A stretch of DNA of 64,000 nt, from contig JAZDMG010000028.1 of assembly GCA_043801165.1 (NCBI GenBank), positions 10,988 through 74,987 on the forward strand, read 5' to 3'. Source of the DNA: an archaeon (lineage in GTDB: Archaea; Nanobdellota; Nanobdellia; Woesearchaeales; SM23-78). Positions 1 to 64,000 of the stretch are shown piece by piece (positions within the stretch are counted from its first letter, which is position 1; the number at the start of each line of letters is the position of its first letter). Under the pieces are notes generated by a model. The model was not told where the DNA came from and did no database searches. It was given only the letters and a program-made list of their open reading frames with translations. Made by a program: the position numbers and the translations under genes.

Positions 1-6
1 TTTCTA

Positions 7-414
7 TTGCAAAGAGATTACGAATATTTTAATTATGAAGACATCATGTCAAAATTCAACTCTGAAAAGATTGTAGGATTCTATTTCACGTGTCTAATCA
101 AGACGTGTAATATTAATGAACTATTCAAAGAATATCTAGACTATCTGAAAATAACAGAAGACTCTTATTTTGGATCAGCAGATAAAACAATTCTGAGCGA
201 ATTATCCTCTGAAGATAAATTAGACTTTGCTAGATTAGTTGAAAAAGAGTCAAAAAATGTCAAGGAAAAGGATTATGCAATGCATGACTTAATATATTTC
301 CAACTGGACTTAGCAAAAGAAGAGAAAGACCGCAAAAAATATCGCCAGCTCTGCGAAAAATTCATTAAAATAGTCGGTCCAGAACAAAAAGAAGAATTTG
401 ATTCTGCAGAATAG
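7..414 (+). CDS. Hypothetical protein, possibly 5'-truncated by the window edge
   Basis: The ORF track gives 135 aa. The frame stays open upstream to position 1. I recognised no motif. Confidence 0.3.
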   Translation: MQRDYEYFNYEDIMSKFNSEKIVGFYFTCLIKTCNINELFKEYLDYLKITEDSYFGSADKTILSELSSEDKLDFARLVEKESKNVKEKDYAMHDLIYFQLDLAKEEKDRKKYRQLCEKFIKIVGPEQKEEFDSAE

Positions 415-493
415 GACATTTAAAAAGAAAACAGCCGAATTCTAACAGCTGACACTTAACATCTACAAGTTGAACAATACGTTCAAACCGAAA

Positions 494-548
494 ACTATAT
501 AAATAAGTTAGTTCACCCAAGCTTAACGCTGTTGACTTAACGTCAACA
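494..548 (+). promoter_or_regulatory. Putative promoter of the grpE operon: TATA-like ctatataaat (495-504) and a perfect inverted repeat TGTTGAC-N5-GTCAACA (530-548)
   Basis: An A/T-rich TATA-like box lies about 70 nt upstream of the grpE ATG at 574. A palindrome with 7-bp arms sits between the TATA box and the ribosome-binding site aaaggagga. Confidence 0.35.
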
Positions 549-573
549 ACATTCGGTTTAAAGGAGGATACTC

Positions 574-1212
574 ATGACCAAGAACAAGCACGAGCCTGAG
601 AAGGCAACCAATGATTCTAACGCAGAAGATGCTGCCCTGGACTCAACAGGCAATGCTGCATCAGAGCAGATCAAAGAGCCAGTCCAAGATAAAGAGAAAT
701 CTCGCGAAGAAGTGCTGGAATGCCAGCTCGATGACCTCACAGATACGCTTCAAAGGCTCCAGGCTGAGTTCGAGAACTACAAGAAAAGGATAGCCCGGGA
801 CAGCATCATGATGGTGAAGTGCGCAAATGAAGATTTAATCAGGACATTGCTTCCAGTCATAGACAACTTTGAGCTGGCTTTGAAGAGCGCCAAGCAGAAG
901 GATGAATTCTACAAAGGCATGGAAATAATATATTCACAGATTAATGAGCTGCTAGAGAACAACGGCTTGAAACATATCCAATGCAAGGGGGTCAAGTTTG
1001 ACCCTTATTTTCACGAAGCTCTCCTGACAGAGGAGTCTGACAACGAACACAACACAGTCCTGGATGAGCTCCAGAAAGGCTACATGATTAATGAGAGAGT
1101 CATCAGGCATAGCAAGGTGAAGATATCAAAGAAGAGGCAAAGCAAGGAGCAGAGCAAAGGAAAAGACGACAATGAGAAAAATAATGATGATGAGAATGAA
1201 AAGATAGAATAA
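574..1212 (+). CDS. grpE: GrpE nucleotide exchange factor
   Basis: The GrpE-like segment LQRLQAEFENYKKRIARD is present. The gene is the first of a grpE-dnaK-dnaJ order, has a GGAGG ribosome-binding site and ends in a K/E-rich tail. Confidence 0.8.
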   Translation: MTKNKHEPEKATNDSNAEDAALDSTGNAASEQIKEPVQDKEKSREEVLECQLDDLTDTLQRLQAEFENYKKRIARDSIMMVKCANEDLIRTLLPVIDNFELALKSAKQKDEFYKGMEIIYSQINELLENNGLKHIQCKGVKFDPYFHEALLTEESDNEHNTVLDELQKGYMINERVIRHSKVKISKKRQSKEQSKGKDDNEKNNDDENEKIE

Positions 1213-1245
1213 ATAAAAAATCACAATTGAAAGGAGGAGAATAAA

Positions 1246-3174
1246 ATGGGAAAAGAAAAGATTATCGGAATCGATTTGGGAACAACATTCAGCGCAGTAG
1301 CAGTGCTAGAAGGCGGAAAGCCTGTCATAATAACAAATGCAGAGGGTGAGCGCATCACTCCGAGCGTCGTCTCAATGACAGAGGAGGGCGAGAGGCTTGT
1401 CGGAAGGCTTGCCAGGAACCAGGCCATAAGCAATCCAGAACATACAGTCTACAGCATAAAGAGGCATATGGGAGAGGATCACAAGTCCAAGATCTGGAGC
1501 AATGAGTTCACGCCTCAGGAGATCAGCGCCATGATCCTGCAGAAGCTGAAAACAGACGCAGAAGCCTATCTTGGACAGCCTGTGAAGAAAGCAGTCATCA
1601 CAGTGCCGGCCTATTTTGAGGACGCCCAGAGGCAAGCGACAAAGGACGCAGGAAAGATTGCAGGACTCGATGTCGTCAGGATAATCAATGAGCCGACAGC
1701 AGCCAGCCTTGCCTACGGCATGGACAAGGCCAACGCCCACACAGTGCTTGTCTTTGACTTTGGAGGAGGAACCTTCGATGTCTCAATACTCGATCTTGGA
1801 GATGGAGTGTTTGAGGTAAAGGCAACCAACGGAGACAACCACCTGGGAGGAGATGACATAGATACCATTCTCCTGAACTGGATGGCTGATGATTTCAAGA
1901 AGCAGACAGGGATTGACCTTAGAAAGGACAAGGTCTCACACCAGAGGCTAAAGGAAGCTGCTGAGAAGGCGAAGATCGAGCTTTCATCGAAGGTCAAGAC
2001 CACCATAAACCTGCCGTTCATTACAGCAGACAAGGAAGGCCCTAAGCACCTCAACATGGAGCTCACAAGGGCTAAGTTCGAGTCATTGATACAGGATATT
2101 CTTGAGAGGCTCAAGATTCCTACCCAGCTTGCGCTGAAGGACGCAAAGATCAATTCAAGCCAGATCGACAAGGTACTTCTTGTCGGCGGAAGCACAAGGA
2201 TCCCTTCGGTGCAGGAGCTTGTCAAGAACATCACTGGGAAGGAAGGCGATAAGAGCATCAACCCAGACGAGGCAGTCGCTCTTGGAGCAGCGATCCAGGG
2301 AGGAATCCTGGCAGGTGAGATAAAGGATCTTCTGCTGCTGGATGTCACTCCATTGAGCCTTGGCATAGAGACTCTTGGAGGAGTATTCACAAAGCTGATT
2401 GATAGGAACACAACTATTCCTACAAAGAAGAGCCAGGTGTTCAGCACCGCAGCTGACGGCCAGACAGCCGTCACCATCCGCGTGTTCCAAGGAGAGAGGA
2501 GCATGGCAGCTGACAATAAGCTGCTTGGTCAGTTCGACCTCGTAGGATTGCCGCCGGCGCCTAGAGGAATACCTCAGATAGAGGTATCATTCGACATAGA
2601 TGCCAACGGCATCGTCCATGTCGGGGCAAAGGACCTTGGCACTGGCAAGGAGCAGAGCATCAAGATAACAGCGACCACCAACCTGACAGAGTCAGAAATC
2701 GAGAAGATGCGCAAGGACGCAGAGTCTTTTGCATCAGATGACGCGAAGAAGAAAGAGGAAGTCGAGACCATCAACTCTGCTGACACCCTGATCTACACTT
2801 CTGAGAAGCTCTTCAAGGATTTCGAGGGCAAGGTCGACCAGAATGAGATGGATGCTGTAAAGAAGGAGATTGAGGAGCTGAAGAGCATGATGGCTCCTGA
2901 GAAGAAGGATGCTCCTGCCATCAAGAAGAAGCTTGAGACGATAAACCAGAACATCCAGCAGCTCAGCACAGAGCTCTACAAGCGAGCAGCAGAGGAGCAT
3001 GCCAAGGCCCAAGGCGGCCAGGCAGGCGGTTCAGGAACAGGAGGAAGCCATGGAGGAGCACACTCAGCGCATGCAGACCAGGGCGATGAAGGCCCAGGAG
3101 ATGCAGGGGACGACAATGTCGTTGACGCTGAGTTCGAAGAGGTCAAGCCAGACGAAAAGAAAGGAAATAAGTGA
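1246..3174 (+). CDS. dnaK: Chaperone DnaK (Hsp70)
   Basis: Hsp70 signatures [25 protein letters not shown] and [14 protein letters not shown] are present. The protein is 642 aa and has a GGAGG ribosome-binding site. Confidence 0.95.
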
Positions 3175-3214
3175 GCGCGCCTTAGCGTAACATTTAAAAC
3201 TGATGGATTAATCT

Positions 3215-4303
3215 GTGGAAAGAATGGCAGAGAAGGACTATTATAAGATACTCGGTGTTGAGAAGAATGCCTCTCAGGAGGATATAAAGAAAGCCTACAA
3301 GACCTTGGCTAAGAAACATCATCCTGATCTCAACAAGGAGCCGGGCGCTTCTGATAAGTTCAAGGAGCTCAATGAGGCAGCCTCTGTGCTAGGTGATGAG
3401 GAAAAGAGAAAACAGTATGACCAGTTCGGGACAGATGCCTTCAAGTACGCAGGCGGCCGCGGAGCCGGCTACAGCCAGGACTTCTCAGGATTTGATTTCT
3501 CTGATTTCGGGTCTGACAGGTTTGATTTTGACAGCATATTCGACAGTTTCTTCGCAGGAGGCGGAAGATCAAGAGGAAGGCGCAGCAACAAGGGCCGAGA
3601 CCTAGGATATGAATTAAAGATAACTCTTGAAGAGGCTGCCAATGGTGTCAAGAGGCAGATAAAGGTCACGAAGAACGATGTCTGCGAGAGCTGTGGTGGC
3701 AAGGGCGGCCGTGAATCAACAACATGCCCCCATTGCAGGGGCTCAGGCGCCTATAGAGAGACCAGGAGGACTCCTTTTGGCCTAATCCAGACAACAGCGA
3801 CCTGCAGGAACTGCAATGGTTCAGGAGAGATATTCAAGGAGGTCTGCAAGAGTTGCGAAGGCACTGGCCGCTTGAAGGATACCAAGACCATTGAGGTTAG
3901 CATCCCTGCTGGCATCATGGATGAGGCGAGGCTCAGGGTCAGCGGAGAAGGAGAGGCAGGATACCGAGGAGGACAGCCAGGTGATCTTTATCTGGTGATT
4001 AATGTAGAGCCCCATGATACTTTCACCAGGGAGGATGATGACATAGTCCTTGAGCTGGAGATAAGCTTTACCCAGGCAGCGCTCGGAGACAAGATAAAGG
4101 TCCCTACGATAAATGGCGAAGCCTCTCTCAAGATATCCGAGGGCACACAGCCAGGCACAGTTCTCAGGATGAAAGGAGAAGGCATCAAGCACATGCATGG
4201 CTTTGGAAGGGGAGACCAACTGGTGAAGATCAACATCAAAGTCCCCCATGGCTTGAACAAGAAGCAGGCCAAGCTGCTGAATGAGTTCGATGAAAGCCTT
4301 TAA
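3215..4303 (+). CDS. dnaJ: Chaperone DnaJ (Hsp40) with J-domain and CxxCxGxG zinc-finger repeats
   Basis: The J-domain segment DYYKILGV...HHPD is present. A G/F-rich linker follows, then four CxxCxG(x)G repeats ([32 protein letters not shown]). Confidence 0.9.
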
Positions 4304-4482
4304 TAGAGCATAGTTGCCAATGACTCGATGAAATGTGCTTAATTCTAATAGTTATTTCTTTTATGTTCTCACTCTAGAATAGAAATATTTATATACTACG
4401 TACTTGTTATTTCTTCAAGAATCGCAATCAAAGTTCAACATGGACTGATGCGGATTAATCTAAAAATTGGGAAGGTGGAAAA

Positions 4483-5649
4483 ATGAGAGCAAATTATGTG
4501 TTGGTTCTGATTATGTTGAGCATGCTGGCTATCGCTGGCTGCAAAGTCGCTTCACCAAATGTGAATGAGACCAATGGAACAGTGGTTCCTGGTGAAAACG
4601 TAACATCACCAAACAGCACAGAAGAGACCAAGGAAGTTCCTGTGGAGGCCAGCTCATCCATAACAATCGAGGCTGTCGAGGGAGACCTTGTGCAGCTCAA
4701 GCCAGTGGCTGTTGACCCTGACAATGATGTCATAACATACAGATTCACAAAGCCTTTCAATGATAATGGCAAATGGCAGACTAAAGAAGGAGATGCAGGC
4801 AAGTACCTTGTGTCCGTGACTGCCAGCGATGGAAAAGCAAACACCACTCAAGATGTGCTTGTCATAATCCACAAGGCCAACAAGGCGCCAGTGATAGAAT
4901 GCCCGCCTGAGCTCACTGCCAAGGAAGGCGATCTCATAGAGATCAAATGCAACATCTACGACCCTGAGGGCGAGAGTGTTGTTGTAGAATACTCAGGATT
5001 CATGAAATCCTCGACCTACCTGACCAACTTCAACGACGCAGGAGAATACACTGTTGTCGTGAAAGCGAAAGACAGCAACGGAAAGGCAGCAGAGAAGACA
5101 ATAAAAGTTAAGATCGCTGATGTGAACAGGGCTCCAGAGATAAAGAACATTCCTGAGACAATAAACGCCATGGAAGGAGAAGTCATAACTCTGACACCTG
5201 AGGCGGTCGATCCTGACGGCAACAAGGTGACAGTGACCTTCTCAGAGCCATTCGACAGCAAGGGAACCTGGAAGACAAAGGTCGGAGACGCAGGAACCAT
5301 CAAGGCAAGCGTCATAGCGAGCGATGGCAAGGCAACCATCAAGAAAGACTTCAATGTGGCCATATCGATGAAGAACACAGCCCCTGTGATCAAGAATATA
5401 AATGATATCACAGTCTATGAGGGCGACACCATAAAGCTGCCAATCGAAGTGACTGACAGGGAAGGCGACAAGGTCAAGGTGACAGTCAGCGGATGGATGA
5501 ACTCAGCAGAGTACACAACCACCTATGACGACGCAGGAGAATACACGGTGACTGTGGCTGCCGCAGACGGCGCCTATGAGGCAAAACAGACCTTCAAGGT
5601 CACAGTGCTTGACAAGAACAGGCCGCCAGTCTTCAAGATTCCGGCCTAA
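4483..5649 (+). CDS. Secreted lipoprotein with four tandem cadherin-like (Ig-fold) repeats of about 85 aa
   Basis: The N-terminal signal and lipobox read MLSMLAIAGC. Four repeats have the pattern EG(D/E)xv.L.p.AvDPDgd.vt..fs.pf...G.W.TK.GDAG.Y...V.ASDG....T..v.V, each ending near NkAPVI. Confidence 0.5.
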   Translation: MRANYVLVLIMLSMLAIAGCKVASPNVNETNGTVVPGENVTSPNSTEETKEVPVEASSSITIEAVEGDLVQLKPVAVDPDNDVITYRFTKPFNDNGKWQTKEGDAGKYLVSVTASDGKANTTQDVLVIIHKANKAPVIECPPELTAKEGDLIEIKCNIYDPEGESVVVEYSGFMKSSTYLTNFNDAGEYTVVVKAKDSNGKAAEKTIKVKIADVNRAPEIKNIPETINAMEGEVITLTPEAVDPDGNKVTVTFSEPFDSKGTWKTKVGDAGTIKASVIASDGKATIKKDFNVAISMKNTAPVIKNINDITVYEGDTIKLPIEVTDREGDKVKVTVSGWMNSAEYTTTYDDAGEYTVTVAAADGAYEAKQTFKVTVLDKNRPPVFKIPA

Positions 5650-5663
5650 AAGTATTTAATTAA

Positions 5664-5686
5664 ATTTTTTATTTTTCTTTTTCATA
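5664..5686 (+). terminator. Oligo-T tract downstream of the lipoprotein gene (archaeal-type terminator)
   Basis: The sequence aaattttttatttttcttttt follows immediately after the stop codon. Confidence 0.3.
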
Positions 5687-5713
5687 TAATCATGGAGTAG
5701 AGAGCAAAGGACC

Positions 5714-5998
5714 ATGGCAATACCAAAACCACAGATACCTGAAGACATGAAAGTATTTGATCTGAAAGATGCTGATCTCTGCGTCACCACATGGTACCTT
5801 CGGACCGAACTCATGAATCCCGATAGGAACAAAGGGATCCACAACCTTGAAATGCTCGTCCAGATATTCAAACAAACAGGATGCACTGACTGCGATGGCT
5901 ATAAGCCAGGCTGCTCTGCTAGACATGAACTGAAGTTTACAGAAGCCTATCAGGCATACATGGCTGCCCAGAAGCCGGCGGCGAATAAGAAATCTTAG
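5714..5998 (+). CDS. Small hypothetical protein with a CTDCDGYKPGC cysteine cluster
   Basis: A 94-aa ORF on the strand of its neighbours. I recognised no family. Confidence 0.3.
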   Translation: MAIPKPQIPEDMKVFDLKDADLCVTTWYLRTELMNPDRNKGIHNLEMLVQIFKQTGCTDCDGYKPGCSARHELKFTEAYQAYMAAQKPAANKKS

Positions 5999-6039
5999 GA
6001 TCATATCTCCCGCCCAAAGAGAAACCTTTTTTAACCAGC

Positions 6040-6056
6040 CTTCTTTCTTTTAGATT
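6040..6056 (+). promoter_or_regulatory. Candidate TATA-like element (cttttagattattg) about 25-35 nt upstream of the tRNA-like locus
   Basis: An A/T-rich box sits at the expected archaeal distance upstream of position 6080. No comparable box precedes the intact tRNA-Ser at 6203. Confidence 0.25.
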
Positions 6057-6079
6057 ATTGCGACGCCGTTTTCATTAGT

Positions 6080-6202
6080 GCCGTGGTCGCATATCAGAAA
6101 AACGAAGTTTTTCTGGGATGCAACCACTTACAACAGCGAACTGTCTGAAGTTCGCTGGAGTGAGAAATTCGAGAAACGAATTTCCCACAAAAACAAGTTT
6201 TT
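6080..6202 (+). other. tRNA-like 5' fragment region. The first 14 nt (GCCGTGGTCGCATA) are identical to the 5' end of the downstream tRNA-Ser. It holds several hairpins: CAGAAAAAC-GAA-GTTTTTCTG, CAGCGAAC-loop-GTTCGCTG, AATTCG-AGAAA-CGAATT and CAAAAAC-AA-GTTTTTG
   Basis: The acceptor 5' strand plus 8/9 (TC) plus the D-stem 5' strand (GCA) match the tRNA-Ser exactly through 6093, and the D-stem 3' strand TGC recurs at 6119-6121. Beyond that I could not fold a canonical anticodon arm. Confidence 0.35.
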
Positions 6203-6285
6203 GCCGTGGTCGCATAATCTGGTAGTGCGCCAGTCTCGAAAACTGGTTCCTTACGGAATTCTCGGTTCAAATCCGAGCCACGGCG
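6203..6285 (+). tRNA. tRNA-Ser (anticodon CGA), class II with long variable arm, no intron
   Basis: The acceptor stem is GCCGTGG/CCACGGC. The D-stem is GCA/TGC. The anticodon arm is CCAGT-CTCGAAA-ACTGG. The variable arm is TTCC-TTAC-GGAA. The T-arm is CTCGG-TTCAAAT-CCGAG. The discriminator is G. Confidence 0.8.
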
Positions 6286-6352
6286 TCGAACGAAGTGAGA
6301 CGACGCGGCTGGGCCAAAAACAAAGTGTTTTTGAGTCCGAGCCACGGCGTTT
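6286..6352 (+). other. tRNA-like 3' fragment. It ends with GAGTCCGAGCCACGGCG, identical to the T-stem 3' strand plus acceptor 3' strand plus discriminator of tRNA-Ser, followed by a TTTTTTT terminator. It also contains an AAAAAC-AAAGTG-TTTTT hairpin
   Basis: Fourteen or more nt match the tRNA-Ser 3' end. No 5' T-stem strand (CTCGG) precedes it. An oligo-T7 tract at 6346-6352 is the only terminator in the locus. Confidence 0.35.
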
Positions 6353-6364
6353 TTTTAATTCTCA

Positions 6365-7654
6365 TCAGAAGAAATCATTCAGACCGCTCTGGTTTGGCTT
6401 GGCTGGTTTGTTGACCTTCGCCTTATCTTCGCTCTCGCCATCTCCTGATTCAACCGCAGCCTCTTTGCCGTCAACGACAAGCACTCCGTATTCTCCATCA
6501 TAGCCTGGCTTGACTGTCAATCCAGCGCGCCTGTTCCTCATGATCAGGTCGACAATCTTCCTGCCGGTCACTTTCAGGAGCTCATCCTCACTCACATTAA
6601 GAAGTATATCAAACTCATCCTTGCCTGCCTTCATCACGTTGTAATACTCAGCCCAGACTTTCTTTGAACTCATGGCGCTGCCAAGCTCAAAAGACAGCAG
6701 CTCATGAAGCGGTATTATCCTGATGAATTCAGGAACATCAACAGGCTTGGCCCTGTCAGCCAACTGCTCCACCCTGTTAAGCACTCCTATGGTTAGAGGC
6801 CTCTTGCAGGCAGGGCAGATGCCTTTATTATTTGCTGATTCTTCAGGGCTCATCGACACACCACAAAGCCTATGGCCATCGAAATGGTACTTCCCATAGC
6901 TTGGATCGACCTCTATTGTCCCGGCAAGCCCTGCGCCCGTCCTGATGGCCTTCAGCAGGTTCATGTATGTCAATTCTGCCATCTCAAAAATTGTTGCTTC
7001 GCGTCCTATGCGCCAGGGCCAGAATGAGTGCAGGTCAGAGAAGCTCACAATTTTAATTCCGTCAAGCCCTGAAAGCATCCTGTTCATCTCAGGATCGCTG
7101 CTAAGGCCTGTCTCGATGGCGTGGATGTTCTTTGCTTCTGGCCCGAATGCCTCTTCAAGGCTGTCAAATCCTGTCTTGCTCCCGAATACACCGAACCACG
7201 GCGTCCAAGCATGTGCCGGGATTAATTCAATCTGGTCGCTTATCATCCTAATCTCACGTGCAAAATCAATGCATGATATGCTGAACATCGGCCTGCCGTC
7301 GTAATCAACCCTTCCCTTGCTCTTGAGGTAAGAGGTTATTTTCTCTACTATCGCGAAGTTCGGAGCGAGAACAACAAGATGGACCCGTCTTCCCTTCCCT
7401 CCCTGGGTGTATATCAGCGATATCTCGTTCTGAAGCACGAAAGGAAATCCGGCTTTGGTCCTGAGGATTCCTGTGCCGTCCTCAGCAAGCTCTGTTTTTA
7501 GTTCCTCTATCCATTTCGGATGGGAGAAATCCCCTGTGCCTAGAAGATTTACGCCTTTTATGCGCGCCCATTTCTCAAGGTTGGCTATCGTCAGTTCTGA
7601 AGAACAAGCCCTTGAATGCCTTGAATGGATGTGCAAATCTGCGATTATTTTCAT
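6365..7654 (-). CDS. EndoQ-like PHP-domain endonuclease (archaeal TIGR00375 family) with internal Cys4 zinc-binding motif
   Basis: The N-terminus reads MKIIADLHIHSRHSRA...GVNLLGTGDFSHPKWIEEL, the PHP pattern of EndoQ. A CGVS...CPACKR zinc finger is present. The 429 aa length matches the known EndoQ size. Confidence 0.65.
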   Translation of the reverse strand: MKIIADLHIHSRHSRACSSELTIANLEKWARIKGVNLLGTGDFSHPKWIEELKTELAEDGTGILRTKAGFPFVLQNEISLIYTQGGKGRRVHLVVLAPNFAIVEKITSYLKSKGRVDYDGRPMFSISCIDFAREIRMISDQIELIPAHAWTPWFGVFGSKTGFDSLEEAFGPEAKNIHAIETGLSSDPEMNRMLSGLDGIKIVSFSDLHSFWPWRIGREATIFEMAELTYMNLLKAIRTGAGLAGTIEVDPSYGKYHFDGHRLCGVSMSPEESANNKGICPACKRPLTIGVLNRVEQLADRAKPVDVPEFIRIIPLHELLSFELGSAMSSKKVWAEYYNVMKAGKDEFDILLNVSEDELLKVTGRKIVDLIMRNRRAGLTVKPGYDGEYGVLVVDGKEAAVESGDGESEDKAKVNKPAKPNQSGLNDFF

Positions 7655-7688
7655 TGGGCAAAGAACATCAAAGAAGTATTTAAAACTT

Positions 7689-10100
7689 TCATTCCTTGCT
7701 CAGCTCAGTAATCAGGAATATGAACTCCGAGAGGAAGTTGTTCTTTTCCTCGTCAGGGATGAATGTATCCAGCAGAAGCCTATCTGATTTCTTGTAGAAT
7801 CCTAACAGCAGGACCTTGAGCAGCACAGGCACTCTTGATTCCTTTGCTTTGGAATAGAAGGCTGCATCATCGAATTGGTCAGGCAGCTTGAATATTGAGG
7901 CGTAAATGCTCACTATGGCTGAATGCATCTCTTTGGGGGCGACATTGGTCCTGTTGCTTAAGCCGATCAGCTCTTCCCTATAGCTCTTGAACTCCTCTGG
8001 ATTCATCAACTGCTTCCTGCGCCCCAGAATTTTTATGACCCGACACTTCCTGCAGAACCTGTTCAGCCCAATCATCAGCATGAAGAATTTATTGTTGTCA
8101 TATAATCGTTTTGCGTACTGCGGCCTTGCAAAAACCAAGAATACATAGAACAAGAACACTCCCATTGTTATCAAGAGAATCAAGCCGAGCATGACGAACC
8201 CTAATATATAAGCCTTGAATAAATCAGCGAATGCACATTTCCTGCATGGTCCACCACAATCGGTGAATCTCTCTCCGCCGTTCTTCTTTCCATCGTCACA
8301 GGACGGGCAAGGCGCACATTTTCCGCCGCAATCAACTCCCTCTTCTCCCTGGTTCTGCAGCCCATCCGAGCAATTGCCACAGAGCTTCGGGCATGGGCCC
8401 TCGCAATCAATGCCTTTTTCTCCCTGGTTTCTCACATTATCATGGCATGATGCAAAGGTGCACATCTTGCTCCTGCAGTCAAGGCTCTCACAATCACGGC
8501 CATATTTACAGCTCTGGTTGCCCTGGCATTTTTTGCAGGAGCCGCCGCAGTCAACATCGCTCTCATTCTGGTTGAGCATGCGATCAGAGCAGCTGGGACA
8601 TGGGACACAGGGACCACCACAATCAACCTCTCCCTCACCTTGGTTCTGGATCTTGTCAGAGCAGCTGGGACATGGGACACAGGGACCACCACAATCAACC
8701 CCAGTCTCTATGCCATTCTTGATGCTGTCATTGCATGACGCAGAGTAGATGCACTGTTTTATCTCATCTGGTTTTGTCCTGTTGTCATCGCAGTCTGACA
8801 TATCATTGCATCTTCTCATCTGGAATCCCAGAGGCATGCAAGCCCCCCAAGCAGTGCAGTTCCAGTCAGGCCTGCAACCTTCAAGGTCTCCCTCGCAAAG
8901 GCCGCAGTCAAAAGAGCAGGTGGTGCAATTCTCCCCTTGACCGCAGAAATAATTTCCGCAGAACTCCTCGATGCTCATGTTGCTGAATCGCTTTATGACC
9001 TGGGAATTTATGACATCAACCTTCACTATGTTGCTCTCGGCTGTCGCATTGAACATGTCGCTTGCGATGAAGACAAAATAGGCATATCCCAGGGTTCCTG
9101 TCATCGGATCAAAAAAGACAGTGCCATCCTTTGCAAAGCTCACCCTAATCTGCGCGTAGGCCACAACAAAATCATAGCTTGGCTGCACCTGCCTGAATCC
9201 GAAGAAGAGGCGCCCTCCGTCAGGGTCGCGTATATAATCATTAAGGTCATAGGCGCTTGCTCCTGTGTCGCTGAACAAGACAAACCCAGGCACTTCATGC
9301 ACCAATACAGGAGGCCTGTTGACCTTCAAAACCTGGAACTCCCACACCTGGACTGAAGAGAGATTGTAGGAGTCAGTTATGATCACAGTGATGTTATGCA
9401 CCCCGGAAACATTAAAACCAGGAGTGAACAGCAAAGAGCTCCTGCCAGCAGATCCAACAATAGGTTGTGAATCAAAAAGCCATTCATAGGTGACGGTCTC
9501 TTCCGGATCATCAAGCTCAACCTTGACCGAGAAATTTATCGTGGCTGTCTGGTTTGTGCCGAATTCATCCAGGGCAGGCTTGGCATCAACTATCTTTGGC
9601 CTGACAAACACCTCTAAAGTGACTATCGCGGTGTCTGCGCATGAGCCTTTTACAGCCACGACCGCGATTCGCGAAGAGCCTCTGTCAGATGATTTCGGTG
9701 TGAAATCAAGCACTCCATCTCTTGAAAGGTTTATCCCTGCAAGATTCCTGCCAAGCAAAGCATAGGAATATATCACGCCTGCTTCGCCCATGTTGCTGAG
9801 GTTGAAATCATAGCTGAAAGAGACATCTTCTTTTAGCACAAATCTCTCAGGAAAGATTATCTTTGGGGTGTTGGTGATATCACAGGCTCCCTGGACCTCT
9901 TGGCATAGGATGATGATTGCACTAATCATGATTATCGCTAGCCAGGCATTCCTGCCAGAACCACACGGATGGCATATCTCGCGGCCTAAAACACTCAACC
10001 TCTTCCCTCTGATTTTAAATTTGATTAATCGTTTATCATAACACGCCATTAGAAGTATAAAAATGTAGCTATTTTCAGGCACGGAACGACAGACGGCCAC
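7689..10100 (-). CDS. Type I membrane surface protein. It has an N-terminal signal (alternative start ATG at 9928, MISAIIILCQEVQGA), a cadherin-like region with DPDGG, six or more Cys-rich 24-aa repeats (DCGGPCVPCPSCSD...NQGE), one TM helix and a cytoplasmic tail of about 150 aa
   Basis: A hydrophobic N-terminus is present. The repeats have the form (V/I)DCGG(P/S/K)C.(P/K)C(P/Q)SC.D...NQ.E. The TM segment reads FKAYILGFVMLGLILLITMGVFLFYVFLVFA. Confidence 0.5.
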   Translation of the reverse strand: MAVCRSVPENSYIFILLMACYDKRLIKFKIRGKRLSVLGREICHPCGSGRNAWLAIIMISAIIILCQEVQGACDITNTPKIIFPERFVLKEDVSFSYDFNLSNMGEAGVIYSYALLGRNLAGINLSRDGVLDFTPKSSDRGSSRIAVVAVKGSCADTAIVTLEVFVRPKIVDAKPALDEFGTNQTATINFSVKVELDDPEETVTYEWLFDSQPIVGSAGRSSLLFTPGFNVSGVHNITVIITDSYNLSSVQVWEFQVLKVNRPPVLVHEVPGFVLFSDTGASAYDLNDYIRDPDGGRLFFGFRQVQPSYDFVVAYAQIRVSFAKDGTVFFDPMTGTLGYAYFVFIASDMFNATAESNIVKVDVINSQVIKRFSNMSIEEFCGNYFCGQGENCTTCSFDCGLCEGDLEGCRPDWNCTAWGACMPLGFQMRRCNDMSDCDDNRTKPDEIKQCIYSASCNDSIKNGIETGVDCGGPCVPCPSCSDKIQNQGEGEVDCGGPCVPCPSCSDRMLNQNESDVDCGGSCKKCQGNQSCKYGRDCESLDCRSKMCTFASCHDNVRNQGEKGIDCEGPCPKLCGNCSDGLQNQGEEGVDCGGKCAPCPSCDDGKKNGGERFTDCGGPCRKCAFADLFKAYILGFVMLGLILLITMGVFLFYVFLVFARPQYAKRLYDNNKFFMLMIGLNRFCRKCRVIKILGRRKQLMNPEEFKSYREELIGLSNRTNVAPKEMHSAIVSIYASIFKLPDQFDDAAFYSKAKESRVPVLLKVLLLGFYKKSDRLLLDTFIPDEEKNNFLSEFIFLITELSKE
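8585..8700. repeat. Tandem 72-bp near-identical DNA repeat inside the surface protein gene, encoding the CGGPCVPCPSCSD units. More degenerate copies lie at about 8260-8580
   Basis: The block cagagcagctgggacatgggacacagggaccaccacaatcaacc occurs at 8585 and again at 8657. Confidence 0.8.
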
Positions 10101-10185
10101 GGCCGTCTTTGATAAAAATCCAAAACATTAATAAATGCTTCTGACCATTAGCAGATAAAAGGGAGATTTAAGAGGTGAGCGAGGA

Positions 10186-12960
10186 GTGTACTATCATAAT
10201 ATGACTTCTAAAGAGACCATCGCCGCTCTCGCAAGCTCATTAGATTCTGGATTGAGTTCGCCAGAGGCAGAGGCCAGGCTTGCAAAGTTCGGAAAGAACC
10301 GCCTTGAGATATCAAAGAAGATCACCATCTGGCACAGGCTCTTCAGCCAATTCAAGGAGCTGATGATCATAATCCTGATAATAGCAGGAGTGATTGCCGT
10401 CATAGCCAATGAGACCTTTGATGCTTCAATAATCTTTTTTATAGTCTTTGTCAACGCCCTCATCGGTGTTATCCAGGAATACAGAGCTGAGAAAGCTGTG
10501 GACGCCTTGAAAAAGATTATGTCATTGCAGGCAACTGTTATGCGGGATGGCATAGAGCGGATTATAGATGCAGATAATCTTGTCCCGGGAGACATAATCA
10601 TCCTTGAAGAGGGATCAAAGATTCCGGCTGACGCCAGGATACTTGAATCGGCCATGCTCAAAGTGGATGAGGCTATCCTGACAGGAGAGAGCGTTCCGAG
10701 GAACAAGAGCGAGAATGCCATAAAAGAGACAGAAATCGCCCTTGTAGACAACGATAACATACTATTCGCCGGCACAGTCATAAGCAGCGGCAGATGCAAA
10801 GCGATTGTCCTTGAGACTGGCATGAAAACTGAGTTTGGAAGAATAGCAGACTTGACATCTGAGATCAGGGATGAAAAAAGCCCGCTCCAGAAAGAGATGG
10901 CCAAGGCAGGAAAATTGATAGCAAAAGCTGTCCTGCTGATATGCGTGCTTGTTTTTGTGATTGGATTGCTCAAGGGAAAAGAAATCTTTGAGATGTTCCT
11001 TTTCACAATAAGCCTGGGAGTGGCAGCGGTTCCTGAAGGGCTTCCAACCACGATGACGATAGCCCTAGCCCTTGGGGTGCAGAAAATGGCAAAGAAAAAA
11101 GCCATTGTGCGTAACCTATCAAGCGTCGATACGCTCGGGAGCATCACAGTCATATGCACTGATAAGACTGGAACGCTCACAAAGAACGAAATGACAGTAA
11201 AGCAGATCTTTGTCAACAACAGGCACATCGATGTCGGCGGAGAAGGATACTCACCTGAAGGAAAGTTCATGCTTGGAAGCTCAGAGTACACGAATAAAGG
11301 CCTTATAGGCCTCCTTAGGACAGGGATGCTCTGCAACAATGCATATGTCAGGAACGAATCTGGCAGATGGACTATGATAGGCGACACCACCGAGGGAGCG
11401 CTTGTTGTGAGCGCAGAAAAGGCAGGCCTCAGGCACAAGGAGACGTGTGAAGCATATCCGCGCATATACGAGATCCCCTTCAGCAGCAACAGGAAGATGA
11501 TGATAACGATACATTCATCCTCCTGCAAAAGCAAGCGTAAAGATATAGTCGCATACATGAAAGGCGCGACAGGCGTTGTGGTTGACAAATGCTCGTTCAT
11601 AGAGATTGATGGCAAGATCAAGAAGCTGTCCTTCAGTGAGAAAGAGAAGATCAAGATGACAACCAGGAACATGTCAGAGGAAGCCATGAGAGTCCTTGCT
11701 TTTGCCTATAAGAAGCTGAAAGGCAAGGAATCAAAGGATTTCAAGTATCTGAAAGAGGAGGGTTTCGTCTTCCAAGGCCTGCAGGGGATGATGGATCCGC
11801 CAAGGGCAGAGATAAAGGATGCTGTGGCGAAGTGCAGGACGGCCGGCGTAAGGATATTTGTCATCACCGGAGACCATGGGCTGACCGCGAGGGCGATCGC
11901 GAAACAGGTCGGGCTTGCCACTGGGTCTACAAAGATAATCACAGGCCTTGAGCTCGATAAGATGAGCGAAGACGAATTGACCGCAGCCCTGAAGGAAGAG
12001 GTTATATTCGCGAGGGTGACTGCCGAGAACAAGATGAGGGTGGTAAACAGCCTTATGAAAAAAGGGGAGATAGTGGCTGTGACAGGCGACGGAGTGAATG
12101 ATGCGCCGGCAATAAAGAGGGCCAACATCGGGATTTCCATGGGCATAACAGGCACAGAAGTCAGCAAGGAAGCGAGCAAGATGATACTTGCCGACGACTC
12201 ATTTGCCACGATAGTCAACGCCATGGAGGAAGGGAGGACTATATTCGACAACATAAAGATATTCATAAAATACCTTTTCATGGGGAACGCAGTAGGCATA
12301 TTGTCCATATTTTTCACAATGATAGTCGGCCTTCCGCTTCCGTTCTTCGCATTTCATATTCTGTGGTTCAATCTCCTGACTGAGACATTACCGTCAATCG
12401 CCTTGACTAAAGAGCCGCCTGAGCACGACATCATGAGCAGGAAACCAAGAGGCAAGTCAGAGAGCATACTGACAAGGAAAGACTTTTCAGAGATAATATT
12501 CAATGCGCTGATAATGACCGTCGGAGTTCTCTGCGTATTCTACTACGGGCTGGTATCAAAGGGATGGAATGCAGGAGATATCATCAGCGGAGGGGCAAAC
12601 CCTTACTATTATGTCTACGCAACAACACTCGCATTTACAACTCTGGTCCTATACCAGCTGTTCAATGTATTCAACATAAAATCTCCGAGAAAGACAATAT
12701 TCTTTGAGGAGCTCTTAAACAACAGATGGCTTTTGTTCGCGACAGCAATCTCAATCATGCTGCAGATAGCAGTGGTCAACACGACATTCTTGAATAAGGT
12801 CTTCAGCACAGCTCCGCTGAGCCTGACTGATTGGGCAATATCAGTCATGATCGCCTCATCAATAATCTGGATCAGCGAAGGATACAAGATAGTTCTCAGG
12901 ATCAATGAGAAAAGAAAAACAACCGCCATAAGGCATTCTCCATCAGCCGCGCCAAAATAG
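10186..12960 (+). CDS. P-type cation-transporting ATPase, type IIA (Ca2+/SERCA-like)
   Basis: The phosphorylation motif VICTDKTGTLT, the PEGLP motif, the hinge VTGDGVNDAPAIKRANIGISMG and 10 predicted TM segments are present. The start may be ATG 10201 (MTSKE). Confidence 0.9.
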   Translation: MYYHNMTSKETIAALASSLDSGLSSPEAEARLAKFGKNRLEISKKITIWHRLFSQFKELMIIILIIAGVIAVIANETFDASIIFFIVFVNALIGVIQEYRAEKAVDALKKIMSLQATVMRDGIERIIDADNLVPGDIIILEEGSKIPADARILESAMLKVDEAILTGESVPRNKSENAIKETEIALVDNDNILFAGTVISSGRCKAIVLETGMKTEFGRIADLTSEIRDEKSPLQKEMAKAGKLIAKAVLLICVLVFVIGLLKGKEIFEMFLFTISLGVAAVPEGLPTTMTIALALGVQKMAKKKAIVRNLSSVDTLGSITVICTDKTGTLTKNEMTVKQIFVNNRHIDVGGEGYSPEGKFMLGSSEYTNKGLIGLLRTGMLCNNAYVRNESGRWTMIGDTTEGALVVSAEKAGLRHKETCEAYPRIYEIPFSSNRKMMITIHSSSCKSKRKDIVAYMKGATGVVVDKCSFIEIDGKIKKLSFSEKEKIKMTTRNMSEEAMRVLAFAYKKLKGKESKDFKYLKEEGFVFQGLQGMMDPPRAEIKDAVAKCRTAGVRIFVITGDHGLTARAIAKQVGLATGSTKIITGLELDKMSEDELTAALKEEVIFARVTAENKMRVVNSLMKKGEIVAVTGDGVNDAPAIKRANIGISMGITGTEVSKEASKMILADDSFATIVNAMEEGRTIFDNIKIFIKYLFMGNAVGILSIFFTMIVGLPLPFFAFHILWFNLLTETLPSIALTKEPPEHDIMSRKPRGKSESILTRKDFSEIIFNALIMTVGVLCVFYYGLVSKGWNAGDIISGGANPYYYVYATTLAFTTLVLYQLFNVFNIKSPRKTIFFEELLNNRWLLFATAISIMLQIAVVNTTFLNKVFSTAPLSLTDWAISVMIASSIIWISEGYKIVLRINEKRKTTAIRHSPSAAPK

Positions 12961-13064
12961 GATTCTTCTGCGATCAAGGCGCGCCCGGGATATGAACCAT
13001 AAAAGGAAGCATAACCCTGCTTATTCTCATAACATTTTAAAACACCAGGATAAAATAAGGTGGA

Positions 13065-14771
13065 ATGGAGAATGATTTTTTCAAGGACATCATCGATTAC
13101 GTCAAGCAGGAGAAGCCAAGCAAGGATAAGCTCTCAAAAGAGAAGATAAGGCTCTGCTCAAAGCATCACCTGAAAAAGATTCCAACTGATATAGAGATCC
13201 TTCTGCAGGCAGAAGAGCAGGATTTGACTGTCCTAAGGAGATATCTCCAGACAAAGCCGACAAGGACCATGAGCGGTGTGGCAGTTGTCGCGATAATGAC
13301 CAAGCCATTCCCGTGCCCACACGGAGCATGCGCCCAGTGCCCCGGAGGGGTGAAAAGCTTTTTCGGAGATGTGCCCCAGAGCTATACTGGCAAGGAGCCG
13401 GCCACCCTGCGGGCCATAAGAAATAACTATGACCCTTACCTACAGATATTCAACAGGCTTGAGCAATATGTTGTCCTTGGCCAGAATCCTGACAAGGTAG
13501 AGCTGATAATCATGGGAGGGACATTCCCTAGCTTCCCAGCAGATTATCAGGATGAATTCGTGACCCTGGCGTTCAAGGCCATGAATGATTTCTCAACTCT
13601 GTTCTATGGCAAGAGCGGTGGGCGCAATGGCGGTGAGCTAGATATCATGAGATTCAAGGAATTCTTTGGATTGCCTGGCGCAGTAGGCGACAGGCAAAGG
13701 GTAGAGAGCATACAAAAGAGGCTCAGCATCCTGAAGGCAAAAGGACAGAAGACACTTGAGCAGGAGCAGCGCCAGAACGAGAAGGCAAGCATACGCTGCG
13801 TTGGCCTTACCATCGAGACAAGACCAGACTATGCAAAGCTTGAGCACGCCAACAATATGCTGAGGCTCGGATGCACCCGCGTAGAGCTAGGGGTGCAGAG
13901 CATCTATGACGAGGCGCTTACACGGATAAACAGGGGGCATGATGTCGCAGAATCAATCAATGCCACAAGGACGCTCAAGGACCTTGGATTTAAGATAAAC
14001 TATCACATGATGCCAGGGCTTCCTGGAGTGAGCTATCTGCAAGACCTCGAGGGGTTGCGGCAGCTGTTCACCAACCAGAATTTCAAGCCAGACATGCTGA
14101 AGATATATCCCTGCATGGTGTTGAAAGGGACGAAACTTTTCTTGGATTGGCAGGCAGGCCGCTTCAAGCCATTGACGACAGAGCAGGCAGCCCGTCTGAT
14201 AATTGAATTCAAAAAAGATGTTCCTGAATACGTCAGGATAATGAGAGTGCAGAGGGACATTCCTACAAAGATGACAGAAGCAGGCGTCGACAGGACCAAT
14301 CTGCGGCAGCTGATCGAAGAGAGGATGAGCGAGCACGGAGTGAAATGCAGGTGCATAAGATGCCGAGAGATAGGGCTTGAGAAGATCAAGGGCAGGATAA
14401 AGCTCAAGGTGCAGGAATACGAAGCATCCCACGGAGAAGAATTCTTCATCAGCCTAGAGAACAATGATGCGCTCATAGGATTCTGCAGGCTGAGGTTTCC
14501 CTCGCAAAGCCTGCGAAAAGAGATAGCTCCTGATTCTGCATTGATAAGGGAGCTCCATGTCTACGGCAGCGCAGTGCAGATAGGCTCCAAGGGAAAAGTC
14601 CAGCACAGAGGATTCGGCAAAAGGCTCTTAGCTGAAGCCGAGCGCATCGCAAGGAAAGAAGGCAGGAAGAAGATGGTCATCATCAGCGGAGTAGGAGTTC
14701 GGGAATACTACCGAAAGCAAGGCTACAAAAGAGAAGGGCCTTATATGGTGAAGAAGATTAACAAAAGATAA
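13065..14771 (+). CDS. elp3: Elp3-family radical SAM / GNAT protein (archaeal elongator Elp3 homologue, tRNA U34 modification)
   Basis: The Cys cluster FPCPHGACAQCPGG, a radical-SAM core and a C-terminal GNAT ending ...GVGVREYYRKQGYKREGPYMVKK are present. Confidence 0.8.
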   Translation: MENDFFKDIIDYVKQEKPSKDKLSKEKIRLCSKHHLKKIPTDIEILLQAEEQDLTVLRRYLQTKPTRTMSGVAVVAIMTKPFPCPHGACAQCPGGVKSFFGDVPQSYTGKEPATLRAIRNNYDPYLQIFNRLEQYVVLGQNPDKVELIIMGGTFPSFPADYQDEFVTLAFKAMNDFSTLFYGKSGGRNGGELDIMRFKEFFGLPGAVGDRQRVESIQKRLSILKAKGQKTLEQEQRQNEKASIRCVGLTIETRPDYAKLEHANNMLRLGCTRVELGVQSIYDEALTRINRGHDVAESINATRTLKDLGFKINYHMMPGLPGVSYLQDLEGLRQLFTNQNFKPDMLKIYPCMVLKGTKLFLDWQAGRFKPLTTEQAARLIIEFKKDVPEYVRIMRVQRDIPTKMTEAGVDRTNLRQLIEERMSEHGVKCRCIRCREIGLEKIKGRIKLKVQEYEASHGEEFFISLENNDALIGFCRLRFPSQSLRKEIAPDSALIRELHVYGSAVQIGSKGKVQHRGFGKRLLAEAERIARKEGRKKMVIISGVGVREYYRKQGYKREGPYMVKKINKR

Positions 14772-14789
14772 TTGATTTACTGCAAGCGC

Positions 14790-15314
14790 TTATCTCTCAG
14801 TGATTATCCTTTTGACGTCGTACTCTCCGCGCCCTGAAAAGAACATCCTCATCTTGACAAGCTCATAGAACTCATCAAGCCCATTAAGATAAGGGCTCCA
14901 TAACCTGATCTCAGAAATAGCATTTTGCGGATCATCAGACCTGTGAAGGACGTTGCGCACAGCCTTATCCTCAAGAGTGGCTATCTCCCTGGAATCATTG
15001 CTGAACCTATGCCTGACTGTGCGCGGCGCGGCAAGATTAGGAAAGGTGTTTCCGATTTCATCCATGAATTCCTGGATAATATTCTCTCCTTCATAAATAG
15101 CACCAACAACAGGCAGGCCAGTAAACTGCTTTAATAGCCTAGGATAATGGCTTTGTCCCAGATGCACGGCATAGTGCTTCTCGATAAGTTCCCTTGGAAC
15201 ATGGGCTATATAGCCATCCTTCACCCTCGTCCCGATCTTGTCCAGCTCGTAGAGCAGCTGGAATGCGAAAGGCACATGCTCTGGCTTCACCAAGATAAGA
15301 GTCTGTTCAATCAT
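14790..15314 (-). CDS. ndk: Nucleoside diphosphate kinase-like protein
   Basis: TLILVKPEHV resembles the NDK N-terminal strand. The region NVLHRSDDPQNAISEIRLW aligns to the NDK NIIHGSDS..A..EI..WF, with HRSD where HGSD is usual. Confidence 0.55.
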   Translation of the reverse strand: MIEQTLILVKPEHVPFAFQLLYELDKIGTRVKDGYIAHVPRELIEKHYAVHLGQSHYPRLLKQFTGLPVVGAIYEGENIIQEFMDEIGNTFPNLAAPRTVRHRFSNDSREIATLEDKAVRNVLHRSDDPQNAISEIRLWSPYLNGLDEFYELVKMRMFFSGRGEYDVKRIITER

Positions 15315-15478
15315 GACTCTGGAGTGGATGCATAATTTATAAATGTTTAGAAACTAGAGAAGGTCATGACATCATCGGCACAAAAATATCCACCAGAACT
15401 ATACCCGACGGAGATCTCATCTCATCCACGCAAATTATTCGCGCTACATAAACATGTAATGAAGCGATTAGAAAACTT

Positions 15479-16900
15479 CTAATTCACATTTCTGCAAGTG
15501 CCATCGTGATATAAATACATATTCACAGAACAGGTCACACATTTCGCTCGGTAACATATCGCAGTTGAATCTGCACAATATCCAGAACCACAAGGTTCGT
15601 GACAATATCCATCAGTTCCAACGACGTATCCTGCATCTGAACATCTCGAATCACCACTGCCAGTTTGCCTTGTTTCACAATAGAAATTATTACAAATATC
15701 ATAACAGCCGCCATCATTTCCTAAAATTTGTGTTTTATCGCAATATGCATAGCATTTTCCATTTAAATAATAAGAACCCTCTGAACAATAAATGAATTGT
15801 TCATTCGCAATGGAGTTAAATGCTATTGCCATGTGATTCTGATTAGTATTTGATATCCAAGTGTTTATTCCCACTAAATTCCCATTTTTATCGAAAAGTC
15901 CTCCCCCGCTACTTCCAAAATAAGTATATGCATCGGATTCAATGGTTTTAAAGGACTTTCCAGTAGATTGTGATAGAACATCTTTAATATTATTAATTGC
16001 TCCTTCGCTTACTGAGAATTCCACAACATTTTGAGCATAAGAAGGATATCCTACCGCAGTTACTTCATCATTAATATTGAAATCAGGAGTATAACTTGCG
16101 GATTCATAATCTGAAGCTCGAGATGTTTTTATGGTTAACACAGCTAAATCAATATCAGACTCACTGAACGAAACCTTATCAACTGCGTAAATGTTTCCGT
16201 CTTGTGTTCTTACACTAATTTTTTCAGAAATTCTTTGATAACAATTTAGTTCATTGTAGTTACAATCAACGACGTGCCTATTTGTATAAACGGTCAGCTC
16301 CTCATTTTCATTAGAAGTAATGACGCCCGAACCAGTGCCTCCATTAGAAAAATAGGTACCATCAGCATTTCTTCCAACAATTTCATATTTTACCCACACA
16401 ATCGTGTTTTTTATATTGTCTAAAACATCATTTTTACATTTGCCACAATCCTGCGAACATGTAGAGCATGTCTCTCCATTATTGCAGTATCCATCTCCAC
16501 AATATAAACATCTGCCGCAATCAGCAGGGCAACTAGTGCAAGTTTCCGCAAATCCACAATATCCATTACCACAATATTCAGAACTTGTAATGGGCTCAAT
16601 ATTTGATACGGTCTCGAAGTTATTGACATCGGTCTCATTTGAAGGGTTTAATATACCAAAATACGCCAAAGTTCCTATAACTATTAATACGAATATATTC
16701 AATGCAAAAATTATACCCAAAACAATCAATATTTTCTTTAGAAGTTTACCTTTTCCACTTTTATGTATCTTATCAATTTCTTTCTGCCATCGTCCACCAT
16801 GCAATTTATAACACTTATCGCAAAGCATCGTATTGTCTTCAAAAGTCCAGAAAGTACTTGTTTTAGTTGTTCCACAATGACTACATTTGTCTTTTGGCAT
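15479..16900 (-). CDS. Membrane-anchored trypsin-like (S1/HtrA-type) serine protease. From the N-terminus it has a cytoplasmic Cys4 zinc ribbon, one TM helix, a Cys-rich extracellular module and the protease domain
   Basis: I chose the start at ATG 16900 (MPKDKCSHCGTTK...CDKC) so the gene does not overlap the tRNA. The TM reads ILIVLGIIFALNIFVLIVIGTLAYFGI. The His-box-like TNRHVV and Ser-box-like GSSGGGLF are present. Cys-rich CGxGYC repeats are present. Confidence 0.55.
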   Translation of the reverse strand: MPKDKCSHCGTTKTSTFWTFEDNTMLCDKCYKLHGGRWQKEIDKIHKSGKGKLLKKILIVLGIIFALNIFVLIVIGTLAYFGILNPSNETDVNNFETVSNIEPITSSEYCGNGYCGFAETCTSCPADCGRCLYCGDGYCNNGETCSTCSQDCGKCKNDVLDNIKNTIVWVKYEIVGRNADGTYFSNGGTGSGVITSNENEELTVYTNRHVVDCNYNELNCYQRISEKISVRTQDGNIYAVDKVSFSESDIDLAVLTIKTSRASDYESASYTPDFNINDEVTAVGYPSYAQNVVEFSVSEGAINNIKDVLSQSTGKSFKTIESDAYTYFGSSGGGLFDKNGNLVGINTWISNTNQNHMAIAFNSIANEQFIYCSEGSYYLNGKCYAYCDKTQILGNDGGCYDICNNFYCETRQTGSGDSRCSDAGYVVGTDGYCHEPCGSGYCADSTAICYRAKCVTCSVNMYLYHDGTCRNVN

Positions 16901-16984
16901 GTATACCCTCGACTTGGAATATTCGGTTCGATTTCCAACCGATGTATATATTACTTCGTTCGAATGCCCCTGCTGGGATTTGAA

Positions 16985-17087
16985 CCCAGCTCCCAAGCTC
17001 CGCAAGCTCGTATACTATTTGCTTTAGCAGCAGTTCTCTGCCGTTATCCAAGCTATACTACAGGGGCTTATGTACAGCGTTAGCGTG
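16985..17087 (-). tRNA. Intron-containing tRNA of 103 nt, tentatively tRNA-Arg (anticodon GCG), with a non-canonical intron of about 28-31 nt in the D-loop region
   Basis: On the minus strand the acceptor is GCCCCUG/CAGGGGC plus A, the T-arm is CUGGG-UUCAAAU-CCCAG and the anticodon arm is CGAGC-UUGCGGA-GCUUG. GUAU occurs twice, as D-stem strands with G-U pairs, flanking about 39 nt that is D-loop plus intron. Confidence 0.55.
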
Positions 17088-17147
17088 GGCTTATTTAAAA
17101 GCGTTTGGTATTAGAAATGTTTATAAAAGAGCAGTCAGTCATCAATA

Positions 17148-17987
17148 ATGATGACTAAATTGAAATCGTGGCTTTTGGCTGCGGCGCTCATTCTCAATCT
17201 CAACATCCCCAGCAAGCCGGCAGCTGAAGAGCGGTTTGCATCCCTAGAATCGCGGGTCCGCTTCAAAGTGGCTTTCTTTGCAGGTCATAGCGATGTGAAA
17301 GAAGCTTATGGCGCATTGAGCGCGGTAAAGATCAGTGAGAACTGCTATAACGATGCCATACTGGAAAGGATAGGCAGATATCGTGCCAGTCCAGTCTACG
17401 GCTTTGAAAGCATGCTGTTCTATTCTGATAAGCACATCTCGCTCCAGGAAAGGCCTATCCTGGCTGAAGAGAGCCAAGCAAACATCTATGTGGAGATACA
17501 CCACGATTCAGGGTCTTTAAAAAACATAAAAAACAAGCGCTGGAGAAATATGGAAGGATTCTCGGTTTATTTTCCATCAGAAGATATGGAAGGCAATCCG
17601 AACATTTTCAAAGAAGAAAGCGAAAAGCTAGCGCTGTGCATCGGGAAAGAGATCAAACAGGCAGGATTCAAGCCGTCCGACTATTACACCGCAAGGTCAG
17701 AAGAGAATGGAAAAACAATTTTTTCAGCAGATTTCGGGGTATATTCAGCCAGGTTCGATGTTTTAAAGAACGCAAAGATGCCTGCAGTCCTTGTGGAATG
17801 CGGGAACATAGTGAACCCTTACGAAGAGAAGTTGATGCAAGACCCGGGGGCACAGATGATGATCTCAGAAGCAATAATGAGAGGGATATCAAGCTACCTT
17901 GCTAGTTATCGCAAGCATTGTGATGATCTACTGATGCAATCGTTGAAGGCGCTCTCCTTCCGACGCATGGCCCGTCTAAGACAATAA
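17148..17987 (+). CDS. Secreted N-acetylmuramoyl-L-alanine amidase (Amidase_3 / AmiC-CwlV type)
   Basis: An N-terminal signal peptide is present. The Amidase_3 blocks FFAGHSD, IYVEIHHDS, GFSVYF and MPAVLVECGNIVNPYEEKLMQDPGAQMMISEAIMRGI are present. Confidence 0.7.
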   Translation: MMTKLKSWLLAAALILNLNIPSKPAAEERFASLESRVRFKVAFFAGHSDVKEAYGALSAVKISENCYNDAILERIGRYRASPVYGFESMLFYSDKHISLQERPILAEESQANIYVEIHHDSGSLKNIKNKRWRNMEGFSVYFPSEDMEGNPNIFKEESEKLALCIGKEIKQAGFKPSDYYTARSEENGKTIFSADFGVYSARFDVLKNAKMPAVLVECGNIVNPYEEKLMQDPGAQMMISEAIMRGISSYLASYRKHCDDLLMQSLKALSFRRMARLRQ

Positions 17988-18570
17988 ATCCTGCCTTTCG
18001 CAGGTTGTCCCTTACGCTCCGCGCGCAGGAATAGGTCGTCAGCACCCCGTTCTTGTTCATGTGTTTTCTTATTTCATTAAAAAAGTCTTCGGTCCAGAGC
18101 TCAGGGCATTTCTTTGGGCTGAAAGGGTCATGGAAGACCACGTCAAAGCTCTTGAGCGACTTTATGCTCTCCCGAGCATCTCCTACAACAATCTTTATGC
18201 TTATGCCCTCGTGAGAATATTCTCCGCCGCGCTCAACCGCGTCCTGTATCGCAGAATAGCTCTTGATATGAGGCTTCAAAGCAGCTATCTTCTTGAGGAT
18301 CTTCTCATCATTCTCAAGCCCCACTATATTTACAGAGCAGGCAAGATTCGCCTCAAGGATCAAGTCCAAAGCAGCCGCAGAGTTATACCCAAGGCCGAAG
18401 CATACATCAAGGATGCTTATCTCACCGGCACCAGCTCTTTCTGCAACTCCAGCAGGCCCTGCATGCTTCTTGAAAGCCTCCTCGACAGCTCCGCTCACAG
18501 AATGATAGCATTCATCATATCTCTCATTATGAAAGGTCACACTGCCATCCTTAGTCACAACTTCTTTCAT
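17902..18570 (-). CDS. SAM-dependent methyltransferase, MnmC C-terminal domain-like (DUF752)
   Basis: The segments ILDVCFGLGYN and DVVFHDPFSPKKCPELWTEDFFNEI are present. Its 3' end overlaps the amidase 3' end convergently by 86 nt. Confidence 0.5.
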   Translation of the reverse strand: MKEVVTKDGSVTFHNERYDECYHSVSGAVEEAFKKHAGPAGVAERAGAGEISILDVCFGLGYNSAAALDLILEANLACSVNIVGLENDEKILKKIAALKPHIKSYSAIQDAVERGGEYSHEGISIKIVVGDARESIKSLKSFDVVFHDPFSPKKCPELWTEDFFNEIRKHMNKNGVLTTYSCARSVRDNLRKAGFIVLDGPCVGRRAPSTIASVDHHNACDN

Positions 18571-18593
18571 CAGAAAGCGTAGAACCTATTTTT

Positions 18594-19058
18594 TTATAAA
18601 ATTAACCCTATGATGCCCAATAGCACACCAAGAACAACAAAACCAGAATGCCTGTGGATCAAGCCATAGACCTGTTTAATAGGCTTTTCCTTGATATGCT
18701 CAAACAGGTACAGTGTCCCAATCGGGAAGCCGTAAAGGAAAGCCAACGGCGCCATGATTGCAAATCCGTTGTATAGCCAAGCGAGGAAAAGCATTGGAGC
18801 CAATGACAGGTAATAGAGCGCCTCTCTCTCCTTGCTGAAACTAAATATTATCACCAGCAGCGCGATCAGCAGGACAAATACCACAGACCAGTTCTTCGCA
18901 AAGAAAACAATCAATATGGCGATGAACAGCAGGTCCTTGAGCATCTCAAAATATTTCCTGCCAGGGACCAATTCCTCTTTAGTGAAGTATCCCACCAACA
19001 ACCCGACAAATACTCCTAAAAAAACTATCAGCAGTGATACGAAGTAGCCAATCATCAT
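18594..19058 (-). CDS. Small integral membrane protein with 4-5 TM segments
   Basis: The hydrophobicity pattern supports this. I recognised no motif. Confidence 0.35.
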   Translation of the reverse strand: MMIGYFVSLLIVFLGVFVGLLVGYFTKEELVPGRKYFEMLKDLLFIAILIVFFAKNWSVVFVLLIALLVIIFSFSKEREALYYLSLAPMLFLAWLYNGFAIMAPLAFLYGFPIGTLYLFEHIKEKPIKQVYGLIHRHSGFVVLGVLLGIIGLIL

Positions 19059-19096
19059 CCAGCCAATAGATAAAGGCGTTTAAATATTTTGCGCAC

Positions 19097-19585
19097 CTAG
19101 CTGATCTTCTTCTGGCCGCAGGGTGTGCCGCTGATGTTGACATCGCCGCTGCCTATGCCAGTCCTGTTATCGATCAGCACCAGGTTTCCTTGCTCGTCTT
19201 CGTAGAATATGCAGAACTCACCCCTGATGCCGAGCTTCTCCTTGACGTCAGAGTAGTTGATCGAGACTTCGTCGCTGAAGTTCTGGAGCCTTGTGTAGTT
19301 GATGTCATCAGCGTCAAGGAAAGACAGCCCGGGATTCTTCTCCAGCTCTGCCTTGAGGCTGGCCGCTTCCTGCTGCAGCCCATTGAGCTTTGGCCCCTGC
19401 TTAGAGCTTATGGTGACATAGAATATCAATATTATTGAGATGAATATGACAACCGCCAAGAGAACGTCTATGCTCCACACCTGCGCCCTGTCCATCTCAC
19501 CATCTCTCCTTTCAGAGGATTGCTCCTTCAAAGAAACTTGTTCCTTCGCCCGCACCCTCTTTTTTGAAACCTTGTTTTTAATCAT
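19097..19585 (-). CDS. Candidate archaeal type IV pilin-like protein with a class III signal peptide. The likely start is ATG 19495 (MDRAQ|VWSIDVLLAVVIFISIILIFYV)
   Basis: The N-terminus has an R-A-Q motif followed by a hydrophobic stretch of about 22 aa, then a soluble domain. Confidence 0.35.
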   Translation of the reverse strand: MIKNKVSKKRVRAKEQVSLKEQSSERRDGEMDRAQVWSIDVLLAVVIFISIILIFYVTISSKQGPKLNGLQQEAASLKAELEKNPGLSFLDADDINYTRLQNFSDEVSINYSDVKEKLGIRGEFCIFYEDEQGNLVLIDNRTGIGSGDVNISGTPCGQKKIS

Positions 19586-19684
19586 GCATCCGCCTTTTAA
19601 ATAATTTATCCTTTTGGCACGGTAGTTTTTATATTTTCCTATCAGCCAGGCATATATTTTCCTTTAGACGACAGCTATCGAAAG

Positions 19685-19722
19685 ATTTATAAATCTTTCC
19701 TTGTTTCGTTTTATAAATTTAT
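19685..19722 (+). promoter_or_regulatory. Tandem TATA-like boxes (tttataaat, ttttataaattt) upstream of tfb
   Basis: A/T boxes lie 60-95 nt upstream of the ATG at 19780. Confidence 0.3.
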
Positions 19723-19779
19723 CGTAAGGCAAGACTGTTCATAACAAGCCTTTGTTTATACAAGCGGGGGAGTGGTCCT

Positions 19780-20700
19780 ATGACTTTCGTCAAGAAATGC
19801 CCTGAATGCGGGGGCATAAACTTATTCTGGAACAAGGAAAAAGGAGAGATAATCTGCAGAGACTGCGGTCTAGTCGTAGAGGACAAGATGGTGGACTTCG
19901 GCCAGGAATGGCGTGAGTTCGATGGAGAGAGCGCAGACAAGATGAGGCGTACAGGAGCTCCCATGAGCTACACCCAGTTCGACCAGGGACTTGGGACAGA
20001 TGTCGGAAAGAAATCAGACCTTTACAATCTAGGCGGAAAGGCCAAGAGCAAGTTCTTCAGGCTCAGGAAATGGCAGCAGAGGATCAGCACAGCCATAGAG
20101 AGGAACCTCAAGCTGGCATTGTCAGAATTGAAGAGAGTCAGCTCATATCTTAGGCTTCCGAGCAGCGTCGAGGAAGAGGCTGCAAGGATATACACTCTGG
20201 CGGTGCAGAAAGGCCTTGTCAGAGGAAGGAGCATGGAATCCGTTGTCGCAGGAGCCCTTTACGCAGCCTGCAGGCGCCATGATGTCCCGAGGACGCTTGA
20301 TGAGCTTGGAGAGTCATCCAACATCGAGAAGAAGGAGATCGGAAGGACCTATAGGTTCATCACAAGAGAGCTGGGCATCAAGATATTGCCTAGCAACCCT
20401 GCTGATTATATCCCTAGGTTCGCTTCAAGCCTGAAGCTTAATGCAGAGACCCAGAGCAAGGCAGTGGAGATCATAGAATCAGCGCAGAATGTTGAGTTGA
20501 CCTCTGGCAGAGGACCGACAGGAATCGCTGCCGCGGCGCTCTACGTGGCTGCTCTCATCAACGGAGAGAAAAAGACCCAGCGGGAAGTGGCTGACGTCGC
20601 AGGAGTGACAGAGGTCACCATCAGGAACCGCTACAAGGAGCTGCTCGAGAGGCTTAAGCTTGACAAGGAGATAAAGAAGGTCAAGAAGAAGAAGGCTTGA
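19780..20700 (+). CDS. tfb: Transcription initiation factor TFB (TFIIB homologue)
   Basis: An N-terminal Zn ribbon CPECGG...CRDCGLV, a B-finger/linker and two cyclin-fold repeats are present. The protein is 306 aa. Confidence 0.95.
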   Translation: MTFVKKCPECGGINLFWNKEKGEIICRDCGLVVEDKMVDFGQEWREFDGESADKMRRTGAPMSYTQFDQGLGTDVGKKSDLYNLGGKAKSKFFRLRKWQQRISTAIERNLKLALSELKRVSSYLRLPSSVEEEAARIYTLAVQKGLVRGRSMESVVAGALYAACRRHDVPRTLDELGESSNIEKKEIGRTYRFITRELGIKILPSNPADYIPRFASSLKLNAETQSKAVEIIESAQNVELTSGRGPTGIAAAALYVAALINGEKKTQREVADVAGVTEVTIRNRYKELLERLKLDKEIKKVKKKKA

Positions 20701-20704
20701 TTTA

Positions 20705-21028
20705 TCAAATTTTTATTATCTTTTTTGCCTTTATTACCACACCTTCCTTCTCTAGAAGTGATATTTTCTCTGCTATTGCTTTGCCGCAGCTCTTGCCTTT
20801 GAACCCACCAATCCTTCCGCCGCTGCCCACCACCCGATGGCAAGGCACTTCCGGCGCAAATGGATTTTTCCGAAGAGCTTGGCCAACAGCCCGCGGGCTG
20901 GCGCCGAGCTTCTTTGCGATGGCTCCATAAGTAGTCACCTTGCCGAGCGGTATCTTGCTCACGACAGAATAGACCTTCATCTGGAAGCTAGATACTTTCT
21001 GAGATTTAGCCTTCTCTTTCCAGCTCAT
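20705..21028 (-). CDS. Methylated-DNA-protein-cysteine methyltransferase (MGMT/Ogt) DNA-binding domain protein
   Basis: The active-site PCHRVV and the helix-turn-helix AIAKKLGASPRAVGQALRKNP are present. Confidence 0.75.
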   Translation of the reverse strand: MSWKEKAKSQKVSSFQMKVYSVVSKIPLGKVTTYGAIAKKLGASPRAVGQALRKNPFAPEVPCHRVVGSGGRIGGFKGKSCGKAIAEKISLLEKEGVVIKAKKIIKI

Positions 21029-21945
21029 TTGAATCCTTGCCAGTATCGCTCTGCCTCTGCTAGTTTTCCTGGCGTCGTGGTATCAAACCACTGTCCTGAG
21101 AAGACATAGCCTATGAGCTTCTCCTGCATCGCCAGCTTTGGAAAGACATCCTGCTCCAGCATAGAGAATCCTTCGGGCACTGCTTTCAGGACTTCTGGCT
21201 CCAGGATATAAAGGCCGGCATTGATCAGCTTGCTTGGCGAGTTCTCCTTGCTCGGCTTTTCGATGAAGGCCATTATTTTCTGGCCATTCATGACAGCCAC
21301 TCCGTAGCTTGATGGGTTCTCTGTCGTAGTCAGGGCTATGGTTGCTGCGCCTTTGTTCTTTCGATGGAAAGCGAACATGTCCTCCAGGTCTATATCTTTC
21401 AGCTCATCACCATTCATCAATAGGAATGTGTCATCAATCATCCCTTTCAAAAGGTTAAGTGGGCCGCCGGTCCCTAGGGGTGATTCTTCTTCGATATATG
21501 TTATGTTCACTCCGAATTGTCTCCCATCACCGAAATAATCACGGATGTGTTCGCCTTTTGATCCGATACTGATGATTATGTTCTTTATGTCGTACTCTTT
21601 TAGGAGATTTATGTTGTGCTCAAGAAGAGGCCTGTCCTGGACCCTTATCATTGGCCTAGGGATTATGCTTCCATTTGCTCTTGATTTATCGATTGGGCCG
21701 CCGGCGAGTATCACTGCCTTTGAGGGCTTATTCCCTCCCAATGCTTTTGCCAGCAGAAGCTCGATGGCGTGGCTCCTGTTCTTCACGTCAGCGTTATTTA
21801 CCGTCTTATCGACTTTCTCAAGAATGCCTCTTTCCAATGTCAATGTCACTCTCTCTTTCATAGCATTAACCCCCTTATTTTTTTTAAGGGAGGCGTCTCG
21901 TCTATTTAAATATTTGGATTCGTATGACAAAGTATGATGATTCAT
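21025..21945 (-). CDS. Sugar-phosphate nucleotidyltransferase fused to an N-terminal ribbon-helix-helix (RHH, CopG-like) domain. The likely start is ATG 21861 (MKERVTLTLE)
   Basis: The RHH reads RVTLTLERGILEKVDK...RSHAIELLLAKAL. The NTP-transferase segments KAVILAGGPIDKSRANG and PLGTGGPL are present. Confidence 0.65.
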   Translation of the reverse strand: MNHHTLSYESKYLNRRDASLKKNKGVNAMKERVTLTLERGILEKVDKTVNNADVKNRSHAIELLLAKALGGNKPSKAVILAGGPIDKSRANGSIIPRPMIRVQDRPLLEHNINLLKEYDIKNIIISIGSKGEHIRDYFGDGRQFGVNITYIEEESPLGTGGPLNLLKGMIDDTFLLMNGDELKDIDLEDMFAFHRKNKGAATIALTTTENPSSYGVAVMNGQKIMAFIEKPSKENSPSKLINAGLYILEPEVLKAVPEGFSMLEQDVFPKLAMQEKLIGYVFSGQWFDTTTPGKLAEAERYWQGFK

Positions 21946-21985
21946 AATATTTAAATATTAGTTCACACATACAATCTTTTGATCC

Positions 21986-22030
21986 GGAAAAAAATCAAAA
22001 AACCCGAAATCATTTCGGATCATTAGGGGG
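21986..22030 (-). terminator. Hairpin CCGAAATGATTTCGG followed by GTTTTTTGATTTTTTT on the minus strand, downstream of the mtaB-like gene
   Basis: A 7-bp stem plus T-runs lie in the correct orientation for the minus-strand gene ending at 22219. Confidence 0.35.
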
Positions 22031-22218
22031 TGGACAAGATGGAGGAACTCTGTTCCGAAGGCCCTCTTGAGATAGAGCTCGACGAGATTGAAGGAAAAGA
22101 TCCTGCCAGGGCAAAATTCATCAGAGGGTATCTGAAAGCGACAACATAGGTTGCTCAGAAGATAAATCGCAAAAACGTATTATGGATGAAATCATAGGCA
22201 GATTTATTGCATATCGGC

Positions 22219-23481
22219 TCATATAGGCGTCGCTTCTAGATAAAATTGTTCTGCCTTCACAACCTTGACCATGACCTTCTGTCCAAGAGAGAGTTTTGCG
22301 TTCTTTATGACAACCTGCTTGTAATAATCATTGTGACCAGCCCAGCTCCCATCCTTTCCCATCTCATCGATTATTACTTCACCTTGCCAGCCAATCCATT
22401 CGGCATTGGTTATGACCTTCCGATAAAGCATCGATAGCCTGAGGCTTCTGCTCTTGGCGACATTGTTAGGTAACATCTTGAGTTTCTTGGCAGGCGTCCC
22501 TGGCCTTGGATAGAATTTTGTTATGTTGATGACCGGAATCCTGAGCTTCTCAAGCAGGGCACAGGTATCTTCGAACTCCTGGTCAGTCTCAGAAGGGAAA
22601 CCAACAATCACATCTGTGGCCAGGGTGATGTCTGGTATCGCTTCACGAAGCTTCTTGACAAGAAAAACAAAATCAGCAACAGAGTATTTCCTGTTCATCA
22701 TCTTCAGTATACGGTCATTGCCGCTCTGGAGCGGAAGATGGACGAATTTGAACACCCGCGGATGCTTGAGGATATCAATCAATCCGCCGATGAATTCGAG
22801 CGCATGGTCAGGGTTTATCATCCCTATGCGCACAATATAATCCCCTTTGATCTCCAGAAGCTCTTTCATCAGCTCAGGCAGCGACAAGCCGATGTCCTTG
22901 CCATAGGCCCCATTATCCTGGCTTGTGAGCCATATCTCCTTCACACCTTCCTTGACAGCTGTCTTGAACTGCTGCTTTATCGCCTCAGGATCATAGCTCA
23001 CAAGGCTTCCCCTCGCATGGCGGGTCTTGCAATAGCTGCACTCTCCTAGGCATCCTGCGCAGATCGGGATGATCTCAACAGCCGGATTCCGTCTTATCTT
23101 CGGCAAGTTCAATCTAGGATTCTTCCCATGAGCTATCAGCCTGACAACGCCTCCGGCAATGGCCTCTTCAACAACTTCAGCTATCTGGCTTATGTTGTCA
23201 ACTCCCAGGATTGAGATGTCAATAAGTTTCTTATTCATAGGATCTGCCTGGGAGACGCAACCAGCAACAACAACAAATTTTCCAGCAGCCCTGGCTTTTT
23301 CCAATTCAAAAAAGAACCTCTTCTCAGGGTTGTCCTTGACAGTGCAGGTGTTGAAGATTATTATCTGAGCTTGGTCAGCTGATTCTACAATGATGTGGCC
23401 TGCTTCCAGGAGCAGCCCTGCCATTACTTCGCTGTCAGATTGGTTCAATGTGCAGCCGAATGTCCTGATGAAAATCTTCAT
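22219..23481 (-). CDS. tRNA methylthiotransferase, MiaB/MtaB family (radical SAM + TRAM)
   Basis: The MTTase N-domain FGCTLNQSDSE, the radical SAM CAGCLGECSYCKT and a C-terminal TRAM-like domain are present. Confidence 0.8.
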   Translation of the reverse strand: MKIFIRTFGCTLNQSDSEVMAGLLLEAGHIIVESADQAQIIIFNTCTVKDNPEKRFFFELEKARAAGKFVVVAGCVSQADPMNKKLIDISILGVDNISQIAEVVEEAIAGGVVRLIAHGKNPRLNLPKIRRNPAVEIIPICAGCLGECSYCKTRHARGSLVSYDPEAIKQQFKTAVKEGVKEIWLTSQDNGAYGKDIGLSLPELMKELLEIKGDYIVRIGMINPDHALEFIGGLIDILKHPRVFKFVHLPLQSGNDRILKMMNRKYSVADFVFLVKKLREAIPDITLATDVIVGFPSETDQEFEDTCALLEKLRIPVINITKFYPRPGTPAKKLKMLPNNVAKSRSLRLSMLYRKVITNAEWIGWQGEVIIDEMGKDGSWAGHNDYYKQVVIKNAKLSLGQKVMVKVVKAEQFYLEATPI

Positions 23482-23540
23482 GATCGAAAGAAGGATTGTT
23501 TGATTAATAAAGTTTGTTCATGACCGCAAAGCCATGATTC

Positions 23541-24965
23541 CTATCTGAAGTCTTCCAGAACAAGATCAACGACATCCTCTCTCCAGCCGACATTCATAAG
23601 AGTGTCTTTTATGTTCTTCAGGCTCAGCCCTTTGTCAAGGCAGGCCTGCACAAAGCCATCAAGCTTATCAATATTTTCATCCACCGTATGCACATCATGC
23701 ATCACCACATCTACTGCGTGCTCATCCCATCCGATGCTTAGCAACTCTTCTCTTATATCAGAGTCGTCTGCTCCTTTTCGCACCCTTGACTCTATCAATC
23801 GCTCGGCCTCCTCGACCTTGAAATAGGGAACTATAAGGTCTTTTCTTATCATCAGTACCTTTCCCGCGCCTTTGCCGCTCGATTCAGCAACTGCCAAAGT
23901 CCTCTGGGCATCCCTCTTCTTGAGGATGACTGACCCCACAAGGACTAATCCTCCGATGGCCAGGAGGAATAGCAACGGCAAGAGCATCTTGCTGCCCGTG
24001 CCTCCGTATTCGCCAGAGACAGGAGAAAAATCATCCTTTTGTTCATCGCTGCCTTGCTCAGCCACAACTCCTCCGGTGGGAGTTGTCTCAGGGACCTTTG
24101 TCTTCACCGCATCGAACAGTGCGATGGTCCTGAAATCATCTGAGTTCACGCTTTCCCTGATGTAATAGGTGAAGCTCTTGCTCTCGTCCTCCTTTAGGGT
24201 TGGGACAGACCATTCAAGCAGCGGGTCTGTGGAGATCATCCTTGGCTTCTTATCAACGAAAATCAATGATGAAGAAGATGATACTATGCTCTTAGGTATG
24301 AGCTCTATTATCCTCAGATCATAGAGGTCGTATAATGCCCTGACAGTTATCGTCACCCTGGTCCTACGGACCTGAGCAGCTGAGTTCGCATACACCGTCC
24401 TTATCACAAAGGTCTCAACTTTGTGATCCAAGCCTACTGCGCCTAATTTTCCTGAATTCATCCCTGAGATCAGGGAGCTGATGTAATCCTTTGCAGCCTG
24501 GTCAGGGCTGAGGTCGAGCCAAGGCGCCAGTCCGCTGGCATCCAAGAGCCTGCTGGAGGTCAAGAAAGTATTCAGCCTCTCGGCCTTCATCTTGTCAGAT
24601 GGCAATGAATCATAGCCTAGCTCCTTAGGAGAGATTGTGTTCAACAGCTGGTCAAGATTGTCAATCTTCACAGGCTGGCTCTTGTTAGAGTTGTTGACCT
24701 TGATAAAGCCGCCTCCACCGCCGCCTCCACCGCCAGAAGAAGGGAGCGAGAATATCACTGTAAGTATGCTTGATATGTTGGCATTGAAGTTTCCGTTATC
24801 ATTGTTAACTGTCAATGTTCCGTTGACGCCTGTGATCGCATCAGCTGATACAGCGGCTGAGCTAGACAACAGGACTAGCATCATGCAGAATCCTATAAAG
24901 TGCTCTTTCTTCAAAAAAACAACCCTCGCATCATCTTGTTTAAAAGTGACTGGCAAACCGCTCAT
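23541..24965 (-). CDS. Cell-surface protein with signal peptide, Gly9 tract and C-terminal TM anchor. It is co-transcribed with the upstream beta-helix protein (4-nt overlap)
   Basis: An N-terminal hydrophobic signal MMLVLLSSSAAVSA, the tract SSGGGGGGGGGF and the anchor LLPLLFLLAIGGLVLVGSVILKK are present. Confidence 0.4.
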   Translation of the reverse strand: MSGLPVTFKQDDARVVFLKKEHFIGFCMMLVLLSSSAAVSADAITGVNGTLTVNNDNGNFNANISSILTVIFSLPSSGGGGGGGGGFIKVNNSNKSQPVKIDNLDQLLNTISPKELGYDSLPSDKMKAERLNTFLTSSRLLDASGLAPWLDLSPDQAAKDYISSLISGMNSGKLGAVGLDHKVETFVIRTVYANSAAQVRRTRVTITVRALYDLYDLRIIELIPKSIVSSSSSLIFVDKKPRMISTDPLLEWSVPTLKEDESKSFTYYIRESVNSDDFRTIALFDAVKTKVPETTPTGGVVAEQGSDEQKDDFSPVSGEYGGTGSKMLLPLLFLLAIGGLVLVGSVILKKRDAQRTLAVAESSGKGAGKVLMIRKDLIVPYFKVEEAERLIESRVRKGADDSDIREELLSIGWDEHAVDVVMHDVHTVDENIDKLDGFVQACLDKGLSLKNIKDTLMNVGWREDVVDLVLEDFR

Positions 24966-27900
24966 GGCGTATCAAACAGGCCCCAGCCATAGCTCCCAGA
25001 ATACGCCCCTGCGCTAAGCCCAGTGTAAGGTGTGATGAACAATGAGACGTTCCCTGCGTATATCTGGCTGTACATATTATACTGAGGCATCTCTGAAGCT
25101 GAAAATAATGACATGTTGAATGTCTGGGCGTTGGCGTATGTGAAGCTGTTGCTTATGTTCAGTCTTGCAGTATCGTTGCCTATCTTGGCATAGCTTATGT
25201 CATAGATGTTCACGCCGCTTGTCAAGTTCATGAAGAACCTAATGAAAGGATAGCCCTTGCTCATCATGGTGAATGTGAATATGATTTCGCTCCCACCGAT
25301 GGTCCCGGTCGCGTAGGCAGCCCCGACTATTGTCGGCACTATAGCAGGCACTGAAGATATCTGGGTTGTGTTAGTGTAGTTGTGGTTGTAAATATCATAG
25401 CAAAGAGCAGATAAGTTCCAGGTGCCCATTGGCAGGTAAAGCCCCTGGCAGAGTGTCGAGAAGCTCAAGGTAGAGTTGAAGCTCCCGTTCAACCATCGCA
25501 TGGAAGCGTTGTCAGACTTTTCAATCCTGTAGGTGCAGTTGCTGAAGTTCAGGTCGTATGCCAAGCCGCTCGCAGTGAAGTTCTGCGCAGAGACGAATGC
25601 GGTGGCGCTGAGTGAGACAGCTGGATACTCACAGGCTACGCTTGCGCCTGATGCAAAAGTATCGTTCAGGAGAGGGCAAAAGTCTACTGCATAGCCTGCA
25701 GGAGTAGCGTCCTCGTCATCCTGGATGCTGGCGTTGTCGATGAAATATGCCCAAGTGCTCCCCCAGTAGTTGTTCTCAGCTGTTATGTTGATGTCCTGAG
25801 AGTTGATCAGATCATAGTTGGTGTTATCATAAATGTCATTGTAGGATATGTTGTTGGTTGTTGAGGAACCTTGCAATATCAAGCCGTCCGCGTTAAACTT
25901 TATGCTGTTATTCACAATGGTGCTTCCATTGCTATTGAAGAAAGACAGCCCGTACTGGCTGCCGCCATGCACGATATTGTTCGATATGCGGCAGTTATAG
26001 GTTGAAACTAAATTGAAGCCATAACTGTTGAGGGATAGGTTGTTATTCCTTATAGAGCAGTTGTCTGCATACTGCAGGATAACTCCGTCAGCACTCGCAT
26101 TGAAGAACGAATCCTCAATAGTTGCGTTGAATGAACGATAAACATAGACCGCGAAGCCAGTCCATATGAAGCTGTTGTTCCTTATGGCGGTGTTGTTCGA
26201 GTCGGTAAGATATATTCCGCCCATTGAGTTCAAGCTGAAGTTATTTGATGCATTGATGACATTGTTTTCGGACAAGTTCAAGAACATGCCGTAATAAGCA
26301 CTGGAGCGGATGATGTTGCCTGAGAAGGTGTTTGAGTCAGAATCCACCAAATAGACGCTGTTGTTGTCAGTGTTATTAATTATGCATCTAGAGATAGTGT
26401 TGCTGTTTGATTGCATCATATCAATCCCGACATCAGGCCCGCCAGTTACGCTTACATTGTATATTGTTGAACCAGATGCGTTGCAGAGGCGTATTCCTCT
26501 GCCCCAATTAGTGTCTATTCCTGAAACGGTAAAATCAGATAGGGTTATGTTGCTAGAATTGAGTATCCCTATGAACGCAACATCTGCTGAGAATGACTTG
26601 TCGTGGTCATTCATATATGTGACTATGGGCATCCCGCCCATGATATTTCCAATTCCTGAGAAATTCTGCATACAATCCAACAGATTAAGGACCACCCAAT
26701 CAAGCTTGCCATCAGATAAATTATTGCCGACAAAATTATTGTATGTCGAGTCCGCTATGTAGATCCCGCTGGTGTTCATGAAAAGGTTATTTGCAAAAAA
26801 GCTTCGGCTGACGTTTAGCATAAACAACCCGCTTGCGGAAGAGTTGGTGGTGTTGGTCGCGTTGACAGTAATATTAGCTGAATCCCTCAAGAATATGCTG
26901 TGGCCGCTGGAAGTTCCATTCACGCTTGATGAACTGATAAAATTGTCTCTTGCGAACCAAAGATAAAACCCATAACCATCGATGCCGATAATGTTCTGTC
27001 CTTTGAAAACATTGCTGTTTCCATTGAAAACATACAGTCCTCCAACGCTGTTCTGAAGAATGTTGTTGTTGAAGCTGCTAGAGTTGGTATTATTCAGGTA
27101 AATTCCCCGCGCAAGGCTTGATGATATGTTTGTGCCATTCACTGTTATTGAAACCGACTCTGAAAGTCGAATTCCATCAGAACCAGAGACATTCACTGCC
27201 GAATTCAAAATGTTGTTAGAACGGGAAGATACGATATATATCCCTTCTTCTTCCGAATCAAAGATACTGCTTTCTGCGATACTGTTGTTATGCCCACCCC
27301 CAACATATATTCCTTTGAACATCGATTCGTACACTATGTTGTTGTTGAAACTCGTGTAATTCGAGGAATTGAATACGACACCGATGTTACTGAATGATAT
27401 GTTCGTGTCATTGATCGTGTTTCCTGCAGAAGTCTCAATTACCAGTCCGTGAGATGTGACATAGTCCCGCCCGCTGTCATTGATGTAAGCACGCAGAACA
27501 TTGTTGTTATTTGACCCTGAAAAGAGGTGGAAGCCGTGGCTCCCTGAGCGCAGAACCTTGCAGTCACTGAAATTATTGCCATCGCTGCCGACTATGAAGA
27601 ACCCTCTCAATGTCGAATTGGTCATTATATCATTTGAAAAAGTGCTTGTGTCAGCCCCGTTCAGGTAAACTGCGTTGTTGGCCGAGTCAGTCACATTGGT
27701 ATTATTCACTATGTTGTTCGCTGAGTTGACTATTTCTATGCCGTTTGTGAGGCTGCTGTTTATGAGACTACTATCAATAACATTGTTATCTGAACCGGTT
27801 CCGATAAAGAAGCCACGCGTTCCGGAAGAGTATACCTTAACTGCTGAAAAGAAGTTATTGTCGCTGTCCGAGGTAAGATAAAAACCGGCATACGAATCAT

Positions 27901-28519
27901 TTGTGATTATATTATTGAATTCGCTGCCGTCACAATTACTTAAGGAAATCCCTTCCATATCAAAATTGCTTACATTAACATTATTAACTTGCACATCACG
28001 AACGTCAGATAATATAATCCCCTCTCCTAATCCACCACTAGCGAAGCTATCATTAATGGTGACATTAGTTGAGTTATAAACAGAATAAGCAACCATATAA
28101 TTTATTATGCCACATCTTTTAATCGTGACATTATCACTAGAATTAGTATATATCCCCTGGCTGCCAGGAGCATATACAATCTGATTGAAAACAGAATTAT
28201 CGCAGTCAAGTATTATATCATCCTTGAGAATGAAGATGGTGCCGTTTCCACCAACATCGGTTATATTAAAATTAGCTGTCTGGTTTAAAGTATAGACTCC
28301 GCTCTGGTTGATTATTATCGTATTATCAGTGCTGTTGCTGTTTACCAGAGCAGACGTGAAGTTAGAAGCATTATAGGGGCAGACCAGAGGTGAATTGCAC
28401 ACGTAGATGTCAGCTGCGCTCGCAAGGCTCATCGCCATAAGAACAAAAACGACAACAACTAGCGAGAGCGTAGCCCTCTTGGAATAACCCACCTCAACCA
28501 TCCTGATTACAACCACCAC
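24962..28519 (-). CDS. Giant (1185 aa) secreted protein made of right-handed parallel beta-helix (PbH1/NosD-like) repeats, very rich in N-x-S/T sequons. Candidate S-layer or adhesin protein
   Basis: An N-terminal signal/TM MVVVIRMVEV...LVVVVFVLMAMSLASA is present. Dozens of repeats with NN.I....GI.L..S.NN.I.NN.I periodicity are present. The composition is N/S/T/G-dominated. Confidence 0.55.
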   Translation of the reverse strand: MVVVIRMVEVGYSKRATLSLVVVVFVLMAMSLASAADIYVCNSPLVCPYNASNFTSALVNSNSTDNTIIINQSGVYTLNQTANFNITDVGGNGTIFILKDDIILDCDNSVFNQIVYAPGSQGIYTNSSDNVTIKRCGIINYMVAYSVYNSTNVTINDSFASGGLGEGIILSDVRDVQVNNVNVSNFDMEGISLSNCDGSEFNNIITNDSYAGFYLTSDSDNNFFSAVKVYSSGTRGFFIGTGSDNNVIDSSLINSSLTNGIEIVNSANNIVNNTNVTDSANNAVYLNGADTSTFSNDIMTNSTLRGFFIVGSDGNNFSDCKVLRSGSHGFHLFSGSNNNNVLRAYINDSGRDYVTSHGLVIETSAGNTINDTNISFSNIGVVFNSSNYTSFNNNIVYESMFKGIYVGGGHNNSIAESSIFDSEEEGIYIVSSRSNNILNSAVNVSGSDGIRLSESVSITVNGTNISSSLARGIYLNNTNSSSFNNNILQNSVGGLYVFNGNSNVFKGQNIIGIDGYGFYLWFARDNFISSSSVNGTSSGHSIFLRDSANITVNATNTTNSSASGLFMLNVSRSFFANNLFMNTSGIYIADSTYNNFVGNNLSDGKLDWVVLNLLDCMQNFSGIGNIMGGMPIVTYMNDHDKSFSADVAFIGILNSSNITLSDFTVSGIDTNWGRGIRLCNASGSTIYNVSVTGGPDVGIDMMQSNSNTISRCIINNTDNNSVYLVDSDSNTFSGNIIRSSAYYGMFLNLSENNVINASNNFSLNSMGGIYLTDSNNTAIRNNSFIWTGFAVYVYRSFNATIEDSFFNASADGVILQYADNCSIRNNNLSLNSYGFNLVSTYNCRISNNIVHGGSQYGLSFFNSNGSTIVNNSIKFNADGLILQGSSTTNNISYNDIYDNTNYDLINSQDINITAENNYWGSTWAYFIDNASIQDDEDATPAGYAVDFCPLLNDTFASGASVACEYPAVSLSATAFVSAQNFTASGLAYDLNFSNCTYRIEKSDNASMRWLNGSFNSTLSFSTLCQGLYLPMGTWNLSALCYDIYNHNYTNTTQISSVPAIVPTIVGAAYATGTIGGSEIIFTFTMMSKGYPFIRFFMNLTSGVNIYDISYAKIGNDTARLNISNSFTYANAQTFNMSLFSASEMPQYNMYSQIYAGNVSLFITPYTGLSAGAYSGSYGWGLFDTP

Positions 28520-28646
28520 CTATGAGAGCATTTCAATCGTCATACTATTTAAACTTTTCGACAGACTCGCGTCTGCGCTTTTTTCGTAAATTATTTAAAT
28601 GATGCAGTCAATCAGAACGTTATAAAAAGGAGGGAGGCGTTTCTTT

Positions 28647-29684
28647 ATGGCTGATGATGCGAATCTATCTGATGACATCAGCAAGTTCGATCCTGAGAAC
28701 CTCAGGCAGGACATCCTTCAGCTTCCGCTCCAGGCAGAGCAGGGATACAAGCTTGTCGAAGCCCTGGATCTTAATGCCGTAAAGGGAACCTATTCAAGCG
28801 TCATAATATCAGGGATGGGCGGCTCTGCGATCGCAGGCCTTGTCCTGCAGAGCTACCTAGCAGATGATAGCATCAAGCTGTTTGTCAATCAGGATTACAT
28901 CCTTCCGAAATGGGCTGACAAGAGCACATTGGTCATAGTCAGCTCCTATTCAGGCAACACAGAGGAGGCCATAAGCGTCTTCAAGGAGGCCAGGAGAAAG
29001 GAGTGCGGCCTGATTGTTGTGAGCATCGGCGGAAAGCTTGAGGAATACGCCAAGATACCGCGCCTGCCAGTGGTAATTTTGCCATCAGGCTATCCCCCGC
29101 GGACCGCGATGGGCATCATGTTCTTCGCCATGCTGAGGCTGCTTGAGCGCCTCAGGCTTGTTGAGAGCAAGGCAAGGGAAGTCCTCAGGATCAGGGAAGA
29201 GCTCAAGGGCCAGCTGCCGATGCTTGAGAGGAACGCCATCGCGCTTTCAGAGAAGTTCGTCAACAGGATCCCACTCATATACACAAGCACGCGGTTCAAG
29301 CCAATAGGGTATAGGTGGAAATGCGATTTCAATGAGAACTCAAAGCGTCTGGCATTCAACAATGTCTTCTCTGAGATGAACCATAACGAAGGCGAGGCAT
29401 TTGAGAACATAATCGGCAACTTCCATGCGATTATCCTGAGGTTCGAAGAGGACAATAGGAGGATTCAGCAAAGGATGAATCTCACCAAAGACATCATCCT
29501 GAAGAAAGGAGTGCCTGTCACAGACATAGGAGTAAGAGGCCCTTCAATGTTGAGCAAGATATTCTCAGCCATAATGCTTGGAGACCTGACATCATACTAC
29601 CTTGCCATAAGATTGAAGACTAATCCGAACCGTTATAATTTCATCGAAGATTTCAAGAAAAGCCTCGGTCCCTATGTCGGCTGA
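28647..29684 (+). CDS. Bifunctional phosphoglucose/phosphomannose isomerase (archaeal SIS-domain PGI/PMI)
   Basis: The SIS motifs VIISGMGGSAIAG and VIVSSYSGNTEE are present. The length is about 345 aa. A GGAGG ribosome-binding site is present. Confidence 0.65.
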   Translation: MADDANLSDDISKFDPENLRQDILQLPLQAEQGYKLVEALDLNAVKGTYSSVIISGMGGSAIAGLVLQSYLADDSIKLFVNQDYILPKWADKSTLVIVSSYSGNTEEAISVFKEARRKECGLIVVSIGGKLEEYAKIPRLPVVILPSGYPPRTAMGIMFFAMLRLLERLRLVESKAREVLRIREELKGQLPMLERNAIALSEKFVNRIPLIYTSTRFKPIGYRWKCDFNENSKRLAFNNVFSEMNHNEGEAFENIIGNFHAIILRFEEDNRRIQQRMNLTKDIILKKGVPVTDIGVRGPSMLSKIFSAIMLGDLTSYYLAIRLKTNPNRYNFIEDFKKSLGPYVG

Positions 29685-29805
29685 GCAGAGCTTCTCATCA
29701 AAGGATAAGCAAAAGCTTTATATACTTGTAAATAAAACAGGAACTTAAAAATTATAATCGACAAGAAAACCCGGTTCAACAGCCGGACAAAGGAGGGGAC
29801 TCAGA

Positions 29806-30231
29806 ATGAAGTTTTTTTCACTGAAAAGATTCAAGACAAAGAATTATGATGAGGATGATAATCTACAGGCTGAGGATGAATATGTTGAGCTTAACTCAGA
29901 GGCAGAGCATACCAAGGGCACAAAAATCATTGTCAGGCCTTTTGTTATGAACGACTTCTCAGACATCAAGCCGATCCTCGACACCCTGAGAGAAGGCAAC
30001 ACCATTGTCCTTGTAAACATCAAGCCTCTCAAGGAGAAGGACCTGGTTGAGCTCAAGAGAGCAGTCAACAAGCTCAAGAAGACCTGCGATGCCATCGAAG
30101 GCGACATAGCTGGCTTCGGTGACGACTACATCGTCATCACACCAAGCTTCGCCCAGATCTACAGATCAAAGGGCATGGGCAATCCGATCAAGGAGAACCT
30201 AGGCAGCGGAGAAGAGTTCGAAGCCGAATAA
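29806..30231 (+). CDS. sepF: Cell division protein SepF homologue
   Basis: A C-terminal SepF/DUF552 core is present: IVRPFVMNDFSDIKPILDTLREGNTIVLVNIKPL...AVNKLKKTCDAIEGDIAGFGDDYIVITPSFAQI. Confidence 0.7.
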   Translation: MKFFSLKRFKTKNYDEDDNLQAEDEYVELNSEAEHTKGTKIIVRPFVMNDFSDIKPILDTLREGNTIVLVNIKPLKEKDLVELKRAVNKLKKTCDAIEGDIAGFGDDYIVITPSFAQIYRSKGMGNPIKENLGSGEEFEAE

Positions 30232-30430
30232 AATCTTTTAATTATTATATTTCTATTCTTATCTTTTGTTTATTCCATCACTGCTTGGCATCAATAGCTT
30301 TGCAAGAACAAGATTCTCGACGGTTCCAAATCATCGTTTTAAAAATATATCTGTGAAGCAAAACAAGCATCGCTGATTAGTATTTTGCAAAACAACAAAG
30401 TATAAAAAGCAATGAACCAAGAAACAGTTT

Positions 30431-31018
30431 ATGCCGAAGAAGAAAGAGTCTCGAGAAGAAAAAAAGAAACCAACAAAAGATACCGAGGAGAAAGGCAGCG
30501 ATGCGCCAGCCATGATTAGCGGAGAGCCATGTCCCTTCTGCCATCAGAAGACACTGACATTGATGGAAGCAGAGGTTGACGTCCCATACTTCGGCAAGAC
30601 ATACATATTCTCAATGGACTGTTCCAACTGCAAATACCATAAGGCTGATGTCGAGTCAGCTGATGAGAACCGCGAGCCTGTGAAATTCACCCTCGAGATA
30701 AGCTCAGAAGAAGATATGAAGATAAGGATCATCAAGTCATCAAACGCAATGATAAAGATACCGCACATCGGCAACATAGAGCCTGGCGAAGCCTCAAACG
30801 GATATATCACCAATGTGGAAGGCATACTGCAGAGGATGAAGAAGCAGATCGAGACCCTCAGGGACGACGCAGAGGAAGAAGATAAGAAGAAAGCAAAGAA
30901 CATGCTCAAGAAGCTCATGCGGGTCATGTGGGGCCAGGAAAAGCTCAAGATGATACTGGAAGACCCGACAGGCAACTCAGCCATAATCTCTGACAAGGTA
31001 GTCAAGAGCAAGCTGTGA
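30431..31018 (+). CDS. ZPR1-type zinc-finger protein (archaeal ZPR1 homologue)
   Basis: The motifs CPFCH...CSNCKYH are followed by an A-domain beta-sandwich (FTLEISSEEDMKIRIIKSSNAMIKIP...EPGEASNGYITNVEGIL). Confidence 0.55.
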   Translation: MPKKKESREEKKKPTKDTEEKGSDAPAMISGEPCPFCHQKTLTLMEAEVDVPYFGKTYIFSMDCSNCKYHKADVESADENREPVKFTLEISSEEDMKIRIIKSSNAMIKIPHIGNIEPGEASNGYITNVEGILQRMKKQIETLRDDAEEEDKKKAKNMLKKLMRVMWGQEKLKMILEDPTGNSAIISDKVVKSKL

Positions 31019-31037
31019 GCTCATAACAAAGCTATTG

Positions 31038-31559
31038 TCAAAGATATACCTTGAACTTCTCAGATATGCGCTTTCTAAGGCCCATCAAGAAATCATAGTA
31101 GCCCTGGCGCAGATCAACCTGTCTTCCCTGGTCTTGCTGCTGCCTGGGAACATCATAAGCGGCTGAGCCCATGATTGTCGCGATGTCATCAAGCGGTATC
31201 TTTTTGGAACTGAAATACATCAAGGCATCATATACAAAATTCATGGTGAATATCTCACCCTCGCCCAAAATCCTTAGGTTTGTGTTACCCAACAACTCAT
31301 CTTTTGGTTCATGATGCGATCTCACCAATGGACATATGGAATCTCGCATCAATTTCTCGAGTCCGGAATGTATGGCGTTAGCCTCAAGTTTCTTGAAATA
31401 ATTTGATCTGTTAGTGCCTTGGTTGTAAACGTCCTTATTCCTGTCCTTGTTGTTGACTACTGCGATCATTATCGCATATCCTACTATGGTCTCAGGAACA
31501 TTTCTTGATTTCGCAAAATTCAATAAATCAGTAAGCGTTTTTGTCATTTTCACTCTCAC
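31038..31559 (-). CDS. Hypothetical protein. Its start overlaps the PhoH2 stop by 4 nt, so it is likely co-transcribed
   Basis: A 173-aa ORF. I recognised no family. Confidence 0.4.
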   Translation of the reverse strand: MRVKMTKTLTDLLNFAKSRNVPETIVGYAIMIAVVNNKDRNKDVYNQGTNRSNYFKKLEANAIHSGLEKLMRDSICPLVRSHHEPKDELLGNTNLRILGEGEIFTMNFVYDALMYFSSKKIPLDDIATIMGSAAYDVPRQQQDQGRQVDLRQGYYDFLMGLRKRISEKFKVYL

Positions 31560-33322
31560 AGGTCATTTGCTAGCTTGGCAACTACCGATCTCTTTACAAC
31601 ATCTCTTGGAAGCCTTACATGGCCGTATACTTCTCTTCCAGGAAGCCTGTCAATCAGATGTGCAAGGCCTGAATTCCTCTCAGTTATGTAGCTGAAATCT
31701 CTCTTACTCCTAGAGGTGGCTACCTGAGCCAAGTCACCTAGGAACACAAGTTTTGAGCCTTCGCCGCACCTACCGACGCAGAGCCTCACAAGATCCCGGG
31801 TAAGCAGCTGAGTCTCGTCTATTATCACAAACTGGTTACGCCAGGTATTGCCAGCTTCATAGGTTATGGGAAAGTATTCTATCAGGTCGCCTTCGAACAT
31901 ATGTATCATCTGTATCGCTTTCTCTCTATAGACTCGGCCCAGGGCTCTGTCATAGACGCAGAACATCTCCTTGAAATTGCTTATCGCTGGCTGGATGAGA
32001 GGGTTCATCTTTTCCCTCAAGTCTCCCTTGAGGAAGCCTAATCCTTCGTCTGCGGTGACCACTGGCTTGATGTACTTTATTGAGTCGTATTTGCCTCTCA
32101 TCACCTCTAAAAGACCAAGCAGCAGAGCAAAATATGTCTTGCCTGTCCCGGCCGAACCATCAACAGTCATCACCTCAACCTTCCTGTCCATCAGAAGAGC
32201 AATGTAGGGTATCTGCTCAGCAATCGGCATTATGAGATTGTTGATCTTGAGATCAATCCTCAGTTTCTCCAGGTCGTCAAAGACATCTCTTTTATCGCTG
32301 TCAGACAAATCATGCTGCGACTTCCTTCGATTATCACGCTTCTTACTGGTCCTATTCTCACGGTCGGCGGCAGCTTGACCTTTGAAAAGCGTTCTTTCAA
32401 GCTCTTCCTTACGACAGTAAGCCATGAACTCCATTACCGATGGCTGCGAATTATGCTCTGATAATCTCTTACTCAAGAATCCATACGATGTTACAGGCCT
32501 GAAATTGAATTCGCTCGCCCCACGCCCCTTAAGAATGTAATAAACAGCATTATTTTCTTGTCCTTCATTTGCGAAGCACAACACCTGGTTTGGTTTAGGT
32601 TTCATCCCAACCAATTCAGTTACCTCATCAACAGCTAAGGTGAACTCTATCTGTTTGGCAACCCGAGCTCCTATCTGACCTTGAGGAACAGGATGGTATG
32701 TTATCCCTTTGTAAAGCTGATGCGAATCCCTGACATTCTCGAATTCAAAATCTTGGGTCTCGATGCCCTTCAGCCTTGCTTGTGTCCTAGCGTTTCTGTC
32801 TGCGCTAACAAATATCACCTGGTCACGTGGCCTTCTCCTTATCAGAGACATCACTTGGAAGATGATTCTGTCGTCATTATTTGCGAAAGGAATGCCTTTT
32901 GTCATGAAATCGGCTTCGTTGTGCTCAGAGAAGAAAACATCCGCTTTATTTTGTAGGTTAATGCGCGAGTTGAGCCTTCCATAACGGTCTTTAGGCCCTG
33001 TCCTGCGCCAGCCCCAATTGCTTCCGACAGTAACAGGCATGTCAGTAGTCATATCCTCCAGATGAGATAATGCTCTCCTGGCAAGCACTGCCTTATACTC
33101 ATAGTTAAGCTCAGAAGTCTTGCTTAGATGGTCGAGCTCTCTCTGGACAATATCGCAAAGCACCACATCGTTTGGCCTTTGGTCCCACTGCAGCCCCTTA
33201 TGCTCCAACGTCTCAAGAAAAGCTTTTTGCGCCTTGTCATCAGGTATCTCAGATCCAGTAAGTATGTGCAAAGCATCAGGATTAAGCATCAATACGTTTG
33301 TGTCAGGAACATATACTTTCAT
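31556..33322 (-). CDS. PhoH2-type protein: N-terminal PIN domain + inserted domain of about 200 aa + C-terminal PhoH-like P-loop ATPase
   Basis: The PIN reads YVPDTNVLM...DDRII. The Walker A reads VDGSAGTGKTYFAL. The Walker B/DExx reads VIIDETQ. The 588 aa length exceeds typical PhoH2. Confidence 0.65.
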   Translation of the reverse strand: MKVYVPDTNVLMLNPDALHILTGSEIPDDKAQKAFLETLEHKGLQWDQRPNDVVLCDIVQRELDHLSKTSELNYEYKAVLARRALSHLEDMTTDMPVTVGSNWGWRRTGPKDRYGRLNSRINLQNKADVFFSEHNEADFMTKGIPFANNDDRIIFQVMSLIRRRPRDQVIFVSADRNARTQARLKGIETQDFEFENVRDSHQLYKGITYHPVPQGQIGARVAKQIEFTLAVDEVTELVGMKPKPNQVLCFANEGQENNAVYYILKGRGASEFNFRPVTSYGFLSKRLSEHNSQPSVMEFMAYCRKEELERTLFKGQAAADRENRTSKKRDNRRKSQHDLSDSDKRDVFDDLEKLRIDLKINNLIMPIAEQIPYIALLMDRKVEVMTVDGSAGTGKTYFALLLGLLEVMRGKYDSIKYIKPVVTADEGLGFLKGDLREKMNPLIQPAISNFKEMFCVYDRALGRVYREKAIQMIHMFEGDLIEYFPITYEAGNTWRNQFVIIDETQLLTRDLVRLCVGRCGEGSKLVFLGDLAQVATSRSKRDFSYITERNSGLAHLIDRLPGREVYGHVRLPRDVVKRSVVAKLANDL

Positions 33323-33440
33323 CCTAGTTACCCCTTAATAACTTTGTTAGGTATGATCTATTTATAATCATTTCGAAATGTATCCATTACCAAATGGTTA
33401 ATTTATTCTTGATATGTTGCGTAATATTTAAATACTAAGT

Positions 33441-33644
33441 ATGCCAGTATACCTTTTGCAACAACAAAAATATACTTGTAACGGTGATATGAGCATGTGT
33501 GAACATAATCTTAATGGTATCTGTTTCGATCCTGCAAGAAAGACAAAAGGGTTGGTGGCGACCAAATGCGACCTATGCCCGAAGCAGAATTTTGTCGAAG
33601 CGCCTGATCCTGAGAAGGAATACATACACCCGGTCTTCAGATAG
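33441..33644 (+). CDS. Small Cys-rich hypothetical protein
   Basis: A 67-aa ORF with the Cys pattern C..M.C......C......C.LC. Weak support. Confidence 0.25.
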   Translation: MPVYLLQQQKYTCNGDMSMCEHNLNGICFDPARKTKGLVATKCDLCPKQNFVEAPDPEKEYIHPVFR

Positions 33645-33661
33645 GCGATGCTAAAGCCAAA

Positions 33662-34402
33662 CTAATTGAGCCTGCTCATCTTTCCTATCTTGCCGAAGGC
33701 ATAGGTCTTGTCAGCAACGACAAAAGCCTCAAAGTCATCTAAGTTCTTTAGGAAAGGGCTGAGAAGCTTTTCCTGCAGCACATCAGTGCCTTCTGTGACG
33801 AAATTGAAGCTCGGCACCACTATGAGGTTCTTGCGCCCATATTTACCGCGAAGAAAGCACTTATATCTCTCGATGCGAGCAGAATCCCTGATGCCGATGG
33901 CTGGATGCTCATGGCCGATGATCATTGTCTTTGCCTTCTTGAACACAGCACTCTTTACAGGCATCAGCTTATCACCGTGGCACAACAGCACATCGCCAAT
34001 AGATAAGCTCTCTCTAAGCTCAACCTCTTTCCTGCGGGCAATAGGGCCCAGGATCTTGTCATGGTTGCCTTTCAGGATTACCACCCGCGTCTTTGCTGTC
34101 AGATAATCAAGCAAGGAAAGAGCATCCTTCCATTCCTGCCTTGAGATTGTCCCAAACTCATGCTTGACATCACCAAGCAGGACAATGAGCTCCGGCTTCA
34201 CCTCGCGCATAATCTTCTCAAGGTTCTGCATCATCTCCTTGAAATAGACTCTGGGCACAAGAAGGCCGCCCCTGTTAAGAGCCTCTTCATAGCCTATGTG
34301 CAAATCCCCGACCACAAGAGTTCTCTCTTTCTCAAGAAACAAAGCTAACCCGACAATCCTAATATTGGGCAGAATATACATTATAGTAAGTGACTGCGGC
34401 AA
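33662..34402 (-). CDS. Calcineurin-like metallophosphoesterase. The likely start is ATG 34381
   Basis: The motifs VVGDLHIG, LLGDVKHEF, GNHD and GHEH are present. Confidence 0.65.
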   Translation of the reverse strand: MPQSLTIMYILPNIRIVGLALFLEKERTLVVGDLHIGYEEALNRGGLLVPRVYFKEMMQNLEKIMREVKPELIVLLGDVKHEFGTISRQEWKDALSLLDYLTAKTRVVILKGNHDKILGPIARRKEVELRESLSIGDVLLCHGDKLMPVKSAVFKKAKTMIIGHEHPAIGIRDSARIERYKCFLRGKYGRKNLIVVPSFNFVTEGTDVLQEKLLSPFLKNLDDFEAFVVADKTYAFGKIGKMSRLN

Positions 34403-34414
34403 GATTTAAAAACA

Positions 34415-34636
34415 TTATTGATTCATGACGCCGATGCAGACCTTCCTGTTGGCGCCGCAGCCAGGGCAGACATAAACCTGAAACTTGCTGTTGCTCATCA
34501 TGAGAGTGCCCTTCTTCTGCATCGTCTTCTTGCACTTCTCGCAAACCACGTTGTCCTTGTCCATTTCAATTCCTCCCTGATGGCTTTCTAGGCTAAACTT
34601 ATATTTAAAGTTAATGCAGTGCTGCTCACAAACCAA
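34415..34636 (-). CDS. Small zinc-ribbon protein. The likely start is ATG 34564, giving 49 aa (MDKDNVVCEKC...CPGC)
   Basis: A Cys4 ribbon with two CxxC pairs about 25 aa apart. Confidence 0.4.
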   Translation of the reverse strand: MVCEQHCINFKYKFSLESHQGGIEMDKDNVVCEKCKKTMQKKGTLMMSNSKFQVYVCPGCGANRKVCIGVMNQ

Positions 34637-34713
34637 GCCCGGGGTTATCTCTCTGGAGTGATGATAATATTTATAAACAATCCCTTCCTCCCTTTGGATA
34701 CAAGGAACACAAC

Positions 34714-35760
34714 ATGGAAATCTCAGACATCATAGCAGAAATAAGCCGCCTCAACCACAGAGGAATCGAATTGGCTGACAAAGCCATGTTCAAAGAAGCT
34801 GCTAACCAACATTCTAAGGCCGTGGATTTGGCAGCCGCCCAAATGCCAAAGATGAATCTAAACCCGGATTATTTCCTGTTTTCAATCTCAAGATTAGTAT
34901 ATGTCACTAGATCCAGTAGAATGGATTGTGCATCAACCATGCCTATGTTAGAAGGGGCACTCAAAATCACTGCTGATGACAGAGCAGCAATCAAGCCAGA
35001 GAATAGAACGTTCTTCGGAGAGGCCACCATCAAAGAAGAGATGGCGCTCCTGCGGAGATTCTTCCCCGCAAAAGGAGATGAGCTCAACGATTACCTGAAA
35101 TCACAGAACATGACCCAAAGAGTCATAGGCTTGTTCTCAGAAGCATCCAAAAACATAAACCGGCTTGAGATAGAAAGCCAACCATACAGAGACTCAAGGC
35201 TGCTGAGAGCCTACGGCCTCATGGCACCAATCAGCCTCAAGGTCGCAGAAAGGATGCCGAACAAGAAGGAAAAGGAACAGGAGATAAGAAAAGCAATCCA
35301 ATGGGCGGATCAGGAGCTGCAAGCAAGATTGAAGACAGGCGAAAACAAAGGCATGAACCTGGCCAACGCATATCACTCTCTGGGCTTGGCGCAAGCCACT
35401 GCCTTCAAAGAAGCAATCACCAGAGGCGATGGGAGCACATCATTATACGAGGCATGTATGACCTACTATAAGGCAAGAACAAATCTCATATTTGCTCAGG
35501 ATCTCGCATCGAAAGCCGATAATCATATGGTCGCTTCGGTCGTTGAACTAAGGATGGCTTGGCTAGAGCTGGATGCATGTAACCCGAACGGCGGGAAGAT
35601 AATGCGAGGCTTGATGGATTCTGTTTTCAAGGCGCAGGAAAATCCGAAATCAGCATGGGGGCCTCTTCTGCGCCAGGAGCTGCAGCCTCAGATGCATGAT
35701 GTCTGCCAGAAACTAGACAAGACATATCTCCAGAGATACCAGAACATGTATCGAGCATAG
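34714..35760 (+). CDS. Hypothetical alpha-helical protein
   Basis: A 348-aa ORF with no motif I recognised. Confidence 0.4.
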   Translation: MEISDIIAEISRLNHRGIELADKAMFKEAANQHSKAVDLAAAQMPKMNLNPDYFLFSISRLVYVTRSSRMDCASTMPMLEGALKITADDRAAIKPENRTFFGEATIKEEMALLRRFFPAKGDELNDYLKSQNMTQRVIGLFSEASKNINRLEIESQPYRDSRLLRAYGLMAPISLKVAERMPNKKEKEQEIRKAIQWADQELQARLKTGENKGMNLANAYHSLGLAQATAFKEAITRGDGSTSLYEACMTYYKARTNLIFAQDLASKADNHMVASVVELRMAWLELDACNPNGGKIMRGLMDSVFKAQENPKSAWGPLLRQELQPQMHDVCQKLDKTYLQRYQNMYRA

Positions 35761-35840
35761 TTATACCCGAGAAAAAAATAATAGCCCCGCCCAAATCCTG
35801 TTTTATCGACGAGAAAAAGACAAGTAGTTTATGGTCAATC

Positions 35841-36701
35841 TTATTTCGTTGCTGCATACTTGAAATTCACATCACGTTGTTCAGCTGGAAGTTGATACCC
35901 ACCGCATTCAAAGGGATAAGCAAGCACTCCGCTTGGAAAATCCGCATCAGGGCTATAGCATTTCCAGTAAAAGAATGAGCTTGGTTGGATCCAATGAAGA
36001 TAAGGATTTCCTTCTTTAACAGTCGGATTTATTGATGTATTTGATACTTTGAAACAAAAAGAAGCAAAAGTGTGTGTGCCAACACTGCCGGCATATCCAA
36101 TCAATTCTCCGCGTTTTACTGTAAATCCAATTAATGCTTTGCATGCAGATGCTTTGCCTTCTTTTGTTATGTAATCATCAAATGCAAAGAAAAGGTGTCC
36201 CTGAGCTTGGCTACTGTCATACAACTCTTCAGATTCACTACAATCTGGATTTTGATAGTGTCCAAGCAACAGTGGCGAGCTGTATAAATGATAAGTCTTA
36301 ATAATCATACCTGGCCAATCAGGACTGACAGACTCAAAGTATAACACCACATCATTAAATGGGGTGATTTTTTGTCCGTCTACAATCTTATATTCTGCAT
36401 TATTATTTTGAAAGCCTACTAATACCATATCAATAGGTGCAAGTAAAGGTGTTCCATGCGCTAGTTCGAATTCTATTCCACATTTAGTAGCATAAGGCTT
36501 CGAATATTTACTGCCACTTTTTGGGCCAAGCGTGATTATATTAGGGTCAGCATCGCCAGTATATGCTTCCGTATGCGTATTGATACCGACCATGCTGGAT
36601 GGCGGCGAGGTAATCACGGATGCACTCGTATTAGGCACTGGAATAGGTAGAGAAGGAGGGGTTTTGTTGAATATTTTTTCAAAAATTCTACTCGGATTCA
36701 C
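35841..36701 (-). CDS. LytM/M23-like peptidase-fold protein, possibly degenerate. The ORF starts at GTG. An upstream ATG (36765) with a signal anchor is in the +1 frame across an A10 tract
   Basis: LAHGTPLLAPIDMVLVG resembles the M23 block G.D...GTPV.A...G.V. VKRGELIGYAGSVGTHTF resembles the M23 block V..G..IG.VG.TG..TGPH. No HxH motif is seen. Removing one A from the A10 tract gives MKKKFIVLILILVFVIGIFYAVNPSRIFE in frame. Confidence 0.45.
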   Translation of the reverse strand: MNPSRIFEKIFNKTPPSLPIPVPNTSASVITSPPSSMVGINTHTEAYTGDADPNIITLGPKSGSKYSKPYATKCGIEFELAHGTPLLAPIDMVLVGFQNNNAEYKIVDGQKITPFNDVVLYFESVSPDWPGMIIKTYHLYSSPLLLGHYQNPDCSESEELYDSSQAQGHLFFAFDDYITKEGKASACKALIGFTVKRGELIGYAGSVGTHTFASFCFKVSNTSINPTVKEGNPYLHWIQPSSFFYWKCYSPDADFPSGVLAYPFECGGYQLPAEQRDVNFKYAATK

Positions 36702-37139
36702 GGCATAAAAGATGCCAATAACAAATACTAGAATTAGAATTAAAACTATGAATTTTTTTTTTCATAACATCTAACTTAATATTAGTGTTTATATATTTAC
36801 TTAAAAACGCGTAGTTTTATTTTAGACTTGGAATTCTTATTAGCCCCAATCTTTGACTTAAAAGTATAGTAGCCCCGCTCGGACTTTCGCCAGCCTTTTC
36901 TAAAAAAGGTTGTTTCGAACCGAGGTCCCAGGACATTCTCAGCCAGAACAGACGTCCACGGCTTCCAAAATCCCGGATGACTGGTCTAAAAACAGAGTTT
37001 TTGGACTTTCAAAAATCTCTGATTTTTGTTTGACCACTACACCACGGGGCTATAACGCAGATGTTGGAAGCTATGCTTTATAAATCTTTTTGGGCGAAAA
37101 ACAAAAAACTATAAATAAGCTCGGCCGTTTCTTTGGCAG

Positions 37140-39218
37140 ATGATCATACGTTCTCTGAGGATGCGGAACATACGCTCGTACATTGATGAGGCCATCAGCT
37201 TTCCAGAAGGCACCGTCCTCCTGTCAGGGGATATCGGCAGCGGAAAGACAACAATACTCTTGGCCATTGAATTCGCTGTCTTCGGGATAATGAAAGGGGT
37301 GCTCTCAGGAGGCGCCCTCCTACGCCACGGCGCCAACAGCGGCTCTGTGGAGCTCAGCCTAAGGATTGGAGAGCAGGAAGTGCTGATCAAGAGGACATTG
37401 AAAAGGACAGCTCTAGGAGTGGCCCAGGACTCCGGCAGCATAATGGTGAACGGCAAGCCATTCGAGGGCACTCCCCAGGAGATAAAATCAAAGGTGCTGG
37501 AGCTCATAGGCTATCCTGAATCGCTCCTTAACAAGTCAAAATCGCTCATATTCAGGTACACAGTGTTCACGCCGCAGGAAGAGATGAAACGCATACTCTT
37601 TGAGACCAAGGATGAGCGCCTTGACATACTGAGGCATCTGTTCAACATCGACAAGTATAAGCGCATAAGGGATAACGCAGGGCTCTATTCAAGAGAACTA
37701 AGGAGCAGGATAAACGCCCTCCAGGGGAAGCTTGAGGCGCTCCCAGCCAAGAGAAACGAGCTCAAGGCTTATGATTCTGAGATTGAAATCATAAAATCAT
37801 CGCTCCAGGAGCAGGAGAGCATCCTAAAGAAGAGTAAGACTGAGGTTGAAACTGCGAACAGAGCATATGAACTGCTGCAGAAAGAGCTTGAGCATATGCA
37901 TAGGATAGAGCGGGAATTCGCAGTAAAGAAGAGCGAACAGCTCTCGCTGGCGAAGCAGTTGGAGCGGAAAGAGGCAGAGATAGCAAGGACAGGCAAAGCC
38001 ATTGAGGAATCATTGAAGCTCCTTGAAGGATTTGACATCTCAAGGGCAGAGGATATCAGGCAGAAGACCCTGGAGAAGAAGCAGGAGCTAAGGGCGATAG
38101 AGCAAAAGCTCTCTGAGCTGACCTATAAGAGATCTGAGTTTGCCACAAGGAAAAAAGCTGCTGAGGAGCTCCTGAAGAAGATAAGCTCGCTTGATGAATG
38201 CCCGACCTGCCTGCAGAAAGTGACTCAGGAGCATCTTGACAGGATACATTCAAAGGAACAGGTGCTGATCAAGGCATGTGAGACCAACATTGAAAAGATT
38301 GATGAGATTGATAAAAGATTCTCTGGAAGGAAGGAATCTATCAACAGCGAGCTGGATCTCTTCTCAAAAGGGGAACGTGAGATCGAGGCGAAGAAAGCAA
38401 GATTTGAGTCCCTGGATGAGAAGCGCAGCCAGAAAGCACAGATGGAACATGAACTGATAGAGCTCAGGGAATCATTAACCAAGACAAACAAGGAGGTTGC
38501 TGCGCTGGCCGCCGCTCAAGATCAGAACAAAGACAAGAGAGAGTCCGCTGAAAAGGCAAAGAAAGAGCTTGATCGCCAAAAAGAAGGATCATATCTTATC
38601 GAAAAGGTAATTGTTGAGAGAAAGACCAAGCTTGAGACCATCAGCTCAGTGATGCAGAGACTGAAGAACGAGATCAAATCACTTGAGCATGATGAGGCAG
38701 GCCTGAATCATCTAAGGGACAACCGCGGCTGGATCGAAGATAGGTTCATCCCGCTGGCAGACCTGCTTGAGAAGAGCATCCTCGCAAGGATACATGGAGA
38801 GTTCAATTCATTCTTCCAGGAATGGTTTGATATACTGCTTGAAGAAGAGACGGTGAGCGTGAGGCTCGATGACTATTTCTCTCCAGTAATAGAGCAGAAC
38901 GGCTATGAGACCTGGCTGGAGAACCTATCCGGCGGTGAGAGGACCAGCATAGCGTTGGCATATAGGCTGGCGCTGAACAAGGTGATAAATGACTTCCTGA
39001 ACAGCATAAGGACCAAAGGCCTCATAATACTTGATGAGCCGACAGAAGGGTTTTCATCAGAGCAGCTCGAGAAAGTCAGGGAGGTCCTGAACCAGGCAAA
39101 CATGAAGCAGACCATCATAGTCAGCCACGAAGCCAAGATGGAAAGCTTCGTAGACCACATAATAAGAATCTCAAAGCAAGGCCACATAAGCAAGGTTGCC
39201 AATGCCTGTCAGCCCTAG
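37140..39218 (+). CDS. rad50: Rad50/SbcC-family ATPase with coiled coil and CPTC zinc hook
   Basis: The N-terminus reads MIIRSLRMRNIRSY...GDIGSGKTTIL, giving the Walker A. The central coiled coil carries LDECPTCLQKV. The signature LSGGERTSIALAYRLAL and the Walker B/D-loop LIILDEPTEGF are present. Confidence 0.75.
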   Translation: MIIRSLRMRNIRSYIDEAISFPEGTVLLSGDIGSGKTTILLAIEFAVFGIMKGVLSGGALLRHGANSGSVELSLRIGEQEVLIKRTLKRTALGVAQDSGSIMVNGKPFEGTPQEIKSKVLELIGYPESLLNKSKSLIFRYTVFTPQEEMKRILFETKDERLDILRHLFNIDKYKRIRDNAGLYSRELRSRINALQGKLEALPAKRNELKAYDSEIEIIKSSLQEQESILKKSKTEVETANRAYELLQKELEHMHRIEREFAVKKSEQLSLAKQLERKEAEIARTGKAIEESLKLLEGFDISRAEDIRQKTLEKKQELRAIEQKLSELTYKRSEFATRKKAAEELLKKISSLDECPTCLQKVTQEHLDRIHSKEQVLIKACETNIEKIDEIDKRFSGRKESINSELDLFSKGEREIEAKKARFESLDEKRSQKAQMEHELIELRESLTKTNKEVAALAAAQDQNKDKRESAEKAKKELDRQKEGSYLIEKVIVERKTKLETISSVMQRLKNEIKSLEHDEAGLNHLRDNRGWIEDRFIPLADLLEKSILARIHGEFNSFFQEWFDILLEEETVSVRLDDYFSPVIEQNGYETWLENLSGGERTSIALAYRLALNKVINDFLNSIRTKGLIILDEPTEGFSSEQLEKVREVLNQANMKQTIIVSHEAKMESFVDHIIRISKQGHISKVANACQP

Positions 39219-39282
39219 ACTTATCGGCAACAAAAGATTTAAATACTCTTCTTGCAACAAATAGCTCAACAAAAACATCATA

Positions 39283-40419
39283 TTGATGGGAGATAAGGTG
39301 GCATTGATGAGCAAAGTAAGATTAGTATCGATTTTTCTGATAATATTTTTATTGGCGGCTACAAACGCACTTGCGGTAAGCGTAGTGCTGAAATCGCCTT
39401 CAAACAACTCAAAGATATCAACATCAAGACAGGATTTCATCTTCAGCTTTGACAATTACCAGGACATCTTGAACTGCACGTTGTTCATTGACAGCCAGCC
39501 AAAGAGAGTCATGAACAGCCTCATCAAGGTTCAGGATAATAAGATAGCAACAGAACTTGAAGATGGGGAGCATGCATGGTTCATACGTTGCTACGATTCA
39601 AGCAGCCTTGAGATTAATTCTGAGAGCAGGGCGCTTACGGTCGGATTGACAATGATAACCAAAGAAGGCTATGAAACATTATACAATAACAACGGATTCA
39701 GGAGCTACCTGATAACACTTTTCCAAGGTCAGAAGCCAATAACCCTGCCGCCAATGAAAGGAGGTGAGGACATCAGGCTAAAGATCAATAGCGACATACA
39801 TTACATAGACGTCCTGAAGATGGGAGCCACGACCAACTCCAGTTTCGTGGAGATTAGAGACAGGAGCAATGAGAAGAAATACAGATTGCTACTGACTGAG
39901 AGCGTGAATCTTGATCTTGACAATGATAAAAAAATCGATGCAACCATCAAGATTGTTGATATCAAGAGAGGAGTCGACGCATACTTCATAGTTACGCCCT
40001 ACCCTGAGGGACAGGCTCAGATAACAACGCCGGAGACATCAGAACCGGCAACAGAAACAAATGTTTCTTCAGACCAAACCACAACAATCACACCAGATCA
40101 GGGCCAGGCAAATGAAGAGGAGACCGACAGCCAGGAGCCACAGCAGACAGAACAACCTGCGGAGCAATCCTCTGAAGATCTGGAGAACAGCACACCAGCA
40201 ATCATAATAGCAATTATCGTTGCGGCGATAATAATCGCGGCAGTGGTAATATTTTCCAGCCGCAAAAAATGTAAAAAACCTGGAAAGAAAGAAGGCCGAA
40301 AAACACAAGAGCACAAACCAGCTCCTGATCAAGAGCATGAAACCAATGCTCTTGAGAGCAAAAAAGACGAAGAAGAGAAGTTTGATATAATAAAAAGCGC
40401 AGGAAAGAGAAAAAGATGA
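39283..40419 (+). CDS. Secreted surface protein, paralogue A: signal peptide, conserved domain of about 90 aa, T/E/Q-rich linker and C-terminal TM anchor
   Basis: The signal reads IFLIIFLLAATNALA. The anchor reads AIIIAIIVAAIIIAAVVIF. The N-domain is homologous to the next gene. Confidence 0.45.
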   Translation: MMGDKVALMSKVRLVSIFLIIFLLAATNALAVSVVLKSPSNNSKISTSRQDFIFSFDNYQDILNCTLFIDSQPKRVMNSLIKVQDNKIATELEDGEHAWFIRCYDSSSLEINSESRALTVGLTMITKEGYETLYNNNGFRSYLITLFQGQKPITLPPMKGGEDIRLKINSDIHYIDVLKMGATTNSSFVEIRDRSNEKKYRLLLTESVNLDLDNDKKIDATIKIVDIKRGVDAYFIVTPYPEGQAQITTPETSEPATETNVSSDQTTTITPDQGQANEEETDSQEPQQTEQPAEQSSEDLENSTPAIIIAIIVAAIIIAAVVIFSSRKKCKKPGKKEGRKTQEHKPAPDQEHETNALESKKDEEEKFDIIKSAGKRKR

Positions 40420-41153
40420 AAAAAAGAACAAGAAACGAAGTTTTTTTCGTACTCGTTGTGCTGGGACTAATACTTCTACTGACCGACAGGGATATATCTG
40501 TGAATGGCAGGGCAATCCAGGACATACAAGGGATAACCCTTGTTTCACCATCAGATAACACCCAGACCAAGAACGGCAACATCTTCTTCACATTCAAATA
40601 CAATCCCGAGACTAGTATGAAGAGCTGTTCGTTGATGATTGATGAGAAACCGGCTCGGATCATGGATACATTGCTCTCAGCATACAGCACCAGGATGCAG
40701 GCAGAGTTGGCTCCTGGAGAATATCATTGGGGTATAGCATGCATAGACTCTGATGATTTTGAGATTAAATCAGAAAGAAGAAACATCATCATCCTGCCTG
40801 AGGGAGAAAATCCTATCCAAGTCGATTATTTCTTCAACAAGCCAGGGACGAAATATACTTTCGAGCTAAAAGAAAATTTGGACTTGAACCTTGAGAACCT
40901 GGTGCCAAACGACGTCATCATCGCAAAAAGAGACAAGAGCTCATACGAGACAACAGTGCTCAGGATCAACCAGGATTACTCAAAGGACACCGATTCGATC
41001 GAGCTCATGATAATGCCTGGCACAAAAAGGGTCAAGATTAACAGGGGCGAATCACTGAAGGTTGATTTCAACAACGACGGCCTTTCGGATGTCACCTTAA
41101 CGCTCGTGAAAGTCTCATATAAAAGAGCATTCTTGAACATCAGGACTGACTGA
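40416..41153 (+). CDS. Secreted protein, paralogue B of the upstream gene (4-nt overlap)
   Basis: The signal reads VFFVLVVLGLILLL. The shared pattern L.SPS.N.......F.F.......C.L.ID..P...M......EL..GE..W.I.C.DS...EI.SE.R is present. Confidence 0.45.
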   Translation: MKKRTRNEVFFVLVVLGLILLLTDRDISVNGRAIQDIQGITLVSPSDNTQTKNGNIFFTFKYNPETSMKSCSLMIDEKPARIMDTLLSAYSTRMQAELAPGEYHWGIACIDSDDFEIKSERRNIIILPEGENPIQVDYFFNKPGTKYTFELKENLDLNLENLVPNDVIIAKRDKSSYETTVLRINQDYSKDTDSIELMIMPGTKRVKINRGESLKVDFNNDGLSDVTLTLVKVSYKRAFLNIRTD

Positions 41154-41303
41154 AAAAATAAAGCTATATAAAGGAGCGATTGATTCTTCGAATAAAGCTG
41201 TATTATGGGGCTGTAGTATCACCCTTAGAACCTAATTCTGGCTTATACAAACAATGCAGTACAAATGCATTACAAAGTATAAAAATGCTGACCTCCACAC
41301 GGA

Positions 41304-41732
41304 ATGAGAGGAGGTTGGAAGATGATAGACCCATTTGAAAGGACGAGATATATCAAAAACATTGTGCAGATGATATATCCTAAAATATCTCATGAGGAGC
41401 TGAATACCTGCATTCAAAGGATAGCAAAGCACAAGTATAGGAAGCAGATGAAGCTGTCTGAGAAAGAGAGCGTCATATGTGATTTGCTGCTTCAACACCA
41501 GATAAAGCCAGCTACAGCGTATCTCTGGTACAAGGTCCGTAACCTTCCGGCTTATTTACAGCAAGAGATCAGAGACCGAAAGCTGAGCATGACAGAAGCT
41601 TTCCAGAAGAACCTTGAAAGCAACAAGCCAATCCAGGTGCTGGGTGAAGAGCTTGGCAAGGAGATCCAGGAATACGTGAATGAACTGGCCAAGAGAGACT
41701 TCTTGAGGGGTGATGACTATGCAATTCAATGA
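41304..41732 (+). CDS. Hypothetical protein upstream of and overlapping the integrase. Possibly an excisionase or regulator-like protein
   Basis: A 142-aa ORF that overlaps the integrase start by 23 nt. Confidence 0.3.
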   Translation: MRGGWKMIDPFERTRYIKNIVQMIYPKISHEELNTCIQRIAKHKYRKQMKLSEKESVICDLLLQHQIKPATAYLWYKVRNLPAYLQQEIRDRKLSMTEAFQKNLESNKPIQVLGEELGKEIQEYVNELAKRDFLRGDDYAIQ

Positions 41733-42651
41733 TCAGGCTCCTGAAGAGCTGTATTCTCAGATAAAAGACAATAAGATGTCTCAAAGGCAGAAAAGATTCA
41801 TCATACAAGCTTTGAAAGAGCAAGGTTTCAAGGTCAAGAAGCAGCAAAAGAAATGGGTCCAGAGAAATAGAGGTAAGCTTCCCTTCAAACCGTCTGACCT
41901 GCCAAGAATCTTTGAGAACATGGACAATCTTAACGTCAGAATGGCCTCATTGGTCGCCCTTGTGACCGGCACAAGGAGGGCTGAGACTGTTGAGATCCTA
42001 AAGAAGAACATTGACCTTGAAGAATGCCGGATTAGGCTTGAGATAACCAAGAAAGGAGTGCCCCAAGACGTCTACTTCCCACAGTCATTCGCGCCCCTCT
42101 TACGGAAATGGTGCCATTACACCAGGGATAGCCCTTTTTTGCTGCCTCACAGGCTAACACCTAACAAGCCCATATGCCTTGCCTCGCTCAATTCTGGGCT
42201 TTCTAAGGCCCTAAAAAAGGCAGGGATGGCAGAAGCCATGTACGTCAAGGAAAACGGGCATACGGTCCAGAAATACGGCTTTCATAGCTTCAGGAAGTTC
42301 TTCTGCAGTATGCTCGTCAACAACGGGGTAAAGCCAGAGGTGGCAAGGATCCTTATGAGGCACGAAAAGGTAGAGCTGACTTTGAAGGTTTACACCCACT
42401 TAGGCAGAAAGACCCTAAACCAGGCCATGGAAAGGATAGACCCAATGTCAAGTTTTGGACTCAAAGAACCAAGACAACAAGACACCCCAAAAACACCCCA
42501 AATAGGCCAACAATTCGCAAACCAGAGCATACTGCTCTTCAACGACTACAGGAATGGAAAGATAAACAAGGAGGAGTATGAACAGAGCAAACAGGAATTA
42601 ATAAGTTTACAAAAAGTGTTTGATAATCACACCAATAATGAAATTCAATAG
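41710..42651 (+). CDS. Tyrosine recombinase / phage-type integrase
   Basis: The C-terminal catalytic box HSFRKFFCSMLVNNGVKPEVARILMRHEKVELTLKVYTH gives the R..H..R..Y pattern. The N-terminal segment LVALVTGTRRAE is present. Confidence 0.8.
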   Translation: MMTMQFNDQAPEELYSQIKDNKMSQRQKRFIIQALKEQGFKVKKQQKKWVQRNRGKLPFKPSDLPRIFENMDNLNVRMASLVALVTGTRRAETVEILKKNIDLEECRIRLEITKKGVPQDVYFPQSFAPLLRKWCHYTRDSPFLLPHRLTPNKPICLASLNSGLSKALKKAGMAEAMYVKENGHTVQKYGFHSFRKFFCSMLVNNGVKPEVARILMRHEKVELTLKVYTHLGRKTLNQAMERIDPMSSFGLKEPRQQDTPKTPQIGQQFANQSILLFNDYRNGKINKEEYEQSKQELISLQKVFDNHTNNEIQ

Positions 42652-42659
42652 CGAATAGG

Positions 42660-43187
42660 TTAAAATTTATCTGGAAAAATAATTTTGTGATTATCAAATA
42701 ATGGATCCTTTGGAACATTCATAGCCTTGTACATCTCGCTTAATAAAAATATTATTGAGAAAGAAGCGACGAAAAAAGTGATTTGAGGGTATGCTGGTTT
42801 GTTGTCTTTTGAAAGTATATCACGCATTTTCTTATCAAGAGAGATATCGCCTAAAGTAAAAAACCTATCCATGGTTTTCTTAGGTATCGTGTCTTTTTTT
42901 ATAATACCGTGAGCAAAGTCATTTCTAATTTTATTTACCAGGATTATCCTATTATATAATGTTTTTCTATCTTCAAAAAAACCTAAAGAATCAAGGAGTC
43001 TAACTTTACTCATAAAAGATTTTAAATGTTCGTTCTCAAAAATCACTTTTGAATTTTTAAAATATTTTTCAATAATCTTATCAATCAAGTATTCTATATT
43101 CAAGTGAAGAAATAAAACATGAAGTCTAATATCATCAATTTTTCTCAACTCTGCAACAACATCAGTGTAATATGCCCTGAAATCCAT
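42660..43187 (-). CDS. HEPN-like (Abi / DUF4145-like) protein with Rx4H motif (RNDFAHG)
   Basis: NKIRNDFAHG matches the HEPN Rx4-6H signature. It is the second gene of a 2-gene minus-strand pair in an AT-rich island. Confidence 0.4.
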   Translation of the reverse strand: MDFRAYYTDVVAELRKIDDIRLHVLFLHLNIEYLIDKIIEKYFKNSKVIFENEHLKSFMSKVRLLDSLGFFEDRKTLYNRIILVNKIRNDFAHGIIKKDTIPKKTMDRFFTLGDISLDKKMRDILSKDNKPAYPQITFFVASFSIIFLLSEMYKAMNVPKDPLFDNHKIIFPDKF

Positions 43188-43200
43188 TCACAATCCCTCG

Positions 43201-43659
43201 CTATTGTTTTTCAAATTCGCGTATATACTCCTTAGTTCTCTTTAAAGTATATCTGGCAAGTTCCAAGCTTTTTTTTATTTCTTTGATATCTTCCTCGTGC
43301 TCAGGTAACAACTTTTGCAATTCTGACAAACTTCTTTCTGCCAGGATGTCATTAATTTTTATTTTCCAAAATAGGATGCCTTGCTTCCTTCTTTTTGCTG
43401 CTCTTTTCACAGATTGACTTAGTGAAGCTGCTGCTCTTTGCAGAGGGGCGGATTCAAATTGTTCAGTGGGTTGATAAATTATTCTTCCGTACTCATCTGC
43501 TGTGCAGATTAAAGAGCCGTTATTGACACATAAACTTTTAGTATCCCACTTCAAGTATTTTAGAGCTTTTGAAGGTACAGCGAGAGCATAACTGGCTTTA
43601 GAAGGGTCTTTATGTGGTTTGAATTGGAGTTTTAGTTTTCTTTTGTATAACTCGAACAT
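43201..43659 (-). CDS. Hypothetical protein, upstream partner of the HEPN-like gene (13-nt gap)
   Basis: A 152-aa ORF. The N-terminal region may form a beta-barrel-like DNA-binding fold (AbrB-like?). This is uncertain. Confidence 0.3.
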   Translation of the reverse strand: MFELYKRKLKLQFKPHKDPSKASYALAVPSKALKYLKWDTKSLCVNNGSLICTADEYGRIIYQPTEQFESAPLQRAAASLSQSVKRAAKRRKQGILFWKIKINDILAERSLSELQKLLPEHEEDIKEIKKSLELARYTLKRTKEYIREFEKQ

Positions 43660-43753
43660 AATATTAGGTAATACTAAGCCGTATATAAAATTTCCCTATC
43701 GGGAAGAAAAAAGTCCCGATTGCGATATAAACACGTAGTAATATCGGTTTATC

Positions 43754-43897
43754 ATGCAAGAGATAATAACCTTCAAAATCAGCAAAGAGATAAAAAAAGA
43801 AATTCTTCAGAGGGCAAAAGAAGAAGAAAGAAATCTTTCTGAGCTCTGTCGATTATTAATAAAAAATCATCTCAGAGATAAAAATGGCAAAAAGTAG
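43754..43897 (+). CDS. Small ribbon-helix-helix (CopG-like) protein of about 47 aa. It is not in the ORF track
   Basis: MQEIITFKISKEIKKEILQRAKEEERNLSELCRLLIKNHLRDKNGKK gives a beta-strand then two helices. It overlaps the next ORF by 14 nt. Confidence 0.4.
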   Translation: MQEIITFKISKEIKKEILQRAKEEERNLSELCRLLIKNHLRDKNGKK

Positions 43898-44078
43898 AAC
43901 TATACAATTTCGATGTACAAAATCTCAGTTCGAGCGCATTCAGAATAAGAAGGAGGCTTTAGGTTATACTAAACTTTCTGATTTTCTTAGGGATTTGACC
44001 CTAAAAGACGAATTAGCATCATATTCTCTCATCAGAGAGATACACCAACGAGTGGTGGGAGGTAACAACAAGGGTTGA
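43884..44078 (+). CDS. Second small RHH-like protein
   Basis: IQFRCTKSQFERIQNKKEALGYTKLSDFLRDL gives an RHH pattern. Confidence 0.4.
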   Translation: MAKSRTIQFRCTKSQFERIQNKKEALGYTKLSDFLRDLTLKDELASYSLIREIHQRVVGGNNKG

Positions 44079-44273
44079 TAAGTTTTGAGAGGGATTGATA
44101 ACGGCCAGGTTTCAATGGGTCGTTATCATCCTTCTTTTATAAATTTTGTACTGAATTTGATTTGAGCCTATTAGGAGGCTATTGAATAATTTGTTGAGTT
44201 TAGGTTTTTCATGAAATCTAAACTAAATCAAACATGACTGTAAGAAACGAATTGAAAATTAGGAGGAGGTATT

Positions 44274-44594
44274 ATGAAGAATAACAGCGATCGAATAGTA
44301 TCAGTAAATCTCAGCCATAAGGCCATGTACGGGTTGATCCATGCAGGCATTATTGATGGCAGGGATAAGAACGTAAGAGAAGGTTCCGATATCAGCTTAT
44401 CAAGGTTTATAAGCGACTTGGTGGAGAGATATGTAACTGATAATGTCAAGGAGGCTCTCATTAATTACTATCAAGTCCGAATTGAGGAAGGGAATAACCG
44501 GCAGGAGGATATTGCCAATCAGAACAGACAATTTGCTGAAAAAATTAAGAAAATCAAAGAGAAATCAAGGGAGGACGATGATGAGCACAGATAA
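44274..44594 (+). CDS. Hypothetical protein on the island
   Basis: A 106-aa ORF with a charged C-terminus. Confidence 0.3.
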   Translation: MKNNSDRIVSVNLSHKAMYGLIHAGIIDGRDKNVREGSDISLSRFISDLVERYVTDNVKEALINYYQVRIEEGNNRQEDIANQNRQFAEKIKKIKEKSREDDDEHR

Positions 44595-45051
44595 ACAAGT
44601 TGAGGCTAATAGGAAGAACGCTCAAAAAAGCACCGGGCCTGAAGATTGCGATAGGTCCAAGTATAACGCAGTCAAATATGGCTTGACATCAATCAGTCAT
44701 TTTTCAAAAGAGGAAGAATCAACCATAAATGACATATACAACGATTTAGGTCAAATACTCACACCTAAAGATAAGCTTCAAGAGTTTCTCTTGGGCAGAA
44801 TGGCGCTGTATATGTGGCGGCTTCAGAAATCATCTCAAATTGAACAAAAACAGTTCAAGAACTCATTAATAGATTCACAGAATAAACAGGGCAATAAAGA
44901 TAAACAATTCATTCAGGAAATTCAAGGGCGTAAACCTAATATAACTGGTGAGAATATAGACACCAATATTGACTTGATTATGAGATATGAATCTACCAAT
45001 GAGAACAGATTGATTAGGCTTGTTAAGTTCTTCAAAGAGCTACAAACATAA
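44443..45051 (+). CDS. Hypothetical protein. The likely start is ATG 44578 (MMSTDKQ)
   Basis: An ORF whose upstream part overlaps the previous gene. Confidence 0.3.
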   Translation: MSRRLSLITIKSELRKGITGRRILPIRTDNLLKKLRKSKRNQGRTMMSTDKQVEANRKNAQKSTGPEDCDRSKYNAVKYGLTSISHFSKEEESTINDIYNDLGQILTPKDKLQEFLLGRMALYMWRLQKSSQIEQKQFKNSLIDSQNKQGNKDKQFIQEIQGRKPNITGENIDTNIDLIMRYESTNENRLIRLVKFFKELQT

Positions 45052-45298
45052 AATTGGCTTCGTTTAGCAAAAAAACCATCAAAAACGGTTAAAGAGAAGA
45101 CCAAATAAGGGCACTTACAAGCAACGTATAAGCTCGAGACAAGCACGAGGATTTCATAAAAAACCTGACAAACTGGACACTTGAAAAGGGGCACCAAAAC
45201 ATAGCTTAGGACAGTGACTGCGTTTCACAAAAACATGCTTGTTTTAATCTACTCACTCAAAATTTTGCATTATTAACGATCAATAGTGCCATTCCGTC

Positions 45299-45592
45299 TT
45301 AGTTCCCTTCTTGTGTTTCTCTTGCTTTCCAGTAGCATTCTTCGTAGTTTGTTGCTTTGTTTTCGAATAAGCATTTTTCTTGTGTTTCTTGGAAGTCTTC
45401 TGCGTTTATTAACTCATCTACACAGTACATTAGCGTAGCGTTGACTTTTGTCAGCTCATCTTTTGTTCTCCTCGTTTCTTTGTCGGTTAATAACACAAAT
45501 CCTACAAGAAGCAAAATCCCTACTGCAAATGCAATACTTAGTGCTTTCCAGTTGATTCCTTTTGCTTTCATCATTATCGACCCCCATACCAT
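45299..45592 (-). CDS. Small membrane protein with one TM
   Basis: The TM reads WKALSIAFAVGILLLVGFVLLT. Confidence 0.3.
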   Translation of the reverse strand: MVWGSIMMKAKGINWKALSIAFAVGILLLVGFVLLTDKETRRTKDELTKVNATLMYCVDELINAEDFQETQEKCLFENKATNYEECYWKARETQEGN

Positions 45593-45628
45593 AGAACTTA
45601 ATCATAGTTTTTAAATTTTCTTATGTTG

Positions 45629-47866
45629 CTACTTAAAGTCTTGCGTGGCGACATAGTAAAGCCCATCATAAGCCACACCCACGCCGATAACATCGTATTG
45701 TGGGTTCAAAATGTTACTTCTGTGCCCGGGGCTATCCATCCAGGAAGAAACTTGGGCGCGAGCTATGCTGTCCGGGTTAGAAGAAACATACCCTATGCCT
45801 TGGACGTTGCCTGTTGGCATTTTTCCTATGTTTTCGGCAACACCGATTGAATAAGATCCTCCTCCCAGAGATTTGTAAGCGTTATAACCGGCCCTGGCGG
45901 CTCTGGCACTCGGATCCTCGCCTTTCAGATTGGTATGTGCAAAGAAGTCATTCTCAACCATGTCCAGGCTGTGTGCTCTGGCTATATCTGCTAATTTATC
46001 ATCCCATGTTAAGGCTCTTAAACCTTGGCTTTTTCTTTCTGCGTTGGTGTATTCAAAAATGGCCTGTTCAACCTCTTTTGTTCTGTTAGAAACAGGCTGC
46101 GGAGGCGCTGTTATCTCTTCAAATGTCGTCTTCACTGCTTCGGAGCCGCTTTTAGCGATCTCAGAAACGTCATCAGCAATTTTAGATCCTTTTTCCTTTA
46201 GCTTCATCTCTTTTATTCCTGTAGAAATAGAATCAAAGAATGATGAAATCCCAATCCAAACCTTATCTAAAGAGAAGTTCCCCTTTTTAGGCTCATCTTT
46301 AAGCACTTCTTCAACAGATTCTTCCTTCGGGATCAATGTTATCTCTCTCGTTACGGTTGTGGTCTGCTTTTCGGCTGGCACAATCTCAGAAACAGTTAAT
46401 TCAACCCCGGGATATTTCCTGCTTAACACGCCAGTTATCTTGTAAACGTCTTTGGTGGTTCCTTTCTTGACGAACAATGCCTTTTGTTCTTGAGTAAGCA
46501 TTCTCAAAGGGATGCTCCTCCCAACATCATCTACTACAGAATCAACATATACGCCTCCTTGTTTAGTTCCTTCGATATCATTTTGGAGATAACCTTTCAA
46601 AATGACCTCTTTCTTATCGTATTCAGCCCAATTTACAAGGTATTCCCTCAAAGAAATCTCAACAGGAACCGCCTCCGTAATGGTTGTTCTTGTAGGCTCT
46701 TGCTTGGTATCGTTAGTTGAAACGGCATCCTGTGTCTTTGGCTGCATTAAAAAGACTATCAGAACGGCAACAGCTATGAGAACTAAAACAATTATAAGCG
46801 AGGTGAGTGCTGCTTTTAGCAGATTCGTATAATTCCGCGATCTTTTCTTAATCGGTTCTGATGCAGTCTGTTCTTGGTTAGCTTGGACTCCTTTTTCTGA
46901 TTCGCATTCGGTCTTCAATTGATATGATTCAGTGATTTTCTCTGGAATACCATAAAGTTTTGAACATCTGTGTTCCTCTGCGCGTTTGTGTTCTTCACAG
47001 AAATGTTCGTGACAATATCGGCATTCATAGGAGTGTTTTTTTAAGTCTTTATTGCAGGAATAGCATTTTTTCAGAATGGCCACGGGTTTCTTATCGTAAG
47101 TTATAAGCTCAGATTTCTTCACCTTGCCTTGCTTGACAGGATTACTCTCTCTTTCAATTGTCGGATACTTTGTAAGATCAATTGTTATTTGACGTTTCGA
47201 ATTATCAAGAATTTTGCCGAGGTTTTTTGAATATCTTTCGCTTTCTTCTTTTTTTTCAATTTGAAGTTTAAGGGCGTACTCTGTACAAGGATGGCCTCCT
47301 TTGTCTTCATCATTCAATCGATCTATTGCAGAAGGGTTATTGAAGTTTCTGAGGTAAGGATGTTTAGCTCTTACATGCTCTTCGCAAAAGAACAACTTGC
47401 AGTAGGGACATTGATGAAGAACTCTCCTTTTACGGCATCGAGCGTCATTACACTTAGAGCGGTCATCTCTATACGGATGTTCTGGCTTGGTTTTCTCTTC
47501 CTTAACATTTCCACCCCCGTGATATACGCCGCCAGGAGGTCTCCATATACGTTGACTTGTTGTTTCCATCTCGTTATAGAACGCAGTTGAATGATTATTT
47601 TCAAAGAGGTGCATGGTCTCATGAATGGCAGTTTCCCTGATCTCTTCGTTGCTTAACCTTTGTAAAATAGCCTTCCTGATACAGATAATGCCTAAATGAA
47701 CATGTATATGAGCTACTTGATCATTGCCGCCAAAAGGACAATCACCATCCCAAAACTCCACACGAGGAGGTTCTAAACCCCTGCTCTTTGAAGCTTCCGC
47801 AACATACTTCAGGAACAAGACTTGTTTATCGCTCATAATACGTCCAATGAATTCCCGACTATCCAT
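45629..47866 (-). CDS. Multidomain membrane protein: N-terminal zincin-like metalloprotease motif (HETMHLFENNH), two AN1-type zinc fingers, one TM helix, an extracellular linker and a C-terminal CAP/SCP (PR-1-like) domain
   Basis: The motif is HExxHx5H. The AN1 pattern Cx2Cx10Cx2Cx4Cx2Hx5HxC occurs twice. The TM reads LIIVLVLIAVAVLIVFLM. The CAP blocks HTN, GENI and GHRSNIL...IGVGVAYDG are present. Confidence 0.5.
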   Translation of the reverse strand: MDSREFIGRIMSDKQVLFLKYVAEASKSRGLEPPRVEFWDGDCPFGGNDQVAHIHVHLGIICIRKAILQRLSNEEIRETAIHETMHLFENNHSTAFYNEMETTSQRIWRPPGGVYHGGGNVKEEKTKPEHPYRDDRSKCNDARCRKRRVLHQCPYCKLFFCEEHVRAKHPYLRNFNNPSAIDRLNDEDKGGHPCTEYALKLQIEKKEESERYSKNLGKILDNSKRQITIDLTKYPTIERESNPVKQGKVKKSELITYDKKPVAILKKCYSCNKDLKKHSYECRYCHEHFCEEHKRAEEHRCSKLYGIPEKITESYQLKTECESEKGVQANQEQTASEPIKKRSRNYTNLLKAALTSLIIVLVLIAVAVLIVFLMQPKTQDAVSTNDTKQEPTRTTITEAVPVEISLREYLVNWAEYDKKEVILKGYLQNDIEGTKQGGVYVDSVVDDVGRSIPLRMLTQEQKALFVKKGTTKDVYKITGVLSRKYPGVELTVSEIVPAEKQTTTVTREITLIPKEESVEEVLKDEPKKGNFSLDKVWIGISSFFDSISTGIKEMKLKEKGSKIADDVSEIAKSGSEAVKTTFEEITAPPQPVSNRTKEVEQAIFEYTNAERKSQGLRALTWDDKLADIARAHSLDMVENDFFAHTNLKGEDPSARAARAGYNAYKSLGGGSYSIGVAENIGKMPTGNVQGIGYVSSNPDSIARAQVSSWMDSPGHRSNILNPQYDVIGVGVAYDGLYYVATQDFK

Positions 47867-47898
47867 CTTAAATCAATCCCTCAAATCAATTACCCGAT

Positions 47899-48210
47899 TC
47901 ATCGCATCTTATAAGGTATCCTCTTCTTCTCCAATAATATTTTCCTTATTTTCTGGCGAATCCAATGACCACGATAAGTCCATGGTTTATATGTAACATG
48001 ACTGGAATCAATAGCAATCCTGACGAGTTCGTTTTTTGTTGGAGCGCGACCATATTTTCGCTCGAATTTGCTGATCAACCTATTGAAGTCCCTGTTAGCT
48101 CTGACAATCATGCTCCGGGGGAGAAGAGGCTTTTTAGGTCTTGGAAATAACAGACTTCTTATCCAAAAAAATATTCCTCTAAGAAAACCTTTTCTACGGT
48201 AGCGTCTCAT
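47899..48210 (-). CDS. Small basic hypothetical protein
   Basis: A 103-aa R/K-rich ORF. Confidence 0.3.
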   Translation of the reverse strand: MRRYRRKGFLRGIFFWIRSLLFPRPKKPLLPRSMIVRANRDFNRLISKFERKYGRAPTKNELVRIAIDSSHVTYKPWTYRGHWIRQKIRKILLEKKRIPYKMR

Positions 48211-48296
48211 GTTTTACTAACAGCACCCCCTAAAAGCGCAGAAGTCTTTTTTAGCTTATAAACATTAGCAAAAAAACTAAGAAAACAAAAAATTCT

Positions 48297-48509
48297 CTAC
48301 GGTTGTTTGGCAGTTTGTATCGCGTATAAAACCAACACCAGAGCTAATGCTCCCCCAAGCTTTTCATAATTAAGATTTATATTAAATACGATAGATATAA
48401 AGATAATAAAGAAAAATATTGAGAGTATCAAAAGAACAGTCTTTATTCTCTTTTTCCTCAACCAGCTCTCATCTCGTTCTATTCCCTTCTTACTTCGGCT
48501 CATAATCAA
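48297..48509 (-). CDS. Small membrane protein
   Basis: 70 aa with one TM. Confidence 0.25.
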   Translation of the reverse strand: MIMSRSKKGIERDESWLRKKRIKTVLLILSIFFFIIFISIVFNINLNYEKLGGALALVLVLYAIQTAKQP

Positions 48510-48585
48510 ATAAGTATATGAGCCTGCTTAATAAAGTTTATTACTGGGAAAAGAATTAAATATTAGCTTAGAGTATCTCAAATAA

Positions 48586-49101
48586 ATGAGCAAAAAAGGC
48601 ATAAGATTCAAAGCTAAATACGAAAACAGAATTGCAGAAGAATGTGAAATTAAAGAAACACGAGATGGTTCTAAAATTATCATTCCAAAGAAGGAAAATA
48701 GTGACGGACTTCATGCATCATTACACCCTTCAGGAATTTTTAATCTTAGCTCTGGCAAAAGTTATGTCTATGATTTTCTTAACAACCCGAAATTAAAAGA
48801 ATTCGTTGAAAAAAGAGTAAACGATCTTGAAAAGATTGATTGTCCTATCTTTGCCATCATTTTAGATTTAAGAGATATTAAAAAATATGCATCTATAAAG
48901 GACAACGAGCACATCGTTGATTTTGATGCCTATTTCATGGAATCAGAACAAGTAGAAATCCAAAATGATGATTTTAGTTTTGTTTTGAAATATAATGAAC
49001 CATTCTATGAAATAATTGTATTTGATGAGGAATTAAATGCATTTTATGCTGCGAAGAACAAACCAGGTTATGGCATGCCTTTAAATCCAAAAAAAGATTA
49101 A
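48586..49101 (+). CDS. Hypothetical protein
   Basis: A 171-aa ORF in an AT-rich segment. Confidence 0.35.
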   Translation: MSKKGIRFKAKYENRIAEECEIKETRDGSKIIIPKKENSDGLHASLHPSGIFNLSSGKSYVYDFLNNPKLKEFVEKRVNDLEKIDCPIFAIILDLRDIKKYASIKDNEHIVDFDAYFMESEQVEIQNDDFSFVLKYNEPFYEIIVFDEELNAFYAAKNKPGYGMPLNPKKD

Positions 49102-49177
49102 CTGTAGCGTGGAGAACCGATTGAATCTAACCAGGCCATGTAATTGAGCTTATCAGTATTACGAGAAACAACGAAGT

Positions 49178-49513
49178 TTATTTAGGCCCTTTCGGTAAGA
49201 AGTATCCAAATAACCAGAGAATCGTTAAGATAGCACCCATAAGGATAAACGGATGCCCGGAGAGTTTTCCAGCGAGCCAAGAAATCCAGTTTATCTCAGT
49301 CGGCACAACGTTATCAACTATGTAACCCGTGGTTCTATCCAGATTCTCATCTGACTTATTAGGATTGCCAAAATCAACACTATTGATAAATATAATGGCT
49401 CCGATGCCAGCTATCACTGCTACAATAGTCAGAAAGATTGTTGGTATATCCTCAATCCAGTCCATAAGATTAGGTGATGGGATATTCATACTTAAAGATA
49501 TCGGGAGCACCAA
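49178..49513 (-). CDS. Small membrane protein with 3 TM segments
   Basis: The hydrophobicity pattern supports this. Confidence 0.3.
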   Translation of the reverse strand: MVLPISLSMNIPSPNLMDWIEDIPTIFLTIVAVIAGIGAIIFINSVDFGNPNKSDENLDRTTGYIVDNVVPTEINWISWLAGKLSGHPFILMGAILTILWLFGYFLPKGPK

Positions 49514-49684
49514 TGATATGAATTGTACCTTAAAACCCTGTCCAACCTACAAACGATAAAGTTTTAAAAGAGTACTATCCTCTTGAGGCTTAGAATACTG
49601 TGTGGAGTTAGCCAAAAGCGCTTATTTCAGCTGATTTAGGCGCTGTAAGGCCGGGATTAGGAAAATACTGTCCACAGTACATTT

Positions 49685-49758
49685 GGGGCTGTAGTGTAGC
49701 TTGGCTATCACTGGCGCTTGGGGTGTGTCCAACCGGAGTTCAAATCTTCGCAGCCCCA
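49685..49758 (+). tRNA. tRNA-Pro (anticodon GGG), tentative
   Basis: The acceptor is GGGGCUG/CAGCCCC plus A. The D-arm is GUGU..UCAC. The anticodon arm is GGCGC-UUGGGGU-GUGUC with two G-U pairs. The variable loop has 4 nt. The T-arm is CGGAG-UUCAAAU-CUUCG. Confidence 0.6.
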
Positions 49759-49926
49759 CTTAATCTTTTTGCCAAGGCAAAAACATTAATGAAAAAACTA
49801 GTGCAGGACTTTCGCCTATCGGCGAAGTCCTGCTCCTCATGTGCTACCGAGCAGCAGACTGCGAGTGTAGTGCCTTTCCCTCAAGGCTTTCATAAAGGCT
49901 TGGTTTACATCTTCGCAGCCCCACTT
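49744..49926. repeat. Direct repeat of the tRNA-Pro 3' end (ATCTTCGCAGCCCCACTT at 49744-49761 and 49909-49926). A 14-bp-stem hairpin (49803-49833) lies between the copies
   Basis: The 18-nt copies are identical. Both are followed by T-runs. Confidence 0.7.
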
Positions 49927-49980
49927 TTTTCTCATTTTGTTCAGATAGATTTAAGAATGATAACTACCTCCCGATAGTGA

Positions 49981-50694
49981 ATGATGATAAGGATGATGAT
50001 TGAATCTGGAAAGAGCAAATACTGCTCGTTGACAGACAAGATATACGAAGCTATGCGAGAGAACAAGCCATACCGGGACCGACAGTTCGAAGAACTGATC
50101 AGCCACCCAATAGGTTACGTCAAGGCAGTATACAATGACCTGAAGACAGACCCTAAAGTAAATAGAGATATCGCGTCAGTATTGGCGGTGCTGCCAATCA
50201 CCACTCCGCTCTATGCAAAGATCGAAACATCATACGGGCACTCATCAGTATTAGTATCTATGAAATCAAGGGCCATATCTGCGGCCATTTTATACGCAAT
50301 GATATCCTTAGGCATGGAAGGAAGAGAGCGGGAGCATAAAAAATACAACATCACAAATGAATCTTCAAAAATTAGGAGAACAGTGGTGGATATAGGTTAT
50401 ATCGTGAAAGTCTTGTTTCCCATAAGGATCGCAACATACATCGTAGCAGGTGAGACCAACCCGAAAAAGATAATTCTGAACTCCCTTATGATAACAGGGA
50501 TCGGGTGCTTAGCAGGGCCGCCCCTATTGCGAGTGATAGATTGTTTCAAGGATCTTGTCGGGGTTGATGATACAGGGACTCTGCCCGCTAGAATAAAACA
50601 AAGATCAAAGCGATTCAAAAGAAACCTGACCCTGGCCTACATGGCAGCAGGACTGGCAGCAACAACCATAGTCTACGCCATGGCAACAAAATAA
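49981..50694 (+). CDS. Hypothetical membrane protein
   Basis: A 237-aa ORF with several hydrophobic segments. Confidence 0.35.
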   Translation: MMIRMMIESGKSKYCSLTDKIYEAMRENKPYRDRQFEELISHPIGYVKAVYNDLKTDPKVNRDIASVLAVLPITTPLYAKIETSYGHSSVLVSMKSRAISAAILYAMISLGMEGREREHKKYNITNESSKIRRTVVDIGYIVKVLFPIRIATYIVAGETNPKKIILNSLMITGIGCLAGPPLLRVIDCFKDLVGVDDTGTLPARIKQRSKRFKRNLTLAYMAAGLAATTIVYAMATK

Positions 50695-50835
50695 AGCCCT
50701 CGCAGGCCTCCAACCTAATATTCTAAGCTTCCAAAGCCAATAGGAGCACCACTGCCAAATAGAAAGGTATTTAAAGAAGGAATCTCATGGAGGTATCTAG
50801 GTTAGTTAAACGTTGGTTAAGGAGGATAGGAGAGC

Positions 50836-52290
50836 ATGGTCAACAATAGGAAATTAGTTCCGTTAATCGCCATCTTAACTATTTTTGTTGTTCTATCAAT
50901 GGCTTCAGTGTCTGCCTTCAGCTATTTCGTCTACGTGACCAACAACACAATCACCAAAGACGAATCAGCCACCTTCAACATTCTGGTCAAAAACACTTTA
51001 GACCAGCAGGATTATTTCACAATAAGCACAAGGGACGTCAACTGGGTGGCGACCACCACTCCTTCATCAAGCAAGATAGGCCCCAATCAAGAGGTGGAGT
51101 TCCTGCTTGAGCTTAAGCCAAAGCAGCATGTAAGTGAAGGAAAGACATACTTTGTCCCCATAAGAATTAAATCTGAGATAACCGGATTCTTCTATGAAGA
51201 ACGCGAGAAGTTCGCGGTCTATGTTGTCTCACCAAACCTCAAATCAGGAATCTACACCCCGACAATCACTCCTTCTGTCGTGATAGCGAAGACAGTAGAC
51301 CCGAGAGAGAAACTATCTGTTAAAGTCAACCTATGGAATAGGAATCCAAGAGAGCTCAAGGGATTGCACATCACGATAAACGGCCAGGAATTCAGCCAGT
51401 CATACACGACTGACCTGCTGCCGCTAGAGGACAAGACCAACGAGATACTATTCGGCGTCAGCCCATTCCTTGCACCAGGCAAGAGAACGCTCGTATTGAC
51501 TGTGCGATTTGAAAATAAGACCATAGCCGAATCAACAACAGAATACGAAATACTAGGCTATGTTGAGATGAAAGAGACCGCAAAAAAAGAGAATTCTATT
51601 TTCAGATCAGTAGAGACCTTTAGCATATATAACAACGGGAACCTCGAGGGTGTCGCTGAGCACAAGATCAGCATGAACCTATTCCAAAGGCTTTTCACCA
51701 AGGTAACACCTGATGCAAGAAAGGAGAAGGGAGACGACGGCAAATCCTACTATGTGGTCAGGGAAAACCTTGCTACACAGAAATACCTAAACATCAAGAT
51801 GGTCACAGACCATAGGCTGTTGGTCACAATAATCCTGCTGATAATCATAAGCACAGCACTCTACTTTGTATTCAGAAGCCCAATAATCGTGGTTAAGAAC
51901 GCAGAGCCCCTGGGAAGGACAACAGACGGCCTAAGCGAGATAAAGGTAAGGCTTTACCTGAAGAACAGGTCAAAGAAGTCTATAAACCACATAAGGATAA
52001 CTGACAGCATACCAAGCATCGTGGACATAGAGAAGAACAAACACATCGGCTCGATGGACCCGGTCAACATAAGCAAAAGCAGGAATGGAACGCTGGTGCG
52101 ATGGGAATTCGACGCACTCGAAGCATATGAGGAGAGGATAATAGCGTATACCATAAAGTCAAAGCTGAAGCTTGTTGGCGGGATAAGATTACCTAGTGCC
52201 AGGGCTAGATTTGACACCAAAAAAGGTAATGAGCGGGTGACCCACTCAAACAACATCAATCTCATACATAATGAACCGCCTGTCGAGTGA
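50836..52290 (+). CDS. Secreted/anchored surface protein (signal peptide, TM near residue 330, DUF11-like C-terminal region)
   Basis: The signal reads LVPLIAILTIFVVLSMASVSA. The TM reads LLVTIILLIIISTALYFVF. Confidence 0.4.
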   Translation: MVNNRKLVPLIAILTIFVVLSMASVSAFSYFVYVTNNTITKDESATFNILVKNTLDQQDYFTISTRDVNWVATTTPSSSKIGPNQEVEFLLELKPKQHVSEGKTYFVPIRIKSEITGFFYEEREKFAVYVVSPNLKSGIYTPTITPSVVIAKTVDPREKLSVKVNLWNRNPRELKGLHITINGQEFSQSYTTDLLPLEDKTNEILFGVSPFLAPGKRTLVLTVRFENKTIAESTTEYEILGYVEMKETAKKENSIFRSVETFSIYNNGNLEGVAEHKISMNLFQRLFTKVTPDARKEKGDDGKSYYVVRENLATQKYLNIKMVTDHRLLVTIILLIIISTALYFVFRSPIIVVKNAEPLGRTTDGLSEIKVRLYLKNRSKKSINHIRITDSIPSIVDIEKNKHIGSMDPVNISKSRNGTLVRWEFDALEAYEERIIAYTIKSKLKLVGGIRLPSARARFDTKKGNERVTHSNNINLIHNEPPVE

Positions 52291-52372
52291 ACATTTCTTT
52301 ATTTTTTTATTAGCCCCTTATTTTAAAACCAAAATTTTATAAACTCCTAACTTTTTCAGCAGAGTAGACCAC

Positions 52373-52495
52373 CCCGCCTAGCTCAACGGCAGAGCGTTCG
52401 GCTGTAGATGTTGCTGGACAGACCCGTAGCGGTCATGGATGAAAAGCAACCAGCCGAGCCCGAAAGGTTCCTGGTTCAAATCCGGGGGCGGGGAT
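52373..52495 (+). tRNA. tRNA-Tyr (anticodon GTA) with a canonical 51-nt intron after position 37
   Basis: The acceptor is CCCCGCC/GGCGGGG plus A. The D-arm is GCUC-AACGGCA-GAGC. The anticodon arm is UUCGG-CUGUAG[intron]C-CCGAA. The T-arm is CCUGG-UUCAAAU-CCGGG. Confidence 0.75.
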
Positions 52496-52524
52496 TCGAA
52501 TTATTTAAGGTATGGAGGAGAAAT

Positions 52525-53058
52525 ATGCCAAAAACAAAGGAAAAAACAACCAAGACAAAGGATTCGAAAGCAGAAGAAAAGGTAAAAAAAGGGGATTCTG
52601 TAAAAGTTCACTATACAGGAACATTTGATGATGGAACAGTCTTTGACAGCTCTGAGAAGAGAGGAGAGCCGCTTGCTTTCCAGGTAGGATCAAAGCAGCT
52701 GATAAAAGGGTTCGATGATGCGATGATCGGGATGAAGAAAGGGGATGAGAAGAAGGTAAAGCTAAACTCCTCTGAGGCCTACGGCGATCCCAATCCTGAG
52801 CTGATAAAGAAGGTCCCGCGTGAGAGGCTTCCGCCAGAACCAGAGCCACAGATAGGCATGATGCTGGTTCTTAGCTCACCGCAAGGAATGCAGCTTCCGG
52901 CCAAGATAATCGCTGTTGATGAGAAAGAGATCACGATTGACCTCAACCATCCGCTGGCAGGAAAGACCTTGAATTTCACCATAAAACTGGTAGAAATAAG
53001 CAAGGATGCTCCGTCCTGCTGCGGACATGATCATGGCGATTGCCACGACTGCCATTAA
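52525..53058 (+). CDS. FKBP-type peptidyl-prolyl isomerase, SlyD-like, with IF domain and C-terminal His/Cys metal-binding tail
   Basis: The FKBP core VKVHYTGTFDDGTVFDSS and LIKGFDDAMIGMKKGD is present. The tail reads CCGHDHGDCHDCH. A GGAGGAG ribosome-binding site is present. The start was taken at ATG 52525. Confidence 0.8.
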   Translation: MPKTKEKTTKTKDSKAEEKVKKGDSVKVHYTGTFDDGTVFDSSEKRGEPLAFQVGSKQLIKGFDDAMIGMKKGDEKKVKLNSSEAYGDPNPELIKKVPRERLPPEPEPQIGMMLVLSSPQGMQLPAKIIAVDEKEITIDLNHPLAGKTLNFTIKLVEISKDAPSCCGHDHGDCHDCH

Positions 53059-53077
53059 GAACAATCTTTTTATTTTT

Positions 53078-53704
53078 TTAATGCATTTTTTCAATCCGCC
53101 ATAGGCCTACGCGGATATGCTCTATGCGCTGCTTATGGTGGGGCATGCTCTTCTTCAGGGGAAAATTATACTCCCTGTAATGGGTCTTCCTGAAACCATT
53201 ACCATCAACCAGGCGATCAATAAACAGCTTGGTGCTGGCCTTATGGAATGAGTATATGATTGGCGCGATACCCATCGCTTTCATGAGGAATACTGAATCC
53301 GCGTTTTCCTTCTTTGTGCCAAAAGGAGGATTCATGAAAACAACATCAGCGGGGCTATCAAAAGAGGATATGTCCGAATTGACAAATACGACATTGAGAT
53401 TACGCCCAATCTCATTTTCTAGATGCCTTTTGTTTGCTTTGGCGAGCTCCAGCGCTTTAGGGTCAATATCAACCAGATAAGCCTTCTTGGCACCCAAAAC
53501 AAGAGCTCCCAGCCCAAGGATGCCTGTGCCAGCGCCCAAATCAGCCACTACCTTGCCATCAAGATCACCAAGCATATTAGCAAACCATAACGCGTCTCCG
53601 GCTACCTCAGAATCAGTCGGATACTGCTCCAGAAGCATGTCTGGACTCTCAAAAGACTGCAGTCTTGATAATAAAACACTAATCTCCTTCTTGGACATAG
53701 GCAA
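53078..53704 (-). CDS. SAM-dependent N6-adenine RNA methyltransferase (METTL5 / COG2263-like)
   Basis: Motif I VADLGAGTGILG, the acidic loop LVDID and motif IV FMNPPFG are present. Confidence 0.65.
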   Translation of the reverse strand: MPMSKKEISVLLSRLQSFESPDMLLEQYPTDSEVAGDALWFANMLGDLDGKVVADLGAGTGILGLGALVLGAKKAYLVDIDPKALELAKANKRHLENEIGRNLNVVFVNSDISSFDSPADVVFMNPPFGTKKENADSVFLMKAMGIAPIIYSFHKASTKLFIDRLVDGNGFRKTHYREYNFPLKKSMPHHKQRIEHIRVGLWRIEKMH

Positions 53705-53768
53705 TAGGTATGTGCGGCCATTAAAAAATGTTATGATAGGGACGAGACCAAAACAAAAAGCTTTTTAA

Positions 53769-54335
53769 ATGAATCCCCACTCAAGCCATCCTGCGACTGG
53801 GGTGAATAATATATTCAATTTTTTAGGCAACACCAAGGACAAAGAGAGCGCAAAGCTTGTGGATAACATAAAAAAGGCGTTCAAGGCAGTGAAAACAGAG
53901 CTCGATGACCATCTGGAAGCTGTCAACCAGAACACCGATGATATCCAAGAGGTTCACAGCATACTCACCGAGCTAGATGCCAAGATTAATAAGCTTTCTG
54001 AAAGGATTGATGAACTGGGGTGCATCATCGCACCAAAAAAGCCCAAGAAGCTTGACGTGAAGCTGACCCCAAGGGAACAAGAGGTTTTCATGGCTTTATA
54101 TGTGGGGAAAGGCCTAACGCTAACCGGTATGGGAAAGCAGCTTAGCTTCACCACTGACATGATCAACATGTATCTCTTCAACCTGATATCCAAAGGAATA
54201 CCAATCCAGAAAGAGCTTGTTGATGATGTATTGGTTTTTAGCCTTGATTCTGAATTCAAAGAGCTCCAGGCCCGCCGCAATGTGCTGGAAATCGATCCGC
54301 GTATCGCCAAGCAGATGGCCTCCCAGGACATCTGA
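53769..54335 (+). CDS. Hypothetical protein with a C-terminal HTH-like segment
   Basis: A 188-aa ORF. LTPREQEVFMALYVGKGLTLTGMGKQL looks like an HTH. Confidence 0.3.
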   Translation: MNPHSSHPATGVNNIFNFLGNTKDKESAKLVDNIKKAFKAVKTELDDHLEAVNQNTDDIQEVHSILTELDAKINKLSERIDELGCIIAPKKPKKLDVKLTPREQEVFMALYVGKGLTLTGMGKQLSFTTDMINMYLFNLISKGIPIQKELVDDVLVFSLDSEFKELQARRNVLEIDPRIAKQMASQDI

Positions 54336-54359
54336 GAAAAACGAGCTGAAAAAAACACT

Positions 54360-54619
54360 TGTTTTTGATTAACGATTCACCATAGAATTGCTTAAAAGTT
54401 TTAGAATTACTATAATCTATATTTTATAGATACTCAAAAAGAAACGATTTTTGATTAAATAATTTAGTATTGTAAAAGCAATACATTGTTTACACAATAA
54501 TAAAACATGATATCTTTGATTAAATGTTTTAGACATCAAATAGTATAAGAATAAACTAAAAGTTTTAGAATGATTGAATTAAGATAGATTATGCGTGATG
54601 ATTTTATTGACGAGAAAAA
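54360..54619. promoter_or_regulatory. AT-rich repeat region downstream of the xerA-like gene with repeated TTGATTAAAT (x3) and AAAAGTTTTAGAAT (x2) motifs and dif-like palindromes (ATCTATA-TTT-TATAGAT at 54410-54426, TTTAGTATTG-TAAAAG-CAATACATTG at 54463-54488)
   Basis: The motifs and palindromes can be read directly from the sequence. Confidence 0.3.
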
Positions 54620-55453
54620 TCACAACAGATCAAGCGGGCTGACAACCCCTTTAATGTTCTCCTTTGATACGCGGGTGTATATCTGGGTGGTCTGAAGGTT
54701 AGAATGGCCCAGTAATTCCTGGATGACTCTTATGCTGACGCCTGCTTCAAGAAGGTGCGTCGCAAAACTGTGCCTGAGCTTGTGCGGAGTTACCCTCTTC
54801 TTTATGCCTGCTCTCTTGCCGGCGGCAGAGACAATCTTCTGGACATTCCGTGCAGATAGGGCCCTGCCCTGCTTATTGCTAAAAATCAGCCCGGATGATA
54901 TCTTCTCCTTGGAAGAATATCTCTTAAACGATTCAATCAGCTCCTTAGATAACAAGGTTATCCTGTCTTTTTTTCCCTTTCCTTGGCGGACAATGCACAG
55001 GTTTTCACCAAAATCAATATCCTCAGTCTTAAGATTAATGCACTCGCTGATCCTAAGCCCTGCAGAATACATGAATTCAATTAAAAGACGGCTCTTAGGG
55101 TTGAGACAAGCGTCAAGAAGGGCTTTGATCTCTGGCTTTGACAGGACTGGAGGGAATTTGCGATGTATCTTCGGAGTTTTAATCGCGGAAAAGCCTCTCC
55201 TAAGGATCTGGTTATAGAAAAAAAGGAGAGATGACCTGACCAATGCCACCGAACTTGGAGATAGCTTCCTATCGGCGATTAGATAGGCCAGATAACTCTT
55301 TATATCATCTTCATCAACCAAGGCAGATTCTTTCTTTATATAGACAAGAAAACGAGCGTTATGGCTCATATAAGCCTTTACAGTCTCCTGGCTGAACCCT
55401 CGTATCTTCAGTTCAGTCTCTAGCTTCTTCAGCTCGCTTTCAGGCATATCCAT
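54620..55453 (-). CDS. xerA: Tyrosine recombinase XerA/XerC/XerD-like
   Basis: The C-terminal box HKLRHSFATHLLEAGVSIRVIQELLGHSNLQTTQIYTRV is present. The N-terminal SAM-like core-binding domain is present. The protein is 277 aa. Confidence 0.8.
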   Translation of the reverse strand: MDMPESELKKLETELKIRGFSQETVKAYMSHNARFLVYIKKESALVDEDDIKSYLAYLIADRKLSPSSVALVRSSLLFFYNQILRRGFSAIKTPKIHRKFPPVLSKPEIKALLDACLNPKSRLLIEFMYSAGLRISECINLKTEDIDFGENLCIVRQGKGKKDRITLLSKELIESFKRYSSKEKISSGLIFSNKQGRALSARNVQKIVSAAGKRAGIKKRVTPHKLRHSFATHLLEAGVSIRVIQELLGHSNLQTTQIYTRVSKENIKGVVSPLDLL

Positions 55454-55456
55454 TAC

Positions 55457-55708
55457 CTAGAAAATCCTCCTTGAATGCCACCGGATCTTCCAGAGCCTAT
55501 AGGCTGTGGCCCAGAGTATGAATCCTGCTGCCACAAGAATCACGTTCGCTATTATCTGGGGAATCTTAACATTCCAAGCTATTACTCCGAACTCAGAGAG
55601 CAAGTTGTACCCTCCCAGGACAATTGCCAGTAATCCCACAAAAAACTCTTTTGTTATCACACCACTGCTTTCACGGTTATCGTGATGCCCTTCCTGTTGT
55701 TTTGTCAT
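55457..55708 (-). CDS. Small membrane protein (2 TM)
   Basis: An 83-aa ORF. It is the gene immediately downstream of the xerA-like gene (3 nt apart). Confidence 0.3.
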   Translation of the reverse strand: MTKQQEGHHDNRESSGVITKEFFVGLLAIVLGGYNLLSEFGVIAWNVKIPQIIANVILVAAGFILWATAYRLWKIRWHSRRIF

Positions 55709-55854
55709 TATTCCACCTCAAAGGCTTTTTTGCTGTTTTGGTCAGCTAAAACGCTGACTTTTGCATAAAATTCACTCACAAGCTTCGCATAATAGTCATT
55801 ATACGAACCCTATTATTTAAACTTTTTGGACACTTACATCGATTACTGGAATGG

Positions 55855-56496
55855 TCAATACCTATTGAACCAATGGCTCACACCATCTCCCAGGAGGTTC
55901 TTGAAAGATAACGATCTTACAACCTTGCCATCACCAGAGCCAGCATATGCCCCTGCCCTGCTCAGCTCCTCCTCCTCGCTTAGTTCTGTATTAAGCTCCT
56001 CTTGGCAGCTTTCATGGACCTGGGCGAGTTTTGCATAGAGCACTTGGCTGAGCTTGCAGAAGCCTGCAGCCTCGTTGTACAGCTCATTAAGCTCTGCCAT
56101 AAGATCCCTTAGCTGGTGAAGCTGAGCTTGCGAAAGATGTATCTTCTCCTGGCTTTTCCTATGCACCGACTGCATCAGGCGATCAATATCCTCATATCGT
56201 TTCTCCCTCAACAGGGCCTTTATGTCTTCTATGAGACCCAACATGCTAGATTCCGTCTTCCTTCTCTGCCTGAGGGTCTCCAGCATAATTTTATCGGCCT
56301 TCTTCATCACCTTGAAGAACCGCTTCATCTGTTCTGCCTGCGAGAGGGCTTTTTCAAGCTGGGTAGAGGTGGTTATTATGTTTTCCTGCTGGGACTGTAT
56401 GAAGTCAAGCTCGTCACTGATATATTTGGAAGTAAGATTAAACGCTTCGGGCTCTTCTACCGGTTCAGTTTCCTGTGTTTTTACGAATTGTACCAT
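55855..56496 (-). CDS. Hypothetical coiled-coil protein
   Basis: A 213-aa ORF with E/Q/K-rich heptad-like segments. Confidence 0.35.
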   Translation of the reverse strand: MVQFVKTQETEPVEEPEAFNLTSKYISDELDFIQSQQENIITTSTQLEKALSQAEQMKRFFKVMKKADKIMLETLRQRRKTESSMLGLIEDIKALLREKRYEDIDRLMQSVHRKSQEKIHLSQAQLHQLRDLMAELNELYNEAAGFCKLSQVLYAKLAQVHESCQEELNTELSEEEELSRAGAYAGSGDGKVVRSLSFKNLLGDGVSHWFNRY

Positions 56497-56537
56497 ATTC
56501 TAAAGGTTTTAAGCAAAAATTACAACTTTTAACATAA

Positions 56538-56918
56538 TTACTGTTTCTTTTTCTGTCTCCCGCGCACCAGGGTTGACCTTTCCACTGGCAGGCGCGGGAT
56601 CCTGTCCTTCAGGCCGTAAAAGTAATTTCCAAATAAAGCATACATGTTTTCAATCTCTGATTTCCCTTCCCTTGTCAGCACGTACATCTTCTTCCGCCCA
56701 TCCCTCTTGTAAGAGATCAGCTTCCTCTTTCGCAATCGCTTAAGCGCAGGATAGATGGTCCCGGGCGTCAAAGAGTTGCCTTTCCGTCTACCCATCCTCT
56801 TTGAAAGCTCGTCGCCACAGAGGCTGCTGAGGTTCAGCTCATGGAGGATCAGAAACGACAGAAAACCCTTGAGCTCCATCCTTTCTCCGTCGGGAATACC
56901 TTTAATCAGCTTAGGCAT
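56538..56918 (-). CDS. PadR-family winged-helix transcriptional regulator
   Basis: The wHTH reads LKGFLSFLILHEL...GDELSKRM...LTPGTIYPALKRLRKRKLISYKRD. Confidence 0.65.
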   Translation of the reverse strand: MPKLIKGIPDGERMELKGFLSFLILHELNLSSLCGDELSKRMGRRKGNSLTPGTIYPALKRLRKRKLISYKRDGRKKMYVLTREGKSEIENMYALFGNYFYGLKDRIPRLPVERSTLVRGRQKKKQ

Positions 56919-57645
56919 GGATTATCACTGTCGAAACTGATTTATATACTTATTGGTGATAAGATATATATTCTAAACAATATATAATTTATACAATATG
57001 TTGTTTGTACTATTAATAATATAAGCAATATATTGTTTGAACAATATAATGAAAATTTTGGTTTCAATCAATTGCGAATTTTTGATCCAAAAATCAAAGA
57101 AACCGATGGATTCGCAGGGGTAAAAAAAAAAAGCAGACCAGCAAAGGAAAATTGAAAGACCGGATCAAGCACAAATTGCCAAAAAAACCACGAGATTAGA
57201 AGAAAATGAGCACAGGAACATCGAGAGCGGGAATTTGTAGGCAGGAGCGCAAAAAAGACCCTTCGGAAACCTTCAAAGACCAAAAAAAGAAGAAAAGGCT
57301 TTACGCCTTTGATGAAGACAAAAGCCTAAAGGCAAAAGTGATCCTGACATCAGATAGAACCGCCTTTTTGCACAAAAAAAAGAAAAAACCACGAGATTCG
57401 TGGAAAACCTGAGAACAGCATCAACTTGACTGACAATACAAGCAATCATGGCAGGCGAGGCCAAGAACAGGATTTTACAAAGAAGAGCTGCAGGAGCCCT
57501 AACAAGAAGGCCGATCGACAGCATCCGAGCCTGGGAAATCAAAAGATTTCATAAAAACCATCAGGTCAAGAGGATATCGATGGATGATACTGGATGTGTT
57601 TTTTAGAAAGATTTATATATCTCAACTTCAAGGGAGGAATTAAGG

Positions 57646-58743
57646 ATGGAAACGGGTAAGATAGGAGTGAGAGAGAAAAAATACCTTGTCTATGCTCTTC
57701 TGGCGTTAATCCTCATCCCGAACGCTTTTGCTTATTTCAACAGCGGCATTTCCATATTAGATAAACCCATGACTACGTTCTTTGGGCTGTTCAACATCCA
57801 GGCCCTGAGAACAAATCCTATGATCCAGGATGGTTTTGTTATCTTTGTCATATTCATGAGCGTGTTCGCGGCAGCCAACACAGGCTTGAAAAAAGTTTTC
57901 AAGGATGATCATCGGGCTGCGGGCATAATCAGCTTTGCCGTCGCTGCAAGCGGCGCATTCCTGATGCCTATGCAGTGGCTTCGGGCAACCGGAGGATTAT
58001 TATCAACACTGGTTTATATCCTGATTTTTGGAGGATTATCCTACCTAGCAGTCACCGGTCTGAGCAAGGACAAGGATGGAAAGCCAAGCTGGCCTAAGAA
58101 TGTGGTTGGCCTCGTTCTTGTGATGTTCCTTTTGATGGCTAATGAATCATTCTCGATGAGCGTCGGCCTGAATCCAGAGCAGAGTCTGATGCAGGGCACT
58201 GTTGTGACCTGGATGACCGCATTGTTGGGCGCATTGATAATTGTCAAAATCGTCCAGATGATGAAGAGCTTCGGTAGCGAAGTGCCGGCACCAGCGGTGC
58301 CTCCTCCGGGAGGACCAGTACCCCCGGCAGGGCCTGCACCACCGGGAGGTCCGGCCGTTCCGGTTACGCCTCCGAACATCAGGGATGGCCTTAACCGTCT
58401 TGCTAGGCTCGTGACCCAACTGAACACAACCAGCCCCAGGGTAATAGCTGAAGGCAATGCGATATTGCAAACAATCAACACCCGCGGCCGCGGAGCAGTC
58501 AATGCTGCTGACCAGAACCTTTTCAATGATGACTTGACTAATCTGGCCAATGTCATCAGGAATACTCACGCCGAGATTGAGGGCATAGTGACTGACCATG
58601 ATTTTGCCAGCATCACAGCAGCAGATCAGCTCCAATTCGCGCATCTATCAACAGCGTTCCTTCATACGGAGCTGAACCTTTTCAGATACATTAACGAGTT
58701 TGCTCATAGATCAGCTCATGGAGGAGGGCCATTTACTCCCTGA
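57646..58743 (+). CDS. Polytopic membrane protein (about 5-6 TM) with Pro-rich linker (PAPAVPPPGGPVPPAGPAPPGGPAVPVTPP) and C-terminal soluble helical domain
   Basis: The hydrophobicity pattern and low-complexity P/G/A tract support this. Confidence 0.4.
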   Translation: METGKIGVREKKYLVYALLALILIPNAFAYFNSGISILDKPMTTFFGLFNIQALRTNPMIQDGFVIFVIFMSVFAAANTGLKKVFKDDHRAAGIISFAVAASGAFLMPMQWLRATGGLLSTLVYILIFGGLSYLAVTGLSKDKDGKPSWPKNVVGLVLVMFLLMANESFSMSVGLNPEQSLMQGTVVTWMTALLGALIIVKIVQMMKSFGSEVPAPAVPPPGGPVPPAGPAPPGGPAVPVTPPNIRDGLNRLARLVTQLNTTSPRVIAEGNAILQTINTRGRGAVNAADQNLFNDDLTNLANVIRNTHAEIEGIVTDHDFASITAADQLQFAHLSTAFLHTELNLFRYINEFAHRSAHGGGPFTP

Positions 58744-58748
58744 TAAAT

Positions 58749-59657
58749 ATGACTGAAAATCTGATGCCGCCGGAAAGTGAAACACCAAAAGGAGTCTCAT
58801 TCAACGAGTTCATACACCATGCGATCATTGAGACTATCAGACTGCTCGAGACCGCTGAAGCGAAGATGAGCAATAATGATGCCAAGAAGATACTGAAAAC
58901 GTATATCGAACACGCAAGGAAAAAGTTGGCAGAAGAACATGGAAAGACACGTGTTGTCCAGCCTCCCAAAACAGCACCTGAAAAGGATAAGACACCTGGC
59001 GGTTCTGAGCCGGTTCCACTCCCAAAAGTGGTCCCTATAACTGAAGAGGCTAGAAAAGAAATAGCTAATGCTGTTAGGTACGTTGAAGATATACTGGCTA
59101 AGCTAAGCGTTCAGAAGGAAGCATTGATCACAAAAAAAATACCAGGTTCATCTGCACTCGGCTGGCTTGACGCTGATGTTGCTGTGAAGATTCTCGAGAA
59201 TCTTGCCTTGATTAAAAATAAGCTAAAGGAAAAGCCGCGGATTATTAGAAGTGATGGGACTACAGACCAATTCGAGAATTTCGTAGGAAATGAAGCGATG
59301 CTAATCTACCTATTGATGGTGCTCGCAATTCACAAAGGCAAGGTCGATAATATACCTCCGGCTTTCAGAGAAGAAAATCAATTCGAACAAGCACGCGGCA
59401 TGTTTGGCGATGCGAGATACGCCGCATTAGTTTCAATGCGAATCGATGAAGCAAAATCAATACTTGACGCCTTCATTCAACGTCTTCAGGACAGGATTGA
59501 TAGGACAAGAAAGCAGCTCAATATTATTGTAGCTAATCCTAGAAGTGGTTATAGAACTAAGAAAAAAATCAAAGCGAAGGATATCAAACAAATGAAAAGT
59601 GTAAAAGTAGTAAAAAAGTTGGAAATAAAGGATTTGAAGGCTAAAAAGAATAAATAA
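58749..59657 (+). CDS. Hypothetical protein (operon gene 2)
   Basis: A 302-aa ORF that lies 5 nt after the previous stop. Confidence 0.35.
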   Translation: MTENLMPPESETPKGVSFNEFIHHAIIETIRLLETAEAKMSNNDAKKILKTYIEHARKKLAEEHGKTRVVQPPKTAPEKDKTPGGSEPVPLPKVVPITEEARKEIANAVRYVEDILAKLSVQKEALITKKIPGSSALGWLDADVAVKILENLALIKNKLKEKPRIIRSDGTTDQFENFVGNEAMLIYLLMVLAIHKGKVDNIPPAFREENQFEQARGMFGDARYAALVSMRIDEAKSILDAFIQRLQDRIDRTRKQLNIIVANPRSGYRTKKKIKAKDIKQMKSVKVVKKLEIKDLKAKKNK

Positions 59658-59691
59658 CTTGCGATTGAATTATTTAAGGAAGGTGATTTAA

Positions 59692-60588
59692 ATGACAGGA
59701 CGAGCAACTCTTGCTTATAGGGAACTCAAGTTTAGATTAAAAATCCAGAACTTCATTGGAAACATAGACAGGAATGGTATCCGCGTAGCACATAACAAAA
59801 TTGCAAAATTAGATAAATTTATCGAAAAATATGGAAAGATAGCTATTGATCTTGATAAACAGGTTAAGAATCTAGCTGCTGAGGGAGTGGAGAAAGATTT
59901 TATTCAATTGAACAAAATATACCGCGATGAGTTCCAGATCGTGGACGAAGCGTTCATATCAATCATACTTACTCTCAGGAGAGAGTTTATCAGGCTGAAA
60001 AAAATTCATCAACTGGAAAAGAATAAGGAGACTAAAGACAAAGAAGAAGAGATAATGATGGAATTCACGAAGTTGAATGATGTGTTTGCTAATATGCAAC
60101 AATTTGACTCATTCACACCTCAGTTTTCGGATGTAATCACCAAACTCAAGGAGACTGAACATAGACTTAACATGATGAATGGCCAGATCGAGGCAAGAAA
60201 GATATTCAAAGAAGAAAAGAAAGTGAAAAAGGATGAAAAAAAGGAATTAAGAGCCAGTAATCCTAAAAAGGTTAATAAAGCTGTGGAAATAGAAAAAGCT
60301 GATCTCGGAAAGCTCGGGAATGACCTTTCAGGATACTTGAAATTTATCCGTGATTCACTCAATATCTTGATAAGATTTATGCAGATGGAATGGGACAAAC
60401 ATGAGAAAGACCTCAGGGGTTTCCTTACGCTACTTGACCAGGGAGAAGGCCATGCAAAGTATCCCCTCCCGTATTATAACATCATAAAGAAGGAATACGA
60501 AAAAACAGAAACAAAGGTCAAGGAATCTAAAGAAGATATTACTGATGCATTAAGGGCACTGACCCAGAGCATAATACGAAGCAGGTGA
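59692..60588 (+). CDS. Hypothetical coiled-coil protein (operon gene 3)
   Basis: 298 aa, K/E-rich. Confidence 0.35.
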   Translation: MTGRATLAYRELKFRLKIQNFIGNIDRNGIRVAHNKIAKLDKFIEKYGKIAIDLDKQVKNLAAEGVEKDFIQLNKIYRDEFQIVDEAFISIILTLRREFIRLKKIHQLEKNKETKDKEEEIMMEFTKLNDVFANMQQFDSFTPQFSDVITKLKETEHRLNMMNGQIEARKIFKEEKKVKKDEKKELRASNPKKVNKAVEIEKADLGKLGNDLSGYLKFIRDSLNILIRFMQMEWDKHEKDLRGFLTLLDQGEGHAKYPLPYYNIIKKEYEKTETKVKESKEDITDALRALTQSIIRSR

Positions 60589-61013
60589 TTACTATGAACT
60601 TTTTAAACTCAAAAAAAGGATTTTTCATGAGCGGGAGGGATTGGATTAGCTTTTTTATCGGCATCGTCCTTTTCCTTATCGGGATTGTCCCGCTGCTCAA
60701 GCAGTTCAAGGTGCTTGGCTTCGGCCTGCCTAGCTTCCTCAACGGATTGATGGCCCAGATCTTCTTCTGGATCATCGCCATCGCAGGAGTGTATATCATC
60801 GTCGATGGCCTGATAGAGCCGGCTGGCCATGCTTTGCACATATTCCTGATGGTCCTTGGGCTTATCTTTGTGATAGTCGGTCTTGTCCCAATACTGAACA
60901 AGTTTGGCGTGATTCATCTGAACCTCTCGTTCCTGGCCAATCTTGTGGTGTATAATAGCATAATAACCATCGAAGGGCTTATGCTCATGACCGCTGGCTT
61001 CACCATGAGATAA
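60585..61013 (+). CDS. Small 4-TM membrane protein (operon gene 4, 4-nt overlap)
   Basis: The hydrophobicity pattern supports this. Confidence 0.35.
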   Translation: MITMNFLNSKKGFFMSGRDWISFFIGIVLFLIGIVPLLKQFKVLGFGLPSFLNGLMAQIFFWIIAIAGVYIIVDGLIEPAGHALHIFLMVLGLIFVIVGLVPILNKFGVIHLNLSFLANLVVYNSIITIEGLMLMTAGFTMR

Positions 61014-61063
61014 TAGACTATTTTCTTTTTATCTTATCATGAATTAAAGAAAAGCCTGAGAAA

Positions 61064-61318
61064 TCACTGAATCTTTACTTTCTTTCCGACTGCTTGGCCT
61101 GGCATCCCTGTCTCAAAGATAACTCGGACTGCGCCTTTGCTTCCATGGGCAGATGCTATCTCTCCAGTCATATCCTTCTTCCCGGTGTTATAGACTACTT
61201 TCTTGCCTATGAGCTTAGCAGCTTTCTCCCTGCTGTCAACGCCGTCCACAAGCACTATCATGTGGTTTGGTGCTGGCTTTGTCCTGCTCATCCTGAAGTT
61301 GCTTATTACGCCTTCCAT
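61064..61318 (-). CDS. rpl35ae: Ribosomal protein L35Ae (eL33)
   Basis: The segment HMIVLVDGVDSREKAAKLIGKKVVYNTGKKDMTGEIASAHGSKGAVRVIFETGMPGQAVGKKV is present. The start was taken at ATG 61318. Confidence 0.7.
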   Translation of the reverse strand: MEGVISNFRMSRTKPAPNHMIVLVDGVDSREKAAKLIGKKVVYNTGKKDMTGEIASAHGSKGAVRVIFETGMPGQAVGKKVKIQ

Positions 61319-61544
61319 TTTATGCTCTTGGATTGGCATGTGATTTAAAAAGGTTATGTTTTGCAGGCAGCCCATTTATAAATGCCCATCCTTCGGGTGA
61401 AAAACACTATTTTGTCGTCTATGATTGTTGCTCTGTTATGAAAAATCAAAATCGAAAAGTTTAAATATTAGCACTACCATTATACTTTTTACCATACCAA
61501 TTGTGTGAATCGTGTATAAGCTTGCAACTTGAGGTGTTAGAACA

Positions 61545-62102
61545 ATGGATAGTGTAGAGCAAACAATAAGAATGAATAATCTTTCTAAAGAGCTCAGGAA
61601 ATACGGCTTCGCGCAGAGTTCTCAGGAAGCCATCTCCCAGGCAGGAGAGATCTATGGAGCCGGCAACAGGGAAGAAGTGAGCGCTGAGATTGAAGCGGTA
61701 CAGATGACCCGCGCCCAACTCAATGAGCTTACCAACAGGATGCAGCGCCTCTGGGTCTTCAAGGAGAATGCTGACCAAAAAGTCGGCATCATCGCAGACC
61801 AGGTCGTCAAGGTCACCGACAAGCTAAATGAATTGATCAAATCGATCAGCCTGATTGAGATGAACCAGGCCGTCTTTGACAAGAAACTTAATACTCTTAG
61901 AGACAATGCGGGGGATTCGCCAAGACATGAATCCAAATCATATGAAAGAGGATCTTATGATAGAGAAGAATCAAGACACGTCGAGGAGTCCTCAACTCGG
62001 GAAAGAGAGGCATCAAAGAAGCTGGACAAACCCATCGATAGGAATGGGGTTGCTCCAGCAGATGTGAGCATACAGAAGATATTTTATTGTGGGAACAAGT
62101 AG
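61545..62102 (+). CDS. Hypothetical protein
   Basis: A 185-aa ORF with a charged C-terminus. Confidence 0.35.
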   Translation: MDSVEQTIRMNNLSKELRKYGFAQSSQEAISQAGEIYGAGNREEVSAEIEAVQMTRAQLNELTNRMQRLWVFKENADQKVGIIADQVVKVTDKLNELIKSISLIEMNQAVFDKKLNTLRDNAGDSPRHESKSYERGSYDREESRHVEESSTREREASKKLDKPIDRNGVAPADVSIQKIFYCGNK

Positions 62103-62301
62103 CTCAGCAGTTCCTATTCGTGACCAGAACCAGTTGGCGCGCTATGCGCCATTGATATGCCCGTAGCTCTCAGGCTAAAATCGGAGCGCTGCGCCAAACC
62201 AAAGCGCAGGGCTGCTCGGGAGTTATGTCACATAGTATTGCAGAGAAATCACAGCTAATCTGAGTAAGAAGAAGGGGTTTCCTACTCAAGGAGCTCCTTT
62301 T

Positions 62302-63132
62302 TCAAACTCTTTCATATTCTTCTTTCATCAAGGCAGCGTCTTCTTCGATGTTCGGGCTTTCGCTGATGACTATGCCTGCGCATCTGTGCTCTCGCAGGGC
62401 TTTCATCAGCGCCTTATAGTCCATGTCAGACTCTCTTAACTCAAGATGGTTCCTTTCTCCTTTATCGGAGTATTGTATTCCTGATATGTGTATATGCATG
62501 TTTTTCAGCGCCTCTTTTCCAAGCCCGGTTTCAACCTTAGACAGCAAATCCTTGAATTCAGGCAATGTATTGAATTTTCCTCCGCTCCTGGCGTGGATAT
62601 GAGAGAAATCTATGCATGGCAGAACGCCTTCTATCTCCTGGCTTAGCTTGATCAGCTCGTCCATGTCTCCGAACTGGGATGCTTTGCCTGTGGTTTCTGG
62701 CCTCACCCAGAGCTTTATGCCCTCATTTGAGATGGTTCGCATAATGCTTTTCATCTGGCTTTTAACGGTCTCAAAGACTCTTTCCTTTGGCACTCCGACA
62801 TAATACGCTGCGTGGAATGTTATGCTGTAGGCTCCGCACAGGTTTGCAATCCTGGCAGTATCCAGAATCCTCTTTACGCTTGCTTCTGTGATGGCCTTGT
62901 CATGAGAATTTAGGTTGATGTAATAGGGACTATGCGCAGTGAGAAGTACATTGTTTCTCTCAGCCAGGATCCTAACTTGCCTGGCAGTCTCAGGAGCCAT
63001 TCTTACTCCACGGACAAATTCCAGTTCCATGCCGCCTAATCCTAGCTTTCTGACTTGCAGTACGCCGTCAGGTGTGCTCCTGCTCTTGGCGCTCAAAGGC
63101 ACTCCTGCTGTTCCGAATAAAAGCTTATCCAT
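62302..63132 (-). CDS. nfo: Endonuclease IV (Nfo, AP endonuclease family 2, TIM barrel)
   Basis: The segments LLTAHSPYYINL, ITFHAAYY and CIDFSHIHARSGG and the spacing of metal-binding His/Asp/Glu residues support the call. Confidence 0.75.
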   Translation of the reverse strand: MDKLLFGTAGVPLSAKSRSTPDGVLQVRKLGLGGMELEFVRGVRMAPETARQVRILAERNNVLLTAHSPYYINLNSHDKAITEASVKRILDTARIANLCGAYSITFHAAYYVGVPKERVFETVKSQMKSIMRTISNEGIKLWVRPETTGKASQFGDMDELIKLSQEIEGVLPCIDFSHIHARSGGKFNTLPEFKDLLSKVETGLGKEALKNMHIHISGIQYSDKGERNHLELRESDMDYKALMKALREHRCAGIVISESPNIEEDAALMKEEYERV

Positions 63133-63274
63133 CCAATAATCCCTTATGAGCGTTTTGCGTCTTTGTTTTAATATTTTTCCACTACAAAAAAGGGAAGATT
63201 TATATATGAAACATCACAGGAATTGACTTATTAAGCTCAAGAAGTTAAAAAACTTCTTTGTGAGGTGAATTCCA

Positions 63275-63421
63275 ATGACAGAAGGATATTGTGTGAAATG
63301 TAAGAAGAAAGTAGAGATGCTGAATGGACAGGAAGTCGTGAATGCAAAGGGCAGGAAGATGATGAAAGGAAAATGCCCCAACTGCAGCACAACTGTCTGT
63401 AGGATTATGGGTAATGCTTAA
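63275..63421 (+). CDS. Small zinc-ribbon protein of 48 aa (MTEGYCVKCKKKVEM...GKCPNCSTTVC). It is not in the ORF track
   Basis: A GAGGTGA ribosome-binding site lies 7 nt upstream. Two Cys pairs give Cx2C...Cx2C. Confidence 0.4.
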   Translation: MTEGYCVKCKKKVEMLNGQEVVNAKGRKMMKGKCPNCSTTVCRIMGNA

Positions 63422-63497
63422 GATATTCATATTTTTTCTTTTTATTTTCTGAGCAAAACTGAAACATTTATATCTTGAGGGAGCGTACGCCTGCCCT

Positions 63498-63818
63498 ATG
63501 AGTGGCTCAATTCTGCGCATAAGCCTTGTCAATTCTATCTATTTCAGCGCAGCTTCCTTCATAGTGATCTGGATTGCGGGTGCGCTTTATGAATTCCTTG
63601 AGAAGACGCCTGGCCGGCTTGACCAGGGGATAATCATAATGATTGTGCTTGGGCTCATCCTTATCATGTTCTTCCTTGCCATGGTCAACATCCTTATTGT
63701 GGAGCATGAGAAGACAAGGCTGCGCTTGTATCAGAAGCTTGCTGGAGTCGGCATCTTCTTTTTGGTTTCAGCTGTAATCCTTTCAATTCTCGGAGTCCTT
63801 TTCTGGTTCCCGATCTGA
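63498..63818 (+). CDS. Small membrane protein (3 TM)
   Basis: A 106-aa hydrophobic ORF. Confidence 0.3.
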   Translation: MSGSILRISLVNSIYFSAASFIVIWIAGALYEFLEKTPGRLDQGIIIMIVLGLILIMFFLAMVNILIVEHEKTRLRLYQKLAGVGIFFLVSAVILSILGVLFWFPI

Positions 63819-64000
63819 GGGGTTGTCAGATAGGGATAGGTAATCTGTCTTTTTCTTGCGTTGATCGAGGTCTATCTTTGCTAACACCATCTGGTGCATC
63901 CTCTTGAGGAATTCAAGCCTGTCTTCAATCTTCATTATGTCAGAATAGCCCATGGCAACAAGGTTGAAGGCAAAGGGGCTTGGGAGCTCTGTGAATATCT
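63787..64000 (-). CDS. C-terminal fragment of a gene that continues beyond the window end
   Basis: An open frame runs from the window edge (...IFTELPSPFAFNLVAMGYSDIMKIEDRLEFLKRMHQMVLAKIDLDQRKKK...) to the stop at about 63787. Confidence 0.2.

Follow-up and report, generated by a model that had tools for sequence, protein, structure and literature searches.

A probable 8.5-kb integrative element at the 5' end of a tRNA-Pro(GGG) gene in a DPANN archaeon

Results

The window analysed here, a 64-kb stretch of archaeal DNA, contains an interval that is laid out as attL (host promoter, core and left arm), a small HTH-like gene together with a tyrosine integrase gene, a block of cargo genes, and attR (right arm, core and the remaining tRNA; Table 1). 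The span assigned to the integrated element, 41207-49684, measures 8478 bp and is the lowest-GC stretch of its size within the window (38.3% GC as compared to 45.3% in the remainder), in keeping with an earlier sequence-only reading that had noted AT-rich blocks in it. That reading had also held most of its ORFs to be without a recognisable family, which our searches (Pfam, PHROGs and PADLOC, among others) bear out.

Table 1. Features of the tRNA-Pro(GGG) locus, in window coordinates
Feature	Position	Strand	Basis
Native tRNA-Pro promoter, chromosomal side of attL; TATA box TATATAAA at 41165-41172	41158-41176	+	Box shared with relatives
attL core TGGGGCTGTAGT, copy of tRNA-Pro positions -1 to 11	41206-41217	+	Exact match
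Element left arm, P' arm of attP	41218-41321	+	Relatives' right-arm profile and alignments
136-aa conserved partner protein, candidate ParB/Noc-type HTH	41322-41732	+	Start by homologue alignment
Tyrosine integrase, 310 aa, intact	41719-42651 (open frame from 41710)	+	Pfam, PHROGs
175-aa orphan p175, candidate HEPN-like, RNDFAH motif	42660-43187	-	Weak profile matches
152-aa orphan beside the HEPN-like gene	43201-43659	-	No family match
47-aa ribbon-helix-helix (RHH) ORF, overlaps start of next gene	43754-43897	+	RHH_1 E=1.4e-3 (just under cut-off); CopG-like phrog_7325 E=8e-4
64-aa NikA/MobA-like RHH protein, third member of conserved module	43884-44078	+	PF21983 E=3.7e-7, above cut-off
106-aa orphan	44274-44594	+	No family match
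157-aa orphan (ORF open from 44443)	44578-45051	+	No family match, no IMG/VR relative
97-aa orphan, one predicted membrane helix	45299-45592	-	No family match
745-aa membrane cargo protein p745: N-terminal HExxH, AN1-type zinc finger(s), one membrane helix, C-terminal CAP/SCP	45629-47866	-	Pfam, PDB
103-aa basic orphan	47899-48210	-	No family match
70-aa orphan, two hydrophobic helices	48297-48509	-	Sequence
171-aa orphan	48586-49101	+	No family match, no IMG/VR relative
111-aa membrane orphan, last element gene	49178-49513	-	Sequence
Element right arm, P arm of attP, now directly upstream of tRNA	49530-49683	+	Relatives' left-arm profile and alignments
attR core TGGGGCTGTAGT, start of reconstituted tRNA	49684-49695	+	Exact match
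tRNA-Pro(GGG), intact, intron-less, integration target	49685-49759	+	ARAGORN; Rfam RF00005, 44 bits

The pairing of a small gene with a tyrosine integrase gene just to the right of the tRNA copy, likewise read from the sequence, holds: the small gene begins 105 nt right of the core copy and overlaps the start of the integrase gene by 14 nt, and the integrase matches PF00589 (E=1e-19) and the integrase family phrog_1 (E=5.8e-29). The catalytic R, K, HxxR, H and Y residues are invariant across seven homologues, and the closest solved structure to the integrase profile is XerA (4a8e, E=6e-6). Pfam finds no SAM-like N-terminal domain in the element integrase; the host's own XerA (54620-55453) has one. 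The ORF is uninterrupted and the att core lies outside it, that is, the integrase is whole after integration in a 'classical', non-suicidal arrangement, and a 'suicidal' integrase of the SSV/pTN3 type is ruled out because the att site is not inside the integrase ORF.

The 136-aa partner is 43-56% identical to the product of the gene upstream of every related integrase and belongs to a family of 52 cluster representatives. The family profile gives weak matches to Noc/ParB structures in the PDB (E=0.02-0.3), PF17762 is found, again weakly, in three of 45 members (best E=1.6e-4), and the structure model of the partner has a pLDDT of 53. Homologues of the 64-aa RHH protein adjoin the integrase gene or attP in five related loci. 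Among the RHH candidates this one passes the cut-off, the 47-aa ORF that overlaps it, too short to enter the ORF list, stays just under it, and the ORF at 44274-44594, taken for RHH in the sequence-only reading, has no family match.

Of the cargo proteins, p175, the candidate for the HEPN-like module of the sequence-only reading, does carry an RNDFAH motif, but its profile matches to PADLOC CARF_HEPN (E=1.4e-4) and the Pfam family HEPN pEK499_p136 (E=0.073, below cut-off) are weak. It also matches phrog_5483, a family of unknown function (E=3e-8). Its predicted secondary structure is all helical, its AF2 model has a pLDDT of 42, and neither homologues nor a PDB match were found. The adjacent 152-aa protein may be its partner, judging by position. 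For p745, announced as a zincin-AN1-CAP protein, the CAP domain is well supported (PF00188, E=2.8e-21; SCP structure 4ifa, E=1.2e-11), whereas the AN1 finger remains below the Pfam cut-off (E=2.9e-5; PDB 1wg2, E=3.5e-4) and the zincin assignment consists of the HExxH motif and a sub-threshold YgjP-like match (E=3.2e-4). Genes for replication, partition or transfer are not recognisable in the 8.5 kb. In particular, 41207-49684 encodes no VirB4/HerA-type transfer ATPase or relaxase but only the NikA-like RHH protein, and an integrative conjugative element or conjugative plasmid was rejected on the lack of a transfer ATPase.

The 11-mer GGGGCTGTAGT (tRNA positions 1-11) has exactly two perfect matches in the window, at 49685-49695 and 41207-41217; with one mismatch allowed there are three matches as compared to 0.42 expected by chance. 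Alignment of the junctions defined attL and attR cores identical in 12/12 nt, the identity block TGGGGCTGTAGT comprising the 11 tRNA nucleotides and the preceding T. The copy had previously been placed at 41197-41212, about 10 nt too far to the left, and extended by an "ATCAC" taken for a further tRNA remnant. These letters align with ATGGC, ATAGC and ATGCC in the relatives' attP and belong to the element's own arm, their match to the tRNA being probably a matter of chance; the gapped 11+5 nt match is replaced by a continuous core of 11-12 nt. The DNA left of the upstream core copy holds the TATA box of tRNA-Pro, now parted from its tRNA. Repeats of a TACAAA motif, a TATAAAAA box and, before the small gene, a GGAGGT ribosome-binding site occur in the left arm; the right arm has repeats of a CTGTCCA motif together with a TTAAAAAG-like box that is conserved. 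A TATA-like box kept in the left arm of relatives is degenerate in the window (TGTAAG). The same tRNA also bears a second integration scar, of 141 nt.

From five related integrase loci with an uninterrupted attP we built arm profiles that excluded the core. The left-arm profile has a single significant match in the window (49530-49676, E=1.6e-8), the right-arm profile matches best at 41236-41295 (E=1e-3), and each match abuts one core copy. When the two halves in the window are joined into a synthetic attP, this can be aligned over its full length with the five relatives. Thus attL and attR contain the two halves of one attP, and the worry that the repeat is coincidental is settled in favour of integration by the attP half that abuts each copy. 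The attP cores of relatives differ (GGGCCTGTAGT, GCCGCTGTAGT, GCCTCTGTAGT), and HTH partner, integrase and RHH protein are kept across them as a module while other cargo varies. Their neighbourhoods carry HerA/DUF87, ArdA, Abi_C and restriction-modification genes as well as a DEAD+MZB helicase with a Dcm methylase, with DUF87/HerA-like ATPases in three of the relatives, and reach more than 10 kb to either side, far larger than the 8.5-kb element. These relatives look plasmid-like. No excised or circular form of the element was found, metagenome and viral scans, including viral contigs scanned for the attP junction, being empty.

The chromosomal setting is conserved without the insert. The order Rad50-p378-p245-tRNA-Pro-(p237)-p484 is kept free of the 8.5 kb in at least 11 Woesearchaeota-type MAGs, which are distant relatives (Rad50 50-59% identity) rather than sister strains, and the gap between p245 and p484 is 0.4-2.1 kb in relatives as compared to 9.7 kb here. 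Rad50, p378, p245, p484, p208, p188 and p277 are syntenic in the related loci L004-L015, L024 and L032, where tRNA-Pro lies between p245 and p484, and none of the element ORFs is present at the syntenic loci of the at least 11 genomes. An attB-bearing sibling of the same strain was not found. Eight of these syntenic loci have an (A)AGCTATATAAAG box 24-37 nt upstream of tRNA-Pro, and in one of these (L024) blastn gives a 14-nt exact match to the promoter at 41158-41176. The interval is therefore not core gene content shared by relatives, at least 11 of which are insert-free, and this outcome speaks for integration.

Discussion

Our results make it highly probable (about 0.87) that a DPANN archaeon of the Woesearchaeota/Nanoarchaeia type here carries an integrative element of 8478 bp (41207-49684), recombined into the 5' end of tRNA-Pro(GGG). 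Site-specific integration is concluded because three independent tests agree, namely the empty sites, the native TATA box at attL and the split attP, and the mobile element at this tRNA postulated by the sequence-only reading is borne out by the insert-free site in at least 11 genomes and the attP halves at each repeat. The element is real and fairly ordinary, a cryptic integrative element of a kind already known, and is notable mainly for its use of the rarely targeted tRNA 5' end. As to its origin, we infer that it is plasmid-derived, a small or reduced relative of the larger attP-bearing elements with HerA-type ATPases and defence genes, and not a virus.

But is it still mobile? It might be a fossil that has lost its mobility: a larger plasmid-like element would have integrated a single time and then decayed, and its remnant could now neither excise nor replicate. 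It is much smaller than its relatives, neither their HerA-type ATPase nor a recognisable replication gene is present, its right-arm TATA-like box is degenerate, and the second, 141-nt scar at the same tRNA indicates that decay does occur at this locus. We nevertheless consider this unlikely, albeit the most serious of the alternatives, as integrase and partner are both full-length proteins and no catalytic residue is missing, the cores are identical in 12/12 nt, both arms are still recognised by profile, and the strong GC contrast suggests a recent arrival.

That the interval is the provirus of a small archaeal virus not yet recognised, for instance of the membrane-vesicle or spindle type, with the orphan membrane proteins and p745 as virion components, appears improbable. 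A length of 8.5 kb would fit such a virus, five ORFs have membrane helices and the large, exposed p745 could be a spike; moreover, structural proteins of small archaeal viruses often escape detection by sequence, and divergent virion proteins may be present. However, PHROGs returns only the integrase, the CopG-like protein, a CAP 'moron' and one unknown family, with no structural, packaging or replication match, and IMG/VR gives one weak partial match to the integrase and none to p745, p171 or p202; in neither search were virion, packaging or viral replication genes recognised in the element. In addition, large size and a plasmid-like gene content (HerA/DUF87, ArdA and restriction-modification genes) mark the relatives that share its module, and its RHH protein is a mobilisation-type one, like NikA/MobA. 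Of the earlier phrase "provirus or integrative plasmid", the integrative element therefore stands and the provirus is dropped, with no virion genes and no IMG/VR support. That there was no integration at all, and that an 11-nt repeat arose by chance in native lineage-specific DNA, is scarcely credible: the repeat is short and even the closest relatives stand far off (Rad50 50-59% identity), none of them offering a strain-level empty site, but at least 11 genomes have the syntenic site without the insert, the promoter of the tRNA forms the left side of attL, the split attP halves each abut one repeat copy (E=1.6e-8), an integrase gene lies alongside, and GC falls across the interval.

How would an integrative element of this kind have entered? 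The data show that recombination joined its attP to the chromosomal tRNA-Pro(GGG) gene at the gene's extreme 5' end, with the crossover within the 12-nt TGGGGCTGTAGT at positions -1 to 11, in a reaction presumably catalysed by its own tyrosine integrase. The 136-aa HTH-like partner and the NikA-like RHH protein may bind DNA at the repeated arm motifs and act there as accessory factors, directionality factors or regulators, roles suggested by weak HTH similarity and by conservation. Transcription of the tRNA would now depend on the right-arm sequence of the element, and the displaced tRNA promoter would point into the HTH-integrase operon.

The combination of attP, ParB-HTH-like partner, an integrase devoid of the N-terminal domain and NikA-like RHH protein could represent an undescribed family of DPANN plasmid integration systems which is non-suicidal, has as its target the ~12 nt at the start of tRNA genes and replaces the tRNA promoter by element sequence; we put this forward tentatively, at a little under even odds. 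If true, the cores GGGCCTGTAGT, GCCGCTGTAGT and GCCTCTGTAGT of the relatives should each match a tRNA 5' end in their own hosts. The catalogue of DPANN mobile elements is poor, and for few of them have att sites been defined by experiment or comparison. The present locus provides exact attL and attR and inferred attP and attB with arm motifs for a new integrase lineage, so that recombination could readily be tested in vitro. Among archaea it clearly exemplifies how an integrase with an unsplit gene can target a tRNA 5' end, and with the tRNA disconnected from its promoter, tRNA expression after integration becomes a testable question. The same module may also spread defence and anti-defence genes among small-genome symbionts, since genes for restriction-modification, a DEAD+MZB helicase, Abi and ArdA are found in the related elements with attP.

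By gene arrangement the element resembles the classical pNOB8-type archaeal elements in that an intact integrase gene adjoins one att site, the tRNA target is reconstituted and the cargo is variable. It differs in its target, the extreme 5' end instead of the 3' part of the tRNA, in a core of only 12 nt, and in an integrase that lacks the Pfam SAM-like N-terminal domain and is always preceded by the overlapping gene for the 136-aa HTH-like protein. With XerA of Pyrococcus abyssi (PDB 4a8e) the integrase shares an alignable catalytic domain (E=6e-6); XerA, however, resolves chromosome dimers and has its N-terminal domain complete; the element integrase aligns to it only from XerA residue 55 onward and has in addition a conserved C-terminal helical tail of ~80 aa. 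Integrative elements with reversed target orientation, that is, with integration at tRNA 5' ends, were reportedly described in bacteria by Zhao and Williams in 2002 (cited in PMC6563490). Going by description, these too supply the tRNA 5' end and upstream region and displace the native promoter, but their hosts are bacteria and their integrases unrelated.

The cryptic elements of Thaumarchaeota are small, have the integrase as the only recognisable gene and are suspected to be unknown plasmids or viruses; their att sites are 8-26 bp long (median 17), they mostly target tRNA genes, and tRNA integrations in that survey lie at the 3' side in all but one (PMC6563490). Small size, short att and tRNA target are thus common to both, whereas the host here is a DPANN archaeon and the integrase family is different. 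The pTN3-like integrases of Thermococcales are described as the only archaeal integrases with attB in the tRNA 5' half, and 5' tRNA targeting with a promoter swap has in archaea been ascribed only to these suicidal integrases (2021 review, PMC8371274). As in pTN3-like integration, the element described here targets the 5' side and cuts the tRNA from its own promoter, leaving it in need of element sequence for transcription. In the 'suicidal' pTN3 type, though, the integrase ORF itself contains att and the tRNA is driven by the integrase promoter, whereas here att is located ~500 nt upstream of an unsplit integrase ORF, which sits at the end of the element opposite the tRNA.

Results

The tRNA-Pro(GGG) gene is intact and intron-less by both ARAGORN and Rfam, and its nucleotides 1-11, GGGGCTGTAGT, have one further exact copy in the window; with the T before the 11-mer included, the block of identity is 12 nt long. 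The sequence-only reading had seen this upstream repeat of the tRNA 5' end, and an exact copy does exist, but it had been placed at 41197-41212, 10 nt too far left. An additional ATCAC taken there for a tRNA remnant proved to align with the element arm in related loci, which read ATGGC, ATAGC or ATGCC at this point, and with this pentamer assigned to the element arm the gapped '11+5' repeat was dropped. The small gene and tyrosine integrase described to the right of the repeat are in place, the 136-aa gene beginning 105 nt rightward and the integrase following next. The element so bounded (8478 bp) has a GC content of 38.3% as compared to 45.3% in the rest of the window, the lowest among window stretches of equal size. 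Further low-GC stretches (36-40%) lie at 15001-17000, 36001-37000 and 59001-60000, for example around a 508-aa ORF (15479-17005, minus strand).

Features of the element, its surroundings and the syntenic tRNA-Pro loci (window coordinates unless a locus is named)
Feature	Position	Remarks
Element	41207-49684
attL core copy	41206-41217	12 nt; 11-mer at 41207-41217
attR core	49684-49695	12 nt
tRNA-Pro(GGG)	49685-49759	plus strand
Counterpart of tRNA-Pro promoter box	41158-41176	AAAGCTATATAAAGG
Right-arm profile match	41236-41295	E=1e-3
Left-arm profile match	49530-49676	E=1.6e-8
136-aa partner gene	true start 41322	conserved with every integrase family member
Tyrosine integrase	41719-42651	PF00589, E=1e-19
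NikA-like RHH	43884-44078	PF21983, E=3.7e-7
CopG-like RHH ORF, 47 aa		absent from ORF list
175-aa orphan (p175)		RNDFAH motif; weak HEPN matches
152-aa protein		adjoins 175-aa orphan
745-aa protein (p745)		CAP/SCP domain firm, E=2.8e-21; PDB 4ifa, E=1.2e-11
Membrane orphans		several among element cargo
Second tyrosine recombinase	54620-55453	minus strand; PF00589, E=1.9e-50; PF13495, E=1.8e-16
Direct repeat at tRNA-Pro 3' end	49738-49761 and 49903-49926	spacer 49762-49902
Syntenic tRNA-Pro	L013 6167-6293; L011 4806-4930; L006 14521-14626
Further syntenic tRNA-Pro		L007, L014, L015, L004, L005, L012, L032, L024

Six homologues of the integrase were found at 49-58% identity, and in each of the five readable homologue loci (L001, on CAZABB010000006.1; L002, on Ga0129284_10000187; L003, L083 and L084) the same small gene overlaps the integrase start and a core-like motif, TGGGCCTGTAGT, TGCCGCTGTAGT, TGCCTCTGTAGT or TGGGCCTGTTGA, lies upstream of the small gene. 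Of these loci, L001-L003 were scanned for tRNA genes, and none turned up within 10 kb of the integrase. Profiles of the arms flanking the motif (about 170 nt to its left and 110 nt to its right, the motif itself excluded) were searched against both strands of the 64-kb window. The left-arm profile gave a single significant match, which stops just short of the tRNA, and the best match of the right-arm profile directly follows the upstream core. Moreover, 49510-49695 joined to 41218-41330 aligns end to end with all five relatives and has in common with them CTGTCCA/TATCCAA repeats, a GGCTTAAAAAG block, TACAAA repeats, a TATA-like box and a ribosome-binding site. The arm-profile matches and the end-to-end alignment therefore indicate that attP is uninterrupted in the relatives. 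In the window attP has been broken in two through recombination at the 5' end of the tRNA, which is direct comparative evidence of site-specific integration. The rejoined junctions are predicted to contain CCACAGTACATTTGGGGCTGTAGTATCACCCTTAGAACC in attP and AATAAAGCTGTATTATGGGGCTGTAGTGTAGCTTGGCTATCAC in attB; a scan of IMG/VR with the predicted attP junction gave nothing useful.

Syntenic empty sites are found in Woesearchaeota/Nanoarchaeia-type DPANN MAGs, a comparison that rests on distant genomes, the Rad50 proteins of which are 50-59% identical to that of the window. The gene order Rad50-p378-p245-...-p484-(p208-p188-p277) (window proteins named by their length in amino acids) is kept in these MAGs, the distance from p245 to p484 being 0.4-2.1 kb as opposed to 9.7 kb in the window, and none of the ORFs from 41304 to 49513 has a match in the relatives' syntenic Rad50 loci. 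By blastn the tRNA-Pro 5' end, GGGGCTGTAGTGTAGCTTGG, lies between p245 and p484 in 11 loci, mostly interrupted by an intron, and in L005 the tRNA-Pro gene is confirmed by Rfam. The syntenic site of the relatives therefore holds tRNA-Pro alone. The contrary view that the tRNA is not syntenic, based on ARAGORN finding no tRNA near Rad50 in the relatives, was overturned by the intron-bearing tRNA-Pro genes that blastn and Rfam show.

These syntenic genes have features of their own. ARAGORN detects none of them and Rfam at gathering threshold only one. Most contain introns, many (49-55 nt) after position 20 (20/21, non-canonical, in the D-loop) and others at or near the anticodon loop; the window copy is without intron, and some relatives have the anticodon CGG instead of GGG. 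In the Rad50-attL interval, 39283-40419 and 40416-41153 encode a pair of secreted or membrane proteins, paralogues by reciprocal tblastn (21-33% identity), that is kept in tandem in all close relatives.

The relatives have a box, (A)AGCTATATAAAG, 24-37 nt upstream of tRNA-Pro. Its window counterpart precedes the left-hand core copy by 34 nt, and one syntenic locus, L024, shares a 14-nt exact blastn match at this left-junction promoter region. With the relatives' box present left of the attL core the chromosome therefore reads promoter, core, foreign DNA, the order that integration at a tRNA 5' end would predict. A sigma-70 promoter and terminator scan, not applicable to an archaeon, did no better than shuffles. 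Directly left of the attL core, AATAAAGCTGTATTATGGGGC (41191-41211) shares 81% identity with the TATA-box region AATAAAGCTATATAAAGGAGC (41157-41177) 34 nt upstream, which may reflect a small local promoter duplication or chance.

The catalytic R, K, HxxR, H and Y residues of the integrase are all invariant across the family, the profile of which aligns with XerA (4a8e) from residue 55 onward. By Pfam the element integrase has no SAM-like N-terminal domain, unlike the host XerA. The latter, the second tyrosine recombinase of the window, has a full domain of this kind, is syntenic in L013 (67% identical there) and is a host XerA-type resolvase outside any element. The proposal that the 136-aa protein is the missing core-binding domain of the integrase is unsupported; its family profile is only weakly similar to ParB/Noc-type HTH proteins. 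The members of this family are small, stand-alone proteins (52 cluster representatives among 1.84 billion), and the AlphaFold model of the 136-aa protein is too poor for searching (pLDDT 53). All small partner proteins terminate in DFLRGG(D/E)YA. The HTH-like gene and the integrase gene, which is in the +1 frame, overlap by 14 nt (41722-41732), as also in L001, L003, L083 and L084, the exception being L002 with a called overlap of 20 nt; the overlap probably reflects translational coupling.

The module common to the window and the relatives comprises the RHH, the HTH partner and the integrase only, and the other cargo is not shared. What had been read as a HEPN-like module retains its RNDFAH motif, but the HEPN matches are weak and the AlphaFold model of p175 (pLDDT 42) is too poor for searching. 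Similarly, the CAP/SCP part of the supposed zincin-AN1-CAP protein is firm, but the AN1 finger is moderate and the zincin part amounts to an HExxH motif.

Discussion

How would such an element have entered? The alignments place the crossover within TGGGGCTGTAGT and indicate that the integrase gene is left uninterrupted and the tRNA reconstituted, but cut off from its own promoter. Integration would be catalysed by the integrase, and the 136-aa partner and the NikA-like RHH may bind the repeats of the arms, serving as regulators or as accessory or directionality factors. Thereafter the tRNA would be transcribed from the right arm of the element, and its displaced promoter would now face the HTH-integrase operon. 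The TATA-like box in the arm next to the tRNA is conserved in the relatives and degenerate in the window.

The same tRNA gene bears a second att-like direct repeat at its 3' end. A sequence made up of the final 22 nt of tRNA-Pro and 2 nt more (GTTCAAATCTTCGCAGCCCCACTT) has a copy 165 nt downstream that matches it at 22 of 24 positions; both mismatches disrupt the T-loop consensus, and the T-run expected of the native tRNA terminator comes after this second copy. The 141-nt spacer has an unusually stable fold (z=-4.3) with a perfect 13-bp hairpin and no further copy in the window or the fetched loci. Between the tRNA and p237, another window protein, lie 64 nt in L005 vs 222 nt in the window. 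This arrangement resembles what a separate integration at the 3' end would leave behind after shrinking to 141 nt, and the same tRNA-Pro would therefore have been struck at both ends.

As to the type of element, the relatives' neighbourhoods contain HerA/DUF87 ATPases, RadC, SpoVG, DUF2958, ArdA, Abi_C and restriction-modification systems, as well as a 1907-aa DEAD+MZB helicase with a Dcm methylase, and no housekeeping genes in about 20 kb. These relatives look like plasmid-like elements rich in defence genes. In two of them, L003 (568-8692) and L083 (1420-8679), the same cargo lies directly left of attP: the 1907-aa DEAD/Helicase_C/MZB protein, a Dcm-type cytosine methylase and an Mrr- or Vsr-type nuclease gene, which together look like a defence island carried by a plasmid-like element. 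Since the relatives appear plasmid-like and defence-laden, we read the window element, known here from its integrated sequence alone, as a cryptic integrative element of small, possibly reduced size and plasmid origin. That it is instead a provirus of unrecognised type seems unlikely to us: no virion, packaging, replication or transfer genes were recognised in it, and IMG/VR scans with the integrase family, p745, p171 and p202 (the last two also window proteins) gave nothing useful. Plasmid and phage collections yielded generic integrases at no more than 29% identity and, for p745, CAP-domain matches alone. Metagenomes gave no match in either of two scans, run with the integrase alignment and with a back-translated YGFHSFRKFFCS pattern, and looking up the integrase and the flanking proteins of the window by exact sequence led to no further contig.

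tRNA genes are a standard integration target of archaeal tyrosine integrases. The pTN3-like integrases of Thermococcales, described in a review (PMC8371274) as the only ones in archaea to have the 5' half of a tRNA gene as attB, are suicidal, with att inside the integrase gene, whereas in the plasmid-derived element proposed here att lies upstream of an unsplit integrase, which is located at the far end from the tRNA. The short core agrees with the short att sites (8-26 bp) of thaumarchaeal cryptic elements (PMC6563490). Archaeal tyrosine integrases usually insert at the 3' part of a tRNA gene, use of the 5' part being 'considerably less frequent' (PMC6563490). We file the element with the known tRNA-targeting integrative elements, its target geometry being the less common one.

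Follow-up and report, generated by a model that had tools for sequence, protein, structure and literature searches.

We found that a single gene in the analysed window, by which we mean the whole stretch of archaeal DNA of 64,000 nucleotides, encodes a protein that combines a minimal zincin metallopeptidase domain and two zinc fingers of the AN1 type with a predicted transmembrane (TM) helix and, beyond it, an OB-fold and a CAP domain. Judged from sequence comparisons, its zincin and finger core, together with variable outer domains, defines a large, uncurated and modular family that is mostly found in DPANN archaea. Tentatively, and with less than even confidence, we read the protein as a one-component, membrane-tethered cytoplasmic protease to which outer binding domains would be coupled. 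The features of the gene are as follows, with positions counted in the window and residues in the encoded protein.

45629..47866, reverse strand: gene for the zincin/AN1-like finger/AN1/TM/OB/CAP protein, one open reading frame (ORF) of 745 aa, predicted single-pass membrane protein
47537..47866, reverse strand: minimal zincin metallopeptidase domain, residues 1-110, predicted cytoplasmic (AF2 model, Foldseek, profile against PDB)
47591..47623, reverse strand: HExxHx5H motif HETMHLFENNH, residues 82-92, predicted zinc-binding and catalytic site (conservation in 117 members)
47681..47740, reverse strand: C43, H53, H55 and C62 in the zincin beta-sheet, residues 43-62, putative extra metal site
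47285..47452, reverse strand: AN1-derived two-zinc finger 1, residues 139-194 (ligand conservation, hhalign, family profile)
46964..47065, reverse strand: canonical AN1 finger 2 (C6H2), residues 268-301 (exact spacing, Pfam, PDB)
46745..46813, reverse strand: single predicted TM helix, residues 352-374, with KKRSR just before it (hydropathy, positive-inside rule)
46334..46693, reverse strand: predicted extracellular OB-fold, residues ~392-511 (AF2 and Foldseek)
45635..46054, reverse strand: CAP/SCP (YkwD-like) domain, predicted extracellular, residues 605-744 (Pfam, TIGR02909, PDB)

The reading frame contains no internal stop and no frameshift, and the 745 aa are uninterrupted. The possibility of two ORFs separated by a frameshift, which the first-pass annotation had raised, can be dismissed: there is a single ORF, and for each junction between domains a collinear homologue supports the arrangement. 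The start at M1 is supported by the alignment with the homologues P0002 and P0003, the former being the closest one with 44% identity across residues 1-530. A protein of 772 aa encoded at locus L018 aligns in three collinear HSPs, which correspond to the core, to the TM helix plus OB-fold and to the CAP domain, and it shows the same domain order minus the second AN1 finger. In NCBI, the protein itself is deposited as MFH0870232.1, 'CAP domain-containing protein [archaeon]', an annotation that names the CAP domain alone.

The HExxHx5H motif had been noted before and assigned to a SprT/WLM-like zincin. It is real and looks catalytic, with H82, E83 and H92 kept in 117 of 117 aligned family members and H86 in 116. 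The AF2 model that includes the zincin reached a pLDDT of 92.7 but a pTM of only 0.60, so that the arrangement of finger and protease is undefined in the model, a point against the membrane-protease reading. A Foldseek search with the zincin model retrieved selecase (4qhf, E 3.5e-4), jannalysin (4jix, 4e-3), Wss1 (5xbn, 8e-3) and SPRTN (6mdx, 0.11), and the fold also matches viral SprT and IrrE-like proteins. The family profile, searched against PDB, matched MJ1213 (8e-6), the HtpX catalytic domain (2e-5) and Wss1 (8e-5); in the first of these alignments the family motif HEvtHlleas.H stands opposite HELLHLKYGKYH of MJ1213, and the third ligand downstream is aligned as well. The likeness to SprT/WLM proteases is thus correct at the level of the fold. 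For Wss1 (target TM-score 0.52 for 5xbn, 0.54-0.59 for 5jig and 5ln5) the modelled likeness points to membership of the same superfamily and not to anything closer, because selecase and jannalysin score better. The Pfam WLM model (PF08325) reached 15.6 bits in the 745-aa protein, under its cut-off of 26, and matched 32 of 123 family members at E < 1e-3 (best E 2e-6). In the beta-sheet, the CHHC pattern C43/H53/H55/C62 is present in 77 of the 117 members and a (D/E)HHC variant in 15. H55 and C62 are lost and retained together, C62 being missing in 17 of the 18 members without H55 and both being kept in 98 of 99, and the four residues may form a further metal site.

Selecase and jannalysin, the minigluzincins of M. 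jannaschii, are minimal scaffolds of M48/M56 catalytic domains. They gave the best profile and structural matches to residues 1-110 and are likewise archaeal; unlike the protein described here, they are stand-alone soluble proteins of ~110 aa without fingers, TM helix or outer domains. The near-invariant catalytic motif in the 117 members and a confident model that matches active minimal zincins argue for the membrane-protease reading, in which the domain would be proteolytically active. Wss1/WLM and SPRTN/SprT share the minimal zincin fold, Wss1 the HExxHx5H spacing as well, and SPRTN, like the protein described here, has a zinc-binding module after its protease. In contrast to Wss1, the 745-aa protein is archaeal, is predicted to be membrane-anchored with an ectodomain and scores below the WLM cut-off.

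Two AN1 fingers had also been proposed. Both Cys/His clusters are indeed AN1-type, but the first is a divergent derivative and the second falls under the Pfam cut-off. Finger 1 follows the pattern C-x4-C-x8-C-x2-C-x4-C-x2-H-x27-H-x-C. Its spacing is noncanonical in the first pair, C-x4-C, and in the final His-x-Cys pair, which a 27-residue insertion has shifted to 27 residues past H164; H169 is not conserved. Each of the eight ligands is found in at least 109 of the 117 members, and an aromatic residue precedes the fifth Cys in 115 of them, which is a hallmark of AN1 fingers (PMC5035049). When finger 1 was compared with the canonical AN1 fingers of the family by hhalign, the first six ligands aligned with a probability of 97.1% (E 5.9e-11), and the family profile matched solved AN1 fingers (E 0.0045-0.04). 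By these comparisons, finger 1 is best described as AN1-derived. Finger 2 shows the exact spacing C-x2-C-x10-C-x2-C-x4-C-x2-H-x5-H-x-C, with F289 ahead of C290. It matched Pfam zf-AN1 (PF01428) with E 2.9e-5 and 24.5 bits, below the cut-off of 27.9, and the solved AN1 finger 1wg2 with 3.5e-4; an AN1 finger at a similar downstream position in P0008 passes the Pfam cut-off with 32.6 bits.

Burroughs, Iyer and Aravind (2011, Mol Biosyst) are said to have predicted that prokaryotic AN1, B-box and LIM fingers are partners of membrane-associated peptidases, and reportedly proposed that the finger binds a peptide or protein instead of acting in ubiquitin signalling. The protein resembles this prediction in that it links a two-zinc finger of the AN1 type to what appears to be a prokaryotic membrane-associated peptidase. 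According to our reading, the AN1 fingers would capture a protein or peptide in the cytoplasm and present it to the neighbouring protease. Full-text literature searches found nothing on AN1-linked archaeal metalloproteases and nothing relevant on DPANN CAP proteins.

The first-pass annotation placed zincin and fingers in the cytoplasm and the CAP domain outside, separated by one TM helix, and the prediction holds. Hydropathy peaks at 3.45 in residues 352-374 and no other segment exceeds a KD value of 1.2. Across 41 family members, K+R averaged 5.3 ahead of the helix and 1.4 behind it (p 6e-8), and the density of N-x-S/T sequons was 2.4-fold higher on its C-terminal side (p 0.002); in the 745-aa protein, N-x-S/T sites are located at residues 385, 530 and 594. 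These biases support a predicted N-in/C-out topology with zincin and fingers inside and OB-fold and CAP domain outside. We also considered whether residues 540-560 might form a second TM helix and so place the CAP domain inside, but rejected this, as no window beyond residues 330-385 exceeds KD 1.2.

Of the two outer domains, the OB-fold was absent from the first-pass annotation. Its AF2 model is all-beta (pLDDT 89.4), and the Foldseek matches were OB domains only, with probability 1.0, among them the OBody/AspRS OB domain (3e-4), the RPA OB domain (1.4e-3), SSB and YgiW (3e-3); at the sequence level, neither Pfam nor a sequence search of PDB gave a match for this region. The CAP/PR-1 assignment is well founded, with Pfam PF00188 at E 2.8e-21 and 77 bits (cut-off 21.1), TIGR02909 (YkwD) at 2.4e-20 and PDB 4ifa at 1.2e-11. 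The CAP motifs with their His and Glu residues, AHS at 631, AENI at 677 and GHRSNIL at 714, are present and aligned with their equivalents in 4ifa. The C-terminal 140 residues are therefore clearly of the same CAP type as YkwD/SCP proteins (4ifa, TIGR02909). Those proteins are secreted or are lipoproteins, whereas the CAP domain here forms the distal end beyond a predicted cytoplasmic protease. A Streptomyces sigma/anti-sigma-like protein that has a TM helix and ends in a CAP domain offers a precedent for a CAP domain outside a regulator. In the proposed mechanism, the OB-fold and the CAP domain would bind an envelope or environmental ligand, and the bound ligand would position or switch the protease.

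A word-index search with the whole 745-aa query returned only the protein itself; the family emerged with an exhaustive search, which used residues 1-590 as query and yielded 506 representative clusters. Most of the matches listed share the zincin and finger core, while a subset corresponds to the TM and OB part only. By local mapping, about 130 of the 150 matches listed contain both zincin and finger 1, and finger 1 goes with the zincin in almost all members that possess the latter; 24 of these 150 matches have the OB domain. The core is not covered by any Pfam or NCBIfam model. The first-pass annotation knew of no described family with this domain combination. The combination is not unique, however: the core belongs to a family within the 506 clusters, and core plus CAP recurs in at least six other clusters (P0021, P0063 and P0115 are examples of this architecture) and in the L018 protein. 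Family members are soluble, tail-anchored or equipped with swappable outer domains (OB, CAP, transglutaminase, NosD, SpaA), a variety that would be expected of binding or sensor modules. Of the 116 members that contain the core, 63 have it followed by one TM helix and 10 by several, and 41 of the single-TM members have tails longer than 80 aa; this anchoring favours the membrane-protease reading. The other 43 have no TM helix, so the core needs neither a membrane nor an outside signal, which speaks against it.

The frequent soluble and tail-anchored members would also suit a constitutive, membrane-proximal quality-control protease, HtpX-like or Wss1/ZFAND-like, that degrades damaged or stalled proteins. 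Its AN1 fingers would recruit substrates, an unfoldase (archaeal Cdc48/VAT) or the proteasome, and its outer domains would only anchor or localise it. The profile matches to the HtpX catalytic domain and to Wss1 point in this direction, as does the family match P0133, in which DnaJ is combined with a TM helix and the OB domain. Furthermore, eukaryotic AN1 proteins such as Cuz1 are partners of the proteasome and Cdc48 (PMC5035049), and Cdc48 is also a partner of Wss1 (PMC4559962), links that fit a role in quality control. Nevertheless, such a protease would leave both the elaborate, varied outer domains and the recurrent small partner gene described below unexplained, and we consider this interpretation unlikely.

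The working end of the protein might instead lie outside. The OB-fold and CAP domain would then make up an adhesin on the cell surface or a module that binds lipids or the envelope, used for instance when a DPANN archaeon contacts its host, and the cytoplasmic protease would serve only self-processing, shedding or turnover of its own protein. CAP is well supported as an extracytoplasmic binding domain, the OB-fold is similar to that of YgiW, an OB protein of the periplasm, and P0129 and P0134 contain OB plus CAP without the protease core. Named relatives are, moreover, mostly from DPANN archaea, lineages that live attached to hosts. The best conserved part of the family is, however, the cytoplasmic core with its invariant catalytic residues, and outer domains are entirely lacking in many members, which makes this possibility a doubtful one.

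The proposed membrane-tethered protease could have its partner or substrate encoded next to it, in a gene that was absent from the first-pass annotation.

47899..48210, reverse strand: small basic ORF, 103 aa with a conserved core of ~70 aa, candidate partner or substrate

This ORF lies 32 nt upstream of the 745-aa gene on the same strand. Homologues adjoin family genes at L015, L007/L028 and L018 and lie 1.2 kb off at L017, and the adjacency was seen on at least four independent contigs from different sources. Against a general partnership, no homologue was found at several family loci, including that of P0002. The 103-aa ORF gave no Pfam, PHROG, PADLOC or PDB match, no DNA-binding or other domain was recognisable in Pfam or PDB comparisons, and a word-index search with the single sequence returned nothing. 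Its product is the best candidate for a substrate or partner, and in our model it would be acted on, or partnered, by the protease.

The proposed mechanism would be analogous to BlaR1/MecR1 and to ImmA/IrrE, whose cytoplasmic zincins have small regulators as their targets, small repressors that are cleaved in the case of ImmA/IrrE; in BlaR1, the sensor domain is C-terminal and extracellular. The BlaR1 zincin is located within a multi-pass membrane domain, whereas the single predicted TM helix here follows the zincin by 240 residues, and the Foldseek match of the zincin model to BlaR1 was not significant (E 1.5). The small basic ORF found next to the gene here, and next to family genes at four or more other loci, might correspond to the repressor gene of such systems, yet no domain, DNA-binding or other, is recognisable in it. 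The likeness to BlaR1 and ImmA/IrrE is one of analogy and not of membership.

The very basic neighbour could also be taken for the DNA-binding partner of a protease that acts on DNA-protein crosslinks or on proteins bound to nucleic acids, like Wss1 or SPRTN, with the finger binding DNA as the zinc-binding subdomain of SPRTN does. The fold matches both Wss1 and SPRTN, and the soluble member P0026 is a fusion of the core to a UvrD helicase (beside which no homologue of the 103-aa ORF was found within the 1 kb flank). Yet the 745-aa protein is predicted to be membrane-tethered and to have the greater part of its mass outside, its finger is of the AN1 type, which binds proteins in known cases, and no DNA-binding domain was detected. 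Such a function therefore seems very improbable indeed.

The gene is situated in a putative genomic island, for which the following features were found.

41206..41217, forward strand: putative attL, a 12-nt copy of the tRNA-Pro 5' end (repeat TGGGGCTGTAGT)
41710..42651, forward strand: tyrosine integrase, bordering the putative island on the left (Pfam Phage_integrase 1e-19; phrog_1 integrase 6e-29)
49685..49759, forward strand: tRNA-Pro(GGG), the 5' end being the putative attR (ARAGORN; Rfam tRNA 44 bits)

The sequence TGGGGCTGTAGT occurs at two sites only, 41206-41217 and 49684-49695, and two or more matches were obtained in 2 of 100 shuffles. A location on a mobile element, as suggested by the first-pass annotation, is thus plausible for this low-GC stretch flanked by an integrase and tRNA-Pro; for the family as a whole the link to mobile elements does not hold, the context of the closest homologue being chromosomal. 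The same annotation had taken the location to suggest a role in host manipulation or superinfection exclusion, which would make the gene cargo of the integrated element. The position between integrase and tRNA-Pro with its 12-nt direct repeat favours such a role, as does GC3, with values of 0.24-0.47 for the ORFs between 42660 and 49513 versus 0.48-0.62 in the flanks. Also compatible with it are a HEPN-like ORF near the 745-aa gene and a resolvase at one of the loci with a homologue of the 103-aa ORF. The integrase itself, however, has a host-like GC3 of 0.564, and PADLOC gave no match for the 745-aa protein. Named relatives lie in ordinary chromosomal contexts, and the closest homologues are found in housekeeping surroundings without integrases, P0002 being neighboured by radical-SAM, Memo, TatAC and MetRS genes. 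A search for the same architecture in viruses and plasmids returned no core relatives from IMG/VR, GenBank phages or PLSDB plasmids; the phage and plasmid matches covered the CAP domain only. Host manipulation and superinfection exclusion thus find no specific support, and we regard a function as element cargo as quite improbable.

The genomes of DPANN archaea are small and these organisms rely on contact with other cells, and to our knowledge very few of their membrane signalling and surface proteins are understood. The family defined here, within several hundred clusters, has an apparently active protease plus AN1 core and a recurrent partner gene. It may further be speculated, although we would not expect it to prove right, that the core is the archaeal sister of eukaryotic Wss1/WLM and represents a pre-eukaryotic protease and AN1 module for stress proteolysis, which in the 745-aa protein would be connected across the membrane to sensor domains outside. 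Together with the basic partner, it would then constitute a new two-gene system of DPANN transmembrane signalling, in which the partner is cleaved inside the cell in response to a ligand outside. If the protein performs housekeeping proteolysis only, it would be just one more entry in the catalogue of zincins. Should the protease be under outside control, a single protein would give archaea a simple route for outside-in signalling. That archaea combine AN1 fingers with Wss1-like zincins bears on the origin of the eukaryotic versions.

The gene at 45629-47866 (-) is a single uninterrupted open reading frame of 745 amino acids, identical to NCBI MFH0870232.1 ('MAG: CAP domain-containing protein [archaeon]', 90.7-kb contig). 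The NCBI model comprises 735 residues and starts at M11. The alignment with the closest homologues, the family search hits P0002 and P0003, runs without offset from M1 (MDSREF versus MDSRTF and MNSREF), so that the coordinates of the first-pass annotation are the better ones and the deposited start probably misses the first 10 codons (47837-47866 (-)). The gene is not the product of two ORFs joined by error, because every junction recurs in an independent homologue. Residues 1-530 align collinearly with P0002 (44% identity), the junction of OB-fold and CAP domain was seen in P0134 and P0129, and the core, i.e. zincin plus first finger, occurs together with CAP in P0021, P0051, P0063, P0100, P0115 and P0122. 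Furthermore, a 772-aa protein of locus L018, on another contig, shows three collinear matches to the core, the transmembrane (TM) helix plus OB-fold, and the CAP domain. In view of these proteins the combination, for which the first-pass annotation knew of no described family, is not unique.

The N-terminal zincin domain (residues 1-110) carries the motif HExxHx5H as HETMHLFENNH (residues 82-92). Of the 117 aligned family members, all have H82, E83 and H92, and 116 have H86. Pfam gave sub-threshold matches only for this region of the target alone (YgjP-like, 3e-4; WLM, 0.018), and a 40-sequence family profile matched the solved structures of MJ1213/selecase from M. jannaschii (8e-6), a catalytic domain of HtpX (2e-5) and Wss1 of yeast (8e-5). 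The AF2 model (pLDDT 92.7) matched selecase, jannalysin, Wss1 and SPRTN in the PDB, and SprT-like and IrrE-like proteins in a viral structure library. The PDB matches are mutually consistent, since Wss1 and SPRTN have already been placed with minigluzincins (Balakirev et al., PMC4559962). Profile and structure matches confirm the proposed SprT/WLM-like character at the level of the fold: the domain has an intact catalytic motif on a fold of the minigluzincin/WLM/SprT group. It is not filed as a WLM family member because it stays under the WLM and YgjP profile cut-offs. C43, H53, H55 and C62 are located in the beta-sheet of the domain, with the pattern CHHC in 77 of the 117 members and (D/E)HHC in 15. 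These residues may form a third metal site. H55 and C62 are retained jointly in 98 of 99 members and jointly absent in 17 of 18, which is suggestive and not proof of such a site, as the sequences are interrelated.

The first finger (residues 139-194) follows the pattern C-x4-C-x8-C-x2-C-x4-C-x2-H-x27-H-x-C. Its ligands are kept in most of the 117 members (C139 in 115, C144 in 109, C153, C156 and H192 in all, C161 in 116, C194 in 110). H164 is present in 113, with Cys in four more, and H169, which canonical AN1 spacing requires, is not conserved. An aromatic residue, the AN1 hallmark given for Cuz1 (PMC5035049), precedes the fifth Cys in 115 members, and hhalign matched the finger profile to the family's canonical AN1 fingers with 97.1% probability (E 5.9e-11). 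Ligands, hallmark and profile match together mark the finger as derived from AN1, the last ligand pair being set apart by a long insertion. The second finger (residues 268-301) shows the exact AN1 spacing and full pattern, though its Pfam zf-AN1 match (E 2.9e-5) is just under the cut-off; against solved AN1 fingers it reached E 3.5e-4. The claim of two AN1 fingers was therefore borne out for the second, and for the first as an AN1-derived but not a canonical finger.

The TM helix (residues ~352-374) is preceded by KKRSR, and no further hydrophobic segment was found in the protein. All 15 cysteines lie within the N-terminal 350 residues and none past the helix. Among 41 long-tailed members with a single TM helix, K+R averages 5.3 over the 15 residues before the helix versus 1.4 after it, a bias present in 38 of the 41 (p 6e-8), and N-x-S/T sequons are 2.4-fold denser C-terminal of the helix (p 0.002). 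Both trends support a topology in which a membrane anchor places zincin and fingers inside and the binding-type domains, OB and CAP, outside, as the first-pass annotation had proposed for zincin, fingers and CAP. The CAP/SCP domain (residues 605-744) scored 77 bits in Pfam against a cut-off of 21.1; it is YkwD-like, matched PDB 4ifa at 1e-11 and belongs, as proposed, to the CAP superfamily. Overlooked in the earlier domain list was an OB-fold at residues ~392-511 (AF2 pLDDT 89.4), for which Foldseek returned OB domains only, among them periplasmic YgiW. Such a layout might also be that of a surface adhesin with a protease serving turnover only, which we consider unlikely, or that of constitutive quality control at the membrane, which appears similarly doubtful. 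A single-pass regulator can have CAP as its outer module. A bacterial example is a 553-aa protein annotated as a sigma-70 family factor on a plasmid of Streptomyces sp. NBC_01558 (WP_326844336.1; L021 277-1938). It has a sigma/anti-sigma-like-TM-CAP layout, in which an anti-sigma-like motif (HxxxCxxC), a hydrophobic segment preceded by an Arg-rich stretch, and a linker rich in Pro and Ser accompany the CAP domain at the C-terminus.

With residues 1-590 as the query, an exhaustive HMMER search retrieved 506 representative clusters at E <= 1e-3 (279 at E <= 1e-10), and domains were mapped locally in the best 150. About 130 of these contain the core, about 20 an additional AN1 finger, 24 the OB domain and 8 CAP, in 6 cases together with the core. 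The AN1-type finger is a practically obligatory companion of the zincin, and the outer domains are swappable. A Pfam scan of 123 members added transglutaminase, NosD, SpaA-like, DnaJ and UvrD helicase domains. TM helices were absent from 43 of 116 core-containing members, single in 63 and several in 10. Two hits stand out by their unusual architecture: in P0026 (L023 1009-3501) a soluble zincin with an AN1-like finger is fused to a full UvrD-type helicase, and P0133 lacks the HExxHx5H core and has a DnaJ domain at its N-terminus, followed by a TM helix and the OB domain. Named sources are MAGs of Woesearchaeota, Nanoarchaeota and Micrarchaeia, a few of Methanoperedens and Methanobacteriota, and one labelled Bacteroidota. 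The latter ('uncultured Bacteroidota bacterium', L001, CAZRXH010000039.1) holds a clear member (35% identity over residues 1-212), to be explained either by misbinning or by a rare copy in bacteria. Public annotation of the family is limited to 'CAP domain-containing protein' or 'YkwD', and no Pfam or NCBIfam model exceeded its threshold for the core.

Upstream of the target, on the same strand and ending 32 nt ahead of its start, lies a basic 103-aa ORF (47899-48210 (-)), which is a recurrent neighbour. Homologues are found directly upstream of a family gene in L007, similarly arranged in L028, immediately 5' of the 772-aa protein in L018, divergently adjoining P0003 in L015 and 1.2 kb upstream of P0115 in L017. 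They adjoin an AN1 protein in L024 and a CAP protein in L026, where both contigs end right after. No family gene was detected in the visible flanks in L019, L020, L025 and L027, and at a further locus an 872-aa UvrD helicase lies 1.5 kb away. This adjacency is far commoner than chance would produce for two rare genes. It is not universal, and P0002 and several genome loci have no partner. An amphipathic segment, in L017 a full TM region, stands at the N-terminus of the partner, whose basic core of ~70 residues has invariant S-H and G-H and a near-invariant WIRQKIRK; no family was detected in Pfam or the PDB.

The target had been placed on a mobile element, and its surroundings contain the following features:

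41206-41217, 12-nt repeat TGGGGCTGTAGT, just left of the integrase module, second copy of the tRNA-Pro 5' end region
41710-42651, tyrosine integrase
49685-49759, tRNA-Pro(GGG)

The repeat equals the first 12 nt around the tRNA-Pro 5' end and has this one other copy; 2 of 100 shuffles reach two matches. The tRNA was missed in the whole-window Rfam run and scored 44 bits in a local search. GC is 0.383 between repeat and tRNA versus 0.446 and 0.437 in the flanks, and the ORFs of 42660-49513 have GC3 values of 0.24-0.47 (target 0.389) versus 0.48-0.62 outside. This fits an integrated element of ~8.5 kb around the target; against it stand the shortness of the repeat and the host-like GC3 of the integrase (0.564) and the preceding ORF (0.552). 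The other ORFs of this stretch gave no matches, one HEPN-like protein excepted.

Further observations concern the neighbourhood. The 24-nt tRNA-Pro 3' end (49738-49761) is repeated with 92% identity at 49903-49926, 165 bp downstream of the tRNA, as a second att-like remnant distinct from the 5'-end repeat. Within the pair 42660-43187 (-) and 43201-43659 (-), a 175-aa ORF (very low GC3, 0.26) with the Rx4H motif RNDFAH matched HEPN models weakly (Pfam HEPN pEK499_p136, 0.073; PADLOC CARF_HEPN, 1.4e-4) and phrog_5483 at 3e-8; it and the co-oriented ORF immediately upstream might be a toxin-antitoxin or abortive-infection pair. A 97-aa ORF (45299-45592 (-)) follows the target in the same orientation after 36 nt and may be co-transcribed with it. 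It has one TM helix at its N-terminus and a tail containing Cys; none of the fetched loci holds a homologue, and it matched no family. Rfam reported a 123-nt tRNA at 52372-52494 (+) that ARAGORN did not, presumably intron-containing as in archaea. The adjacent overlapping ORFs 39283-40419 (+) and 40416-41153 (+) seem to be tandem paralogues coding for a surface protein, each with a signal or TM-like start and a common N-terminal domain of ~90 residues (SPSxN...F.F...C.L.ID..P...GE[HY].W.I.C.D).

Elsewhere, family genes have ordinary neighbours: radical-SAM, Memo/AMMECR1, TatA/TatC, NYN and MetRS for P0002, the closest homologue, and LemA, NUDIX, HD, Dus and VKOR for P0115, with no integrase in either context. 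IMG/VR, GenBank phages and PLSDB plasmids yielded no core relatives and matched the CAP domain alone. The family is therefore chromosomal and archaeal, and the target copy may have been brought in by an element. While the integrase- and tRNA-flanked low-GC setting agrees with the mobile-element claim, nothing points to the suggested superinfection exclusion, the target had no PADLOC match, and host manipulation or exclusion on behalf of an element is quite improbable.

Among the minimal zincins with this type of fold are enzymes whose targets are small regulators (BlaR1-BlaI, ImmA-ImmR, IrrE-DdrO) or protein adducts (Wss1, SPRTN), which they cleave. A Wss1-like role of the target on DNA-bound proteins seems highly improbable. 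We tentatively favour a membrane-tethered cytoplasmic protease whose fingers would hold the substrate, while the OB and CAP ectodomain would bind an outside ligand and thereby position or control the protease; the upstream basic protein would be the best candidate substrate or partner. Eukaryotic AN1 fingers bind proteins of proteolysis pathways (PMC5035049). The target perhaps works like BlaR1, but it is not an M56 protein. Its nearest description is a 2011 prediction by Burroughs, Iyer and Aravind, who reportedly proposed membrane-associated peptidases as the partners of AN1, B-box and LIM fingers in prokaryotes. New here are the limits drawn around a large family that lacks curation, an AN1 finger that bears an insertion and is the fixed companion of the zincin, the predicted placement of OB and CAP outside the cell, a third metal site as a possibility, and the partner gene. 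The domain logic would be no great surprise to a specialist; the family is sizeable, unannotated and testable.
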